Positions 1 to 64,000 of a DNA stretch of 64,000 nucleotides are shown one piece after another. The notes under the pieces were generated by a model. That model worked only from the letters and a program-made list of their open reading frames with translations. It did no database searches and was not told the DNA's origin. Origin of the DNA: an uncultured Chloroflexia bacterium (GTDB lineage: Bacteria; Chloroflexota; Anaerolineae; Anaerolineales; UBA4823); assembly GCA_963797475.1 (NCBI GenBank), contig CAWCPR010000012.1, positions 219,195 through 283,194 of the forward strand, in the 5' to 3' direction. Position 1 is the stretch's first letter. Each line of letters begins with the position of its first letter. A program made the position numbers and the translations under genes.

Positions 1-396
1 GACTGCCAGCGAGGTAACCTGGGCGAACTGATTCCAGCCACAGGCGAAGAAATCGCCCAGGGGGCACTCGACGGAGGGGATCTCAGAGTGATCCCAGTAG
101 ATTCGCAGGATATTGTGCCGCCAATGGCCGGTGGGGGTCATCCAGATGTGTTGGATGGCGCCAGACCCATCGATCTCGGCCAGCGCCTGGGTTTCGCCTG
201 CCTCGACGTTAATGGACGGAGATAATTTCCACCCCTGCCCCAGCTCACGCGCCGCGTGCGACCCGGTGCCTTCCAGCGCCATCCCGCCGCGCCCCGGCTC
301 GCCGGTAAAGTTCTCAGGGCTGATCGAGCGCGTCTGAGCCAGAGATAAGCGGAAAAGATTGCCCATGTTCAGCTCCAGGCCATTGAATGCGGTCAT
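1..396 (-). CDS. DUF2961 / glycoside hydrolase family 172 protein (5' part; runs off the window edge)
   Basis: Manual translation from ATG at 396 (AGGAG RBS upstream): MTAFNGLELNMGNLFRLSLAQTRSISPENFTGEPGRGG...GAIQHIWMT...ILRIYWD...PSVECPLGDFFACGW. These are the typical DUF2961 motifs. Not in the supplied ORF track. Confidence 0.85.
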   Translation of the reverse strand, partial: MTAFNGLELNMGNLFRLSLAQTRSISPENFTGEPGRGGMALEGTGSHAARELGQGWKLSPSINVEAGETQALAEIDGSGAIQHIWMTPTGHWRHNILRIYWDHSEIPSVECPLGDFFACGWNQFAQVTSLAV

Positions 397-488
397 CTTT
401 TGTTTGCTCCTGTAGGATCGTTGAGAAATCGGGAATTCTGAGGTACGCTCGGTGGGCCGGACCTCTTGCACCTCAATATCCATCCAGC

Positions 489-1940
489 TCAATCTGCGCT
501 CGGATGGCGATAGACTTCCCAGCCAAGATATTTGTGCAAAGCCTCGTCAATGGCCGGCGACGTCTGTGAAAGGTTGATGGCCACGTGATGCTCGAACGCG
601 TTCTCACAGATGTATTGAAGCAGTTTTTGCAGCTTGGGCACCCGCACCACGCCAAAACCGCCAAATGTATCCAGATGATCGCGGGTCAACTCGCCTTCGC
701 CGACATACGCTCGCATCCGCCCGTTGAGATCGTCCGTAGACACACGGCAGTAGGTGAAGGGACCCGGCCGAATCCGCCCGACGATCGTGCCGAATGTATT
801 TTCCTTCCCAACCGATCCGGAAATGATCTCATGGTAGTCCATGATGGGGAGATCATCGACGGCAATCGTCTCGTCCATGAAAACGTCCCTGGGTAAATTA
901 GAGCAATGAAAGATCACGGCTTTATCCGCATCTACGCCGTAGTTGTTGTTCCAATCGACGATTGCACTGGGCTTTCCCGCGGCGAGCTGTAGAACGTACA
1001 TGCCGATAACTCCGCTGATATCCGTCTCGCACGCCGAGGGCATCAGATCGTTGCTCATCATGCTCATCAGCGTGCAAGGGACGACGCCGTAAAATTCCTC
1101 CATCGCCGTCCAGCACTGCACTGCCGAAGCGACGAGCCGGTTGACCTCCATCCAGGCGTCTACGACGACCCCGAACTTGGCCATCTTCAGCAGCGATTCG
1201 GATGGTACGCTCGGAGACGGGACGTACGCCATCACCTTTTCCAGTTTGGATTTGAGCCTGGGGTCATCATCCTGGATGCGCGTAATACGCCCAAAGACCT
1301 CGGAAAGGTCAAGGGTCTCCACCGAAACGCCGGCCCGCTCGAGGATCTTCTCGCTGAAACGGACGGTGTTGAACGCCGCTGGCCGGGCGCCCACGACCCC
1401 CACCCTGACTTCTTTCAGCCCTCTGACCACCCGGCAGATGCTCACGAAGCGGCGCAGATCGACCCTGAAGCTATCGCTTTCGGGATCGACCGTGTGCAGC
1501 TCGGTCAACGAGTACTTGATCCCGTATTGAGATAGGTTGTTACAGGCAGACATCTTCCCGCAAAAAGAGTCCCGCCGGTTGATGATCGTCATGTGGTCCG
1601 GATCGTCCGGGAAGGCATGCACCAGGACTGGGACGTTCAAGCCAGCCCAACGCAGGGCATTGGCAATGGCGCGCTCTTCACCGAAGTTCGGCAAGGTGAC
1701 CAGCACGCCATCGATCTCCTCCCGGTGCTGCTTGAATAGATCGGCGCATTTTTGCGCATCCGCCACGCTCACCACGCTTCCATACTCGGTATCTTCTGGA
1801 TCGAGCGCAATGGGCCGGATGCCTTCCGCTTGCAGTACGCGCAAGATCGTTTCGCGCCCGCTTTTGCATAGGTGGCTGGGGAAAAAGCCTCGGTTGCCAA
1901 CGATGACGCCCAGCGTAGGGGTTTGGTGCAGGTATGACAT
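489..1940 (-). CDS. L-fucose/L-arabinose isomerase family protein
   Basis: Motifs NFGEE, RRDSFCGKMS, CWTAMEE, ACETD, FHCSN, FEHHVA. Likely start MSYLHQ at 1940 with a GGAGG RBS (the ORF extends to 1997). Confidence 0.85.
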   Translation of the reverse strand: MSYLHQTPTLGVIVGNRGFFPSHLCKSGRETILRVLQAEGIRPIALDPEDTEYGSVVSVADAQKCADLFKQHREEIDGVLVTLPNFGEERAIANALRWAGLNVPVLVHAFPDDPDHMTIINRRDSFCGKMSACNNLSQYGIKYSLTELHTVDPESDSFRVDLRRFVSICRVVRGLKEVRVGVVGARPAAFNTVRFSEKILERAGVSVETLDLSEVFGRITRIQDDDPRLKSKLEKVMAYVPSPSVPSESLLKMAKFGVVVDAWMEVNRLVASAVQCWTAMEEFYGVVPCTLMSMMSNDLMPSACETDISGVIGMYVLQLAAGKPSAIVDWNNNYGVDADKAVIFHCSNLPRDVFMDETIAVDDLPIMDYHEIISGSVGKENTFGTIVGRIRPGPFTYCRVSTDDLNGRMRAYVGEGELTRDHLDTFGGFGVVRVPKLQKLLQYICENAFEHHVAINLSQTSPAIDEALHKYLGWEVYRHPSAD

Positions 1941-2076
1941 TTCAGCCTCCAGGTGATCAAGGGTCGAATGAGCCAGGCGCACTGGATCAACACCCATGCG
2001 TTGAGAAGAAACGATCAGTTAATCGTTTACGTCATCGAGTTTAATCGATGACGTAGCGGTTGTCAACGGGATCCTA

Positions 2077-3344
2077 CTGACCTTCGGACAGAAGTTCGGA
2101 CAACACTTGCCAAAAAGAGTGGAAGCCTCTACAGTGAGTAAAACCGACCCAAACGGATTACTCACAGAAGGCTCCCATGCTCAAGTTTATCAACATTTCC
2201 GAGTTCATGCGCTATCTCTTTGACGATGAAGGCCAAGCCATGAAAGCTGCAAAGATAGTCCGGGCCATATTGGATGCACAATCGCCCCGCCTCTCGAATA
2301 TTGCCGAAAAGATGGACGGCAAGGTCGAAGCCAATTACAAAGTCATTCAACGCTTTATTGCCCGGGTGGATGTCAAGCGACAATTGTTGCGCTTGTTCCA
2401 GGAAGAAGCGCAGTTTGTGATCGGGGATCCCACCGAGATGCCGCGCTATGAGGCGCCGAAAACCGCATATGTGGGCAGCCTGAGCGATGAAAAGACGCCT
2501 GGATATTGGCTGTTGGTCCTTTCCACACCCTTTCGCGGTCGGGCGATCCCCTTCCATTTCATCACCTATTCCTCGAAGACGATTAATACGCAAGCGACTT
2601 CTCGCAACCAGGAACACTTTCGTGCATTTGCCGAGATCAAAGCCCTTCTGGGAGAGAAACCCTTGGTGCTCGACCGGGAGTTCAGTTATCTGGAACTGCT
2701 GGAACGTCTGGAAGTCGAACAGATCCAATTCGTGATCCGTCTCAAGCTGGGAGACAAACGCAAGCCAACGCATTTCGTCGATGCGGACGGGCAGGCGATC
2801 AAGCTGTACGTCCAACCTGGACAGAAGGTGATCTACCGCAATGTGTTTTACCTGGGGGTGGTCAAGGTGAACCTGATCGGCTACTGGCGCAAAGGTCTGA
2901 GTTCCCCCTTGTGGATCATGACCAGCTTGGAGCCAGAACAAGGATTGGAGATTTACCTGGAACGCATGAAAATCGATGAGTGTTTCCGCGATTGTAAAGA
3001 TCTGCTTCATCTACCCAAAGTGATGAACAAACGCCAGGACAATCTGGAGAAGATGATCGCCCTGGCTTTGATCGCTTTTGTGGTCGGATACTTGTTCGGC
3101 GAAGCCGTCCGGGATGTCTGTTATGGAAAACTCGAGCCCGACCAGGTCGCTGCCGGTTTGCTCAGTGAAATCCCACAACAGGTCTCAGCTAATCGCAAGT
3201 GGCAGCTTTATTCCGGCCTGTTCATCTTGCTGAAACAGAAACCCAGATTGCTGGATGAGATCCTTTCATCTATCGCACAATCGGTCGCTCAGGTTTTGCC
3301 CACCCTGATTTATGGACCTGTCCGAACTTTTGTCTGAACCTCAG
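2077..3344 (+). mobile_element. IS4-like insertion sequence
   Basis: 26-bp imperfect terminal inverted repeats at 2077-2102 (CTGACCTTCGGACAGAAGTTCGGACA) and 3319-3344, with 4 mismatches, enclosing a DDE transposase. No clear TSD. Confidence 0.85.
2177..3337 (+). CDS. IS4-superfamily DDE transposase
   Basis: 386 aa with VIGDPT, LVLDREFS and a Y-x2-R-x2-IDECFRDCK signature. Confidence 0.85.
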   Translation: MLKFINISEFMRYLFDDEGQAMKAAKIVRAILDAQSPRLSNIAEKMDGKVEANYKVIQRFIARVDVKRQLLRLFQEEAQFVIGDPTEMPRYEAPKTAYVGSLSDEKTPGYWLLVLSTPFRGRAIPFHFITYSSKTINTQATSRNQEHFRAFAEIKALLGEKPLVLDREFSYLELLERLEVEQIQFVIRLKLGDKRKPTHFVDADGQAIKLYVQPGQKVIYRNVFYLGVVKVNLIGYWRKGLSSPLWIMTSLEPEQGLEIYLERMKIDECFRDCKDLLHLPKVMNKRQDNLEKMIALALIAFVVGYLFGEAVRDVCYGKLEPDQVAAGLLSEIPQQVSANRKWQLYSGLFILLKQKPRLLDEILSSIAQSVAQVLPTLIYGPVRTFV

Positions 3345-3353
3345 ATTTGGGTA

Positions 3354-3415
3354 TTGACTTAGGTGCAAAATTCGTGTATTCTATATAACAGAATTGAATT
3401 CTATTCTATAGAATA
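3354..3415 (+). promoter_or_regulatory. sigma70-type promoter with candidate IclR operators
   Basis: TTGACT (3354-3359)-N17-TATTCT (3377-3382). ATTCT-N7-AGAAT palindromes at 3378-3394 and 3398-3414, and a perfect TATTCTATAGAATA at 3402-3415. Confidence 0.6.
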
Positions 3416-3440
3416 TATTGTTTTTACCTTTCAATTCGCT

Positions 3441-4215
3441 ATGAATTCACATTCCGCGAAATATCCAATTGATACGATTATTAAAGCCTGCAGCGGTATT
3501 AGAAGCCCTAAGCGAGAGTGATGAAGACTTAGGCATTACTGCTCTTAGTAAAAAGCTTGGTATTGGCGCTAGCAACATTCATAGAATACTTGATACGTTG
3601 GTGGATGTAGGTTACGTTCAGCGAAACAACGACACTCATAGGTATCGCCTCGGCTTTGGGCTTTTCCAAATCGGACTGCGCCTTTACAGACAATATACGA
3701 TGCACCCCGAAGTAGAGCAAATGTTGAATGAGCTGGCGTATAAAACTGGCGAAACTGCAAAGCTAGGGATTCTCGTTAATGGAAGAATGGTGTATCTTGG
3801 CGTGGTAGAAAGCTCTAATTCTTTACGCTTTGTCAGCAAAGCAGGGGATTGGGCACCCGCTTACTGCACCGCCATGGGAAAGGTCTTATTGTCCAACTTG
3901 CCGGAACACGAACAGTTTCTCACGATAGAGAATTTACTGCCTCTACAAAAATCAACCCCTAACACTATCGACCAACAAGAGGATCTCTATAAAGAATTAG
4001 AAGGTGTCCGCAAATCTGATTACGCGATTGATGATGAAGAATATGTAATCGGTTCTCGCGGTATCGCGGTTCCAGTCAGAGATTCTGATGGGTGTGTGAA
4101 AGCCGCTGTCAGCATTTCAGGCCCGTCTGTGCGGCTTTCTATTGATGTTCTTTTAAGTTATTTAGATTCTCTTAAAAATACAGCAGAACAACTGTCTCAA
4201 GTAATTTTCATTTAA
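3441..4215 (+). CDS. IclR family transcriptional regulator (probable +1 frameshift near 3487)
   Basis: N-terminal HTH, YCTAMGKVLL, GSRGIAVPV, AAVSISGP. ATG at 3441 (MNSHSAKYPIDTIIKA) is out of frame with the 3469 ORF by one base. Confidence 0.9.
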
Positions 4216-4275
4216 ATAATTTGATCGTCCTCAACTAATGATTCCCGGCTTGATTTTTCACAAACGGAGGAAGTC

Positions 4276-5850
4276 GTGGAAGAATACTTATTAAAAGCTG
4301 AGGGGATTTGCAAAAACTTCCCAGGCGTGCAAGCTTTAGTTAACGTCGATTTTGACCTGCGCCCGGGCGAAGTTCATGTATTGTTGGGGGAAAATGGCGC
4401 TGGAAAGAGCACTTTGGTCAAAATCCTAACCGGCGTGTATAGCAAGGATTCCGGAACAATCCAATTAACTGGCAATGAGGTGGACCTAAAAAGCCCACAA
4501 GACGCAATGCGTCTAGGCATCAGCGTGATTCATCAAGAGCTTAACATTGCTCCTCACTTAGACGTAGCCCAAAACATTTTTTTGGGGCGGTTACCTAGTA
4601 TTGGCGGTAGATTGGGCGAAATACTCGGTTGGGTGGATTGGAGTAAGGTTTATGAAGACAGCAAAAACATCCTCGAAGGCCTCGAAATTGGACTGGATGT
4701 TCACACATCTGCTGGCGCGATCCCTACTTCGAAAGCCCAGATGGTTGAGATTGCACGTGCGCTTTCTATGGATAGCCGGGTCATCTTTATGGATGAACCC
4801 ACTTCATCAATCAGTTTGGCAGAGCAGGAGGAATTGTTCCATCAAATCCGGCAGCTAAAGGAAAAGGGTGTCTCAATTGTTTATATCTCTCACCGCCTAG
4901 AAGAAATTCTAAAAATCGGTGACCGGATAACCGTGCTGCGCGACGGAAAAAAAATTGGAACCTTGGATGCAGCAGATGCAAACGATGAACTGCTCGTTCA
5001 AATGATTGTTGGACGAGAGACTACAAACCGTTACCCCAAGATCCACGTAGACCCGGGGGAAACAGTCCTGGAGGTAAGCAATTTATGCCGAAGAAACGTA
5101 TTAGAAAACATCAGCTTTGACCTCAAGCGTGGTGAAATATTGGGTTTTTCCGGTCTCGTAGGGTCTGGCAGGACTGAACTGGCACGGGCTATATTTGGCG
5201 TAGATCCAATTGATTCTGGTGAAATTAAAATTTTTGGTAAATCTGTGAAGATTAGCTCCCCTCGTGATGCGATGCATTATGGAATCGCATTCCTGACTGA
5301 AGATCGGAAACGAGAAGGTTTGCTGTTAAATCTCAGTATTTTAACCAACTTAATGGCTGCAGCAATCAATTGTGATCGCGTTACCGGAGAGTACGTAAAA
5401 GGACCTTCATCTCTAGGTTTCTTGAACTATAAATTTGGTCGTCAACAAGCAGAACACTTTGTCAACGATTTGGCACTAAAAGCCACCGGATTGCACCAGG
5501 AAGCTCAGTACCTGAGTGGCGGGAATCAACAAAAAGCTGTGCTGGCAAAGTGGTTGATGACAAAAGCGCAGATTTTTATTTTTGATGAACCTACCCGCGG
5601 GATCGACGTAGGTACAAAGCCAGAAGTTTACCGGTTAATGGAAGCGTTAGCCCAGAACGGGGCAGGTGTAATTATGATTTCATCAGAACTACCTGAAGTC
5701 ATGGCAATTAGCGATCGAATTATCGTTATGAGCCGCGGGTCTATAGCAACGGAAGTCCCTAAAGCTGAAGCCACAGAGGAACTGATTATGTATTACGCGG
5801 CCACCGCTCCCGATTCGATAAACCCTCATTATAAGAACTTGGTTGGATGA
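4276..5850 (+). CDS. sugar ABC transporter ATP-binding protein (RbsA-type, two ABC domains)
   Basis: GENGAGKST, DEPT, LSGGNQQK, DEPTRGIDVG. Confidence 0.95.
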   Translation: MEEYLLKAEGICKNFPGVQALVNVDFDLRPGEVHVLLGENGAGKSTLVKILTGVYSKDSGTIQLTGNEVDLKSPQDAMRLGISVIHQELNIAPHLDVAQNIFLGRLPSIGGRLGEILGWVDWSKVYEDSKNILEGLEIGLDVHTSAGAIPTSKAQMVEIARALSMDSRVIFMDEPTSSISLAEQEELFHQIRQLKEKGVSIVYISHRLEEILKIGDRITVLRDGKKIGTLDAADANDELLVQMIVGRETTNRYPKIHVDPGETVLEVSNLCRRNVLENISFDLKRGEILGFSGLVGSGRTELARAIFGVDPIDSGEIKIFGKSVKISSPRDAMHYGIAFLTEDRKREGLLLNLSILTNLMAAAINCDRVTGEYVKGPSSLGFLNYKFGRQQAEHFVNDLALKATGLHQEAQYLSGGNQQKAVLAKWLMTKAQIFIFDEPTRGIDVGTKPEVYRLMEALAQNGAGVIMISSELPEVMAISDRIIVMSRGSIATEVPKAEATEELIMYYAATAPDSINPHYKNLVG

Positions 5851-5875
5851 TCTAGTCATAAAAAGGAGATAGTTC

Positions 5876-6871
5876 ATGGCGACAATTGCAAGTTCTGATG
5901 CTGAGACCTCTTCGCGACAGGATACCCATGGGCAACGCTTGCTACGCATTATCCGCCTAAACAGCACATTAATAGCGTTTGTTTTGTTATGGGCAGGGTT
6001 ATCGATCGCCTCACCTTACTTTCTGACCGTAGAAAACGTGCTCAATATTCTGCTTCAATCCGCAAATATTGGGATTATGGCGGCGGGGATGACGTTAGTG
6101 ATCGTCGCAGCCGAAATCGATCTGTCAGTTGGTGCGATAGAAGCTTTGGCAGGAAGCACTATGGCTGTAATTATCATTAACCTGGGGATGCCAGCAGGGA
6201 TTGGTATTTTAGGTGGCCTGGCGATTGGGATGTTGGCCGCAATGATTTCCGGGTTTTTCACAGCGCGTTTCCGGATCCCATCTTTTGTGACCACATTGGG
6301 TATGTTGGGCATCGCCAGGGGGTTTGCTTTGATTATGACCAATGGGCGGGCCGTTTATGGATTACCGGAAGTGATTAAATTCATCGGTCAGGGCAAAATA
6401 TGGATTATCCCAACCCCGGTAATATTGGCGGCTATAATTTTTATCATCGCTCATGTCATCATGCGCTACACCCGCTTTGGAACGAATATTTATGCGGTGG
6501 GTAGCAATGTACAGGCGGCAGTTTTATCCGGAATCGATCCGGCTCGCATCCGGTTGGCAGTTCTTACGATCAGCGGTTTCTGCGCCGCGATTGGAGGCCT
6601 GATCCTCGCTTCAAGGTTGAATTCGGGAAATGGGACTGTCGGGGCAGCGGATAATCTTGACGTTATTGCCGCCGTAGTGATTGGTGGTACTTCCTTGTTC
6701 GGAGGCGTTGGCACAATTTTTGGCACTTTAGTCGGGGTGCTGCTGGTAGGTTCAATCCGTAATGGTTTAAACCTTCTGGCGGTCTCAGCTTTCTGGCAGC
6801 AGGTAGCAATTGGCGCTTTGATCCTTGTCGCCGTTTTCATAGATTATGTCACAAAGCTAGATCGGCGCTAA
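5876..6871 (+). CDS. sugar ABC transporter permease (RbsC-type)
   Basis: IDLSVG, IPSFVTTLG, IAAVVIGGTSLFGG; multiple TM segments. Confidence 0.95.
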   Translation: MATIASSDAETSSRQDTHGQRLLRIIRLNSTLIAFVLLWAGLSIASPYFLTVENVLNILLQSANIGIMAAGMTLVIVAAEIDLSVGAIEALAGSTMAVIIINLGMPAGIGILGGLAIGMLAAMISGFFTARFRIPSFVTTLGMLGIARGFALIMTNGRAVYGLPEVIKFIGQGKIWIIPTPVILAAIIFIIAHVIMRYTRFGTNIYAVGSNVQAAVLSGIDPARIRLAVLTISGFCAAIGGLILASRLNSGNGTVGAADNLDVIAAVVIGGTSLFGGVGTIFGTLVGVLLVGSIRNGLNLLAVSAFWQQVAIGALILVAVFIDYVTKLDRR

Positions 6872-7016
6872 CCCGCACCTTCAAAAGAATGATTTTGGAA
6901 ATGGCCAACGAACAGGAGGTGTCTATAACAAAAGGATAATTGAAATTCCATGGGCAAAAGACCGGATTTCAAATATTAGTTTTTGACACTCGCCATTGAG
7001 TAACAGGAGGATCGAA

Positions 7017-8993
7017 ATGTTAAGAAGAAAAGGAAGACTCTCTTCACAGGTCTTCTACCAAATCCTGGCAGTGCTGATGATTCTGGCCATGGGGCTCTCG
7101 TCTTGCACAACACCGCAAACACCCACACCAGCAGAAACATCTGCTCCACAAGCAGGGGAAACCGCCCAACCCGCCAAGACACAAGCTCCCCAACCTACAG
7201 AAGCGCAACCCGTGGTTACCGAGCCTGCTGCTAACGGAGGAACCATTCGACTTGGGCTAGTATTAGGTGACATGTCGAACCCATTCTGGGGGACCCTTTC
7301 GGAAGCGGCCAAAGCTGCGGCGCAGTCGGCCGGCAATGTTGAATTGACAGTTTTGGGTTCCAACAATTTGGAAGACGAAGTGAAGGTCGTTGAGGACCTA
7401 ATTTCTTCCAAGGTGGACGTAATTGGCGTTGCGCCCTGGGATGCTCAAGGCATCGTGCCCGCAGTGGAGAAAGCCAATCAAGCAGGAATACCCGTCCTCA
7501 CCGTGGACGAGACAGCTGCAAGCGGCCAGATTGAAGCCTACATTGCAACAGACAACGTGGAAGGCGGGCGCCTGGCTGGCGAATGGCTGGTGAAGAACAT
7601 GGGAGGCAAAGGCAACCTGGCGATCATCGAGGGAGGCGCCGGGTCGTCAACAAATAATGCCCGTTTGGAAGGGCTGCACGCCGTGATCGACGGCACGGAT
7701 ATCAAGGTGGTTGCTTCCCTGCCCGCAGACTGGGTGCGTGACAAGGGGCTGCAGGTCATGAACGACATCCTGACCGCCAATCCCGAACTGGATGCGGTGA
7801 TGGCAATGAATGACGAGATGGCCTTAGGTGCTTTAGAAGCGATCAAGGCTGCAGGCCGCGAAAGCCAAATCAAGTTGGTTGGCTACAACGGAGCCCTGGA
7901 AGCCATAAAATCGGCCTATGATGGCGGCCTGGCTGCGGACGTCGTTCAATTCCCCGAAGAAATGGGTAAGCTCTTCGTGGAGTGGAGCCTGCGCGTCCTG
8001 AATGGTGAGAAACCACCTGAATTCCATATCAAACCCGCTGTAAGTGTGGTCGATACCCAATTGTCGCGAAAGGCTATGGCTGCAATTACCGGCCAACCTT
8101 TGAATGTCAGCGCGAACCTCGCGATTCATCCTTCGTCAACCATTCGACTTGGGCTAGTATTAGGTGACATGTCGAACCCATTCTGGGGGACCCTTTCGGA
8201 AGCGGCCAAAGCTGCGGCGCAGTCGGCTGGCAATGTTGAATTGACAGTTTTGGGTTCCAACAATTTGGAAGACGAAGTGAAGGTCGTTGAGGACCTAATT
8301 TCTTCCAAGGTGGACGTAATTGGCGTTGCGCCCTGGGATGCTCAAGGCATCGTGCCCGCAGTGGAGAAAGCCAATCAAGCAGGAATACCCGTCCTCACCG
8401 TGGACGAGACAGCTGCAAGCGGCCAGATTGAAGCCTACATTGCAACCGACAACGTGGAAGGCGGGCGCCTGGCTGGCGAATGGCTGGTGAAGAACATGGG
8501 AGGCAAAGGCAACCTGGCGATCATCGAGGGAGGCGCCGGGTCGTCAACAAATAATGCCCGTTTGGAAGGGTTGCACGCCGTGATCGACGGCACGGATATC
8601 AAGGTGGTTGCTTCCCTACCCGCAGACTGGGTGCGTGACAAGGGGCTGCAGGTCATGAACGACATCCTGACCGCCAATCCCGAACTGGATGCGGTGATGG
8701 CAATGAATGACGAGATGGCCTTAGGTGCTTTAGAAGCGATCAAGGCTGCAGGCCGCGAAAGCCAAATCAAGTTGGTTGGCTACAACGGAGCCCTGGAAGC
8801 CATAAAATCGGCCTATGATGGCGGCCTGGCTGCGGACGTCGTTCAATTCCCCGAAGAAATGGGTAAGCTCTTCGTGGAGTGGAGCCTGCGCGTCCTGAAT
8901 GGTGAGAAACCACCTGAATTCCATATCAAACCCGCTGTCGACGTTGTCGACACACAGCTTCTACGCAAGGTTAACACGGCAATAGGTCAATAG
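7017..8993 (+). CDS. sugar ABC transporter substrate-binding lipoprotein with two tandem RbsB-type domains
   Basis: AGGAGG RBS before ATG 7017, lipobox LSSC, P/T/Q-rich linker, and two copies of SNPFW...IATDNVEGG...NDEMALGA. Confidence 0.92.
   Translation: MLRRKGRLSSQVFYQILAVLMILAMGLSSCTTPQTPTPAETSAPQAGETAQPAKTQAPQPTEAQPVVTEPAANGGTIRLGLVLGDMSNPFWGTLSEAAKAAAQSAGNVELTVLGSNNLEDEVKVVEDLISSKVDVIGVAPWDAQGIVPAVEKANQAGIPVLTVDETAASGQIEAYIATDNVEGGRLAGEWLVKNMGGKGNLAIIEGGAGSSTNNARLEGLHAVIDGTDIKVVASLPADWVRDKGLQVMNDILTANPELDAVMAMNDEMALGALEAIKAAGRESQIKLVGYNGALEAIKSAYDGGLAADVVQFPEEMGKLFVEWSLRVLNGEKPPEFHIKPAVSVVDTQLSRKAMAAITGQPLNVSANLAIHPSSTIRLGLVLGDMSNPFWGTLSEAAKAAAQSAGNVELTVLGSNNLEDEVKVVEDLISSKVDVIGVAPWDAQGIVPAVEKANQAGIPVLTVDETAASGQIEAYIATDNVEGGRLAGEWLVKNMGGKGNLAIIEGGAGSSTNNARLEGLHAVIDGTDIKVVASLPADWVRDKGLQVMNDILTANPELDAVMAMNDEMALGALEAIKAAGRESQIKLVGYNGALEAIKSAYDGGLAADVVQFPEEMGKLFVEWSLRVLNGEKPPEFHIKPAVDVVDTQLLRKVNTAIGQ
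7241..8938 (+). repeat. 801-bp direct repeat inside the SBP gene (7241-8041 / 8138-8938)
   Basis: Offset 897 bp. About 4 differences seen by eye, all synonymous. Confidence 0.95.
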
Positions 8994-9014
8994 CTGTTAT
9001 TGCCGAAACGTCTG

Positions 9015-9048
9015 TTCCAACCCGACCGGAATTCCAGTCGGGGTTGGA
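9015..9048 (+). terminator. stem-loop after the SBP gene (terminator or mRNA stabiliser)
   Basis: TCCAACCCGAC...GTCGGGGTTGGA inverted repeat; no strong U-tract. Confidence 0.5.
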
Positions 9049-9117
9049 GAAAATTTGAAGTCGATGGATTGAATCCGGTAATTCATATATCCATTAATTT
9101 ACTAGAAAGGATGAACA

Positions 9118-10425
9118 ATGACTGAAAGTGATGGTAATAAACAAACAGTAATAACTCCAATTGGAGTCCAAGAGATCGATGTAACAACCCACCGTCCCTA
9201 TGACCCAAAGCAACTTTACGGTCAGCAGCAAGTGGATTGGGAGATCCGTATTGATATGGATGGTCTGAGAAAGAAACGCCTGGATCGCGCTCGGGCTGTA
9301 ATGAAAAAGCACGGGCTAGGAGCGTTTCTCTTCTTCCAACATTTCAATATCCGCTATATCACTGGCACCTACGGTGGCATGTGGCAGACTTACGATAAGT
9401 TGTTCCGGTATGTGCTGTTGGCCGGCGATGCAGACCCGATCATGTACGAGGTTCCCGGTGTAGATTACATTTGCCAGCGACAGGGTGCGCCATGGATTGA
9501 AGATTGGCGACCTGCGATTATTTGGCGAGCAGCCGGGGATGCCAAATTCGACTTGGCGAAGCAATTTGCTGCTGAAATTAAGTCAGTATTGGAGAAATAT
9601 GGCGTCGCCGGAGAGAAAGTTGGGATTGATACGATCGACGCTCCTGGCTACCAGGCTTTGGAGGAACAGGGCATTAAACTCGTAGATGGCTCAAGCGCAA
9701 TCCAGGAAGCCAGTATGATTAAGATGCCAGAGGAGCTCGAGATCCTTAAGCAGGCCTGCGCCATACAGGATTCGGCGTATTACGTTGTCGAAGAGATGCT
9801 GCGCCCTGGCATTAAAGAAATTGACCTGAAAGCTGCTATTGCTCACGAGCTTTACCGGCTGGGCGGCGAACGAATCGAACAAATCACGATGGCGACGGGC
9901 GGACGAACCAACCCATTCTGGCGAAGCGGCTCCACGGACAAATTGCTTCGTTATGGGGACATGGTATTGATTGATATCTGTTTCCAGTATAACGGTTATA
10001 ACACCTGCTACTACCGGAATTTCATTGTGGGCGGCAAGCCTACCCCACTTCAGAAGCGCCTGCATCGCGAAGCCTACGATCTGATTTATGGCGCAATTGA
10101 GCGAATTAAACCCGGGAACACAACAGCCGATGTCGCAAAATTCTGGGAGCAGTCGGGGTTCGCTGATGACGGCTGGGGCTCTGTTAGCTTGCTCCAATTC
10201 GGCCACGGTTTGGGTGTTACAAACCATGAACCCCCCTTCATTACAATGGCCTATTCCAAAGAGAAGCCGGTTACTTTCGAGAAAGGGATGTACATGGCAA
10301 TAGAGAACTATGTGGGGAAGCCCGGATTAAGCGAAGCGGCACGGCTGGAAGAAAACCTTGTCGTTGGCGATGATGGCGCTGTAGTTTTCTCGCTTTATCC
10401 ATTTCCAGATTACTTCAACGAATAA
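9118..10425 (+). CDS. M24 (Xaa-Pro peptidase/creatinase/DddP-like) family hydrolase
   Basis: Creatinase-like N-domain, IKMPEELE, GYNTCYYR, FGHGLG, AIEN, RLEE. Confidence 0.85.
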   Translation: MTESDGNKQTVITPIGVQEIDVTTHRPYDPKQLYGQQQVDWEIRIDMDGLRKKRLDRARAVMKKHGLGAFLFFQHFNIRYITGTYGGMWQTYDKLFRYVLLAGDADPIMYEVPGVDYICQRQGAPWIEDWRPAIIWRAAGDAKFDLAKQFAAEIKSVLEKYGVAGEKVGIDTIDAPGYQALEEQGIKLVDGSSAIQEASMIKMPEELEILKQACAIQDSAYYVVEEMLRPGIKEIDLKAAIAHELYRLGGERIEQITMATGGRTNPFWRSGSTDKLLRYGDMVLIDICFQYNGYNTCYYRNFIVGGKPTPLQKRLHREAYDLIYGAIERIKPGNTTADVAKFWEQSGFADDGWGSVSLLQFGHGLGVTNHEPPFITMAYSKEKPVTFEKGMYMAIENYVGKPGLSEAARLEENLVVGDDGAVVFSLYPFPDYFNE

Positions 10426-10557
10426 CTCTTTGCAGCACAACGGTTGCGCCGGAGAAAATTATTTCATCCCGGCGCAACCCATTCGGTATAAGTCCCCGGC
10501 TTCGATATATCAGCCGGATTTGGCGCTCATTATTGGAAATAACAGGAGCAAGCGTTA

Positions 10558-11517
10558 ATGCCCATTGATCCGACGATTCTCCTTGAGATGTACCGGCGAA
10601 TGCTAACGATTCGCCGGTTTGAAGAGACTGCCTATAAGCTGTACTTGCAGGGTCTTATGGCAGGAGTGATGCATTTCGCCATTGGACAGGAGGCAGTGTC
10701 GGTAGGGGCAACAATTGGCCTGCGCAAGGAGGACTACATCACAAGTACGCATCGCGGACATGGAGATGTCATCGCAAAAGGCGCACGACCGGATCGAATG
10801 TTAGCCGAACTGCGCGCAAAAAGCACTGGCTACTGCGCAGCAAAAGGTGGGTCATTGCATATCATGGATTTCAGCCAGGGAGTGCTTGGGGCAAATGGAA
10901 TCGTGGCTGCAGGCGTTCCGATCGCCGCAGGTGCAGGGTTATCGATCCGGATGCGCGGTACGGATCAAGTGGTTGTATGTTTCATAGGGGATGGAGCGAT
11001 AGCTAATGGAGCTTTCCATGAGGGCTTTCACCTGGCCAGTTTATGGAAGCTTCCAGTAATTGTTGTGCGCCATAATAACCAATATGCAGAATCCACGCCA
11101 TTACGAGATTATCAGGGGATGCCAAACGTCGCTCAGTGGGTGTCCGGTTATGGGGCGACTGTTGTAGAGATCGACGGTAATGATGTGTTGGCTGTGTACG
11201 AAGCAGCCAGCAAGGCTATTGACGAAGCCCGGCACGGAGACGGGCCATTCTTTATCGATTGCAAAACTTACCGCTGGATGGGGCACAATGTCGGCGACCC
11301 CATGGCCTACCGACCTGAAGGGGAGTTAGAACATTGGAAGGACAAAGATCCTATCCTTCATTTCGAAAATTATTTTCTGGAAAAGAAAGTTGCCACAACA
11401 GAGGCGTTAGAAGTAATCAAGGAGGGAGTAAACCAGGTGATGGAAGACGCTGTTCGCTTCGCCGAGGAGAGCCCAGTACCGCAAATAGAAGAAGCTGTGA
11501 GTGACATCTATGCCTGA
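10558..11517 (+). CDS. TPP-dependent dehydrogenase E1 alpha subunit (acetoin/pyruvate type)
   Basis: GQEA, STHRGHG, GGSLH, GDGA...N TPP motif, TYRWMGH. Confidence 0.93.
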   Translation: MPIDPTILLEMYRRMLTIRRFEETAYKLYLQGLMAGVMHFAIGQEAVSVGATIGLRKEDYITSTHRGHGDVIAKGARPDRMLAELRAKSTGYCAAKGGSLHIMDFSQGVLGANGIVAAGVPIAAGAGLSIRMRGTDQVVVCFIGDGAIANGAFHEGFHLASLWKLPVIVVRHNNQYAESTPLRDYQGMPNVAQWVSGYGATVVEIDGNDVLAVYEAASKAIDEARHGDGPFFIDCKTYRWMGHNVGDPMAYRPEGELEHWKDKDPILHFENYFLEKKVATTEALEVIKEGVNQVMEDAVRFAEESPVPQIEEAVSDIYA

Positions 11518-12506
11518 GAAAAGAACACACTACGAGAGAAATCACTTATCGTGTTGCGATCAACGAGGCTTTAAGCGAAGAATTGGCGCGTGACCCAACC
11601 GTTTTTCTGCTCGGGGAAGATATCCAAGACCCCTGGATGGGGACCTATAACGTTACGGAAGGCCTATCGACCAAGTTTGGCCGTGAGCGGGTGAGAAATA
11701 CCCCTATATCAGAAAATGCCATCGTAGGAGCAGCCCTTGGCGCCGCTATCACCGGCATGAGACCGGTAGCCGAACTCATGTACGTTGATTTTGCCACGCT
11801 CGCGATGGACCAGCTCGTCAACCAGGCTGCAAAGATTCGTTATATGTCTGGCGGGCAGGTCAAAGTGCCCCTGGTCGTGAGGGCACAAGGCGGCGCGGGG
11901 CGCTCATTAGGGGCGCAACACTCGCAAAGCCTGGAGGCCTGGTTCGTTCACGTTCCTGGGCTGCAAGTAGTAATCCCATCGACACCCTACGATGCGAAGG
12001 GATTGCTGAAGACCGCGATACGCGGAAATAACCCTGTGATATATCTGGAACATAAAATGTTGTACAACACGAAAGGGGAGGTTCCCGAAGGAGAATATTT
12101 AATCCCATTCGGGCAAGCAAGCATCAAGCGCCAGGGGATTGATGTAACCATTGTGGCAATCTCTCGTATGGTCTTGTGGGCGTTAGAGGCAGCGGAAACA
12201 CTTTCGCAAGAAGGTATAGAAGCCGAAGTGATTGATCCCAGAACGATTAATCCGTTGGACGAAGAGGCGATTTTAGGATCGGTTAAGAAGACCAGCCGGC
12301 TGGTTATCGCCCATGAGGCCTGGGAGCGAGGCGGGTGGGGGTCTGAATTATCCGCTTTGGTCGCTGACAAAGCAATCGAGTACCTGGATGCGCCGATTAA
12401 AAGGGTTGCTGCAAAAAACAGCCCTATCGGGTTTGCGCCTCAATTCGAATCCTACATTATTCCCGGGCCGAAGGAGATCGTGGCAGCGGTTAAGGATCTC
12501 TTTTGA
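11510..12506 (+). CDS. 2-oxoacid dehydrogenase E1 beta subunit (probable +1 frameshift in the A-run near 11520)
   Basis: REITYRVAINEAL, NTPISE, GAQHSQSLE, EVIDPRT. The ATG overlapping the alpha stop is one base out of frame with the 11583 ORF. Confidence 0.93.
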
Positions 12507-12531
12507 AAGCAAAATATTCAAGGAGTTTTTC

Positions 12532-13365
12532 ATGGAGATATTTGACACCCACGTTCACGTTTATCACCAAACGAAATTAGAGGATGTCTTGGGCCCCATG
12601 GATACTCTGGGCATCGCCCGGTCTGCTTTGCTGGCTGTCGATCATGGTCACAGCGGAGATGAGCGCGGAACGAATGTCGAAAATTCGTTCGTGGCGGATT
12701 TCACAAAGCAAGCCCCGGACCGGTTGGTCGGGTTTGGCTCAATCCACCCCGATCGAGGTGAGCGGGCAGTCAAAATCCTTGAAGAGATAATGGTCGATCT
12801 AGGCTTGAAAGGGATCAAGATTTATCCACACGCTGGCTTTTTTCCCAATGACCCCATCATGATGGAAGTTTATAAGCGGCTAGAAGCGTTGAAAGGGGTA
12901 TTGCTCGTCCATACTGGAATAAAAGCGTTGCCGCACCAGCGGATGATTTTCAACCGGCCTTTGCCCGTGGACGAGATTGCAGTTGCCTGTCCAAATTTGC
13001 CCATTGTGATATGTCATGCCGGATACCCCTGGGTCGATGAAGCGCTGTTGGTCTCGAGGTTTAACCAGAACGTTTGGATTGACTTGACTTTTTTGGATAC
13101 CCTGGAGTTAGTCACCGGTGACGCGGTTGTCTGGGATGTGCTGCGGAAAGCGAAAATCATGTTAGGCTGCGACCGGATGATCTGGGGCAGCGAAGGGGTT
13201 GATCTGGATTTGGAGCTCTACCCGGACGCCGGCTTGGAACGGATGCGGGGTTCGATTAAGCGGATACTTGATGCGCCTTTTTTGAATGATAAAGACAAGG
13301 AGGATATATTCGTTAATAACCCACAGCGTCTTCTTGCGGAGGCCGGTGATGCGCTTTTCAGCTAA
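12532..13365 (+). CDS. amidohydrolase_2 family protein
   Basis: DTHVH, GIKIYP, VHTG, ICHAG, MIWGSE; AAGGAG RBS before ATG 12532. Confidence 0.88.
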   Translation: MEIFDTHVHVYHQTKLEDVLGPMDTLGIARSALLAVDHGHSGDERGTNVENSFVADFTKQAPDRLVGFGSIHPDRGERAVKILEEIMVDLGLKGIKIYPHAGFFPNDPIMMEVYKRLEALKGVLLVHTGIKALPHQRMIFNRPLPVDEIAVACPNLPIVICHAGYPWVDEALLVSRFNQNVWIDLTFLDTLELVTGDAVVWDVLRKAKIMLGCDRMIWGSEGVDLDLELYPDAGLERMRGSIKRILDAPFLNDKDKEDIFVNNPQRLLAEAGDALFS

Positions 13366-13410
13366 TCTTTACAGGCCTAGCATGCGGTTTGAAAGGGAGC
13401 CGGGGCTGTC

Positions 13411-14673
13411 ATGAGATATGAAATCAAAATGCCCAAACTGGGCTTTGACATGGAAGCAGGCACGATCGTGCGCTGGATTAAGCAAAAAGGCGACCATGTG
13501 GAAGCTGGTAAGCCAGTTCTTGAAGTAGAGACCGATAAAGCCACAATCGAGGTGGAGGCATTAAATTCAGGCCTTTTGACAGATATCCTTGCTAAAGAAG
13601 GTGACACAGTGCTGGTAGGCGCTTCGATCGGGATTCTCGACAGCGAAGAGATCAAGACGTTCGAAGTCCTATCGCCACGAGAAGCCCCTGGATCCCCGCT
13701 GCCCCCGACTTCGGAAAGCAATCGAGCCACGGAAGCCAGTAGATTACCTTCAGAAGAAAAGCCGGCAGAAAGAAATGGGGATGCACCTGTAGCCATTTCG
13801 CCATTAGCACGCAAGATCGCAAAAGAAGACGGCCTCGACATTTATGGAATCGAGGGGACCGGCCCGCGGGGAATGATCGTCAAGAGGGATGTCCTTAAGT
13901 TCATTCAATCTACCCGAAAGCGCTCCGCACGAGAGGAACCGTTATATCCGGTTGATGAGTCAGCAGAAATCGGCGCCCAACCGGCGATAGCCCGAACACA
14001 GCGCGTCCCGCTAAGCAAGATGCGCCAGGCAATCGCTCGAAGAATGACCCATGCATTGACCACTATCCCCCAATTCACAATCAGTATGGGAGCGGAAATG
14101 TCAAAGTCGATGGATCTGCGGAAATCCTATAACGCAGTTCATCCGGAAGAGGGACATCTAAGCTTTAATGATCTTGTTGTCAGGGCGGTGGCGCTCGCTC
14201 TGAGAAAATACCCGCGTTTGAACAGCTCCTTTGATGAAGGTGCTTTGGAAATGCATGAAGAGATTAATATCGGGATCGCGGTGGCCCTGGATGAGGGCTT
14301 GATAACAGTTGTAATTCCGAACGTGGACCAAAAGGCTTTAAGTCAAATCGCTGCTGAAATTAGGGGAGTAATAAGACAGGCCAAGGCGGGAAAACTGAGT
14401 CCCCATGATCTTACGGGCAGCACTTTTACAGTTAGTAATCTGGGAATGTTCGGGGTCGATAAGTTCACAGCCTTGATCAACCCACCGGAAGCCGCGATTC
14501 TGGCTGTAGGCGCAGTGCAAGAAATCCCCTGGAATGTAAATGGAGTCTTAATGCTGCAGCCTCGTGTGGAATTGACCCTGTCGGTCGATCATCGCGTGAG
14601 CGATGGCGCAGAAGCGGCCAGATTCCTGCAGGTTGTCAGGAATTATCTTGAAGAGCCTATGTTAATGATCTGA
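13411..14673 (+). CDS. dihydrolipoamide acyltransferase E2
   Basis: Lipoyl domain ETDKA, E3-binding GTGPRG, catalytic DHRVSDG. Confidence 0.95.
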   Translation: MRYEIKMPKLGFDMEAGTIVRWIKQKGDHVEAGKPVLEVETDKATIEVEALNSGLLTDILAKEGDTVLVGASIGILDSEEIKTFEVLSPREAPGSPLPPTSESNRATEASRLPSEEKPAERNGDAPVAISPLARKIAKEDGLDIYGIEGTGPRGMIVKRDVLKFIQSTRKRSAREEPLYPVDESAEIGAQPAIARTQRVPLSKMRQAIARRMTHALTTIPQFTISMGAEMSKSMDLRKSYNAVHPEEGHLSFNDLVVRAVALALRKYPRLNSSFDEGALEMHEEINIGIAVALDEGLITVVIPNVDQKALSQIAAEIRGVIRQAKAGKLSPHDLTGSTFTVSNLGMFGVDKFTALINPPEAAILAVGAVQEIPWNVNGVLMLQPRVELTLSVDHRVSDGAEAARFLQVVRNYLEEPMLMI

Positions 14674-14691
14674 GCGGCAGGAGAAAAAAGC

Positions 14692-15891
14692 ATGTCAATT
14701 CCGTCACGAGTTTTATGCGAAGAGATTGAAGAAAGGATAGCACGGGCAAGAAAAGAGATGTCGGAGCGCGGCTACGACGCTTTGATTGTATATGGGAACA
14801 ACAAAGTATACGGCAGCCTGCGGTATCTTACAGATTATTTCCCCGACCGGGCCGGCTGGGTCAGTTTTGGCCCCGATGACATCTACCTCTTTGATGGCGC
14901 GGCCCTGGTATTAACCAAAAGCAGTGAACCCGCGCTCATGCTGGAACGCGGCCTGGTGCTGGGAAAAGACGTTTGCACGCGAAAGGTGCTGTCGGGGGTA
15001 TGGGGCGCTGCGAAAGATAGCGGCCTGACTGCACGGAATGTGGCTAATATACTAAATGAGGCTGGAGGCATCGAGACTGTAGGGATTGAGACTTGGGAAC
15101 GTTTTCCCGCGCCCCTCTATCTGGAATTGATTGAAACGCTTCCGGAGATCAAATTTAAGCAGTCGCGCATTGTCGAAGAAATGCGCATGGTTAAATCCTC
15201 GCTAGAACTGGAAATATTCAGAAAAGCCGCGGCTGTGGGCGACCTGGCCCATCAGGCGTTTGCGGACCAACTGCGAGATGGAGTGGGCCGCACGGAGCTT
15301 GAGCTAATACGCCTGGCAGAGCATACGATGCGGCAGCGAGACCCAATCTACGAGGACTCCTGTGAGAATTCCCCCAGCCTGATCTGTTCCGGCTTTGCCG
15401 TTGGCGGCTCACTGCTTCATTTGCCGCAACATTCGAAAACCATCCAACCGGGCGACGCCGTACATTGGGATATCTGCAACCGTTACAACGGATACGCCAT
15501 TGACACATCGCGCACCAAAGTGGTTGGGAAGCCCACAGCCCTTCAGAACAGGGCATATGAAACCACGCTCAACATGTTTGACGAAGTCCTTAAGGTCGCT
15601 AAGCCAGGCGTCCCCGCTGTAGAACTGGTGCAAACTGCCAAACGCGTAGCGCAAGAAGCCAATTTTGAGCTTCTGGATGGGTTCGTCGGTCATGGTATTG
15701 GTTTGGATGCCCATGAACGCCCCGATCTTGTTGAAGAGGGAACGCCCTTAGCGTTAAACATGGTGCTGGCTATCGAGCCGCGCATCGCGATTGATGGCAT
15801 CTATATTCTTGGGGTAGAGGATATGGTGCTCATCACGGATGAAGGCGGAAAGTCTCTAACCCAATTCGAAAAGCAGCCTCTCCAGATTTGA
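14692..15891 (+). CDS. M24 (Xaa-Pro peptidase) family hydrolase
   Basis: RMVKSSLE, GYAIDTSRT, GHGIGLDAHERP, AIEP, VED. Confidence 0.88.
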   Translation: MSIPSRVLCEEIEERIARARKEMSERGYDALIVYGNNKVYGSLRYLTDYFPDRAGWVSFGPDDIYLFDGAALVLTKSSEPALMLERGLVLGKDVCTRKVLSGVWGAAKDSGLTARNVANILNEAGGIETVGIETWERFPAPLYLELIETLPEIKFKQSRIVEEMRMVKSSLELEIFRKAAAVGDLAHQAFADQLRDGVGRTELELIRLAEHTMRQRDPIYEDSCENSPSLICSGFAVGGSLLHLPQHSKTIQPGDAVHWDICNRYNGYAIDTSRTKVVGKPTALQNRAYETTLNMFDEVLKVAKPGVPAVELVQTAKRVAQEANFELLDGFVGHGIGLDAHERPDLVEEGTPLALNMVLAIEPRIAIDGIYILGVEDMVLITDEGGKSLTQFEKQPLQI

Positions 15892-15931
15892 TGGCTGGCT
15901 TTTTCCCTCAGCCGGGCTGTTCACTCAGCCA

Positions 15932-16879
15932 TTGCTGAGACTGGCGGCAGAGTCTTCTATGAGAACGCAAATCCCTTGGTCGGATGTCCCGGTTATTGCG
16001 GTCGTCCCTATTTGGGGATTTGATTACATCGTCACAAAGGTAGCCTTGAGAGGGTTAAACCCGCTCGTTTACGCCTCGCTCAGGTTTGTGTTTGCTTCAA
16101 TTCTACTGATGATCGTGCAACGCCGTTTTTCTAATCCAGGTTATTCTCCTCGAGCGCTATTGAAGATCGCTGCAGCCGGGGTGATAGGAGTGTCAGTGTA
16201 CCATGCTTGCTATACAACAGGATTGAAATATATTGGCGCTTCGGAAGCTTCCTTGCTAATTGCAACCTCGCCAATCTTCACAGCTTTCGTCGCTGCTGGC
16301 TTTGGATCAGAGAAGTTGGTTAAGAAACAAATGATTGGAGCGATCATTGCCCTGATCGGTGTTGGATTTGTGGTATCTCGAGGGCTGAGCGGACTGCAGT
16401 TCCAGGCCTCCACGCTCCTGGGTTATATTCTGATGTTGATCACAGCCGCGTCTTTTGGATTCCGCTCTGTGGTACTCCAGCCGGTGCTCGAACAATACCC
16501 CTCGATTCCAACGGTCACTCGTGCAATCCTCGCCGGTACCTTCGCCCTGCTTGTAATTTCCATCTTTTCCTTCTTTTCTCAGGATTGGAAGGCTGTAGAT
16601 TCTTTGTGCTGGTTGGCTATCGGATATGGTGCTATTTTTTCCACTGCCATAGGCTATGTGCTCTGGTACCGCGGGGTTGGTCGGATCGGAGCCACGCGGA
16701 CAATGCTTTACTACTACCTTGTTCCTCTGAGCGCTGTACTTTTTTCCATACTATTTTTGAATGAAAGATTCACCTTGTCTATTTTTGTTGGCGGAATATT
16801 AATTTTTGCAGGAGTTGCGGTTGCTAAATGGGACAAAACAGCAACGAATAAGCTAGAACGATGGCGTTTATGTAGATAA
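15932..16879 (+). CDS. DMT/EamA family transporter
   Basis: About 10 TM segments in two EamA repeats; the start may be ATG 15959. Confidence 0.88.
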   Translation: MLRLAAESSMRTQIPWSDVPVIAVVPIWGFDYIVTKVALRGLNPLVYASLRFVFASILLMIVQRRFSNPGYSPRALLKIAAAGVIGVSVYHACYTTGLKYIGASEASLLIATSPIFTAFVAAGFGSEKLVKKQMIGAIIALIGVGFVVSRGLSGLQFQASTLLGYILMLITAASFGFRSVVLQPVLEQYPSIPTVTRAILAGTFALLVISIFSFFSQDWKAVDSLCWLAIGYGAIFSTAIGYVLWYRGVGRIGATRTMLYYYLVPLSAVLFSILFLNERFTLSIFVGGILIFAGVAVAKWDKTATNKLERWRLCR

Positions 16880-16931
16880 AACCCTCAACCATGTAAATCC
16901 GCCAGGAGATTAGAACAGATCGCCCTGGCAG

Positions 16932-17867
16932 ATGACAGAAATCTGTCCCAAGGAAGGCGAGATACCCTTGAAGAAGTTCATTTTTTTCTTGCCGAAATCG
17001 TTCGAGGAAGCCATCAAACTATTAAATCAAGAAGGGGCAGTTCCAATCGCCGGGGGTACAGATCTCGTTGTCTTGATGCAGGAAAATCGGGTAACTCCGA
17101 AAGCGCTTATCGATCTCTCATCTCTGGGTCTTGATTACATCCGAAAGAATGAAAACATTATCCACATAGGAGCGCTAACTACATTTGCTGCCATTGTCGA
17201 GAACGATATAGTGCGTAAAGCAATTCCGGTTCTCGCCCAGGCTGCTTCACAAATCGGCAGTGCTCAGACTAGAAACATGGCGACGCTTGGGGGAAATCTA
17301 TGCTCGGCAGTCCCTTCAGCGGATTCGGCTCCTCCACTCATGGTTTTAGATGCTTCTGTGTGCCTCATCAACAAAGACGGGTATCGTTTTCTCCCTTTGC
17401 AGCAATTTTTTGTGGGTCCCCGAAGAACTATCCTAAATCCGGGAGAGTTGTTGGTTGAGGTATTAATTCCAATTCCCGCCATTAATTCCGGAACCCATTT
17501 TGCGAAACTCGGGCGTCGCAAATCGCTTTCTCTAGCTGTCGTTAATGCTGCAACCATGCTAAGGATTAACCATGAGAACTATATCGAAGATGCCCGTATT
17601 GCTTTAGGTGCTGTGGCTCCTACTCCAGTACGGGCGAAAAATGCTGAAAACCTGCTGAAAGGAAAAGTTTTGGATGAGCTTCTGCTGGAAGAAGCGATAA
17701 ATATCGTCGATAAAGACATTTCACCGATCGATGATTTTCGCGCTTCAGCTAACTATCGCAGTCGCGTGTCTCGTGTTTTGGCCAGGCGAACACTTCAAGA
17801 GGCATGGAATAAGGCGCAACAGGCCCTGATGAGTGAAGTTAATGAGCAGATCAACAGTCAGTTTTAG
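16932..17867 (+). CDS. xanthine-dehydrogenase-family FAD-binding subunit
   Basis: IAGGTDL, RNMATLGGN, PSADSAP, SPIDDFRAS. Confidence 0.93.
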   Translation: MTEICPKEGEIPLKKFIFFLPKSFEEAIKLLNQEGAVPIAGGTDLVVLMQENRVTPKALIDLSSLGLDYIRKNENIIHIGALTTFAAIVENDIVRKAIPVLAQAASQIGSAQTRNMATLGGNLCSAVPSADSAPPLMVLDASVCLINKDGYRFLPLQQFFVGPRRTILNPGELLVEVLIPIPAINSGTHFAKLGRRKSLSLAVVNAATMLRINHENYIEDARIALGAVAPTPVRAKNAENLLKGKVLDELLLEEAINIVDKDISPIDDFRASANYRSRVSRVLARRTLQEAWNKAQQALMSEVNEQINSQF

Positions 17868-18328
17868 ATTAAACGGAAATTCTGTCCAGGTGCAGGTGGC
17901 TCCCCATGAGCTGCTGGTTGACGTACTTCGCAATAAATTTGAGCTTACCGGGACTAAAAAAGGCTGTGGGAGTGGAGAATGCGGCGCTTGTACCGTTTTA
18001 CTTGATGGCCGACCTGTCAGTTCTTGCCTAGTTCTGGCATGGAGAGCAGCAGGTAGGGAGATCACTACAATTGAGGGGCTGGGGGATTCCAGCGAGACTC
18101 CATATCCTGCAAGAAAAGTTTATCACTCATGGGGCTGTACAGTGCGGGTTTTGTGCACCCGGGATGATCCTCTCCGCTTATGCGCTGCTCGAGACCAATC
18201 CGGAACCTACGACCACCGATATCCGAGAAGCAATTTCCGGAAATCTATGCCGGTGTTCTGGCTATTCCAAAATAATCGAGGCTATTCAGGATGTTATCAA
18301 TACAAAGCAAGAACTGGAAGTGATATGA
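17842..18328 (+). CDS. xanthine-dehydrogenase-family (2Fe-2S) subunit (frameshift near 18085-18100)
   Basis: GCGSGECGACTVL...SSC in one frame; QCGFCAPG...GNLCRCSGY in the 18071-18328 frame. Confidence 0.9.
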
Positions 18329-19578
18329 GCTTTTCTTCTATTGGCAAACGCATCCCGCGTTTAGATGCTTCGCTTCAAGTTGCGGGTCGATCTATTTACG
18401 TGGATGACATTTCAAGACCTGACATTTTGTATGCCAGAGCGCTAAGGAGCAGCCTGCCGCATGCGAGGGTTATTCACCTGGATGTCTCAGGAGCTGTTCA
18501 CAGCCCAGGAGTTGTCTCCGTGCTCACTGCGGAAGATGTCCCAAACAACCGCTGGGGATTCAGCCATCTTGATCAACCTGTCCTATGTGACACGGTCGTC
18601 CGCTATTCAGGCGATCCGGTGGCGGCTGTAGCAGCGGTTTCGGAGGACGCTGCTGAAGAAGCGCTTTCGTTAATTAAAGTCGACTATGATCCACTGCCGG
18701 CTGTCTTTGATCCTGTTGAAGCCATGCACGACGCGGCACCGAAGATCCACGGCGAAAGTAATATTGCTGCTCAGATCAGGATAAGGTTTGGCAACATGGA
18801 GGAAGGTTGGAAGGAAGCTGATGAGATCGTAGAGGAGACGTATAAAACCCAAAGGGTACAGCACTGCCATTTGGAGCCCCACGTCGCTATTGCTGAGGTC
18901 ATTGGGGATGGTCGTCTTATCGTGTACAGCAGTCTTCAACGTGTCTTCCGCATCGCACAAGACCTCAGTCAAATTCTGAAAATCCCGGAGGATCGTATTA
19001 TCGTGAAATCACCCGCTGTGGGTGGGGGGTTCGGATCCAAAACAGAAGTAAGCGTCGAGCCACTTGCATGCCTGTTTGCAATTAAAACTCGGCGGCCCGT
19101 AAAAATGATCTTTTCCCGCCGAGAAGAATTCCTGGCAGCTCCTATCCGGCATCCTTTCGTTGCAAAGTACCGCAGCGGTATCAAGAGCGATGGAAGAATT
19201 GTCGCGCGACAAATAGAACTGATCAGCGATACAGGCGCATACGTATCCCAGGGACAATCCGTCCTGGCAAAAGCGGCCATTAATGCTTGTGGCCCGTATC
19301 GCATCCCAAACGTGCGCGTGGACGGGTATTTAGTTTATACCAATACAAACATTGGCAGTGCGATGCGTGGCTTTGGAGTTCCTCAAGTCGCCTTTGCCTA
19401 CGAATCTCACACAGATACGCTGGCGCGAAGTCTCGGCATGGACCCTCTCTATTTCCGCTTAAAAAACCTCTTAGAAGATGGCGCAATCTTGCCTACGGGC
19501 CAACTGCTGGGGAAGGTCGCTGCGAAAGATACGCTTCTGGAGGCATGTAAACTTGCCGGCTGGGAGCTGGAAGGGTAA
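18325..19578 (+). CDS. molybdenum hydroxylase large Mo-binding subunit (NdhL-like N-half)
   Basis: Starts MSFSSIGKRIPR (ATGA overlap); HLEPH, VGGGFGSK, AMRGFGVPQ. Confidence 0.9.
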   Translation: MSFSSIGKRIPRLDASLQVAGRSIYVDDISRPDILYARALRSSLPHARVIHLDVSGAVHSPGVVSVLTAEDVPNNRWGFSHLDQPVLCDTVVRYSGDPVAAVAAVSEDAAEEALSLIKVDYDPLPAVFDPVEAMHDAAPKIHGESNIAAQIRIRFGNMEEGWKEADEIVEETYKTQRVQHCHLEPHVAIAEVIGDGRLIVYSSLQRVFRIAQDLSQILKIPEDRIIVKSPAVGGGFGSKTEVSVEPLACLFAIKTRRPVKMIFSRREEFLAAPIRHPFVAKYRSGIKSDGRIVARQIELISDTGAYVSQGQSVLAKAAINACGPYRIPNVRVDGYLVYTNTNIGSAMRGFGVPQVAFAYESHTDTLARSLGMDPLYFRLKNLLEDGAILPTGQLLGKVAAKDTLLEACKLAGWELEG

Positions 19579-19584
19579 TTGCAT

Positions 19585-20587
19585 ATGAAAAGGCGTGGGA
19601 GAGGCATAGGCTGTATTATTTACCCTGTTGGAGCGACTGCTCACTCGAATCCAAGCAATGTGATTCTGAAAGTTTAACGACGATGGGAGCGCTACACTCG
19701 TGACAGGAACCTCGGACATTGGTCAGGGGTCAAACACTGTTCTTTGCCAGATAGCCGCTGAGGAGCTGGGCATTTCCTACGTGGATGTCAAAGTGATCTC
19801 AAGCGATACTGAAGTCACCCCTTATGACCACGGAGCGGGCGCCAGCCGGCAAACGTATATAGCAGGAAATGCAGCCCGGACCGCGGCCCAAAAAATCAAG
19901 AAAGTTTTATTCGATATCGCTGGAAGAGATTTACAGGCCGACCCCCATAGACTTTATGCCAAAGATGGATGGATTATTCTGGAGGACGATCCTCAAAAAC
20001 GAATTCCTGTTTCCAGGGCCGCCAAAATTGCATATTCTGAAGCGAATGACCCGCTGCCGATAGCCTATGGAACTTACGATCCTGACGTTACCAGCCTGGA
20101 TGCGGAGACGGGACAAGGTATCCCATTTGAAACTTACGTGTTTGGGACCCAGATCGCCGAAGTGGAGGTGGACGATGAGACTGGTGAAGTTGAAGTCTTG
20201 AAGGTCACGGCGGTCCACGATTGTGGATTTCCCATTAATCCCATGCTTGTAGAAGGACAGATCCAGGGTGGTATTTCAATGGGAATTGGATATGCGCTCT
20301 TAGAGGAAATCGTCGTCGAAAATGGCTGCGTTTTGAATCCAAACTTTGTTGATTATGTCTTACCCACCGCTTCTGATATGCCAGAGGTCCAAATTGGATT
20401 TATTGAATCTCTAGACCCTAGAGGTCCTTTTGGCGCGAAAGGGATCGGGGAGCCGGCTACGGTTCCGACTGCGCCCGCGATCATTAACGCAATCTACGAT
20501 GCCGTGGGGGTCCGCATTCGCGAGCTGCCGGCGACGCCTGAGAAAGTGTTGCAGGCGCTGGATGAATTGACAAAGGAGCATGGTTGA
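19585..20587 (+). CDS. molybdenum hydroxylase medium Mo-binding subunit (NdhM-like C-half; frameshift near 19672)
   Basis: MKRRGRGIG...NPS, then DIGQGS, GASRQT, EGQIQGG, GPFGAKGIGE. Confidence 0.88.
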
Positions 20588-21623
20588 AATGAAAGCCGCA
20601 GTTCTGCAAAAGATCAAAACCCCGATTGTGATCGAGGAGCTACCCGTCCCACAGATTGGTCCATTTGACGTCTTGGTTCAGACCAGGGCATGCGGGATTT
20701 GCGGAACGGACATCCACATGTGGGATGGATGGGGCTATTGCCCAGATCTCCCATTTGTTATGGGTCATGAACCTAGCGGGGTCGTTGCCAGGGTTGGGGA
20801 GGAGGTAAGTCGTTTCCGGGTCGGTGATCGAGTGGTTCCCAACATCTTCTTCACTTGCGGTTATTGTTTCTACTGCCGGACGAATCGCGAGACCCAGTGC
20901 GAAAATCTGGACGGGATCCTGGGGGTCCTGAAGCATTGGGGCGGGTATGGAGAGTATTTCCGTGTACCTGAACGGCAGCTTTTTCATTTGCCTCCGGAGA
21001 TTTCATTTGCGGAGGGAGCAGTGATTGCAGACGCAGTTGTGACGGCAGTCCATGCGGTGAAACGCGGCCGCGTAGCCCCTGACGAAAAGGTCATTGTGAT
21101 CGGCATCGGCGGGTGCGGGGCGGCAGTTGCGCAAATATGCAAGTCATACGGAGCTTATGTAATTGGCGTAGATGTGGCAGATTCAAAGCTGAATCACGCG
21201 ATCGCCTTGGGGGTGGACGAAGCCGTGAATGCTGTGCAAGATGATCTACCGGAAGTCGTGCGGGAGCTAACCGACGGAAAAGGAGCTCACTGTATCATCG
21301 ACACAGTGGGCAATGAGGAGACTCTAACCCTGGGAACAAATTCTTTACGGAGGGGCGGCCGGGTGGTGATTTTAGGATATACGCAGGAGCGCTACCCGCT
21401 CGATCCACGACAGGTTGCAGTACTCGAGTTGGAGATCATTGGAACACGATCTGGTGGACGCCAATCGACTACAGAAGCAATACGTCTCGTAGCAAACCCG
21501 GCTTGGAAACCAATCGTTACCAATCTCTTCCCAATTGAAGATGTCAACCAGGCATTGGCGACTATGCGGGCTGGTGAAGCGCTGGGTAGGATCGTTCTCA
21601 CATTCGACAGTGAAGTCAGTTGA
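20580..21623 (+). CDS. zinc-dependent alcohol/polyol dehydrogenase (MDR family)
   Basis: CGTD, GHE, structural-Zn CxxCxxC...C, GIGGCG. Confidence 0.93.
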   Translation: MVEMKAAVLQKIKTPIVIEELPVPQIGPFDVLVQTRACGICGTDIHMWDGWGYCPDLPFVMGHEPSGVVARVGEEVSRFRVGDRVVPNIFFTCGYCFYCRTNRETQCENLDGILGVLKHWGGYGEYFRVPERQLFHLPPEISFAEGAVIADAVVTAVHAVKRGRVAPDEKVIVIGIGGCGAAVAQICKSYGAYVIGVDVADSKLNHAIALGVDEAVNAVQDDLPEVVRELTDGKGAHCIIDTVGNEETLTLGTNSLRRGGRVVILGYTQERYPLDPRQVAVLELEIIGTRSGGRQSTTEAIRLVANPAWKPIVTNLFPIEDVNQALATMRAGEALGRIVLTFDSEVS

Positions 21624-21633
21624 GGAGAGTTGC

Positions 21634-22638
21634 ATGAAAACGGCAGAAACAAGACCCACTTACCGAGATATTTTTCCATATCTCATCGACTTTTGGAAAA
21701 AAGCTCGCACCTCCCTGCGCTTGCTTACGACGATCGTTGCTCTACTGGTATTTTGGGGGATTTTCGCCTCGCTCTCCCCATACTTTCTCACCTGGAGCAA
21801 CTTTCTAAACATTTTGCTTCAAGCCTCAAACCTGACGACAATCGCTGTTGGTATGACCCTCGTCCTTATTTCAAAGCAGATCGATCTTTCGGTGGGTTCT
21901 GTAGAGGCCCTGGCGGGGAGTGTAATGGCGGTAATGATGGTTGTGGTTGGATTACCCATTGTACCGGCTATTTTGATCGGGCTTCTCGTTGGCGTCTTCG
22001 CCGGCTGGATAAACGGGGTATTGCACGTAGTTTTTGGCATCCCAACGTTCATTTCTACCCTTGGCATGCTGGGCATAGCCCGTGGGTTGGCGCTAATCTT
22101 AACTGCAGGTCGATCCATTTACGGTTTACCAGAAGGCTTTAAAGTGTTTGGCCAGGGACACGTCGGCGAAATACCCGTACCGATCATCATAGCCGCAGTA
22201 TGGGTTGCATTTGGATATTTTCTGCTAAACCATACCGTTTACGGCAAACACATCTACGCTATTGGAGGTGATGAACGTTCTGCCGCTTATGCGGGTGTTC
22301 AAGTAGCACGCACCAAGATCATCACAATGATTTTTTGCGCTCTGTCTGCTGCAATTGCCGGGTTGATCATTACCTCGAGATTGAACTCAGGCCAAGGGAC
22401 AATTGGAGAATTGGATCTATTGGATGGTATTGCCGCAGTAGTTATCGGGGGGACCGCGCTGAGCGGCGGCGTGGGAAGCATGGGTGGAACGGTCATGGGG
22501 GTTTTGACTATTGGATCAATCCGCAATGGGCTCAATATGCTGGGAGTTTCAGCTTTTTGGCAACAAGTCGCCATCGGAATCATCATCATCGGGGCTGTTA
22601 TTCTGGATCACTTGCAGAGGCGTTATGAAGAAAAGTAA
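21634..22638 (+). CDS. sugar ABC transporter permease
   Basis: IDLSVGS, IPTFISTLG, IAAVVIGGTALSGG; GAGGAG RBS before ATG 21634. Confidence 0.93.
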   Translation: MKTAETRPTYRDIFPYLIDFWKKARTSLRLLTTIVALLVFWGIFASLSPYFLTWSNFLNILLQASNLTTIAVGMTLVLISKQIDLSVGSVEALAGSVMAVMMVVVGLPIVPAILIGLLVGVFAGWINGVLHVVFGIPTFISTLGMLGIARGLALILTAGRSIYGLPEGFKVFGQGHVGEIPVPIIIAAVWVAFGYFLLNHTVYGKHIYAIGGDERSAAYAGVQVARTKIITMIFCALSAAIAGLIITSRLNSGQGTIGELDLLDGIAAVVIGGTALSGGVGSMGGTVMGVLTIGSIRNGLNMLGVSAFWQQVAIGIIIIGAVILDHLQRRYEEK

Positions 22639-22902
22639 TAAGGGTTGGGCGAATTTGGCGACCCCGCGGACCGCTGGCCAAAGGCCAGCGGCGGATGAAA
22701 AGAAATTAATAAAAATTGGAGGTGTTTATAAAGATACGAGTTATTAGATTTTCAAATACATCCAAATTGTAACAAACCAGCGATCGAGAATGATATTAGG
22801 AGGTAGGAAGGAGGCATACGCCTGGGCTTGTGTTTATATTTCTGGCAGATTTTGAAAAGAGATGACAATAATCTTCTTGTGATTCGAAGTAAGGAGGATC
22901 AA

Positions 22903-24819
22903 ATGAAGTCCAAATTTGGTCGCGTAATCCCTATGATCGTCACGCTGATGTTTTGTGGAGCATTGATCTTATCGGCTTGCGCCAGCCCCACTCAGACAGC
23001 AGCCCCTCCTGCAACACAGGCAGCGTCTGGTTCTGGCAACCAGACTGGCGGTGAGGTTTCAGGGTCGGGAGATATCCACATTGGGTATGCATCTGAGACA
23101 TTCAGCAACCCATTCTGGAACACGATCCGTACGCATGCCACGGCTGCCGCAGAGGAAAAGGGAGTGAAGCTGACGATGCTCGGGTCGGAAGACATTGCCG
23201 AGCAGGTGCGCAATGCCGAAGACTTGATCGAGCAGAAGGTGGATGTGCTGGTGCTGACCCCTTGGGATGCACAGGGCATTATTCCGGTGGTTGAGAAGGC
23301 GAATGCCGCCGGCATTCCGGTGATCACGGTAGACCAGACATCCGCTGGCGGGAAAGTGGAGACCTACATTGCCACCGACAACATCCTGGGGGGCAAACTG
23401 GCAGCGCAATGGCTGGCTGAGTCGCTAGGAGGCAAGGGTAAGGTCGCCATCCTGGAAGGCAAGCCCGGGTCGACCACCAACAATGATCGCCTGGACGGCT
23501 TCAATCAGGTCATCAAGAACTACCCAGGCATCGAAATCGTGGCCTCGGTGACCGCCAACTGGCGTCGTGACCAGGGCCTGGATGTGATGGGTGACATCCT
23601 CAACGGCAATCCGCAGTTGGATGGGGTCATGGCGCTCAACGACGAAATGGCCCTGGGCGCAATGGAAGCCATCAAGGCCGCCGGGCGCGAAGGTGAGATC
23701 CTGCTCGCAGGTTACAACGGTGCAGATGAGGCCATCCAGCAGGTCTACCAGGGGAACCTGGATGCCGACGTGCTGCAGTACCCAGAGCAGATGGGGCGCC
23801 TGCTGGTCGAGTGGGGGGTCGCTATTTTGAACGGCGAAACTCCTCCAGCGCGCATCAACCCTGGCGTCGGCATCGTGGATTCGACTAGCCTGCAGAAATC
23901 TGCTAAAGCAGTGAAAGGTGGGGGAGCGAGTGAACCTCCAGCCGGAGCCGCTTCAAGCGGTGATATCCATATTGGATATGCTTCCGAGACATTCAGCAAC
24001 CCATTCTGGAACACGATCCGTACGCATGCCACGGCTGCCGCAGAGGAAAAGGGAGTGAAGCTGACGATGCTCGGGTCGGAAGACATTGCCGAGCAGGTGC
24101 GCAATGCCGAAGACTTGATCGAGCAGAAGGTGGACGTGCTGGTGCTGACCCCTTGGGATGCACAGGGCATTATTCCGGTGGTTGAGAAGGCGAATGCCGC
24201 CGGCATTCCGGTGATCACGGTAGACCAGACATCCGCTGGCGGGAAAGTGGAGACCTACATTGCCACCGACAACATCCTGGGGGGCAAACTGGCAGCGCAA
24301 TGGCTGGCTGAGTCGCTAGGAGGCAAGGGTAAGGTCGCCATCCTGGAAGGCAAGCCCGGGTCGACCACCAACAATGATCGCCTGGACGGCTTCAATCAGG
24401 TCATCAAGAACTACCCAGGCATCGAAATCGTGGCCTCGGTGACCGCCAACTGGCGTCGTGACCAGGGCCTGGATGTGATGGGTGACATCCTCAACGGCAA
24501 TCCGCAGTTGGATGGGGTCATGGCGCTCAACGACGAAATGGCCCTGGGCGCAATGGAAGCCATCAAGGCCGCCGGGCGCGAAGGTGAGATCCTGCTCGCA
24601 GGTTACAACGGTGCAGATGAGGCCATCCAGCAGGTCTACCAGGGGAACCTGGATGCCGACGTGCTGCAGTACCCAGAGCAGATGGGGCGCCTGCTGGTCG
24701 AGTGGGGGGTCGCTATTTTGAACGGCGAAACTCCTCCAGCGCGCATCAACCCTGGCGTCGGCATCGTGGATTCGACTAGCCTGCAGAAATCTATACTTGC
24801 AATTGAGGGAATTGAGTAA
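22903..24819 (+). CDS. sugar ABC transporter substrate-binding lipoprotein with two tandem RbsB-type domains
   Basis: AAGGAGG RBS before ATG 22903, lipobox LSAC, and two copies of FSNPFW...IATDN...NDEMALGA. Confidence 0.92.
   Translation: MKSKFGRVIPMIVTLMFCGALILSACASPTQTAAPPATQAASGSGNQTGGEVSGSGDIHIGYASETFSNPFWNTIRTHATAAAEEKGVKLTMLGSEDIAEQVRNAEDLIEQKVDVLVLTPWDAQGIIPVVEKANAAGIPVITVDQTSAGGKVETYIATDNILGGKLAAQWLAESLGGKGKVAILEGKPGSTTNNDRLDGFNQVIKNYPGIEIVASVTANWRRDQGLDVMGDILNGNPQLDGVMALNDEMALGAMEAIKAAGREGEILLAGYNGADEAIQQVYQGNLDADVLQYPEQMGRLLVEWGVAILNGETPPARINPGVGIVDSTSLQKSAKAVKGGGASEPPAGAASSGDIHIGYASETFSNPFWNTIRTHATAAAEEKGVKLTMLGSEDIAEQVRNAEDLIEQKVDVLVLTPWDAQGIIPVVEKANAAGIPVITVDQTSAGGKVETYIATDNILGGKLAAQWLAESLGGKGKVAILEGKPGSTTNNDRLDGFNQVIKNYPGIEIVASVTANWRRDQGLDVMGDILNGNPQLDGVMALNDEMALGAMEAIKAAGREGEILLAGYNGADEAIQQVYQGNLDADVLQYPEQMGRLLVEWGVAILNGETPPARINPGVGIVDSTSLQKSILAIEGIE
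23071..24792 (+). repeat. ~831-bp direct repeat inside the second SBP gene (23071-23901 / 23962-24792)
   Basis: Offset 891 bp. A few synonymous differences, mostly in the first 25 bp, plus GAT/GAC near 23244/24135. Confidence 0.95.
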
Positions 24820-24907
24820 AACGCTACTATTGAGATGCAAGGTGTTGTTGCACCTTGCATCTCGCTCGAATTCGTTCCTGGAGAGAAATATCGTTGGAGA
24901 GAGGTCG

Positions 24908-25660
24908 ATGATGCAAGGTCAATATATCCTGGAAATGAGAAATATCCATAAACATTTCGGAGGCATAAAAGCTCTGAATGGCGTTGACCTGGAGCTCCGC
25001 TCTCAGGAAATCTTGGGCCTGGTAGGAGATAATGCGGCTGGAAAATCCACATTGATGAAGATCATAACTGGAGCATACAAGCCAGATGAAGGGGAGATTT
25101 TCTTTGATGGGGAACAAGTCCACTTTCATGATCCTTTGGTATCCAGGCGGGTTGGGATTGAAATGGTTTACCAGGATCTAGCGCTATGCCGAAATTTAGA
25201 TGTGACATCAAACCTCTTCCTTGCACGGGAAAAAACCCGATCTATGTTCGGCGGCTTCGTGAAGATTCTGAGCCAAGGGAAAATGCACCGGGAAGCGGCC
25301 GAGATTTTGGAGAACCTGAAAATCGATATTCCCAGCGTTCGCACAAAAGCTGGAAATTTATCGGGCGGTCAGCAGCAAGCGGTTGCGATCGGGCGCTCTA
25401 CCAGTTTTCATCCAAAATTGATTATCCTTGATGAGCCTACGGCTGCCCTGGCCCTAAAGGAAGTAGCCAAATGCTTGAAGCTCGTCGAGGAACTCCGGGA
25501 CCAGGGCATCTCAGTGATTTTGATCAGCCACCGCCTGGAGGATATCTTCGAGATTACAGATCGGATTATGGTTCTAAAGAACGGGGAACGGGTGGGCGTT
25601 TGGGATACCAATTCGTTGATACCGGATGAGGTGGTTCGTTATATGTTCATCGGTAAGTGA
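24908..25660 (+). CDS. sugar ABC transporter ATP-binding protein (single domain)
   Basis: GDNAAGKST, LSGGQQQ, DEPT, ISH. Confidence 0.93.
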   Translation: MMQGQYILEMRNIHKHFGGIKALNGVDLELRSQEILGLVGDNAAGKSTLMKIITGAYKPDEGEIFFDGEQVHFHDPLVSRRVGIEMVYQDLALCRNLDVTSNLFLAREKTRSMFGGFVKILSQGKMHREAAEILENLKIDIPSVRTKAGNLSGGQQQAVAIGRSTSFHPKLIILDEPTAALALKEVAKCLKLVEELRDQGISVILISHRLEDIFEITDRIMVLKNGERVGVWDTNSLIPDEVVRYMFIGK

Positions 25661-26938
25661 ATGGGTAAGGATTTGAGCATGAGCTTTACAGATTGGGTTA
25701 GAAGCAAATATATAAAAGTGCTAAGTGGCGGCCCGGCCCCTTATCAAGTGAATAATGACATCTATCATCGGTTTGATCAGCGGAATAACTTAACGGTCGG
25801 CAGGCCAAACTGGGATGAAAGTATTCGAGCTTTCACCCAAAAAGCGAAAGGCACCCGCATCAGGCATATCCGTGAAGGAAACGACGGATATCATCTGGAA
25901 GATTACAGCCTTTTTTTCTCTGCGGGAGCAGTGGCTTCGCGTCTTGGCACGAGCATAAATCAATCGAATCGAGGCTTGACTTCATGGACTTCGCTCGGGA
26001 AAGCTGCCGAAGAGGATATGGTGGCTCCGGACCTGCCTGATGATATTTCTCGATGGAGTGGTTCTCCCCAGGATGCCAGCCGTTTGATTAAAAGAGCTGC
26101 GAAGTTTTTTGGAGCAGATGTAGTTGGTATTGCGCCGTTAGATCCGCGCTGGATATTTTCACACGCCTATTGGATCGATGGATCCCATAAAGAAATTAAA
26201 TTTGAAGAGGTTGACGATCCGGCGGAGACAGAGCAGTGCTTGATTATCCCGCAAAAAATGAGATGGGTCATCATAATGGGGATGGCGATGAACTATGAAA
26301 CAATCGGCTTTGTACCGTCGCCAACTGGATGTGCGGAGACCCAAGCGACGTACAGCCGCATGGCATTTCTGGTGTCAGGAATGGCGGAATTCTTGAGGGG
26401 TATGAATTATCACGCGATTCCCTCCTTAAATGACCTGGGGCTGAATATTCCAATGGCGATTGGCGCAGGGTTGGGAGAGCAAGGGAGAAACGGAAAATTA
26501 ATTAATCCAATCTATGGGCCGAACATGCGCTTATGTAAGGTAATCACGGATTTGCCATTGGACAGAGATTACCCGATTTCGTTTGGGGTAAAGAAGTTTT
26601 GTGACCAGTGCAAGAAATGCGCCCAAAACTGCCCGGCGAAAGCGATCCCATTAGGGGAGCCTGCTTGGAGCGGATCGTCTATTTCAAATAACCCTGGGGT
26701 TTACACTTGGCATCTGAATAACGAGGCATGTAGGAAATACTGGGCGGCGGGCCCGGGTACGAATTGCACGGTCTGCATTCGTTCCTGTCCATTCACAAAG
26801 AATGCGGGGGCTTACCACGAACTTGTTCGTTTTTTCATAGGAAAGGTTCCTCGATTGAATCCGATATGGCGCTTATTTGACGATTTGTTGGGATATGGCG
26901 CTCAGATAAAACGACCATTTTGGTCAGAAGGAAATTGA
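25661..26938 (+). CDS. rdhA: reductive dehalogenase-like cobalamin/4Fe-4S protein lacking a TAT signal
   Basis: IKRAAKFFGADVVGIA, AGLGEQGRNG, TDLPL, FCDQCKKCAQNCP, CRKYW...CTVCIRSCPF. No RRxF twin-arginine leader and no adjacent rdhB. Confidence 0.82.
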   Translation: MGKDLSMSFTDWVRSKYIKVLSGGPAPYQVNNDIYHRFDQRNNLTVGRPNWDESIRAFTQKAKGTRIRHIREGNDGYHLEDYSLFFSAGAVASRLGTSINQSNRGLTSWTSLGKAAEEDMVAPDLPDDISRWSGSPQDASRLIKRAAKFFGADVVGIAPLDPRWIFSHAYWIDGSHKEIKFEEVDDPAETEQCLIIPQKMRWVIIMGMAMNYETIGFVPSPTGCAETQATYSRMAFLVSGMAEFLRGMNYHAIPSLNDLGLNIPMAIGAGLGEQGRNGKLINPIYGPNMRLCKVITDLPLDRDYPISFGVKKFCDQCKKCAQNCPAKAIPLGEPAWSGSSISNNPGVYTWHLNNEACRKYWAAGPGTNCTVCIRSCPFTKNAGAYHELVRFFIGKVPRLNPIWRLFDDLLGYGAQIKRPFWSEGN

Positions 26939-26942
26939 CCCG

Positions 26943-28126
26943 TTGAAAGAGAACGAAAAACGGTTTCGGGATCCAGTGACTGTTATGAGCTCACGCGAGC
27001 GGGTTCTGGGCGCGCTAGCTCACCAGGATCCAGATCGAGTTCCCCTGGATTTGGGGTCAACCAATGTTACCGGTATTAACCGTACGTCTTACGAGAACTT
27101 GAAGGCCTACTTGAATGTCAGCATTGGCGAAACGAAAATTTCCGACCGCGCTTCTCAATTGGTCGCCGTAGACGAGGAAGTGCTGGTGCGGCTGGGCATT
27201 GATACAAGAGGCGTCGCTCCCGGACTGCCTGATGCCTGCCCCCATATTGAATTCTTCAACGAAAACGCCTACCAGGATGAATGGGGAATTTTATGGAAGT
27301 CAACCCCGGATAGTGGCTCATACACTGTCGTGAACAGCCCTCTCGGTGGAGAGATATCGCTCATGGATATCATCAATTATCCATGGCCTGATCCTGCTGA
27401 TCCTGGACGCGCCCGTGGACTGAAGCAAAAGGTCCTTGATTTGAAAGCGCGTGGCGATTGGGCTATCGTTCTTTCACTTCCGAGCGACATTATTGCCAAG
27501 AGCATGCTGCTCAGGGGGGCTTATGATTGGTTTTTAGATTCGGCGGTAAATCAAACGCTTCTGTGCGCTCTATTAGACCAATTGACGGAAATCCAGTTGG
27601 CTATTTGTGAACTGATAATGAATGAAGTCGGGGATATTATCGATATTGCCTTTGGGTTTGACGATTTGGCAATACAGGATCGCTTGCTCGTATCGCCGAA
27701 AAATTATAAGCGTTTCCTCGAACCGAGATTAGCCAAATTTTATGAATTCGTTCAGGCCAAAACGAAAGCGAAAATCGTCCATCATACCGATGGCGCTGTG
27801 GAGCCGCTCTTTGAGAGCCTGATAGAAATGGGAATTGAGGCGATTAATCCCTTACAGGTATCTGCCAAAGGGATGAGTAATCTGCAGATGTTGAAGAAGA
27901 ATTATGGTCATAAACTGGCATTTTGGGGGGAATCGACACACAGCATGTCTTACCTTATAAAACGCAAGAGGAAGTAAGGGAATACGTCATTCGCTGCATC
28001 CAGGATCTAAACATCCATGGCGGTTATGTCCTCAGCGCCGTCCACAATATTCAGGAAGATGTTCCGCCTCAAAACATCGTTACCATGTTCGATGCCGTAA
28101 TGGCAAAGACGACATTTAAGGAGTAA
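26943..28126 (+). CDS. uroporphyrinogen decarboxylase / MtaA-CmuA methyltransferase family protein (frameshift in the G-run near 27925)
   Basis: SSRERV...PDRVP, DEWG, HTDG, INPLQ, then GGIDTQ...HNIQ.DVPPQNI in the next frame. Confidence 0.85.
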
Positions 28127-28129
28127 AAA

Positions 28130-29122
28130 ATGGAAACTGAAAATTATCTTGTTACCGGTGGAACAGGATGTATTGGCGCGTGGGTTGTCCGGAGTTTGGT
28201 GAAGCAAGGTTTTCCTGTAGTAGTACTGGACTACGACGGCGATTATCACCGCTTAGAGCTATTAATGGACAAAGACCAATTGAGCCAGATTAATTTTGTT
28301 ACTGGGGATGTGAAAGATTTAGAACTACTTTGCCGCATCCTATCCCAAAATTGTATTCACCGGATTATCCATTTAGCGGCTTTTCAACTGCCGTTCTGTA
28401 AAGCCAACCCACCCTTAGGGGCGCTGGTGAATGTTGTAGGTACAATCAATATCTTTGAGGCTGCCAGGCGGATGGGGCTTAGCCACGTTGTATATGCAAG
28501 CAGCGCCGCGGTCTATGGCCCAAAAGAATTTTATCCTGATGAATCAATAAAGCATGAGGCGTCTCTCCTCCCAAGCTCGCACTATGGGGTATATAAGCAG
28601 GCGAACGAGCTAAGCGCAAAAGTATATTGGCAGGAAAAATCCATCTCAAGCATTGGGTTACGGCCGCATGTTGTTTACGGTGCCGGCCGGGATCAAGGGA
28701 TGACCTCCACACCGACAAAAGCAATGTTAGCCGCCGCTGCTGGAAAAGCATACACAATTAGCTTTGGGGGAAGATATTGTTTCCAATACGGAGGGGATGT
28801 CGCGGCAGCTTTTATACGCGCCAGCCAAGTGGATTTTGATGGCGCGGAAGTATTCAATATTGGCGGCCCTGCAAGAAGTACTCTGGACATTATCAAGACA
28901 ATTGAGATTTTCGAACCAACTATGGCAGGTCAGATCAAGTTCGATGCGGTCACACTGCCCTTTCCGGAAGAATATGATAATGCACACCTTACACAAACCC
29001 TCGGCGAGTTTGAGCCAACCAGGCTTGAGGATGGAGTCGATGAAACAATCATGATCTTTAAAGAGGCCTTAAAGGATGGAAGAATTTCCGAAACCCAATT
29101 AGATAGTATTCTCGCCAAGTAG
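28130..29122 (+). CDS. NAD-dependent epimerase/dehydratase (extended SDR)
   Basis: VTGGTGCIG, IHLAA, YASS, YGVYK. Confidence 0.92.
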   Translation: METENYLVTGGTGCIGAWVVRSLVKQGFPVVVLDYDGDYHRLELLMDKDQLSQINFVTGDVKDLELLCRILSQNCIHRIIHLAAFQLPFCKANPPLGALVNVVGTINIFEAARRMGLSHVVYASSAAVYGPKEFYPDESIKHEASLLPSSHYGVYKQANELSAKVYWQEKSISSIGLRPHVVYGAGRDQGMTSTPTKAMLAAAAGKAYTISFGGRYCFQYGGDVAAAFIRASQVDFDGAEVFNIGGPARSTLDIIKTIEIFEPTMAGQIKFDAVTLPFPEEYDNAHLTQTLGEFEPTRLEDGVDETIMIFKEALKDGRISETQLDSILAK

Positions 29123-29154
29123 CTGCGCATAAAATTCATAAGGAGAGATAAACG

Positions 29155-29961
29155 ATGGATCCGCTTATTATCACAGCAACCCCAAACATCTGTTGGCTTC
29201 AACCTGAAGTTGAATATCCCCAAACCGTTGGCGGGCTTCTTGAAGAAGCGCTAAAGTGCGAAAAATCTGGTGCAAGCGTCCTGCATGTGCATGCAGAGAA
29301 TCGCTGGGCTGAGACAATTCGCTCCTTAAAAAGTACAACAGGCATGATCATACAATGTGGCATGTCGAGCCTGGAAATTAAAGATAGAATGGAAGTTTTC
29401 GAGCAGGAAGCGGACATGATCTCGGTGATCGCAAGTCATCATGATGAAGCATTCGCCGAGGTCGACACTCACGCGCTTCATCCACGAGAGGAACTCGAGG
29501 AATATGCCCGTCTGAGCAGAGAATATAACGTCCGGTTGGAATTTGAAATCTGGCACTTCGGCTCAATCTGGAATCTGAACTATCTGATTAAAAAGGATCT
29601 GATCGATTCGCCTTTTATCACAACACTGTTCTTTGGCTGGCCAGGTGGTACCTGGACACCGCCGACAATCCAAGAGTACCTCTATCGAAGAGAGTATATG
29701 CCCAAAGGGTCTGCCGTAACCGTCAGTGTGATGGGAAAGGAGCAGATTCAACTTCTCACCACTGCAATTCTCCTGGGCGACCACGTGCGCGCTGGAACGG
29801 AGGATTATCCCTACGGCAAGGATGGGAAAGTCGTCTCAACACATAAACTGGTTGAGGAAATTGCTCAAATTGCCCAGGCGATTGGAAGACAGGTCGCGAC
29901 CCCGGGCGAGGCCCGGAGGATCCTTGGCCTTGAACATTCTATTATCGAGGAACCGGTTTAG
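29155..29961 (+). CDS. beta-keto acid cleavage enzyme family (BKACE/DUF849)
   Basis: PLIITA, GASVLHVH, EFEIW, HVRAGTED, ATPGEARRILG. Confidence 0.85.
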   Translation: MDPLIITATPNICWLQPEVEYPQTVGGLLEEALKCEKSGASVLHVHAENRWAETIRSLKSTTGMIIQCGMSSLEIKDRMEVFEQEADMISVIASHHDEAFAEVDTHALHPREELEEYARLSREYNVRLEFEIWHFGSIWNLNYLIKKDLIDSPFITTLFFGWPGGTWTPPTIQEYLYRREYMPKGSAVTVSVMGKEQIQLLTTAILLGDHVRAGTEDYPYGKDGKVVSTHKLVEEIAQIAQAIGRQVATPGEARRILGLEHSIIEEPV

Positions 29962-30136
29962 GATGATTTATATTTCCAGGAGGTGAGAGGCACGTATGAG
30001 CAACAATAATTTGATATTCACAAACCCCATTTTCGCACAAGGTGAGCGCCGAAACTTCCCGGCAGTGCAATGCAGAAAGCATTTACAGTTGCATCAACAA
30101 AATATTGAGCCTTAGAGAGGCCGGACACATTCAAAT

Positions 30137-31219
30137 ATGGACGATGGAAAGGAAAAGACCATGGAACCCTATTTCTTGCGAGTTACCAAACAATCGCCGA
30201 CGATGTTTTGGATCAATAATCCAACCCGCACACAGGCGGACCTGGCCCTTGAAAATGGGGCTTTAGGCTGCACCAACAACCCATCCTACACCCAGAAAAT
30301 GATGGACAATGCTGAAGAGGGGGACTATGCCCTGGCGTTTCTGGATGAGACACTACAGGAGACCGACGACGACCGCCGGGCGGCGGTTATCTTCCAGCAA
30401 AAGCTGGTCAAGCCGATTGCCGAGAAGTTCTTACCGCTTTACCAAAAAACCAACGGTCAGCATGGATATGTCAGCATCCAGGGCGACCCGATCGATGATG
30501 AAGATGTTGACCTGATCGTCCGCGAGTCGCTGGATAACCGCCGGCTGGGCCCGAACATCTGCTGCAAAATCCCGGTCATCCCAGCTGGGATCCAGGCCAT
30601 GCGCGAACTGGTGCCTCAGGGAGTGCCGTTGAACGCCACGGAAGTGTTCGGCGTCAGTCAGATGATCACCATCTGTGAGACGTACGAGCAGATCTCGCGC
30701 CAAAGCGGAAAGATGCCCAAGTTCTACATGTCGCACATCGCCGGCATCTACGACGACTATCTGCACAACTATGTCAAAGAGCATGACGTGCAGATCTCGC
30801 CGGATGTCCTGCATCAGGCGGGACTGGCGGTGGCGCGCAAGGTCTACGACATCCTGATCGAGCGCGGCTACAACGCCACGTTCATCGGCGGTGGGGCACG
30901 CGGGCTGCATCATTTCACCGAGATGGTGGGCGGCAAGGTATGCATCACCATCAACTGGGAAGGCACGGCGGATAAGTTGTTAGCGGAAAACCCCCCGGTT
31001 GTTTACCGATTGTTTAATCCCGTTCCGCAAAAGGTCATTGACGAGTTGATGGAGAAACTGCCCGATTTCAAGCGCGGTTATCTGGAGGATGGGCTCAGCC
31101 TGGAAGAGTACGCTGAGTTTGGCCCGGTGCAGCTCTTCCGGAGCAGCTTTCTCAAGAGTTGGAAGCGGGTTTTGGGCTTGATCAAAGAGCGCCGGGCAGC
31201 GAAAGAGCTGGTTAGCTGA
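30137..31219 (+). CDS. transaldolase family protein
   Basis: FWINNP, GCTNNP, GYVSIQ, Schiff-base CKIP, LNATE. The start may be 30161. Confidence 0.8.
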   Translation: MDDGKEKTMEPYFLRVTKQSPTMFWINNPTRTQADLALENGALGCTNNPSYTQKMMDNAEEGDYALAFLDETLQETDDDRRAAVIFQQKLVKPIAEKFLPLYQKTNGQHGYVSIQGDPIDDEDVDLIVRESLDNRRLGPNICCKIPVIPAGIQAMRELVPQGVPLNATEVFGVSQMITICETYEQISRQSGKMPKFYMSHIAGIYDDYLHNYVKEHDVQISPDVLHQAGLAVARKVYDILIERGYNATFIGGGARGLHHFTEMVGGKVCITINWEGTADKLLAENPPVVYRLFNPVPQKVIDELMEKLPDFKRGYLEDGLSLEEYAEFGPVQLFRSSFLKSWKRVLGLIKERRAAKELVS

Positions 31220-31302
31220 GAAAACCGGATCAGAAGTTCTTCTCGAGGCAATGGAAGAAAGGTCAGGCGGCGATATGTGGTGATTTGGCTTTATCGAGAT
31301 CA

Positions 31303-31563
31303 CTATGTATCGCTGCTCTTGATATTCGCCCCATGCGAAGTCAATGCTTCGTTTTTATAGGTTTTCAGAATTGTGATGCATCCAGGTGCCGCCAGTTCTA
31401 AACACAGCTCGCAAAGCGTGCACTCATCCTCACGATCCGGCCGGGCAATAAGCTCGCCATTATCCAGTGCGAAGATATCAACGGGACACAAAGTGATAAG
31501 TTGGCGCGCCTGGTCGAGCGAGATTTTCTTGGGTTCGATCTCGATTTGAATAAAAACGCCCAT
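31303..31563 (-). CDS. 4Fe-4S ferredoxin-like protein
   Basis: LCPVDIF...ECTLCELC. Confidence 0.8.
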   Translation of the reverse strand: MGVFIQIEIEPKKISLDQARQLITLCPVDIFALDNGELIARPDREDECTLCELCLELAAPGCITILKTYKNEALTSHGANIKSSDT

Positions 31564-31564
31564 C

Positions 31565-32467
31565 TTACGTTGGTCCTATCAACTGGCGGACCAAACCAGG
31601 GATAGCAGAAACCTTGGGCGCCAGTTTGACACCCCCGGAAGTCAAGGCTGCCGCCTTAGCGGACGGGCTTCCCGATTCGCCTTCGACAATAGCCCCTGCG
31701 TGCCCGAAGCGCTGGCCCTGCATCCGGTCCGCAAAACGGCCGGCAATAAATGCGACCACTGGCAACCGGCTGGAGTGAGAGCGCAAGTGGTCGGCAAGTT
31801 TTTCCTCCATCACCCCGCCTGGCTCGCAAAAGAGCACCAGGCATCTGGTTTCAGGATCGGCTTCAAACAGCGGCAGTAAATCTAAAAAGGTTGTCCCGAT
31901 GATTGGGTCCCCTCCAATGCTGACGCAAGTGCTCTGGCCCAACCCGGCCTGCGTGAGCGAATTCGCGATCTCGGTGAGCATGCCACCGCTGCGGGAAATA
32001 AGCCCAATGGAGCCCGACGAATAAGCTCGTTGAGCATCCCGAGCGGCACCTCCGCACATCCCGGCCCGGCTTTTTCCGGGCGAGATAATCCCCAGGCTGT
32101 TAGGCCCGATCACGCGCGCTTCCAGGGCTGCTGCTTTCTCCAATATGGCGACCACATCACGGCGAGGGATGTGCTCCGTTATCAGGATCAGTAATTTGAT
32201 CCCCTGTTCCAAGGTTTCCCGAGCCGCGTCCAGCACGCGAGGTGGAGGCACCGCGATAATCGAGATGTCTACCGGCCCCCTCTGCACGACGGCCTCAACC
32301 GTATCAAACACCGGGATGCCATGGACATCACGTCCACCGCGGCCGGGCGTAACGCCAGCTACGATGTTTGCGCCATATTGCATCGATTCAAACGCAAAAG
32401 TGGCTGCCTCCCGTCCAGTGATACCTTGGACCAGGATGCGAGAGTCTTTTCTGACTAGAATCGCCAC
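31565..32467 (-). CDS. sucD: succinate--CoA ligase (ADP-forming) alpha-subunit-like
   Basis: VQGITG, IGPNSLG, SRSGG, SIGGD, phospho-His FGHAGA. Confidence 0.88.
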   Translation of the reverse strand: MAILVRKDSRILVQGITGREAATFAFESMQYGANIVAGVTPGRGGRDVHGIPVFDTVEAVVQRGPVDISIIAVPPPRVLDAARETLEQGIKLLILITEHIPRRDVVAILEKAAALEARVIGPNSLGIISPGKSRAGMCGGAARDAQRAYSSGSIGLISRSGGMLTEIANSLTQAGLGQSTCVSIGGDPIIGTTFLDLLPLFEADPETRCLVLFCEPGGVMEEKLADHLRSHSSRLPVVAFIAGRFADRMQGQRFGHAGAIVEGESGSPSAKAAALTSGGVKLAPKVSAIPGLVRQLIGPT

Positions 32468-33627
32468 TTTATCTCCTCGACAACTTGATCCAGGCTCGTC
32501 CCTCGGTCAAAATATGGCACGCCGTAATGTTCGAGGATGGCCTGGCCTTCTGCTTCCCAGGAGCCTGGTATTCGGAATGCGACGATCTTCTCCTTTGGTT
32601 CACAGCCCAACTCAAGGACCCCTTTGATCACACCGCGAGCAACCAGATCGACGCGGGTATTGCTGACGACATTCATAACTACAGCCAGCTTTTTGACATT
32701 GGGCTGGCCCAGGATCAATTTCGTCAGCTCTTTGATCTTCCAAACGCTCGGGTTGCCGCCGATTTCGCAATAATTTGCGGGACGCAGACCGCTTTCCAGA
32801 ACCGCATCAAACAAGGTCAGGCTCGCTCCGCCCCCACCGATAAGCAAGCCGAGATCGCCGTCAAATGCGACCAGCCGGCCCGCCACGCCTCTGTGATCGG
32901 CCCGATCGATCTCGGCCGCCTGTTTTTCAAATTCTGGAAGGTGATCCGCATAAGCTTTGCTTTCAGGGAAAAGCGGGAGGATCTCCTGCTGGCGCAAAGC
33001 AGCATCGTCATCCAGTTCCAGGTGCACGTCAGCGACCCACCACGACCCATTAACATCCAGCACCAGCGGGTTGATTTCCAGCAATACAGCGTCCCATTTA
33101 AGAAAGCAATACATCACATTGGTGATGATGCTGCCCAACTGATTTATAGCCTGCTCCGTAAAGCCCAGCTTCCAGGCCACCAGCCGGCCCAGGTATTCTG
33201 GCACAGGCTCCAAAACTGAAAATGTTTGCTGGACGGATATAACGCTTTTTTCGACGTCGATTCCCCCTTTTGTTGAGGCCAGAAGCAAAGCTGCTCCCGC
33301 GGCGTTATCATAGGTAGCGCTGATAAAAATCCCCCTGGATATTTTTAAACGCTTTTCGATTAAGACTTTATCCGTTGGCAGGTTCTTGATTTCATTATCC
33401 AGGATTTGGCCAGTTAGGGAGGCAGCTGCGTGTGGCGAAGCGGCGAATTTTATTCCCCCGGCTTTAAAACGTCCACCTGTGGGTACCTGTGCTTTGACGA
33501 CGACAGGACAGCCTAACTTTTGTGCGGCCAACCGGGCTGCTTCTGGCAAATCGGCGACTTCACCGGGTGGTACAGGCAATCCGGCGAGTGAACAGAGGCG
33601 CTTCGCTTCAAATTCAAGCGCTTTCAT
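32455..33627 (-). CDS. sucC: succinate--CoA ligase beta-subunit-like (ATP-grasp)
   Basis: VVKAQV...GGR.KAGGI, LEINPL, GGGAS, PANYCEIGG. Confidence 0.85.
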   Translation of the reverse strand: MKALEFEAKRLCSLAGLPVPPGEVADLPEAARLAAQKLGCPVVVKAQVPTGGRFKAGGIKFAASPHAAASLTGQILDNEIKNLPTDKVLIEKRLKISRGIFISATYDNAAGAALLLASTKGGIDVEKSVISVQQTFSVLEPVPEYLGRLVAWKLGFTEQAINQLGSIITNVMYCFLKWDAVLLEINPLVLDVNGSWWVADVHLELDDDAALRQQEILPLFPESKAYADHLPEFEKQAAEIDRADHRGVAGRLVAFDGDLGLLIGGGGASLTLFDAVLESGLRPANYCEIGGNPSVWKIKELTKLILGQPNVKKLAVVMNVVSNTRVDLVARGVIKGVLELGCEPKEKIVAFRIPGSWEAEGQAILEHYGVPYFDRGTSLDQVVEEIKWRF

Positions 33628-33645
33628 CCAAAACTCTTGCCTTGA

Positions 33646-34944
33646 TTATTCCGCTGAGGGTTTGGCGCCAGATGATTGTAATTGGCGAACGTATTCCTCC
33701 AAATCTCGCCTTACAGAGCCTAATTCATCCGGCACGCACAGCGTCAAAAGGTGGATATCGGTGTTGCTGGCGACGTAAGCATATCCCAGTTCACCCTGGG
33801 TTATGCCAAGCTCGTAATGAATTTCCTCGCCAGTCGGCCAGCGGAGTAGATCCTCCATCTCTCGTTCGCGCACGTTTAACGACTGCCAGGTTTGCCAAGC
33901 GAGCAAACCCTCAAGCATGAGCCGAGTCGTATCCGCTGCAGCTTCCGACTCCTGGTGAACCAGGGGCACAAAGGGAGGAAGCAACGTAGTTAATAGATTA
34001 TCATCTTTACCAGCCGACCGCTTCACACCAAAAAACCACGTTCGATGTTCACCGGCGATGTCTTTCCATATAACTGGGGTGACCCGGGATAATTCGGTTC
34101 TATATCCTGCTTTTTGAACCAAAGACCATAAGCGGTTCAAGCGATCAAAATCTCCCAGACGTTCAGTGATCAACAGCTTCCCGTCGTTATCCATTAATTT
34201 GGACCAGCCGTTCAGTGCCTTTCCGGCATAGTGGTCGAGCGAGGCCTCAGGTTTTGGATACTCATAATCTTTCCAACTGGTTCTTCTTCTGCGCTCTAGG
34301 GTCATCATCTCGCCCAAAACCCGCCCGCTGATTATACAATCTGCCTTAATCGCAGATAGATGTTCTGGACGGCGCAAATCGGCGTTAAGATGAGACAGGT
34401 TGGCGATTCCTTTTTCCTTGGCTATCCGCTCAGCAGTTTTAATGGCTGGCTGGCTGACGTCGACCCCAATTATCTGTGCCTCGGGGCGCGCTATCGCGTA
34501 GAAGCGGGTCATTAAGCCGGTATGGCAACCCAGCTCCACAATGGTCCCTTCCTCCGGTAATTGTGGCTCGACCCACTTCAAGATTTCAACCAAAAGGTTG
34601 TATTCAAAACAGCTTGACACGACAGATGTCTGTGGATCAGCCAAAAAGTCGTAAAGACTTTTATCTCCGATCAGGGAGCCCCCGGAGCGCTGGTTCATCA
34701 AATCCAAAAATCGTGCTGTCGCTTGAGAGCCGATCCGGTTGTTCGCCCACCTCCAAAACCGTTTCTCATCTGTAAAAGATTTCAATCCTTCCAGTCTTAA
34801 AAAGTCTCTATATTCATTTGGAATAGATATTAATAGGTAACAAGAGGCAGCTTTTGATAGTTTTTCTTCAAGGGTACCGCTCAATAGCGCAACAGGCACG
34901 GTTGGGAAAACCTTCGGTATTTGGAATGCTATGGAAAGCTTCAC
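33646..34944 (-). CDS. class I SAM-dependent methyltransferase domain protein
   Basis: IVELGCHTG, IGVDVS, ADL motifs; the flanking regions are not recognised. Confidence 0.7.
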   Translation of the reverse strand: MKLSIAFQIPKVFPTVPVALLSGTLEEKLSKAASCYLLISIPNEYRDFLRLEGLKSFTDEKRFWRWANNRIGSQATARFLDLMNQRSGGSLIGDKSLYDFLADPQTSVVSSCFEYNLLVEILKWVEPQLPEEGTIVELGCHTGLMTRFYAIARPEAQIIGVDVSQPAIKTAERIAKEKGIANLSHLNADLRRPEHLSAIKADCIISGRVLGEMMTLERRRRTSWKDYEYPKPEASLDHYAGKALNGWSKLMDNDGKLLITERLGDFDRLNRLWSLVQKAGYRTELSRVTPVIWKDIAGEHRTWFFGVKRSAGKDDNLLTTLLPPFVPLVHQESEAAADTTRLMLEGLLAWQTWQSLNVREREMEDLLRWPTGEEIHYELGITQGELGYAYVASNTDIHLLTLCVPDELGSVRRDLEEYVRQLQSSGAKPSAE

Positions 34945-35013
34945 TCTGCATTTTCCTATGTAAAAGCTATAATTCGTGAAATGGGATTGTACAATTCCAA
35001 TTATATACTACTA

Positions 35014-36497
35014 CTTGAGTTTAGAGATGCAAAGTTGAATGCACAAACGCGTTCACAAAATTCCTGAACCTTAAAAACCGATGCAGTCAACCAAAATTGC
35101 GATTACGGGCTCGCCGAGACCCGATTTTGCCCAGTTTTCGCCTTTCTGACCACTGGATAGCGCTTTCGCGGGGCTGGACGGTAGCCTCTCGAGCGACCTT
35201 TTCCTTTTCCAGCGACTTTGGGTGCTTTGGCCGGTGTGCCCAACTGCAACAAATATCCAAAAGCCGCTCGCTGTACCTGTCCGGGTGTCAGTGGTTTGCT
35301 TGGCCCGTCTCGAAAACGGGGGTGCCAGGCCGGACGAGCCTCTTCAACCAGGTGTCGCATGAGCAGCAACTGCCAGTAGGCCAGAGCACACATCCACATC
35401 CATTGCTCGGTGGCAACCAGATCATTTGAGCGACTGCTGTTGAGCCCCATGTTTTGTTTGAGAAACCGGAACATGTGCTCGATGGCGAAGCGCCACAAAT
35501 ACATCCTGCACAAGGCTTGCAAAGAGACGCCGGTTGGTCCAGTCCAAAGCAACCACATGGGCTGTTTGTAGCGGGGTTTGCCGTCCGGCTTCAAGAATTC
35601 GACCCGCAGCAGCCTGACGATCAGTTTGGGCAGCTTCTTGAGATGCAGCCCGTTCCAGGCCTGGATGCGGACGGTTTGTGAGCCGAGCAGAAAGGTTTCG
35701 GCAGCATCCGCCGGGCGAGTTGGGCTGGAGAGCTTGAACCTGGCGCCATGCTTCTGGGGAGCGCCTTTCTTGCCCGGCTGGCGAGGCTCAGGCTGCTCGT
35801 ACAGCACGTTGTTGCTCCGCATGCGCACCAAGGCAAAGCTGTTTTGGATACGCAGGAAGATCGCCAGAAAGATATGGTTTCCATACAGGCTGTCTGCCAC
35901 CACCACCTTAGGCTTGGGGTTCCGCCCGACTAACTCTTTGACCTGCTGCCTTCCCACCTGGCTGTCACTCAACTCCGGATCGATCCGCAACGTATCTTGC
36001 GGCGCAACCCAGGAGGTTCCCCAGCCCACCAAACGCACCAGCCAGGAATACTTGTGCCCATAAACTACAGGTTCATCTTTCTGGCTCTTCAATGAACAGC
36101 GCTCCGGCAAGGTTTCGGCTTCTGGTCTTTCGTCCTTGGTCGCATCCAGACCATAAACTTCGTACCCGCCAATCGTTTCACTGTCGGTAGGCTGATAGTC
36201 AAGCAGGGTGTGTAGCAGCGCATCCAAATCGATGACCGCATGACTCAGGGTGTCGTAGACCATGCTGAATTTGCGTCGGAAAGGCGTTTCTTCACTCAAG
36301 GCTACGGGAGATTCAACATGACCGGCCACTGTCAGGGCGTCAATCAAGTCCAGAACCGCATCTGGGCGTTTCAGCAAGCTCTGGTATACTGCATTTCGGA
36401 ATTGTTGGATGAGTTTGTCTGTCACAAGCCAAACTTTTACCAGCAATTCCACTTTTTGTTAAGGTCCAGGTTTTTCGGTTAGAACTCTAAACTCAAG
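35014..36497 (-). mobile_element. insertion sequence with DDE transposase
   Basis: 13-bp perfect TIR CTTGAGTTTAGAG (35014-35026 / 36485-36497), flanked by 5-bp TSD TACTA. Confidence 0.9.
35103..36452 (-). CDS. DDE transposase (DDE_5 / IS4-IS701-like)
   Basis: GLDAT, VVADSLYG, YLWRFAIEHMFRFLKQ. Confidence 0.88.
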   Translation of the reverse strand: MELLVKVWLVTDKLIQQFRNAVYQSLLKRPDAVLDLIDALTVAGHVESPVALSEETPFRRKFSMVYDTLSHAVIDLDALLHTLLDYQPTDSETIGGYEVYGLDATKDERPEAETLPERCSLKSQKDEPVVYGHKYSWLVRLVGWGTSWVAPQDTLRIDPELSDSQVGRQQVKELVGRNPKPKVVVADSLYGNHIFLAIFLRIQNSFALVRMRSNNVLYEQPEPRQPGKKGAPQKHGARFKLSSPTRPADAAETFLLGSQTVRIQAWNGLHLKKLPKLIVRLLRVEFLKPDGKPRYKQPMWLLWTGPTGVSLQALCRMYLWRFAIEHMFRFLKQNMGLNSSRSNDLVATEQWMWMCALAYWQLLLMRHLVEEARPAWHPRFRDGPSKPLTPGQVQRAAFGYLLQLGTPAKAPKVAGKGKGRSRGYRPAPRKRYPVVRKAKTGQNRVSASP

Positions 36498-37021
36498 TAC
36501 TAGAGACCGTTCGGAAACCATGAAATCCGATATGGGCCAGGACCATTGAACGACCACGGATCAATTCTGGTTGGTAATAACGTTGTGCAGCCAGGGCGAC
36601 CGCCAAAGCAGCGATGTAAGTCAGCAAGACAAACTGGCACACTCGTAGAAGGTGAAGGATTGAAAATACTTCAAACCAAAAAAACGCGCTTGATCCATGT
36701 GAAATGGCGCTCGACATCGGCACGAGGCCGAATAACTATAACCTTGATTTTACGCAAAAGGAGCGCATTTCTATTCGGTAACACAGGTAGATTGGCGTTT
36801 CACAACTTCGGATGCACGCATCAAGCTCATGAATCTCTATCCAACCATTCGCCTTATTGAGAATGTTAAAGAACCGCTACCTATCAAAGCATGATTGACA
36901 AAGTACAGGCCTTGCGGCGTTAGCCGAGAAATTCACAAAGTAGCTGTCTTTCGCCAAAGGGCTAATCAAACTTCAGCTTTGGATAATATAATTTATCCAA
37001 ATCTGAAATACTAAAAACAAT

Positions 37022-38030
37022 GGCTCTTTAACAGTTTCAAGGAGCTACTAACGTAGCCACCAGTGAATGAAGCAGTGCCTTGCCGCGCAGCCGGACATTG
37101 TGGACGAACTCGAAGAAGCCCAAGTACCAGGGCAACTTCTCCTGAGAAACACTGCGATGCGGTCGCAACCACGAGCGAAGTAACGACCAGAACCCTTCGA
37201 GGGTATTGACATGCACTTCACAGAAGCCATCTCCATCTTCGTCGCGGGCAAACTCACCGGCGCCATGGTTGACCGACTTATGCCGATAGCCCCAGGCGGA
37301 TAAGCGGTCATAAATGTCGTACTCATCGGTGTAGATCAGACTGCCTGGCTTGACCGTTTCGGCGATCAAGGGTTGGATCGTCACCTGCTGTACATTAGGA
37401 AGCATCTGAATGACCACTGCGCCATTGCGCTGCAACATGCCCAAGACGGGTGGTTTTTCTCCTTCCAGCGTACCCCGACCGCGTTGGCCGCGCAGCTTCC
37501 TGCGTCTACCCGGTCGGCCGAGGCGAGCCACGACTTCTGGATGACCTTTGTGACCAGCAGTGATGTAGACTTCGTCCGTTTCGATCTCGCCGCTCAAGGT
37601 AACAGGCTTTTTTTTACCACGATCCCTTCTCGGAGCTGGCTCGTCATGGCCTGGACCTCGCCGGCAGATAAGTCCAACTCGGCAGCAATTTGTTCATTGG
37701 AAAGGTTCAAGCCCATGAAATACAGGCACAAGATCCACATTTTCAAGGGCAAATGATGACCTTCAAAGATCGTACCGGTCAAATCATCGAACTGCTTCCC
37801 ACACGCCTGGCAGCGGTAGCGCTGGCGGTGAGTTTGATGGGTGTGAAAGCCACGTTTATTGATCAGCTTGGCATCGCAAAACGGGCAGTGGACGCCTTGC
37901 GGCCAGCGGATCTGGCGCACTTCTTCGTAGCATTTCTGCTCGTCGATCAGGTTGTGAATTTGGAGTAACATGCTCTGATCTTACCAGGCTGTCTCTCCTT
38001 TGACCACCTCCTTGATACTCGTTAAGAGCC
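37022..38030 (-). mobile_element. IS1595-family insertion sequence
   Basis: TIRs GGCTCTT...TCAAGGAG at both ends; 8-bp TSD AAAACAAT (37014-37021 / 38031-38038). Confidence 0.92.
37037..37971 (-). CDS. IS1595 transposase in two frames joined at an A8G run (likely programmed frameshift)
   Basis: Zn ribbon CPFC...CQAC plus HTH (37594-37971); [21 protein letters not shown] (37037-37597); AAAAAAAAG at the junction (~37608-37616). Confidence 0.88.
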
Positions 38031-38051
38031 AAAACAATATTCTCACTTGAT

Positions 38052-38216
38052 CAAGCGATCCTTTCAGCGGGTCTTTTTTGATTCTACGGAGATGATCAAT
38101 ACCGGTAAGGCCGATATCCGAATAGTTTCAATCTCCTAAGCGGGGCTTTTTTGATTCTACGTGTTCCCCTATCCCGGGTGGATGCCCGTTGAGGGAACGG
38201 TTTCAATCCCTCAGTC
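38052..38216 (-). CRISPR. relic trailer end of a second CRISPR array with a different 36-bp repeat
   Basis: GTTTCAATCTCCTAAGCGGGGCTTTTTTGATTCTAC (38125-38160), a degenerate copy ending at 38087, and a truncated GTTTCAATCCCTCAGTC (38200-38216). Spacers are 37 and 39 bp. Confidence 0.75.
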
Positions 38217-38232
38217 GAGAGTGTTGCAGAAT

Positions 38233-38703
38233 TCACCCATTAGCCTCTGGTGCGTTGCCACTCTGCCTGGACAGGGCGGGTGCAGAGGAAAAGCTGGGGC
38301 CGAGCAACAAGGCGCGCCAGAACTCATCTGGATCGCCATCGGGGGAAGGCAAATCGACCGGTGCGGCTGGGGCGGCCTTTGCCAGGCGGTCCTGAACCTT
38401 TTTCCAGCCGCCTAAGAAGCTGGGGGATAGCAGCCCCTTCTCATAGGCAATCTGGATATAGTCGGCAGCTTCCTTGACCCGCAGATCAAGCAGAACCCGG
38501 ACGAGCCGCTCTGCAACCGGTCGTTCATCCGTGATGAGCAGCAGACAGGCAAAGGCGCGCGCAAAATCGGGTCGCTGGTGGGGGTAGGATGCGACCAATC
38601 CTTTGAGGTAGGAGATCGTGAACAGCCGGCCCAAGGGATGTCTCTCTGGCTCAAGCAGGCACTTGATAAAATAAGCTAGATCTTCTGGGCTAAGTTCGTT
38701 CAT
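38233..38703 (-). CDS. passenger hypothetical protein inside IS-C (DUF1186/HEAT-like C-terminal similarity)
   Basis: 156 aa, divergent from the transposase; LLDLRVKEAADYIQIAYEKG...GGWKKVQ resembles DUF1186-type helical proteins. Confidence 0.45.
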   Translation of the reverse strand: MNELSPEDLAYFIKCLLEPERHPLGRLFTISYLKGLVASYPHQRPDFARAFACLLLITDERPVAERLVRVLLDLRVKEAADYIQIAYEKGLLSPSFLGGWKKVQDRLAKAAPAAPVDLPSPDGDPDEFWRALLLGPSFSSAPALSRQSGNAPEANG

Positions 38704-38718
38704 CAGATCGGGGGCTCC

Positions 38719-40467
38719 ATGACCATTCTACCCCAATTTCTGCTCACGACCATCGTCCTGTACGGGGCGCTCCTGGCCGAATTTTTGTCGGAATGGTTCT
38801 ACGCCAACCTGCTGGGGCGCTGTTCCAACCATTTGCTGGTCAAGCTGGCCGAGCACCTGGACTTTCAGCCGATTGAAGCGGCGTGCGCCGTCTACCGTCA
38901 TCGCAGTGGGCCGGGAGCGCCGGCCACCTATCCGGTTGGCGTGCTGGTGCGCTGCCTGCTGGTGGGGTATTTGTACGGGCTCTCGCTGCGCGAGTTGGAA
39001 CAGCGCCTGTACGCGGATATGCTGGTGCGCTGGTTTGTGGGCCTGTCGGCGTTCGGCGAAGTGCCCGACCACAGCACCCTGGAACGCTTCGAGCAATGGG
39101 TGCGAGCGCATCAGCCCAGGATCTATCTCGATACGGTGCTGAAGCAGATTGACGCAATGTTTCCCCACAGCCGCCAGCTCAACCAGGTGGGCGACACCTA
39201 TGCCCTGCTGGCCAACGCCGCCGAAGAAGACCTGGCGCCCCGCCTGCGCCACACCGTGCGCGGCCTGCTGCAAGCCGCCGTGGCCAGCATGCCCGATCTG
39301 CTCTCGCCCACGGTCTCGGGGGTGGCCTGGCATGAGCTGTTTGGCCCTCCTAAAGAGCGCCTGGTGTTCTTCCTGGACGAGCAGCAGCGCCAGCAACGCA
39401 TCCAGCAGGTCGTGCTGGCGGCCCAAGACCTGCAGCGGCGCTTTACCAGCGCTTTGCAGCCCTATTCCAACCAGAGCTAACCCGAACTGCGCCTGTGGCT
39501 CGGATACCTGGGCAAGCTCCTCCACGATGAAGTCGTCATCCTGACCGAACCGGCCCCGGACGGATGGCGGGTTCGCCTGCGCACCACTCAGGAGCGGCGC
39601 AGCGACCCCGAGACCCGCTTACGCATCGGCTCCGCTACCGATCCCGAAGCCAGCTACCGGGTGCATGGTCCAGGCGAAGACGACGTCAAGTTCGGCTACA
39701 ACGTCCAGGTAGCCGCCGCCACCGACGGTTTCATCCGCGAAACGCAAGCTTATACCGGGGCGGCCTCCGACCAGGCCGGGGTCGCTCCCCTGGTGGCTGA
39801 ACAGATCGAACACCTGGGGAGCTGCCCGCCCAAACTGATCTACGATATGGCCGCCGGGAGCGGCAAGATCCGCGTGGACGTGGAGCAGGCCTCCGCTGGA
39901 AAAACCCAACTGGTCGCCCAGCAACTGCCATACGACAAACGCTCCCCGCGCTTCGGCCCTTACGACTTCAGCCTCTCTGACGATGGACTGACGCTGACCT
40001 GCCCACAGGGCAAGACCAGCCAGGTCGCTTACCGTTCCGGTTCTGGTGAGGGCCGTGATTTTCGCTTCTACGCCTTCCAGTGTTGGCTGAATGGTGAGCC
40101 CTCAAAGCGGATGAAGAATGCCGACCTGACCGGCCGCTGCCCGCTGTGGGAGCAATGCCGCGACAGCCGCCGGGGACCGGGTGCGATGCGCCAGGTGTTC
40201 ATCTCCGACTACCGCGAGCAGGTGCTGGCCGCTCAAGCCTATAACCAGAGCGAGCAGTTCAAGGTGGAGATCAAGCAGCGCCCGCTGATCGAGCGCATCG
40301 TCTTCGAGTTGACCCACTACAACGGGGCGCGCCGCTGCCGGCGGCGGGGTTTGGCCAACGCCGATTGGCAGGCCAAGATGTGCGCCGTGGCCTACAACCT
40401 GAAACTGTGGATGCGCAAGCTCGGCGGCAGTGCACCCAGGCGAGCCGCAGCGCCTCTGGCGGGATAG
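38719..40467 (+). pseudogene. IS1182/IS5-like transposase with an in-frame TAA at 39478-39480
   Basis: DUF772-like LSLRELE...VPDHSTL; DPEASY...FGYNVQ, YDMAAG, LTCPQG, RPLIERI. The 38719 and 39661 ORFs share a frame. Confidence 0.82.
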
Positions 40468-41088
40468 GCGCCGCCTCCCCAAGGGGGCAGTGCGCTTGGT
40501 AAACGGCCAGAAGCGGTCAAAATGGCCGGCAAAGGCACCATTTGGGACGCTAGACCGGCGGAAACGGGCTAGAAGCGCGCTCACCGGCTCGCTTAACCGG
40601 GGAAATGCAATGCGAGTTGATTGTTAAAGGGCGAATATCAGGGGGAGATGCAAAAAACGCCGCGCCGAGAGCGCTTTCGTCAGGCTGAGCTCGAATTCTG
40701 CAACACTCTCCTTCTATGGGGCTTAGGTATTTTAAGTTCCCGGCACCGAGACCTTTCGGAAGCCGTGGTAAGTTTCAATCCCCTTCTATGGGGCTTAGGT
40801 ATTTTAAGCTGCTCTGGTCGGTTGGAGTCATACTGTGGGGTGTCTATGAGTTTCAATCCCCTTCTATGGGGCTTAGGTATTTTAAGACTTATGTCTGGGT
40901 ATTGTGGAAAATATTGAGGTTCAGTTTCAATCCCCTTCTATGGGGCTTAGGTATTTTAAGCCGCTTATGCGGAAGGCTCGCTCAACCCGAGCTAGTTTCA
41001 ATCCCCTTCTATGGGGCTTAGGTATTTTAAGCGGTCTGTCAGAGAATACGTCGAAGCGTGCTTGTACGAGTTTCAATCCCCTTCTATG

Positions 41089-43070
41089 GAGGGTTGGACT
41101 CGATTCTAACCCATGTTCCGTTTTTCGGAATATCAGCGGAACCTGAACGGAATACGGCAGGCAAAAAGCGGAATATGGTAATCATCATATTCTGCTGAAA
41201 CGGAACCCAGGCGGAACCTGGTATACAGCTTCAGGGCTAAGAGCGGAATACGGCACTCCCGGCATTCCGCTTGAACGGAATATGAGCGGCACACGCTTTG
41301 GAAAGCGAGCTTCAAAACGGAATACGCTGCTCCCAGGGGGTAAAATGGGGTTGAACCACACCCTGGCCGGGGAAGGAGCGAACCATGCCAGCCTTTTTCC
41401 TCTCCCATTGGCTCAAACTGTTCCAAAACCGCCTGATCCGGGCTCCCACAAAGTCTGAAGGGCTGCAAAACCTGGCGAGAAAGCCGATCAAGAGCCTGCC
41501 GGGCTCCGTCCAGGCATGCCCCATGGCGCTAAAGCATTTGCGTTTGCTGGGCCAACTGGATTGGAGCCGGTTTCCTGATCGACCGGACCAACGTTTTGCG
41601 CTAGGCGTGCCGCCGCTGCCGTATGTCTGCCTGGCGGCTGCTTACCTGATCAAGGTCGAACAGCACCTGATGTATGTGGCCGACCTGCGAGCCTACCTGG
41701 TGGAACATCCCGCTCTGATCTGGGTACTCGGTTTTCCGCTCAAACCTTCGACAGAATATCCCTGGGGTTTCGATGCGGATGCCAGCCTGCCCACGCACCG
41801 ACACTTGAGTCGGATGCTGCGCGATCTGCCCAATGCAAGTTTGCAGGTTTTGCTGGACGAAACGGTGCATCTCATCCAGTCCGAACTGGCCGCTGACAGC
41901 CACTTTGGGGATTGTGTTTCGCTCGATACGAAGCATGTGATTGCCTGGGTCAAGGAGAATAACCCCAAAGCCTACAGCGAAGGGCGGCGCTACGACAAAA
42001 CCCAGCAGCCGGCCGGTGACCCGGACTGCAAGCTGGGCTGCAAACGCAAGCACAACCAGCGCAAGAAAACCGAGTCGGTCGAGGCCATGCCCACGCCTAC
42101 CAAAGATGCTCGACCCGCCAAGCACACCAAAGCTGATGAATATTACTGGGGCTATGGCTCCGGCGTGGTGGCAACCAAAATCCCGGAGTGGGGCGAGTTT
42201 GTGCTGGCCGAACTGACCCAGACCTTTGACCATCCCGATGTCAGCTACTTCAAGCCGCTCATGGAGCAGGTCGAGCGCCGCCTGGGACGCAAGCCCAGTT
42301 ATGGCGCTTTTGACGCCGCCTTTGATGCCTTTTACGTCTATGAGTACTTCGACCCAGAAAAGGGCTTCGCCGCAGTGCCTTTCGTTGAACGCGGTGGGGC
42401 CAGCGAGCGCCAATTTGCCGCAGATGGCAGTCCGAAATGCGCTGCCGGGCTGCCGATGGTCTTGCGTTACACCTTCTGGTGCAAAACCACCCTCATTCCG
42501 CATGAACGCGCCCGCTATGTCTGTCCCCTACACTATCCAGAGAAAACCGCCGACGCTTGCCCTGCCAACGATGAACATTGGAACAAGAAAGGCTGCGTCA
42601 CAACCATCGCGGCCAGCATTGGCGCACGCTTGCGCTACCAGATCGATCGCAGCAGCCAGCAGTTCAAAGACGTACTCAAGCAACGCACTGCCACCGAGCG
42701 CATCAACAGCCAGGCTGTTGATCTGGGCATCGAACGCCCAAAGCTGCGCAACGCCGCCTCAATTGCCAACCATAACACCTTGACTTATGTCCTGATAAAC
42801 TTGCACGCCCTCCAGCGGGTTCGCCAGCGCAAAGCCGAGCGCAAACAGGCATCCGCCGCTTGAAAGAGCGTGCAATCCCATTCTAACCCGATTTGATCTC
42901 GGCTGGGGTGTGGTCCTCAGCCAGAAGGCGGGCCTAACTGGCCCGTTTTCGGTTTTTAAAGTGCTGATCCCTCCGTATTCCGATTGTTCTGCTAAAGCGG
43001 AATACGTTTTCCCTTTAAACGGAACCTGAACGGAATATCAGCGGATTACGCTTTACCGTGTCCTACCCTC
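41089..43070 (+). mobile_element. insertion sequence ('IS-A') inserted in a CRISPR repeat
   Basis: TIR GAGGGT(T/A)GGAC; duplicated target TTCTATG (7 bp, or 9 bp if the terminal G/C belong to the target). Confidence 0.92.
41385..42863 (+). CDS. DDE transposase (IS1182/ISNCY-like, Cys-rich insertion domain)
   Basis: SLDTKH, GDPDCKLGCKR, YYWGYG, FDAAFDA, PKCAAG...YVCP, RTATERINS. Confidence 0.85.
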   Translation: MPAFFLSHWLKLFQNRLIRAPTKSEGLQNLARKPIKSLPGSVQACPMALKHLRLLGQLDWSRFPDRPDQRFALGVPPLPYVCLAAAYLIKVEQHLMYVADLRAYLVEHPALIWVLGFPLKPSTEYPWGFDADASLPTHRHLSRMLRDLPNASLQVLLDETVHLIQSELAADSHFGDCVSLDTKHVIAWVKENNPKAYSEGRRYDKTQQPAGDPDCKLGCKRKHNQRKKTESVEAMPTPTKDARPAKHTKADEYYWGYGSGVVATKIPEWGEFVLAELTQTFDHPDVSYFKPLMEQVERRLGRKPSYGAFDAAFDAFYVYEYFDPEKGFAAVPFVERGGASERQFAADGSPKCAAGLPMVLRYTFWCKTTLIPHERARYVCPLHYPEKTADACPANDEHWNKKGCVTTIAASIGARLRYQIDRSSQQFKDVLKQRTATERINSQAVDLGIERPKLRNAASIANHNTLTYVLINLHALQRVRQRKAERKQASAA

Positions 43071-46000
43071 TTCTATGGGGCTTAGGTATTTTAAGTTAGG
43101 ACTAATCTGCATTTTGGTTTTCTGGCTGCTTGTTTCAATCCCCTTCTATGGGGCTTAGGTATTTTAAGGATTTCGACAATCAGAGAAGAGCAAGCATCAA
43201 AAGTTTCAATCCCCTTCTATGGGGCTTAGGTATTTTAAGATTCAGGAGGAGTAAATGAAGACACTTGTGTTGTTTTGTTTCAATCCCCTTCTATGGGGCT
43301 TAGGTATTTTAAGCTTGCGGTCCTGCACAAGGCAACCTGAATATCAGCCTGTTTCAATCCCCTTCTATGGGGCTTAGGTATTTTAAGAAAAGCAAAGTTG
43401 AAAGTTGGGGTGTCGATGTAATAGTTTCAATCCCCTTCTATGGGGCTTAGGTATTTTAAGTGGCAGATTTGGGCGAGATGTCTTGAGCCACTATTAGGTT
43501 TCAATCCCCTTCTATGGGGCTTAGGTATTTTAAGCTGTGAAGGCTTTAGTGTGATAAAAAGTAGGTAAAAGTTTCAATCCCCTTCTATGGGGCTTAGGTA
43601 TTTTAAGTTTGAGAGGATTGTTGGATTCCGTCTAGGTGAGTTTAGTTTCAATCCCCTTCTATGGGGCTTAGGTATTTTAAGTACCCCCACAAATGTCGGT
43701 TTAATCGATAAGATTTTGTTTCAATCCCCTTCTATGGGGCTTAGGTATTTTAAGCAATGAGGACTTGGCAATGGATTGTTTTGGTATTTCGTTTCAATCC
43801 CCTTCTATGGGGCTTAGGTATTTTAAGGCCCACGCCCACGCCGGTACCAACCGAGCCAGCACGTTTCAATCCCCTTCTATGGGGCTTAGGTATTTTAAGC
43901 TATCTGCCCATGATCCTGCAACCGATGAACAACAAGTTTCAATCCCCTTCTATGGGGCTTAGGTATTTTAAGATACCTCCACCGGCGCCTGCACAGACCC
44001 CGCTTCGTTTCAATCCCCTTCTATGGGGCTTAGGTATTTTAAGTCGCCAAGGCAGTCGAAGAAGACACCAGCGCAACAAAGTTTCAATCCCCTTCTATGG
44101 GGCTTAGGTATTTTAAGTTTGGCAAAACTGCTACCCGTAGCCAGTAGCCGGTTTCAATCCCCTTCTATGGGGCTTAGGTATTTTAAGCTTGAAGCCTTTG
44201 CCCGATTCCTGCTTTATACAGGTTTCAATCCCCTTCTATGGGGCTTAGGGATTTTAAGACTGGGCATTGGCTCAGCACAATGTGGGTTCCCGGGTTTCAA
44301 TCCCCTTCTATGGGGCTTAGGTATTTTAAGAAGACACGAGCTACCATGGCTTTATGTCTGTTGAGTTTCAATCCCCTTCTATGGGGCTTAGGTATTTTAA
44401 GGGTAGCAGAACTGCGCTTACCGGATGGCCTATTAGGGTTTCAATCCCCTTCTATGGGGCTTAGGTATTTTAAGAATCGATCGCGATAATTGGGACAACC
44501 TAACTGTTGGTTTCAATCCCCTTCTATGGGGCTTAGGTATTTTAAGCTGGTTAATCCACTTTCTGTGGACGAAGAATGAGAAAGTTTCAATCCCCTTCTA
44601 TGGGGCTTAGGTATTTTAAGGTAATAAAGGTTCAAGAGTACCTCCTATGCTTTAAAGTTTCAATCCCCTTCTATGGGGCTTAGGTATTTTAAGAAACTTT
44701 TAGGGCAGAGTATCGCGCTGCACTAAAATCGTTTCAATCCCCTTCTATGGGGCTTAGGTATTTTAAGGATCTTTGGTGGGGAATCCGGTGAGGGATTCAC
44801 TGAGTTTCAATCCCCTTCTATGGGGCTTAGGGATTTTAAGCTTAAACTTGTCGTGAAAACCGGCTAAGAAATTTTTGTTTCAATCCCCTTCTATGGGGCT
44901 TAGGTATTTTAAGGTGTCCTTCGGCTTAGAAATTATAAGTCGTAAATAGTGTTTCAATCCCCTTCTATGGGGCTTAGGTATTTTAAGTGGTGGATCGCGC
45001 GAGAAAGGGACGAAGCAAGTTTCAATCCCCTTCTATGGGGCTTAGGTATTTTAAGTAAATTCAACTTCCGGATTAAAGGAGGTAACATGAAGTTTCAATC
45101 CCCTTCTATGGGGCTTAGGTATTTTAAGCCTACACACCCACACCGATCCCGGCTCCGAAGGGTTTCAATCCCCTTCTATGGGGCTTAGGTATTTTAAGGA
45201 GAGTCATCCATAGCTTTATGCGAAGGATGAAAAGTTTCAATCCCCTTCTATGGGGCTTAGGTATTTTAAGAACTTCGCCGAAAGAACGATTTAGGAGACT
45301 GGAAAGAGTTTCAATCCCCTTCTATGGGGCTTAGGTATTTTAAGTATGTACATCGTCGCAGCGCTGTTTTTGGCATTAGGTTTCAATCCCCTTCTATGGG
45401 GCTTAGGTATTTTAAGTGGAAACACCCATCGAAACACCGGTCGAAGCTACTGAGTTTCAATCCCCTTCTATGGGGCTTAGGTATTTTAAGAGATCCTCAA
45501 ATCACCGAGGTGATCCTCCTGCATGGGTTTCAATCCCCTTCTATGGGGCTTAGGTATTTTAAGGTCCCGCGACCTGGGCCGCAGCAAAATACTTCTGGAA
45601 GTTTCAATCCCCTTCTATGGGGCTTAGGTATTTTAAGCTGGACACGTAAAACAGGACGAGATTGGAACAGTTTCAATCCCCTTCTATGGGGCTTAGGTAT
45701 TTTAAGTGACAACTCAACCACTGATGTGGAAGAGCGTGAAGTTTCAATCCCCTTCTATGGGGCTTAGGTATTTTAAGTCAACGCCAAGTTGGCTGGTCTC
45801 GATTCCGCAGTCGGTTTCAATCCCCTTCTATGGGGCTTAGGTATTTTAAGCTGGTACCAGAGCTTCTGCTTGCGCCGCTGGTCTTCGTTTCAATCCCCTT
45901 CTATGGGGCTTAGGTATTTTAAGCGCGCGAAACTTCCATCATTTTTCTCCCCCTTTACGTTTCAATCCCCTTCTATGGGGCTTAGGTATTTTAAGGTTCG

Positions 46001-47928
46001 CACCCTGCGCCGATCGGCTGCCCCGCCGGTTTCAATCCCCTTCTATGGGGCTTAGGTATTTTAAGAACCCGCTGCCCCCGCTAACAACAAGGCTGCCGGT
46101 TTCAATCCCCTTCTATGGGGCTTAGGTATTTTAAGCAGTAACGTGGACGCCAGCGCCAAGCGTAACGCCGGTTTCAATCCCCTTCTATGGGGCTTAGGGT
46201 ATTTTAAGGGGGCTATTATCGGGGCTCTAGTGGGATATTTGTGTTTCAATCCCCTTCTATGGGGCTTAGGTATTTTAAGAGGGCCTACGGGTTGGGTGAG
46301 GTTGAGGGCGACTGTTTCAATCCCCTTCTATGGGGCTTAGGTATTTTAAGTCGCTCCGACTGCCGGCCTGCCCGCCGCACCAGTTGTGTTTCAATCCCCT
46401 TCTATGGGGCTTAGGTATTTTAAGTAACCCCCACCGTTTCCGCCGTTACCTGGCCGGAAAGTTTCAATCCCCTTCTATGGGGCTTAGGGATTTTAAGGCC
46501 GGAGGCTGTGCCAGAATGAAAGGAAAGGAAATGTTTCAATCCCCTTCTATGGGGCTTAGGTATTTTAAGACAAATGGAAGGCGGAATAAGTCCGTTGAGT
46601 GAGTTTCAATCCCCTTCTATGGGGCTTAGGTATTTTAAGAAGGCTGGAGTTGCTCTCCAGACTTGCGCTAGAGTTTCAATCCCCTTCTATGGGGCTTAGG
46701 TATTTTAAGCAAAAGCTAGTTTCTTGAAGAGGAGGACGTAGAGTCTTGTTTCAATCCCCTTCTATGGGGCTTAGGTATTTTAAGACCCGACTATTAATGT
46801 CAAGACAGGTGATAATATTGTTTCAATCCCCTTCTATGGGGCTTAGGTATTTTAAGATCCCCGTGCCGATACCAACCCCAGTACCAACACTGTTTCAATC
46901 CCCTTCTATGGGGCTTAGGTATTTTAAGTTCCGCCGACGCCGGGTGGTGGTCCTGATTGGGTAAAGTTTCAATCCCCTTCTATGGGGCTTAGGTATTTTA
47001 AGATCTTCGACGGATTCGAGTGGCATATTCCATACGGTTTCAATCCCCTTCTATGGGGCTTAGGTATTTTAAGGATCGCGCTCCAGCCAAAAAGAAAGCC
47101 CACGAATACGTTTCAATCCCCTTCTATGGGGCTTAGGTATTTTAAAGAAGACTTCGGAAGCTTGATCTGATCGCTCTCATTGAGTTTCAATCCCCTTCTA
47201 TGGGGCTTAGGTATTTTAAGGACTCTGTGCCAGTCAGCGGAGCCGAACAACCCCAAGTTTCAATCCCCTTCTATGGGGCTTAGGTATTTTAAGCAAAGGC
47301 ACCCACAGTTACTTTTATGCCCACCCCGGGTTTCAATCCCCTTCTATGGGGCTTAGGATTTTAAGGCGGGAAGTCGCTCGACTTCGTCGAGAACATGACC
47401 AGTTTCAATCCCCTTCTATGGGGCTTAGGTATTTTAAGGATCCCAGCACGCTGGTGATCACGGGGAGCGGCCAGTTTCAATCCCCTTCTATGGGGCTTAG
47501 GTATTTTAAGTGCCGGAACCATTAAATCCGAACCAGCTGAGGAGATGTTTCAATCCCCTTCTATGGGGCTTAGGTATTTTAAGGAGAGAGGACTTGGACT
47601 TCGGGTTCAAGCAAGGGATGTTTCAATCCCCTTCTATGGGGCTTAGGTATTTTAAGTCCTACCCTTCAACGTTGGGGATTGGACATAATTGAGTTTCAAT
47701 CCCCTTCTATGGGGCTTAGGTATTTTAAGTGGAGCACTGGTCTTTGGCCGATGTTCTCAAGATAGTTTCAATCCCCTTCTATGGGGCTTAGGTATTTTAA
47801 GTCTTGTCCGTATCTTACTGGCCATTCTGGTGCTAATGTTTCAATCCCCTTCTATGGGGCTTAGGTATTTTAAGCCATCCGCGAGACCTTGGTCCACGCT
47901 CACGGCTGTAGTTTCAATCCCCTTCTAT

Positions 47929-49775
47929 GAGGGTTGGACCAGTCAATAGACTGGTTACGAAAACCGTAATCAGTGCCTGCTCTACCATATCATCTACAGC
48001 CAAAAACGTAATCAGTCATTCTTCTGGTTACGTTTTTTCGTAACCGGTGCGTAACCGGTCGGTCCGGTGTTTGAGAAAAGCGTAACCAGTCCGAGGACTG
48101 ATTACGCTGCCTCACCCGTCCTCTCCGGGGCTAAAATGGGGATACGCCTATCCGTTTTTAGCCAAAAAGGAGAGAAAACCATGTTTGGCAAGCCAATTGT
48201 ATCCCGTTTTTCGCACCTGACGCGGCGTTTCCGAAGCGCGAGGCTCAAGAGGCCGGACCTGCACAGCGCCTGGAAGCAGCGCCAGTGCCTGCCGGATTTT
48301 GTGCAGAGACTCCCCGGTTGCGCAGCGTTACCTGGACTTGCTGGGGCCACTGCACTGGGACCGCCTGCCCGAGCGCAATTTGACGCGCAACTGGGGCCAA
48401 CCCGCCACGCCCTACGCCGCTTTCATTGCCGCTTATCTGCTCAAGCTGAATGAAGGCAAAAAATCGCTGGTTGATCTGCGGGTTTCATTGCTCGAACATC
48501 CGGAACTGATCTGGCTGCTGGGATTCCCGCTGCTGGTTTCATACCCCGCCAAACTGGGGTTTGACGTAGAGGCCAGCTTGCCTACCTCCCGCCATCTGAG
48601 CCGCATGCTGCGCGAAATGCCCAACACCGTGCTCCAGTTCCTGCTGGCCAACTCGGTGCGACTGATCCGGGAAGAATTACGCCAACACGAAATCGAAGTG
48701 GGCGTGTGCATCAGCATGGATACGAAGCACATTTTGGCGTGGGTTTGCGAGAACAACCCCAAAGCCTATGTGGAGAACCGCTTCGACAAGACCCAACAAC
48801 CTGCCGGCGATCCGGACTGCAAGCTGGGCTGCAAACGCCGCCACAACCGCCGCAAAGCCGAGAGCGATTTGGAAGTTTCCTCAACACCCACCAAGAACCC
48901 GATCCCGGCCAGAGACAAGGCTGTGGGGGAGTTTTATTGGGGGTATGGCTCGGGCGTTGTGGTCTCCAAGGTGCCTGGCTGGGGCGAAGTGGTGCTGGCC
49001 GAGCTGACCCAAACCTTCGATCGGGCGGATGTATCTTACTTCTTCCCGCTCATGACCGCCACCGAGCAGCGCCTGGGATTTCAGCCGCGCTTTGCCACCT
49101 TCGATGCGGCATTTGATGCGTGGTACGTATACGATTATTTTCATCGCAGCGATGATCCAGCGGCTTTTGCGGCCGTGCCTTTCTCCGAAAAAGGCGGCTA
49201 CAAGGCCAAAGGCCGCTCCTTCAGCACCGAAGGTCTACCCATCTGTGCTGCTAGATTGCCCATGCCGCTCCGTTTCACCTTCACAGACCGCACCACCTGC
49301 CTGGTGGAGCATGAGCGCGGTAAATATGTCTGCCCGCTGCGCTACCCACAACCCACCGCCGAGGCCTGCCCGGTCAACCACAAAACCTGGGAAAAGCAGG
49401 GCTGCACAGTGATGATGCCCACGAGTATCGGCGCTCGCCTGCGTTACACCCTGGACCGAGATGGTCAAGCCTACAAATCCATCTACAAGCAGCGCACCGC
49501 AGTAGAACGCATCAACAGCCAGGCGGTCGAGCTGGGCATCGAGCGGCCACACATCCGCAATGGCGCTGCGATTGCCAACCAGAACACCATGATCTACATC
49601 CTGATCAATTTGCGCTTGCTACAGCGTATCCGAAGCCATAAGCCTGAAAATGGCTGATTTGTTAAAGAACTGGATTGGCTGAAAGCCAAAAGCGTAATCA
49701 GTGATTTGACTGGTTACGCTTTTTTTGTCCAAAACGTAACCAGTGGCGTAATCAGTCCTGACTCGTCCAACCCTC
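47929..49775 (+). mobile_element. insertion sequence ('IS-B') inserted in a CRISPR repeat
   Basis: Perfect TIR GAGGGTTGGAC; duplicated target CTTCTAT (47922-47928 / 49776-49782). Confidence 0.92.
48181..49657 (+). CDS. DDE transposase, diverged paralog of IS-A (frameshift near 48305)
   Basis: SMDTKH, GDPDCKLGCKR, FYWGYG, FDAAFDA, RTAVERINS. ATG 48181 (GGAG RBS) is one base out of frame with the 48299 ORF. Confidence 0.85.
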
Positions 49776-51907
49776 CTTCTATGGGGCTTAGGTATTTTAA
49801 GAAACCCCAGCCTCCCAAGCCGGAGAAACCGGCAACTAGTTTCAATCCCCTTCTATGGGGCTTAGGTATTTTAAGCCTCAAACCAAGAAAACCTCGAAAT
49901 AAGGAGATAGAACGTTTCAATCCCCTTCTATGGGGCTTAGGTATTTTAAGAAGGGAAAGACGTTCTCTTGGTACCAGCACTGTTTAGTTTCAATCCCCTT
50001 CTATGGGGCTTAGGTATTTTAAGAAGCAGGTGTCACCGGCACTGACGGCTTGTACTACACGTTTCAATCCCCTTCTATGGGGCTTAGGTATTTTAAGCAA
50101 GTACGTCTTGGAGCAAAGGCTCATCGAAGAAAGTTTCAATCCCCTTCTATGGGGCTTAGGTATTTTAAGAGCGCAAGGGTCTAACCCCCCGAATGACCAC
50201 ACGTTTCAATCCCCTTCTATGGGGCTTAGGTATTTTAAGCTCGAGGACGATTTAACGAGTGGCGAACGAGCCAGAGTTTCAATCCCCTTCTATGGGGCTT
50301 AGGTATTTTAAGCAAGACGCCTCCCCCGCCGACCACAACTCCCGCTGGTTTCAATCCCCTTCTATGGGGCTTAGGTATTTTAAGAATCCGAGACTGCAAA
50401 CTGTGGAGAGCCACCCACGTTTCAATCCCCTTCTATGGGGCTTAGGTATTTTAAGCCGCAGCAGTGTTGGCATGGGCAACGTGGGAACTCGTTTCAATCC
50501 CCTTCTATGGGGCTTAGGTATTTTAAGTAGCCAATAACGGCGAGTCCGGAAATGTCACGACGTTTCAATCCCCTTCTATGGGGCTTAGGTATTTTAAGCA
50601 GGCGCGGTGATAACAATTACCGAGCAGGTCAAGAGTTTCAATCCCCTTCTATGGGGCTTAGGTATTTTAAGATGCACCTCCTCCGCCACAGGAATACCTG
50701 CTGAGTTTCAATCCCCTTCTATGGGGCTTAGGTATTTTAAGTATCCGGGCCCGGGTGGAGGAAACAAGCCCGCAAGTTTCAATCCCCTTCTATGGGGCTT
50801 AGGTATTTTAAGCCATGCAAGATGGAGTAGTCGATTGGGCGGGATATGTTTCAATCCCCTTCTATGGGGCTTAGGTATTTTAAGCCGCGTTGGTCTGCTC
50901 CTGCTGGTTGCTGGCGTGATTGTTTCAATCCCCTTCTATGGGGCTTAGGTATTTTAAGAAAGACCTTTCTATGACTGGCAACGCGTGTTCGCTTGGTTTC
51001 AATCCCCTTCTATGGGGCTTAGGTATTTTAAGACACTGCGCTCCCCCAACGCTCACCCCCACGGTGACGGTTTCAATCCCCTTCTATGGGGCTTAGGTAT
51101 TTTAAGTTTTTGCGACAACCCTTGGTCGAACCAGTGGCCCGGGTTTCAATCCCCTTCTATGGGGCTTAGGTATTTTAAGCAGCACCGTCACTGGCCAGAA
51201 CATTGTCGTAAATGGTTTCAATCCCCTTCTATGGGGCTTAGGTATTTTAAGGGGTCGAGACCGAAGCAATCCTCGGCAACTGTCCTATGTTTCAATCCCC
51301 TTCTATGGGGCTTAGGTATTTTAAGTTACGGGCGAAAACATCATCTGGGACCACTGCAAGTGGGTTTCAATCCCCTTCTATGGGGCTTAGGTATTTTAAG
51401 AAAGGTCACTCAGTTGGCCCCTCCCTTGAGAAAGGAGAGTTTCAATCCCCTTCTATGGGGCTTAGGTATTTTAAGTTGTGGGGCAAAACTGCCCGGGGGT
51501 GATATCTTGTTTCAATCCCCTTCTATGGGGCTTAGGTATTTTAAGTCGCAATTTTAACGATCCAAGCAATTCGTGCAAGTTTCAATCCCCTTCTATGGGG
51601 CTTAGGTATTTTAAGTCAGCGGTAGCAGCGATGCAGATATTGCGGGGGTCAAGTTTCAATCCCCTTCTATGGGGCTTAGGTATTTTAAGCGGGGAGCCGG
51701 CGGAAGAACCGTCAAGTACATCGTGTTTCAATCCCCTTCTATGGGGCTTAGGTATTTTAAGTTTTGATTTAGATTAAGGAGAAATTAGACAATGCTAGTT
51801 TCAATCCCCTTCTATGGGGCTTAGGTATTTTAAGCCTCACCCCTGAGCAGCAGAAAGCTCAGCGAGACCTGTTTCAATCCCCTTCTATGGGGCTTAGGTA
51901 TTTTAAG

Positions 51908-52200
51908 ACTATCCTAAATATCTCTTCGATCCGCTTGTTTTCTAATTATACCTCTCTGGTCCACGCGATTGTGCCGGCTTTGCGAACGACCTTCTGATGA
52001 ACGATAAAAAGCTTTGAAATGGCCCAATATGCTCATTTCACTATCTTCAAAATCTCTCGATTTCACTCCGATTCTCATCCGTTTGCACAAAAGCTCGCGT
52101 TGCGAAGGGTATTCGCTCGGAAGTGAATGCGTTCACGAGTGCTCGACGCTTTCGATAAACAAAATCATGCAGGATGGAATGCTCGGTTTGTTGGGCAAAC
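51908..52200 (-). promoter_or_regulatory. CRISPR leader region
   Basis: Non-coding, AT-richer stretch between the last intact repeat and the adaptation operon; boundaries are approximate. Confidence 0.65.
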
Positions 52201-52243
52201 AGCGAATGTTCGCCGTTTCTGGGCCAGAGAATTATTCGGATTC

Positions 52244-53906
52244 CTACCGGCGAACCTCCGAGCAATCATTGTACACGCATAATTTTAACCGATCCAGGCG
52301 GAAAGTGCGGTTTGCGCGGCGGGTGTGGCAGTAAGCGATCAGATAGAGCCGTTCCCCGCGCGGCTCCACCATCAGAGGCGTCAGATGGCGGTACTCTGCA
52401 GAGTGGCGCCCAGAAGCTTTGTAAAGCACGTCGATCGATTCTTCGCGGTCAATCGCCCCTTAAATCGCCATCACCATTTCTTCCGAAGGCGGCTCAGGAG
52501 GATCACTTTCAGGAATCCATTCAGGCTGTGGTTTGATTTGCTGCCGGTCGAGAATCGACCGCAGCATGGCAGTGGCTTTACGAGCGGCGGCGGCGCGTAA
52601 TGAATGATCCAGATTCCCGATTAATTTGGAAAGCAGGCCGGGAGGCGAAACAGCCGCATTTTGAAGGCTTTCGGCCAGCAGCATCAGGCTGAGCAGGTAG
52701 GTATGGTCTGATTTGTTCAGGGTTTTGGGCGTGGATTTGGACCTGGCTTCCGGCCCGAGCACTTCTGGGTTATTTTGCAGATAGGTTAGTTGGATGATGG
52801 AGAGATCGTGATCGGAGATTAGCCCCCGCCTCCCAAGTTGTTGCAGGATACGCTGCGCCTGCCACGAGTTCCAGAGCCACGTGGCGCGGTGAGAGCAGGT
52901 GTTCCAGGTCGCGCCGGAGCCCGGGGGATTTTCGCAAGGTTTTCAGTTCTTCCGGGTCAGTGAATTCCAGTACCGGACCGGGAATTACACGGATGGTTGG
53001 TTCATCCGCAAGACGCTGAGTTAACGCAGCTGGCGGTTTTTCGCCCAGGCCGCGCTCGAGAATTTCCGGCAATGAAGGCAAGTGTGGCGAACTCGTTCTC
53101 CTGATAGGGACGAGCTGTTCTGTAACATCTCGCTGAGCTGCCAGCCGTAGGGCCGGTGTATCCAGCACGTAAACGCCCGGCGCGGTCGGGTCTAGATATC
53201 TTTCGAGCTCCCATAATAAATCCCAGGCAGGCGGGAAAGGTATTTTTAATACCTGGTCGTTCTCCAGGCTCCAGCGCTCGGGAGGCAGGTCAACGAACTG
53301 ACCGGCGCCTGAGCCTTCCAGCAATGCCGCGCCCAGTGGGGTTAACTGCTCTCCCTCGCAGAGCCCCAAAGCCTGCAATCCCACCAGCTCCTGGCGGTGG
53401 GCGGCGCCTAGCGGCGGGGCGCCTGAAGAGGCCTGACTCAAATCCATTCCATCCACCAGCCGGCGCAAAAGTTCTTTGCGGAGGTTGCGGTATTTTTCTC
53501 CCGTTGGCGCCTGCAGCCAGGCCTCCAACAGATGGGAAATCTGGCGCAGAAAAGGCCAGGAAAACCATTCTTGCACCAGGAGCGTAGGATAAGGCGCCTC
53601 GTCCTCATCCAATAAGGAGGCTGATTGGCACAAGCGCAACCAAAATGAAGTGCGGGGTATGGGGCGGGGCGGCGCGGTAGGTCGGCGCGATGCAGCCGAA
53701 CGGAACTCCGGATCGGATCCGGTCATTTCCGTCTGTTCTTCTGCAAGGCTGTGTACTTCAGCCAGGCTCCGCAGCCCGCGCCGTTTCAATACAGTCCTGA
53801 GGGTTTGAACATCCGCGCCTTCCCCTTTTCGAAAAACGCGGCGAACTACGCTTAACAGATTGAAGATGTATTCAATCGGCAGGTAGTCAATTCGTCGCAT
53901 GGTCAT
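52244..53906 (-). CDS. WYL-domain protein with helicase-associated (Helicase_C_3-like) region, split by two frameshifts (~52870, ~52465)
   Basis: C-terminal YRHLTPLMVE...LYLIAYCHTRRANRTFRLDRL is a WYL signature. ORFs 52770-53906, 52460-52762 and 52244-52429 read through as one protein after two single-base corrections. Confidence 0.72.
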
Positions 53907-53940
53907 TTCGCCAGATAGTCAGGTAGTCGTTCGTCAAGTA

Positions 53941-53980
53941 GTCTGATAGTCGCAATTCGCTGACCAGGCGACTATCAGAC
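53941..53980. promoter_or_regulatory. 13-bp perfect inverted repeat between cas2 and the WYL gene
   Basis: GTCTGATAGTCGC-N14-GCGACTATCAGAC, plus several TAGTC direct copies at 53884-53951. Confidence 0.5.
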
Positions 53981-54003
53981 GATACGACGATGAGACAATA
54001 GGA

Positions 54004-54288
54004 CTATTGAATGAAAAACGTCCTCTCTTCGGTTAATCTTCCAGCGCCGATGACGATGGTCCGTCCCACGTCTTCTGCGCCAATAAAGTAGAAGCGGATC
54101 GTATCCTGGGCTTCGCGTACGAAGGGCTTCAGGCGTTTCTTCAGTTTTTCGATCTGCGCCGGCAGCAGGCGGCATTCGAACACGCTGTACTGCACGCGCG
54201 TCCCGAAATCTTCCAGCGTTTTCGCCGCTTTCGTCCGGCGGTTATCATTGCTGATGTCATAACTGACGATGAGGAATTGTTTGGTCAT
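54004..54288 (-). CDS. cas2: CRISPR-associated endonuclease Cas2
   Basis: IVSYDIS...RR.K..K.LEDFGTRVQYSVFEC...DTIRFY. Confidence 0.97.
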   Translation of the reverse strand: MTKQFLIVSYDISNDNRRTKAAKTLEDFGTRVQYSVFECRLLPAQIEKLKKRLKPFVREAQDTIRFYFIGAEDVGRTIVIGAGRLTEERTFFIQ

Positions 54289-54290
54289 TC

Positions 54291-55376
54291 CTACCTGACC
54301 ATGAACGGTATGTATCGTTCCACTTCTCCCAGGATCACCCTCGCCATCAGGTAAGCCTGCAGCTCGAAGATCCTCCGGTAGCTGGTTTGTTCGCCTGTCG
54401 CGGGATACAGAATCTGTTCGTTCACCCGGGCTTCATACAGGCCGATAAACCGCTTTCGGGCTGCTTCTTTGAGGTAGATGGGACGCATCTCTTGATCTTG
54501 AGCAGAGGGTTGCTGCTCCCTTTTCGTTGGAGCATTGTCCTCGCTGTCATCGTCATCCTCGTTGCTGCGACGGCGGGGCTGGCCCACCTCGAAATCTCTG
54601 AGCGAGAAGAATGGCCGGTTCGCGGCGGTCAGAATAATGGAGTCCACGATGATCGGGCGAAACTCTTCCTCCAGGTCGAGCGCCATCGACGGTTTGTTGT
54701 AATCGATGGCGTGGAAGAATCCCAGGTCCGGGTCCAGGCCGGCTACCTGGCAGGCAGCAACCAAGTCATTGAGCAGGAGGGTGTAGCCGAAAGAAAGCAG
54801 AGCGTTAATCGGGTCAGTCGGCGGATAGTAGGCGCGCCGCTCAAACCCCCAGGAATTCCCATCGGCAGGGGGCCGCAGGATTTTTCGCATCAGCCCGAAA
54901 TATTCTTTTGCCGCCAGCCCTTCGCGCCCCCGCAGATCATCCAGATTTTGGGATGTTTCCACTTGCCGGCGCATGGAGTCCATGGTAGCCAGCGCGTTAC
55001 GCGCCCAGAGGGCCCCTTCGGCGTGGCGCTGCACCAACACGCGCTGGTTGTTCACCTTCCCGCTGACAATGGCCTGGGCAATCGCCATCGCCCTGGCAGG
55101 GTCATTCACGGCCAGCGCCTGGGTCATTCGCAAGCGGCTGTGGCGGTGTTCCCGTCCCAGCACACGCATCCCTTGTGTAAAAATCACGGGCACCCGCCGC
55201 CGGGTGAGCGCGAACAGGGTGGGGACGGTGATATTGACCCCTGTGCCCATCACCACCACCCGGTCCACCTTGATCATCGGGATGTCCTGGAGAACTTCCT
55301 GGCCGCGCTTCACAACCAGCCGCTGGCCTTGCTTGTGGACCTGAACCCCGGTTTCCATCACATACAAAGTGGCCAT
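54291..55376 (-). CDS. cas1: CRISPR-associated endonuclease Cas1
   Basis: MATLYV (AGGAGG RBS), LRGREG, PPTDPINALLSFGY, GFFH, LDLEEEFRP. Confidence 0.97.
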   Translation of the reverse strand: MATLYVMETGVQVHKQGQRLVVKRGQEVLQDIPMIKVDRVVVMGTGVNITVPTLFALTRRRVPVIFTQGMRVLGREHRHSRLRMTQALAVNDPARAMAIAQAIVSGKVNNQRVLVQRHAEGALWARNALATMDSMRRQVETSQNLDDLRGREGLAAKEYFGLMRKILRPPADGNSWGFERRAYYPPTDPINALLSFGYTLLLNDLVAACQVAGLDPDLGFFHAIDYNKPSMALDLEEEFRPIIVDSIILTAANRPFFSLRDFEVGQPRRRSNEDDDDSEDNAPTKREQQPSAQDQEMRPIYLKEAARKRFIGLYEARVNEQILYPATGEQTSYRRIFELQAYLMARVILGEVERYIPFMVR

Positions 55377-55390
55377 CTTCGCCTCCTTCT

Positions 55391-56758
55391 CTACTCGACT
55401 ACATACCCCAGCCATTCAAGCCTGTCGGCTGGAGAGAGGATCCGCGTCTTCTCTGCATTGACTTTGAGGCGGATTTGCGCCAGGGCCGCGATGGACTCGT
55501 TATAGGCCTTCTCCGCCGCGCTTTGTTCCGGGCACAGAATAACCCAGTCATCGGCAAACCGCACCAGCCGGAACCCGGCTTTGGTTACGGAAACGTCGAA
55601 AGAGTGCAGATAAATATTCGCCAGCAGAGGGGAAAGCGGGCTTCCCTGCAACACCCCCACCTGAGTGGGAGCCACGTTTCGATAGAGGAGGTAAGCAGTA
55701 ACCGCGACCCCGGCCGCCGCGCCAGCCGCGCCTCCGCCGGCCAGTAAACCTTTTTTGAGAATTTCACGGCCTGCAGGGGTCTTCAGCGCAGCGACCGCGG
55801 CAGTGCCTGCTCGGACCAGGGAACGTTTTGCCCAGCTCGTTCCCAGGAGCAGGCCGCCCGCAGCCACCTGCTGCACAGCCCTTTGCTGCAGGGCGCGGCG
55901 CTCCAGTTCATCTTCACCTGTTCGCCGGTAGAAACCTTCTTCTTCCCCATCTGGTTCCTGATCGGTCTCCTCGAAAGTTCCGGAGTAGTAAGCGCCTGCA
56001 GGTTGATAAGAGGCTGGTTCATACCGCGCCTCAGAGTATGGGCCATATTGGCCTTGGTCGAATTGCTCCTGGCTAAACGTGTTCAGCGCCCAACCAATCC
56101 CCTGTTTGACGCGGTTGGAAGCCTTTTCCCATTCCTGCGATAGCCAACCGGTTTTCTCATCCACCGTTCCTCCAGGCGGCATTCCATGCTCCAACACGCC
56201 AGCGTCCAGCCATTTCTGCAGCAGATCCACCACCCGGCCATCGTTGATTCGCTTCTCGATCCTGCGGACCAATAAGCGGTGATCCAGGCTGTCGAAGCAA
56301 GAGGCGATATCTCCGTCGACAACCCAACGATAACCAGCCACGCGCAGCCGGCGCGCGCAAATGATGGCATCCAGGGTGGATCGGCCGGGCCTGAACCCGA
56401 AATTGCAGGGTAAGAAACCGGGTTCATACAACGGCTCCATCACCTGCTGGGCAGCCCGTTGAGCCACCCGGTCAGCGACATTGAGCACCGCGATCTGGCG
56501 CATTCCGCCGCTTTTTTTCTTGATGTTGAAAACTCCAGGCGCCTGGGGTTGGTAGCGGCCCTTGATGAGCTGGTGCCTCAAGGCGCTCAGTTGAGCGGGT
56601 AAGTCGCGTTCAAACTCCGCCAGAGTGACGCCATCCGGTCCGGCGCTGCGCATTCGCCGATAGCGGGGTATATTCCCTCGCACAGAGCGCCAGGCTGTGA
56701 GCAGGTTATCTGGTGAAGCCAGTTGGTCGATCAGTTTATCTTGTCCGTCCATAGTCAT
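55391..56758 (-). CDS. stand-alone group-II-like reverse transcriptase linked to cas1, with a large internal insertion
   Basis: SAGPDG, KKSGGMRQI...DRVAQ, FGFRPGRS, VDGDIASCFD, QGSPLSPLLANIYL, RFADD, EWLGY. No thumb/X or En domain after motif 7. Confidence 0.93.
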   Translation of the reverse strand: MTMDGQDKLIDQLASPDNLLTAWRSVRGNIPRYRRMRSAGPDGVTLAEFERDLPAQLSALRHQLIKGRYQPQAPGVFNIKKKSGGMRQIAVLNVADRVAQRAAQQVMEPLYEPGFLPCNFGFRPGRSTLDAIICARRLRVAGYRWVVDGDIASCFDSLDHRLLVRRIEKRINDGRVVDLLQKWLDAGVLEHGMPPGGTVDEKTGWLSQEWEKASNRVKQGIGWALNTFSQEQFDQGQYGPYSEARYEPASYQPAGAYYSGTFEETDQEPDGEEEGFYRRTGEDELERRALQQRAVQQVAAGGLLLGTSWAKRSLVRAGTAAVAALKTPAGREILKKGLLAGGGAAGAAAGVAVTAYLLYRNVAPTQVGVLQGSPLSPLLANIYLHSFDVSVTKAGFRLVRFADDWVILCPEQSAAEKAYNESIAALAQIRLKVNAEKTRILSPADRLEWLGYVVE

Positions 56759-57051
56759 ATCTCCCCATACTTTTTAATCAGGTGTTGATCGAACTCGTCA
56801 TCATCCAATACGGTTACAGGCATGGGCACAGCCGCTAACACCAGGTGCCCGCTGTCCAGGAAGAGCACCCACTTACAGGCGCGTCCAAATGTCAGATCAA
56901 TCAACCTGCCTTCCGCCTTCGCTACCCGGGCTGCACGTCGAACGGGCGCCGAATCCCATCGCCCGGCGGCGAGCACGCGATCCGGCGCTACAAGACCGGC
57001 CTCACCCACTGGCCACAGGTAGGGCGTACGAGATGTTTTTGGTTTGCTCAT
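56755..57051 (-). CDS. RemA / DUF370 family small DNA-binding protein
   Basis: V..DRVLA....SAPVRR....AK.EGRLIDLTFGR......LDSGHLVLA matches the RemA/DUF370 pattern. Confidence 0.78.
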   Translation of the reverse strand: MSKPKTSRTPYLWPVGEAGLVAPDRVLAAGRWDSAPVRRAARVAKAEGRLIDLTFGRACKWVLFLDSGHLVLAAVPMPVTVLDDDEFDQHLIKKYGEI

Positions 57052-57737
57052 GATTGCCTCCAGGTTGAGAAGAATTCCTCGACAATATCTGCATGCTGCT
57101 CTCTAGTTGCTGGCTCGGCTTTTTGATGGTTCCATCCTTCGACTGCTTCAAATGCCAGTGCGTCAGCAAGGCGGTTCTGCTCACGAGATATGTGATGAAA
57201 AGTGACCTTCTCGAAGCGTTCCGTTAATGTACGCAGGCGTGCTTTCGCCTGGCGTAAGCCGGGAGCATGCGCTTCCGCGCGTCCCTGCATCTGATCGACC
57301 ACCACCCTACTATCGCAAAGCACTTCGACTTCCCCGATGTGCTCCTGGTTTTTTATTTGGAGCAAACGCTCCAACGCAAAAATTGCCGCGGCGTACTCGG
57401 CCTCGTTGCAGGTCAAAGAGCCTGCCCGTTGTTGCCACCAGTAACAGATTTTTCCCTGTTCGTCTCGCACAATAGCCGCCAGCCCGCTGGTATGTCGATC
57501 GGGTCGGATCGCGCCGTCGGTGTTGACAATTACTTTCCGGACTGATTTGCGAGATCCCCGGCTACGATGGGATCGCACGCCATTGCCGCCTTTGGCGGGA
57601 ACCCGCGTAGCGGGCAATGGCGCGCCATTTCTTTTGGGTGGATCTTCGGTCGATTGCTGGGTCTTGTTCTTTGGGTGGTTCAATTGATTTCCCTTTTGAT
57701 CGCGTCCGTTGGCTTGAATGCCCCCATTTTCCACCAA
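57048..57737 (-). CDS. ribonuclease HI family protein with a basic, disordered N-terminal extension
   Basis: VNTDGA, NEAEY, CDSRVVVDQM, HISREQNRLADALA: all four acidic catalytic residues are present. Confidence 0.9.
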   Translation of the reverse strand: MVENGGIQANGRDQKGNQLNHPKNKTQQSTEDPPKRNGAPLPATRVPAKGGNGVRSHRSRGSRKSVRKVIVNTDGAIRPDRHTSGLAAIVRDEQGKICYWWQQRAGSLTCNEAEYAAAIFALERLLQIKNQEHIGEVEVLCDSRVVVDQMQGRAEAHAPGLRQAKARLRTLTERFEKVTFHHISREQNRLADALAFEAVEGWNHQKAEPATREQHADIVEEFFSTWRQS

Positions 57738-58161
57738 TTCTGAAGGCCTGCATATCCGACAAAGTAGGATATTTCGTAAAATCCGGCTGTCTCAAATACT
57801 TTCCACTGCAGATCTATGATTATCTCAGCCTATCGAGAGAAATCGCCGGTATAACAGAGGTAACCAAAAAGGAGTGAGAGCCATGGAAGCCAACCGTGAA
57901 GTCCTGGCCCGTTTTGACAGGTTGATCGTCGTGACGATCTGGAAAGTTGTCCTGGAAACCTTGACGCTCCCGCTCGTTATGCTGCTCCTCTATCATTTGC
58001 TCTCCAGGGGCTGAGCAAACCGCCGCTCGTGACCCGTTTTTGGTAAAGCCTCTTTTGGCGGTTTGCTCCGACAAGTCAGAACCTTAAAAATAGAATAGTT
58101 CGTATGCGGTCTGGGTGAAGGATTTGCGTGGAAACTGGCTGCAAAAGAAGGAGGTGTTTGT

Positions 58162-58854
58162 ATGCCGACAGTCGTCGTTTCCTGGAATGGTCAGTGCTGT
58201 AGTGAGACCATTCAGCAGAACTTGCGCTCGAAAATGTTCGAATTGTATGAAGTTTCAGCGCGCTTGTTCAGCGGCTTTTTCCCTGGAACGATCACGAAAA
58301 CGATGTTTGATGGGAGGGTAATTCCAGGGAAGATATTGTTATCTTCCTGTCTGTTCTCGGGCGACCCAATTCCCCCTACCCTTGAAAAAGTGAACGAGGA
58401 CCTGTACGCAACTGGGGAGACAGGTCTCTATGGCGTGCAATTTCCCCTGTTCGATCCCCGCAAATTCAATTCGCTGGCAGTGCTGGCGCACAACGATCAC
58501 TTAAGCTTCGTATTCCTGCGCAGCGCAGATCCCAAACTGGATGGGCGAATGGTCCAGGTGCTGCGCCCACAACGAAGTAAAGACCATTCCCGGGCTCCGG
58601 CGTATGAACACCTGCTCGCAGCTCCGGAGATCGATCTGCGATATTACCTGGAGCGGTGGATGGGGGGATTATTGGGCTGGGTGAAACATTTCTACGTGCC
58701 CAACCTCTCGTATTGGGCCTGGGTCGACAATCCGGGATATGCCGGATATGAGCAGATTTCACCGGATGATCGTCGTTCTCGGGACGAAATATTCTTCTAT
58801 CTACGCGACGCGTTTGAGGAAGAGGCGGAAGCCTGGAAATCCTACAGTCTCTAA
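58162..58854 (+). CDS. hypothetical protein
   Basis: 230-aa ORF with AAGGAGGT RBS, on the opposite strand to the cas genes; no family recognised. Confidence 0.7.
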   Translation: MPTVVVSWNGQCCSETIQQNLRSKMFELYEVSARLFSGFFPGTITKTMFDGRVIPGKILLSSCLFSGDPIPPTLEKVNEDLYATGETGLYGVQFPLFDPRKFNSLAVLAHNDHLSFVFLRSADPKLDGRMVQVLRPQRSKDHSRAPAYEHLLAAPEIDLRYYLERWMGGLLGWVKHFYVPNLSYWAWVDNPGYAGYEQISPDDRRSRDEIFFYLRDAFEEEAEAWKSYSL

Positions 58855-58979
58855 TATCAAAGAAAATCAGGGATGGAAGATGCGCCAGGCGATTGGATGG
58901 AGATCGAAAGCGAGCGCCTGGACCAGCTTGCGCTCGAAGAAAAACGTCAGCGAAATCACGGGACGTAAGGATTATGTTA

Positions 58980-59361
58980 TTATCGATCTCTTCGGGCTCT
59001 CTCGCGTAATTCCTGCAGGTTGATAATTTCGGCAAATCCGAATTGTGAAGGAACAGCATTGGGAATCGGTTTCAGGCGAATAACAGCCGGGAAATATCCC
59101 ATCCGCCCGTGCAGTACGGCTAATAAGACGGAAGCAATCAGACTGTGCGCTGGCGGGTTTATCAGTAAAAGCTGGGTCTGCCAATCCTTGGAAGAGAGAC
59201 CGATCTGGTCGACTAACTCGAGAACCTGCGTCTCAAAAGATTCTTCTTGGTCAAACTTAACCGAGAATTCCAGGAGAGAGCTCAAGCGGTCTTCCAATAA
59301 GCCGCCGGATATCTTCCAGAACTTCTTCTCGCAGGGGGTGTCCGAAGTTTAGCAAAAGCAT
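58980..59361 (-). CDS. csx15: CRISPR-associated protein Csx15 (frameshift near 59275)
   Basis: MLLLNFGHPL in one frame, then LS..DWQT..LLINPP...LHGRMGYFP.VIRL...EIINLQ..RERAR. Confidence 0.85.
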
Positions 59362-59386
59362 ATTTGATCCTACCTCTAAGGATTCA

Positions 59387-60274
59387 TCACCGCGGTGTAA
59401 CTTTTTTCTGCGAACGAGCAGGCAGCGGGCGGGTCTGGCCCATACCAATCGTCGTGTGGTGGCCGGTGCCGCAGTAAAAAGCGAAGCGCGCCAGGTTTTG
59501 TAATACCTGGTCAGCGCCATCCCAGAAAGCGGCAAAATCGCCGCATTGTCTCTTGGGCAACAGGTGGAATCCCGCCACGCCTGTGAAGCCCGTTGCTGCA
59601 CCGCGTGTACCTTCAGCGAATGTCCAGCGATCACTGTTGATACCACCTAACTCAGAGACCATCACACAGGCGTTAGCAAATTCGGGCCATACGGAGTGAA
59701 TCTGCATTGGCTCTGGAGCAAAGGCATTCCATTTCTGCCACCAGCCGCGCAAGATATGGCCGGGGATCGGAAGAGGAATATCGGCACCCTGGGACCGAAA
59801 TGCGGTTGGGGTCACGAACTCCAATCTCACTGACTGTGATGATTGTGTCAGCTCGTACTCCTGCGCCAGGTTCGTGTAACTGCTCTGTCCGGCCCAGGTG
59901 TGCTGGGCCGGGTCCAGCGTCCAGCCCTCCAGGTAGAAGCTCATCTTGTATAAGTCCACTTTCGCCGGGAGGCGGGGCAGTATCTGGCGCAGGACCAGCT
60001 CCGATAGTTCCTTGTTGAACGTAGTGACGCGCAGCCAGCACACCTCCCCCGGTTGGAGCCATTTGCCGGCCGACAGCGGGAGGCCGAGGTGGTCGAGCAG
60101 GGTGGAGACTGTATATGGCTTTGGCCCCTGCCCATCGTGCAGGGCGCTGCCCAGCTCCGGCTTGCTGCGCGTGATCTGCGCCAAGAACCAGGCGTTGGCC
60201 GGTCGCCCCAGCGAGCCAAGGATGGGCGCTGCGTGGCTGGATTTCAAGGAGAGCAGAATCGAAAGTAACATCAT
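59387..60274 (-). CDS. cas6: CRISPR pre-crRNA endoribonuclease Cas6
   Basis: LHD...KPYTVS, EFVTPTAF, GFTG, Gly-rich loop FYCGTGHHTTIGMGQ. Confidence 0.95.
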   Translation of the reverse strand: MMLLSILLSLKSSHAAPILGSLGRPANAWFLAQITRSKPELGSALHDGQGPKPYTVSTLLDHLGLPLSAGKWLQPGEVCWLRVTTFNKELSELVLRQILPRLPAKVDLYKMSFYLEGWTLDPAQHTWAGQSSYTNLAQEYELTQSSQSVRLEFVTPTAFRSQGADIPLPIPGHILRGWWQKWNAFAPEPMQIHSVWPEFANACVMVSELGGINSDRWTFAEGTRGAATGFTGVAGFHLLPKRQCGDFAAFWDGADQVLQNLARFAFYCGTGHHTTIGMGQTRPLPARSQKKVTPR

Positions 60275-61689
60275 TTTTCTTTCAAGATCTGATTCTCACA
60301 AATGTAGCGATAGGTATCTATTAATCCCAATCCTTCAATCAGCTTTGGATCATCCTCCGGCGCCAGGCTCCGTTTCTGCACGAACAGGTCGAACATTTTC
60401 CAGATTTCTTGCATGAACTCGTTCGGACTCTCTCCCTCTTTCCTATGCATTTCGCGATGCCCGTAAAACAAGTCAGCGAGGTCGAAGGAATTTAGGTGGT
60501 CTGGGTTTAATCCCTCTTTGTGACCTTCCTTTCGCCGGGAGGAAAAATTTATCAGGTTGGTAATCTGCTTCCCATACCCCTCCTGGGTCTTAAGATATTT
60601 GGCAACCTCCAGGCTGGCATTGCTGCCTGATATTTCGGGCAGGCGCCGGCCGGCCTTTTGATCATATAACTCGCCCTCTTTAATCCCCTGCGCATCGAAA
60701 ATAAACCGATGATAGGCGCCCGGGTTGTTTAAGCCCAGGTCGGGAATCTCTAAATTGGAATTGAACAGATAGGCAGCCATGGCTGCATCAAAGGTGAAAG
60801 CAGGATGAACCTGCACAAGGAGCCTATATTCGGGATGCGCCTTCATCTCGAACAGCAAGTCTAGGGCTAGCCGCCAGCAGCGATTAAAGGCCTGGCGGGC
60901 AGTATGCGGGCTTACGGTGGCCTGAACCGCTCGTCCATGTGAGAGGGGATTCCTGTATGATTCCTTTAGATCTAACAAATCCTCTTTTAGAACTTGCGTG
61001 ATATAGGGTTGACCTGCGGGGTCGGTAGTAGCATGCAGCGCTTCCACCATTGGGTGCCACTCCGGTTTAGCCGGGCTGATTGGGAGCAGCCGGCGAAAAC
61101 AGTAGCGAATAGTTGCCTCAACTGCTTGAACTGCCAGGCTGATCGCCGGTCGTTCCTGGCCGTATGCCAGAGAGCGGGCTGCATCTCGAAAACAAGTTTG
61201 CGCAATCCGGGGCAGGCGTTCGAAAAAGTTGGCATCCTCCTGATCTGCCTGCCAGCCCTTGTCCTGGTAATAGTGGGCGCTCTCCAGTTCACCAACCCGG
61301 TGCACAAACACCACGCGGTTACGTACTTCCTGTAGATAGCGCTCCTGGAACCGGCGGATTAATTCCTGCAAGGTCTGGTAACAACGCTCCCCCCATTTCT
61401 CGGGAATCTCGGTCTCTCCAGGCCCCTCCTCCAGCTTGCGAGCCAGGTCAGAGAACCCCGGGCTAAGGGCACAAATTCCTGGAAAAGGAAGCAGGCCAGC
61501 GTCATCGAACTGTATCTGCTCCCACTCGAAGGTCTCTCTTCCCCCTGGCTGTTCGTTATCGAGACGCCTGGCAACATCGTGGAGCGCCTGCCTCAATCCT
61601 AAGCTGTGTACAGGGATTTTCTTGTACCGCGCCAAGCCTTTTACCGTCTCATATGTGTCGATGAAGGTTCCAATTCTGGCAGTCTCCAT
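60271..61689 (-). CDS. hypothetical protein with a HEPN (DUF4145-like) domain
   Basis: FRDAARSL..G....AISL...AVEATIR...YRNPLSHG (Rx4H). The ORF extends to 61719; METARIG at 61689 is the likely start. Confidence 0.65.
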   Translation of the reverse strand: METARIGTFIDTYETVKGLARYKKIPVHSLGLRQALHDVARRLDNEQPGGRETFEWEQIQFDDAGLLPFPGICALSPGFSDLARKLEEGPGETEIPEKWGERCYQTLQELIRRFQERYLQEVRNRVVFVHRVGELESAHYYQDKGWQADQEDANFFERLPRIAQTCFRDAARSLAYGQERPAISLAVQAVEATIRYCFRRLLPISPAKPEWHPMVEALHATTDPAGQPYITQVLKEDLLDLKESYRNPLSHGRAVQATVSPHTARQAFNRCWRLALDLLFEMKAHPEYRLLVQVHPAFTFDAAMAAYLFNSNLEIPDLGLNNPGAYHRFIFDAQGIKEGELYDQKAGRRLPEISGSNASLEVAKYLKTQEGYGKQITNLINFSSRRKEGHKEGLNPDHLNSFDLADLFYGHREMHRKEGESPNEFMQEIWKMFDLFVQKRSLAPEDDPKLIEGLGLIDTYRYICENQILKEK

Positions 61690-61722
61690 GAACCACTCTC
61701 CGGGTCGCGGGAAAACCAAAAA

Positions 61723-61760
61723 GGAGGGCTTCCGAAAATCACCCTTTTCGAAAGCCCTCC
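61723..61760 (-). terminator. intrinsic terminator-like hairpin downstream of the RAMP gene
   Basis: GGAGGGCTTTCGAAAA...TTTTCGGAAGCCCTCC followed by a T-run on the minus strand. Confidence 0.65.
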
Positions 61761-61772
61761 CTGGTACTTTCT

Positions 61773-64000
61773 CTACGACTTCACTTGCCCCGTCTTGTCA
61801 ATGAGCGGCAGCCCCTTCTCCTCGCCCGGCTGCTCCAGGGCGAAGCGAGCCTGGCGATTGCGGTTGTTGCCCATGAACCATTCGAAGTTTTTGCCCTCCG
61901 GGTTGGGCTCGGGGTCCGCGCGGGGGTAGTGGATCGGCAGCCCGACTGGCTGCTCGCCCAGCAGGGCCAGCAGCTCACGCAGATGGGGGAGCTGGTCGAA
62001 GGGCAGGTCATAGGCCAGGGACATGGGGATTTAAACTCCTCGACCCATTGCTGCTGCTCGGCCGGTTCCACCGGGCGCACGCCGCTCTGCCAGCCGGTTG
62101 TATAGCGCTCATCCATTTCAATCACGCTCACCTGCAGCCCGGCCAAGCGCAAACTGCCGAACCCCAGGGGCTTGGCGTATCCCAGCCGGTGGAAGCCCTT
62201 GCCCTCCAGCTTCAGGCACCACAGGAGCGTCCCCAGCTCGACCGGGGCTAGGTTCTCAAACTGAATGGAAAAGGAGAACTTCGCTCCTGGCTCGAGCGCC
62301 CCTTCGACCGTGCGGTTCTGGTCCGATTTTTTCACCCGGCTGCGGTATTCTCGCTGCGGGTCCCGCCAATAGGCGCGGTCGCCGGCGTGGCCGTGGTGGC
62401 GGAACACTTTGCGCCCGCGCAGCACGTTCTGGCGGTTGTCATATCCGGCCTCCGCCTCGTCCAGGCCGCTGCGCGGCTTGCCCGCGGAGGGACGCAGGTA
62501 AAAACGGGTTGTGGTCGGCTTGGGAGAGCCGAGCACCGCCAGTTCCATCGGCCCCATTTCCACGGCCTGGTCCTCCAGGCGGCCGTGATTGAACTGGAGC
62601 CGACCGGCATAAGCCGTCTGGGCCGAAATCGGCAGAGGTTTATCGCTGCTGCGCGTGCTGCTGTACACCCACCCAAATGTCCGGCAGGCCGGGCACAGGT
62701 GGTCAATATCCCGGCACTTCCACAGGTGCAGCGGCAGCAGGTCGTCGACTTTTCGCTTGTTGCTCACCCGCGGTACCGCGACCGGGGCAATGAACTCAAC
62801 CTCCGGAGCCTGCAGACTGCCCGAGAGCATCACGTATGCCAGGTCTCCATCCTCCACCTCGCAGGAACTGCCGATGACAAATCGGCTGAAGGCCGGTGTT
62901 TTCTTGGCCGGCCGGCCGCGGTCATCCTTCTCCACCCACGGCTGATCTGGCTCGTGCTTCTTTTTTCGCCAGCGGGCCACTTCCTCGGCGTGCCGTTTCT
63001 GGTAATCCTCGATCAGGTCGCGATATTTCTGGCGGATGTCCTCCGTCAGCAGCACCTTCTCCGGGCCGAATTGGTTTTTCGGGCTGCGGAAGAAGAAACG
63101 CTCGAAGCGCTTGGTCTCGATGTTCTGGTTGTTCAGGCACAGGTAACCCTTGACCACCTGCCCACCCGACTTCGGCAGATCCTCTCTTTGTTTGGCCACA
63201 TGGAGCACGTTCCATACCGGCGGGAACTGCAGTTCCTCCACCCGGGCGTAGCACTCCTCGCCGTGCTGCATCCCGTGCAAGTCCACCGCCCGCAGTTCGG
63301 GGGGCGGGCGGCGTTTCCCGGCATAGTTGAGCGCCCGGTAGCGCTCGACCCGGCCAGCGTACAGCTTATCCCGCGGCCGATCCCCCACGACCAGTTGGGC
63401 CGTGCCCGGCAGCAGCCGCAGCCACCAGCAGTGCTTCTCCTGATCCCACTCCACCCGGGCCGGGATCAGCCTCAGGGCGTCAGCAGCCGGCAGGTGCCGG
63501 CTCAGTCTGCGCCCGTAGTCGAAATGGGCGAAACAGGAGTTGGTCGCCGCCTCGAATATGCCGCGCAGCATCCCGCGCAGGCTGGATGCCGGCAGCGCAG
63601 GCTCCGGGCCATTGCCAAAATCGTATTTGTAAAACTGGTACGTGCGGTGCTCCGAGGCCGGGTCTTCCCAATATTCAGAGTCAGAGATGAACAGAGGCGT
63701 AACCGCTTCCAGCTCGCAGGTGATCGTCCCATTCAAGCCCACCCAGCGGTCGTGCGGTGGGGGCGGGCAGCGGCCGAGCAGCTCGGTTCCCGGCTCGTCG
63801 GGCAGCGCTTGGGGTGCACCAGGCGAGCGCACGAAGTTGTATGGATTGAGAAAGCGATACGCCTGCGTTTTTTTCGATGTCCCGGCTCCGCTCGCCTGCG
63901 AGGGGCCAGGTTGGGCGCCCTTCTGCGCTCCTGCCGGGCGCACCCACTTCGCCCTCGGCCCCCGCTCGCCCATCTCGGCTTCAAACGCCAGGCGGGTCCC
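61773..64000 (-). CDS. TIGR03986-type RAMP (Cas7 with insertion; type III-D), 5' end outside the window, frameshift near 62025
   Basis: FLNPYNFV, LEAVTPLFI, PASSLRGMLR..FEA, LCPACRTFG, LGSPKPT, LRGRK, LGYAKPLGFGS. The frame is open to base 64000. Confidence 0.9.

Follow-up and report, generated by a model that had tools for sequence, protein, structure and literature searches.

The locus described here raises the question of why a reverse transcriptase (RT), an RNase H and a RemA-like (DUF370) protein should be encoded together with the CRISPR integrase beside a type III array. We examined it within a 64,000-nucleotide stretch of DNA from an uncultured Chloroflexia bacterium (the window). Our conclusion is that these genes are likely to constitute the adaptation operon of a type III-D-like CRISPR system, combining a thumbless stand-alone RT and Cas1-Cas2 with dedicated accessories that co-evolve with the RT, and that the operon probably acquires CRISPR spacers from RNA.

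Organisation of the operon and its surroundings

Features of the locus are collected in Table 1. On the minus strand the gene order is RNase H, RemA-like, RT, Cas1, Cas2, followed by a broken WYL gene. The first-pass annotation had described a co-oriented operon of six genes. Five are exactly as claimed, while the sixth, the WYL gene, is in three pieces rather than intact and is a pseudogene in the window. The ORF coordinates confirm the reported 4-nt ATGA stop/start overlaps between the RNase H and RemA-like genes (57048-57051) and between the RemA-like and RT genes (56755-56758). Both of the remaining junctions are likewise seen in the sequence, namely the 14-nt spacer AGAAGGAGGCGAAG that precedes the cas1 ATG, with its AGGAGG ribosome-binding site, and the 2-nt gap between cas1 and cas2.

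Table 1. Features of the operon, its array and the neighbouring genes (positions in the window)
Feature	Position	Strand	Basis or remarks
RNase H, type 1, RVT_3/PF13456 family	57048-57737	-	PF13456 E 3.9e-24; 229-aa ORF from TTG
RemA-like (DUF370) protein, 98 aa	56755-57051	-	PF04025 E 7.3e-14, 52.1 bits against a cut-off of 26
Stand-alone group-II-intron-like RT, 455 aa (453 from second ATG)	55391-56758	-	PF00078 E 4.2e-34; also NCBIfam
Cas1 integrase, 361 aa from MATLYV	54291-55376	-	PF01867 E 2.6e-71; TIGR00287 230 bits
Cas2, 94 aa	54004-54288	-	PF09827 E 6.9e-24; TIGR01573
Broken p52/Tfb2-like multi-winged-helix + WYL regulator gene	52244-53906	-	three pieces
CRISPR leader, 335 bp	51908-52243	-	alignment of 5 leaders
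CRISPR array, 37-nt repeat	40772-51907	-	98 repeats (<=4 mismatches)
cas6	59387-60274	-	operon context, upstream
482-aa gene	60271-61719	-	between cas6 and RAMP gene
TIGR03986 type III RAMP	61781-63973	-	operon context, upstream
Divergent 230-aa ORF	58162-58854	+	upstream of RNase H gene

The effector genes upstream of the operon are type III-D-like, and the module runs on outside the window with Csx7-like, Csx10-like and Cas10-like genes. The divergent 230-aa ORF belongs to no Pfam or NCBIfam family; tblastn finds it in the same place and orientation in three other loci (L060, L061 and L065; 37-46% identity).

Downstream, an inverted repeat (GCGAATACCCTTCGC, 52116-52102) is conserved in the leader, which also contains the motif TTCGCAA (51986-51980) and, 38 nt ahead of repeat 1, an invariant TATAAT (51950-51945). 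The array repeat, CTTAAAATACCTAAGCCCCATAGAAGGGGATTGAAAC in the crRNA sense, scores below the gathering threshold of Rfam CRISPR-DR10. Allowing up to five mismatches gives 100 repeats, starting from about 40700, and the spacers are mostly 33-38 nt long. The array is broken by two unrelated insertions of ~2 kb (40995-43132 and 47838-49839), one of which recurs at 98% identity elsewhere on the contig, and its 28 leader-proximal repeats are uninterrupted. A search of 94 spacers against the host genome returned no match, and thus no hint of RNA-derived self spacers. Arrays of the same repeat family follow the operon on the same strand in five other loci (L062, L063, L066, L069 and L082), with the leader motifs conserved.

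The WYL gene is disrupted once by a frameshift, near 52870, and once by an in-frame TAA (52460-52462), leaving pieces at 52770-53906, at about 52463-52870 (in another frame) and, after the TAA, at 52244-52459; the WYL domain is left only in the last of these (52244-52429). Nine homologues, by comparison, are single ORFs of 470-509 aa with a C-terminal PF13280 domain. The protein scores with the Cas-associated WYL models of PADLOC, and shares its C-terminal WYL domain (PF13280) with the WYL regulators of defence systems that Foldseek matches (CapW, BrxR, PafBC and DriD). It differs from these in that its copy in the window is broken, and in that its N-terminal ~400 aa resemble the winged-helix arrays of TFIIH p52/Tfb2 rather than a single HTH, a likeness of the predicted model that Foldseek places at E 7e-5 with a TM-score of only 0.25.

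The reverse transcriptase and the integrase

The RT ends four residues past motif 7, and therefore has no thumb/X domain. It aligns with PDB 6AR1 over residues 3-181 and 184-267, and keeps D148/D150 as well as F401-A-D403-D404, the FADD motif of the earlier description, with the Asp residues invariant in all 16 aligned sequences. Motif 4 is preceded by an insertion that spans residues about 192-364 (about 172 aa). Insertions of 118-172 aa are found there only in RemA-linked and sister-clade RTs plus two outliers, whereas other RTs have 3-11 aa. In a tree built without the insertion columns, the 18 RemA-linked RTs form a clade (SH-aLRT 100) that is sister (93) to six Chloroflexia RTs (99). The operon RT joins other Cas1-linked RTs rather than the thumb-bearing group-II-type RTs, although this node is weak (support 42). 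Cas1 matches PDB 7cr6 (E 4.5e-43), and the alignment takes in the stretches EGLAA..YF and FHA...ALDL.EEFRP.

Conservation of the gene order

That RNase H and DUF370 genes should accompany RT-cas1 in other genomes, which the first-pass annotation had made the test of its reading, is borne out by 24 metagenome loci found with the RemA-like protein as seed. RNase H lies directly upstream of the RemA-like gene in 23 of the 24 (the exception is L074), and the RT lies downstream of it in all 21 contigs that reach past RemA. Of these loci, 15 have Cas1, 13 have Cas2 and 10 have the WYL protein; where one of them is missing the contig stops first, except in L079, which continues for 417 nt past cas2 with no WYL match. 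In 16 of 23 loci a 4-nt overlap joins the RNase H and RemA-like genes, and the RemA-like and RT genes overlap or are separated by at most 9 nt in 17 of 18. The order RNase H-RemA-RT-Cas1-Cas2 is also seen in G013 and G316, whose RTs are 79% and 50% identical to that of the operon, and in MAG loci from Anaerolineales (L082) and Anaerolineaceae (L083); named relatives come from Anaerolineales, Anaerolineaceae, Roseiflexus, Chloroflexaceae and Oscillochloris MAGs. Dozens of independent contigs show this arrangement, which puts it far beyond chance.

In the sister RT clade, RemA is absent or swapped for X442, an unrelated protein of 440-490 aa. The order is RNase H-X442-RT-Cas1 in L084, L087 and L088, RNase H-X442-405aa-RT-Cas1-Cas2 in G556, and RNase H-RT-Cas1-Cas2, with no middle gene, in L094. 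Thus the RNase H follows the RT clade and not RemA. Two distant loci with insertion-type RTs (L085 and L086) have neither RNase H nor RemA-like gene and, taken together with the lack of RNase H in L074, indicate that the accessories are not obligatory in every relative.

The RNase H and the RemA-like protein

The catalytic core of the RNase H begins near residue 67, behind a basic N-terminal tail whose length differs between homologues. Its D-E-D-D set is kept, as had been proposed: none of D74, E114, D142 and D192 varies among the 23 aligned homologues, and all four line up with the solved RNase H1 structures 3u3g (E 1.7e-17) and 4h8k. The gene is the sole PF13456 match in the genome and is not a housekeeping copy, two canonical RNase HI (PF00075) genes and one RNase HII being encoded elsewhere. 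Being extra beside these enzymes, it fits the dedicated RT, RNase H and integrase module that was originally suggested.

The RemA-like gene, the sole PF04025 match in the genome, is not a housekeeping copy either. In a profile search the protein matches PDB 7BM2 (E 1.3e-14), and it belongs to the same Pfam family as RemA of Bacillus subtilis and Geobacillus thermodenitrificans. It differs from these proteins, as characterised in the available text of PMC8481266, in being encoded in a cas operon rather than a housekeeping setting, in scoring below the NCBIfam RemA equivalog cut-off (42.6 against 140), and in its place in our tree, where the operon-linked proteins (44 rows) form a clade separate from 27 other Chloroflexota RemA (support 100/98). 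The operon-linked subfamily carries the motif PYLWPVG...GRLIDLTYGRACKWVLFLDSGH, and the relatives, in 100 clusters, are 53-85% identical. Arg18, Pro29 and Asp59, which form the interface of the octameric RemA ring, are kept as R25, P36 and D66, whereas the DNA-binding positions Arg51 and Arg53 are replaced in the consensus by Ala and Lys; alignment also reveals new invariant residues, Trp13 and Trp61, and a nearly invariant Trp32. The same text describes RemA as a DNA-binding transcription activator that requires its Arg50/Arg51 pair to bind DNA. Since the Arg51 equivalent is lost here, we assign a role to the RemA-like protein only tentatively. This substitution also leaves unbacked the first-pass suggestion of a DNA-wrapping factor, as does the absence from five leaders of 10-bp A periodicity above that of shuffled sequences (80, 26, 158, 224 and 385 of 1000 shuffles reached the observed value).

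Proposed function and alternative explanations

Encoded beside a type III array, the RT, the RNase H dedicated to it, the small ring-type protein and the CRISPR integrase probably make CRISPR memories from RNA. Gene identities, catalytic residues, the order and coupling of the genes, their shared phylogeny with one RT clade and the redundancy with housekeeping RNase H are directly observed; from these we infer each biochemical step of the following mechanism. Invader or cellular RNA would be copied into cDNA by the RT, and the operon's type-1 RNase H would digest the RNA strand of the RNA/cDNA hybrid. There are two possible timings for this digestion. The first is that RNA is removed before integration, permitting second-strand synthesis of a DNA prespacer, while the second is that it is removed after Cas1-Cas2 has integrated an RNA-containing prespacer, with repair giving an all-DNA spacer. 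The order originally proposed, removal ahead of integration, is unsupported: in the available text on Marinomonas RT-Cas1 (PMC11014452), direct integration of RNA or RNA/cDNA is favoured, no dedicated RNase H is needed, and RNase H digestion is named as a possible step but not as the favoured route, the authors arguing against its action before integration. Insertion by Cas1-Cas2 would take place 335 bp downstream of the operon, at the repeat nearest the leader. The RemA-like protein, whose gene lies between those for RNase H and RT and is translationally coupled to them, may serve this machinery as an oligomeric (ring-type) cofactor whose nucleic-acid-binding residues have changed, and the p52-like + WYL protein would be a transcriptional regulator of the operon or array, inactivated in this genome.

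A chance placement of ordinary housekeeping genes for RNase H and DUF370 beside the cas genes is hardly conceivable. Both families are widespread outside CRISPR loci, but this reading is contradicted by a synteny kept over RT identities of 36-79% and dozens of contigs and by the separate RemA-like clade, while the operon genes overlap and the housekeeping RNase H genes sit elsewhere. We also think it very unlikely that the RT, RNase H and middle protein are a defence or cDNA unit in their own right, similar to DRTs or retrons, merely parked by cas1-cas2 and serving no purpose in acquisition. Such a unit would suit a constant RNase H-RT core with a varying middle gene (RemA, X442 or none), and the RT does score with DRT and retron models, every one below its cut-off. 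However, cas1 lies directly downstream in every member of the RT clade whose contig is long enough, same-strand arrays follow the operon, the RT groups with Cas1-linked RTs, albeit at the weak node noted above, and neither the RNase H nor the RemA-like protein has a model in PADLOC.

Two further readings deserve more weight, although we consider neither of them likely. One holds that the RemA-like protein is a transcription factor as in Bacillus, which, alone or with the WYL protein, activates the operon or leader promoter and stays outside the chemistry of acquisition. The activator function of RemA and the kept ring interface would agree with this, and the conserved leader motifs and invariant TATAAT must have some factor that reads them. 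Against it, the gene is coupled between those for RNase H and RT in most loci, lies between cas1 and cas2 in a second, unrelated RT-Cas1 module (G348), and is fused to the RT in one ORF (P0101), placements that are typical of a subunit and not of a regulator; moreover, the Arg51 equivalent is lost, the leaders lack 10-bp periodic A-rich sites, and the operon already encodes a regulator in the WYL protein. The other doubtful reading is that the module, conserved elsewhere, is a decaying remnant that no longer works in this genome. Decay may indeed be indicated by the broken regulator gene and the two array insertions, and cas6 is separated from the RNase H gene by 1.65 kb here but adjacent to it in L063. 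Yet none of the five enzyme and cofactor ORFs is disrupted and their catalytic residues are kept, and the leader, its TATAAT box and the 28 leader-proximal repeats are intact too. The system could remain active after losing a WYL regulator of the repressor type, and the frameshift could be an assembly error, given that the assembly is of MAG grade (88.5% complete, 6.8% contamination). We retain the adaptation operon as our preferred explanation.

Comparison with known systems

In agreement with the first-pass annotation, the full gene combination is uncharacterised in the literature searched, where a single sentence records novel Cas1 genes with RNase H-like and DUF370 neighbours (PMC9755687); two parts, the RNase H and the RemA-like protein, are so far unstudied there in spacer acquisition. 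With the type III-B RT-Cas1/Cas2 of Marinomonas mediterranea, as described in the available text of PMC11014452, the operon has in common a group-II-like RT with F/YADD, Cas1-Cas2, a type III neighbour and a presumed function in spacer uptake from RNA. It differs in that its RT is unfused to Cas1 or Cas6 and carries the ~170-aa insertion, and in adding a RemA-like protein and a dedicated RNase H, which are not attributed to the Marinomonas locus in that text. The Thiomicrospira Cas6-RT-Cas1-Cas2 complex (PDB 7KFT), which both the RT and Cas1 of the window retrieve in sequence searches, likewise has RT fingers and palm and no thumb/X; unlike the operon it is, in the available text of PMC8102632, a single fusion protein with no insertion before motif 4 and no RNase H or DUF370 partner. 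Clade 9 of the RT-CRISPR classification of Toro et al. (2017), for which 'no complete operons are available' (PMC5541045), resembles the operon, by description only, in its Chloroflexi-type genomes and its stand-alone RT beside cas1; RNase H or DUF370 neighbours are not described in the available text.

Retroviruses and LTR retroelements also encode RNA-dependent DNA synthesis, RNA-strand removal and integration together. In the operon, however, the activities are divided among separate and unrelated proteins; its integrase, Cas1, is not of the DDE type, its RNase H is of the cellular RVT_3 type, and its product is a spacer of ~35 bp rather than a genome. The retroviral likeness is one of analogy, not of shared descent.

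Composition of the operon and its surroundings

The operon is real and conserved, and represents a variant of the RT-assisted adaptation module that has so far not been characterised. Profile searches confirmed the identities that the first-pass annotation had given to the genes on the minus strand at 52244-57737, namely an RNase H, a RemA-like protein, a reverse transcriptase (RT), Cas1 and Cas2 (see table), the RNase H, of type 1, scoring 85.4 bits against PF13456 (curated cut-off 21.6). The junctions are also as claimed, with two 4-nt stop/start overlaps, a 14-nt spacer containing AGGAGG between the RT stop and the cas1 start, and a 2-nt gap before cas2. The D-E-D-D set of the RNase H (D74, E114, D142 and D192) is kept, being invariant in 23/23 homologues and aligning with that of the solved RNase H1 structures 3u3g and 4h8k, as is the FADD motif of the RT, whose D148 and D150 are invariant in all 16 aligned sequences. 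Both cas1 and cas2 were found, with conserved integrase motifs. The gene-level features of an RT-assisted adaptation module are present: a group-II-like RT with a YxDD-type site next to cas1 and cas2, a type III effector and an array. Cas1 carries an acidic low-complexity insertion (a D/E run, residues ∼263-300) between its catalytic domain and its C-terminal helices, a stretch that does not align to solved Cas1 structures.

Positions of the features described in the text; positions are those of the window unless a locus is named
Feature	Position	Strand	Evidence or remark
RNase H, RVT_3 type	57048-57737	-	PF13456, E 3.9e-24
RemA-like/DUF370 protein	56755-57051	-	PF04025, 52.1 bits (cut-off 26)
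Group-II-intron-like reverse transcriptase	55391-56758	-	PF00078; TIGR04416, 248 bits, below the equivalog cut-off of 300
Cas1	54291-55376	-	family profile match
Cas2	54004-54288	-	family profile match
Frameshift in WYL gene	near 52870	-	
In-frame TAA in WYL gene	52460-52462	-	
Leader inverted repeat GCGAATACCCTTCGC	52102-52116		five-leader alignment
Leader, second TTCGCAA	51980-51986		five-leader alignment
Leader TATAAT	51945-51950		five-leader alignment
Array insertion	47838-49839		single-copy; encodes IS1182-like transposase
Array insertion	40995-43132		98% identical copy elsewhere on the same contig
Further transposase genes	37037-40467		
Divergent 230-aa ORF	58162-58854	+	no known family
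X442, 440-490 aa	L084 2080-3408; L087 2621-4099; L088; L089; L168 (genome G556) about 9221-10285		slot between RNase H and RT
Weaker tubulin-like match	L081 16358-17365		26% identity

One gene fared differently. The WYL protein, which had been listed as the sixth gene, is interrupted twice, by a frameshift and by an in-frame stop codon, and the window gene does not encode an intact regulator with a DNA-binding N-terminal part; its WYL domain still scores 42.8 bits (cut-off 21.8). In nine homologues the gene is a single ORF of 470-509 aa, with the WYL domain at the C-terminus. When an intact homologue was modelled (pLDDT 79.6), its first ∼350 residues matched the winged-helix arrays of TFIIH p52/Tfb2 (E 7e-5, with a TM of only 0.25), while matches to the WYL regulators PafBC, CapW, BrxR and DriD were weaker; an Atlas lead, PF13625, agrees with the p52/Tfb2 match. 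The WYL protein is most likely a ligand-sensing transcription regulator of the operon or the array. The window copy of the operon has a broken regulator.

A leader of 335 bp follows the operon, and then an array of 37-nt repeats (98 at ≤4 mismatches, 100 at ≤5); read on the operon strand, the crRNA-sense repeat ends in ATTGAAAC. The array is interrupted by two unrelated insertions, each of ∼2 kb. Five aligned leaders have in common the inverted repeat GCGAATACCCTTCGC, TTCGCAA and an invariant TATAAT, the last of these 38 nt ahead of the first repeat in the window; a regulator or an integration host factor might bind at these motifs. In loci L062, L063, L066, L069 and L082, too, an array of this repeat family lies downstream on the same strand. 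A promoter and terminator scan gave nothing above shuffles, the sole Rfam match over 51800-59500 was the CRISPR repeat, below its gathering score, and the 94 spacers gave no non-self matches in the host genome.

The genes upstream of the operon, likewise on the minus strand, are cas6, an unknown gene of 482 aa and a TIGR03986 RAMP (351.9 bits, cut-off 161). Beyond the window lie Csx7 (123.7 bits, cut-off 108) and Csx10-like and Cas10-like genes whose profile scores fall below the cut-offs. On the strength of these genes and the upstream RAMP, we consider the effector module to be type III-D-like. Just upstream of the RNase H gene is a divergent ORF whose position and orientation are the same in L060, L061 and L065, at 37-46% identity.

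Conservation of the gene order

The RemA-like protein has about 100 close clusters in the protein collection, at 53-85% identity and nearly all of 71-121 aa, and an alignment of 41 of these was used to retrieve 24 metagenome loci. Synteny of rnh, DUF370, RT, cas1 and cas2 in other genomes and MAGs, on which the first-pass annotation depended, is borne out by these loci: RNase H lies directly upstream of RemA in 23 of the 24, and an RT is present in all 21 contigs that continue past RemA. Cas1 was found in 15 of the 24, Cas2 in 13 and a WYL protein in 10, the absences being due to contig ends except in L079, where the 417 nt past cas2 contain no WYL match. The sole RemA-RT-Cas1-Cas2 locus lacking RNase H (L074, about 1500-1950) has array-like tandem repeats upstream instead. 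The 4-nt overlap of RNase H and RemA recurs in 16 of 23 loci, and RemA and RT overlap or are at most 9 nt apart in 17 of 18. The same gene order occurs in genomes G013 (RT 79% identical) and G316 (50%), in an Anaerolineales MAG (L082) and in an Anaerolineaceae MAG (L083).

The operon is rare, a close RT being found in 1 of 60 relatives (G013) and in 1 of 400 genomes of a class sample (G556). A scan of the genome contigs with a single RT gave 125 pattern matches, none of which was confirmed; scanning with an RT alignment responded to generic RT motifs, and cas1 was present in 12 of 80 loci, the other 68 RTs having no Cas1 match.

A gene for a tubulin-like protein (PF13809, 900-950 aa) immediately precedes the RNase H or RT operon in L052 (G316), L053 (G348), L062 and L079. 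It is followed by one for an unknown protein of 710-805 aa and, in G348, also by one for a GTPase/DUF697 protein. The window's own genome has a weaker tubulin-like match ∼16 kb past the window end (L081).

The RNase H and RemA-like genes and their relatives

Neither the RNase H nor the RemA-like gene of the operon is a housekeeping gene. Elsewhere in the genome there are two canonical RNase HI genes (PF00075, 158 and 145 bits) and one RNase HII; the operon RNase H is the sole RVT_3-type copy, and the RemA-like gene is the sole PF04025 match. Among 401 genomes sampled from the phylum, only 46 contain matches to the RemA-like gene. In a tree of RemA proteins, 44 operon-type sequences are set apart by a long branch (support 100/98) from 27 others of the phylum; the remaining rows were one sequence of genome G348 entered twice, L029 and L053 being the same locus. 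G348 has a distinct RT-Cas1 module, whose RT lacks the insertion described below, with its own RemA gene between cas1 and cas2. This RemA groups nearer the ordinary RemA proteins, a placement that suggests a second recruitment to an RT-Cas1 module. CRISPR adaptation has recruited a protein of the DUF370/RemA fold, apparently on two occasions; we know of no earlier description of this role for the family.

The RemA-like protein scores 42.6 bits against the NCBIfam RemA equivalog NF046064, an extracellular matrix/biofilm regulator with a cut-off of 140, and we therefore regard it as a DUF370-fold protein rather than a RemA orthologue. Like Geobacillus RemA (7BM2), it keeps Arg18, Pro29 and Asp59, which form the ring interface and set the octameric ring according to PMC8481266: the equivalent R25 is at least 90% conserved, and P36 and D66 are invariant, among 41 sequences. 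The same paper gives Arg50 and Arg51 as each essential for DNA binding. Unlike RemA, the RemA-like protein has Ala in place of Arg51 (A58, in the window and the consensus) and Lys in place of Arg53, while the position of Arg50 varies among Arg, Lys, Gln and His across the family (R57 in the window); the Arg50/Arg51 pair is not retained. New to it are an invariant Trp13 and Trp61 and a nearly invariant Trp32. From this pattern of kept and changed residues, it is probably an oligomeric DUF370-fold protein with a remodelled nucleic-acid surface. The proposal that it acts as a DNA-wrapping factor is not supported, given the change of Arg51 to Ala and the A-rich sites of the leaders, in which a RemA-type footprint of A-tracts with helical periodicity did not rise above shuffles.

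The RT insertion and its clade

The RT ends 4 residues past motif 7 and thus has no thumb/X domain, an absence already known for CRISPR RTs (PMC8102632). Between positions matching residues 181 and 184 of GsI-IIC RT it carries an insertion of ∼170 aa, one part of which is acidic and variable and the other helical, hydrophobic, rich in Gly/Ala and conserved; the helix of the latter has a mean hydropathy of ∼1.4 by hand estimate, borderline for a transmembrane segment. An AF2 model is confident for fingers and palm, while the insertion (188-368) has a pLDDT mostly below 50 and no assignable fold. A homologue search with the insertion alone gave 10 matches among 8000 crowded candidates, which is no gauge of family size. 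A prediction of the RT in complex with the RemA-like protein scored 0.00 in two runs without controls, and counts neither for nor against binding. One protein-collection entry (P0101) is a single 410-aa ORF that fuses the RemA-like protein to an RT part stopping inside the insertion; by its sequence, the fused gene may be split or damaged there.

Among 98 RTs, insertions of 118-172 aa at this site are confined to the window clade, a group from Chloroflexia (Roseiflexus, Chloroflexaceae, Oscillochloris) and two outliers, from Poribacteria and Blastocatellia; all others have 3-11 residues there. A quick tree was made with the insertion columns removed from 53 of the 98 (every Cas1-linked RT and each third of the remainder, minus four short rows). 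In this tree, all 18 RTs linked to RemA fall into one clade (SH-aLRT 100), which is sister (93) to six Chloroflexia RTs (99).

In the sister clade, RNase H is again present and RemA is absent. The order RNase H-X442-RT-Cas1 is found in L084, L087 and L088, where X442 is the protein that takes the RemA-like position; G556 has RNase H, X442, a 405-aa protein, RT, Cas1 and Cas2; L094 has RNase H-RT-Cas1-Cas2 with no middle gene; and the contigs of L089 and L090 are cut off upstream. X442 has no family match in Pfam or PADLOC and, by hhalign, no relation to the RemA profile (probability 0.1%). Its Atlas match, to be taken as a lead only, is to SPFH/Band-7 or vault-shoulder folds, which we take to be ring formers. 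The insertion-less RT-Cas1 modules G041, G051, G053, L096 and L098 have neither an RNase H nor a RemA-like gene. Since RNase H is found in both clades of insertion RTs and is absent from the insertion-less modules, it tracks one RT clade, a link that we consider solid. The middle gene, being RemA, X442 or nothing, is exchangeable.

A proposed adaptation pathway

How RT-linked CRISPR systems convert RNA into double-stranded DNA spacers is still debated, including what removes the RNA strand, when this happens and which host factors take part. In the pathway that we propose, the RT would make cDNA on RNA, the dedicated RNase H would remove the RNA strand, and Cas1-Cas2 would integrate the product at the leader-proximal repeat, with the RemA-like ring protein as a putative cofactor. 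Removal could precede integration, or follow it if the prespacer that is integrated contains RNA. The first-pass annotation had it before; we retain the removal step but do not prefer that order. For the Marinomonas enzyme, PMC11014452 favours direct integration of 3'-dN-tailed RNA or RNA/cDNA duplexes, with RNase H as an alternative only, which makes a post-integration role no less likely than a pre-integration one.

A bolder reading, which we think improbable, is that the RNase H, a ring-forming middle protein and the insertion RT together make up a factory for reverse transcription and integration, with an oligomeric ring as its scaffold and perhaps anchored to the membrane or to a cytoskeletal element, in which RNA would be copied, stripped and passed to Cas1-Cas2. 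The leads to it are that both alternatives for the middle protein, RemA-like and X442 (SPFH/Band-7-like), would belong to ring-forming families, that Gly/Ala-rich hydrophobic helices are conserved in the RT insertion, and that tubulin-like neighbours recur, with a GTPase/DUF697 gene in G348. Were it true, the factory would be a cellular counterpart of the retroviral pre-integration complex, built from unrelated parts.

Our preferred reading remains the pathway of an RT, a dedicated RNase H and Cas1-Cas2. By its gene content, the operon could serve as a compact set of six genes with which RNA is recorded into DNA.

Comparison with known systems

The view that the full gene combination had not been characterised agrees with our literature searches. 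When full texts were searched for links of DUF370/RemA to CRISPR or Cas1, or of RNase H to RT-Cas1 or Chloroflexi, one relevant sentence came up, in PMC9755687, although the supplements of Toro and Silas may hold more. That paper names RNase H-like, DUF697 and DUF370 proteins as prevalent neighbours of novel hot-spring Cas1 clades, and defers them to later work. Silas et al. 2017 do not mention RNase H, Chloroflex or thumb, a 2021 FEMS review does not mention RNase H or Chloroflexi, and a text search gave 0 occurrences of RNase H for Shah et al. 2018.

One of the close described groups is RT-CRISPR-9, a Chloroflexi clade with the RT separate from Cas1, for which no complete operons were available according to Toro et al. 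2017 (PMC5541045). The window RT is like this clade in being separate from Cas1 and in its Chloroflexi-type hosts, a likeness of traits and not a phylogenetic placement. With the Marinomonas and Thiomicrospira enzymes, RNA removal is not open to genetic study in this way, because any RNase H acting there would be a host enzyme. The operon family described here encodes its own helpers, namely an RNase H whose occurrence follows the RT clade and a small ring-type protein, either conserved or swapped for another, and the RNA-removal step is therefore directly testable with clean mutants.
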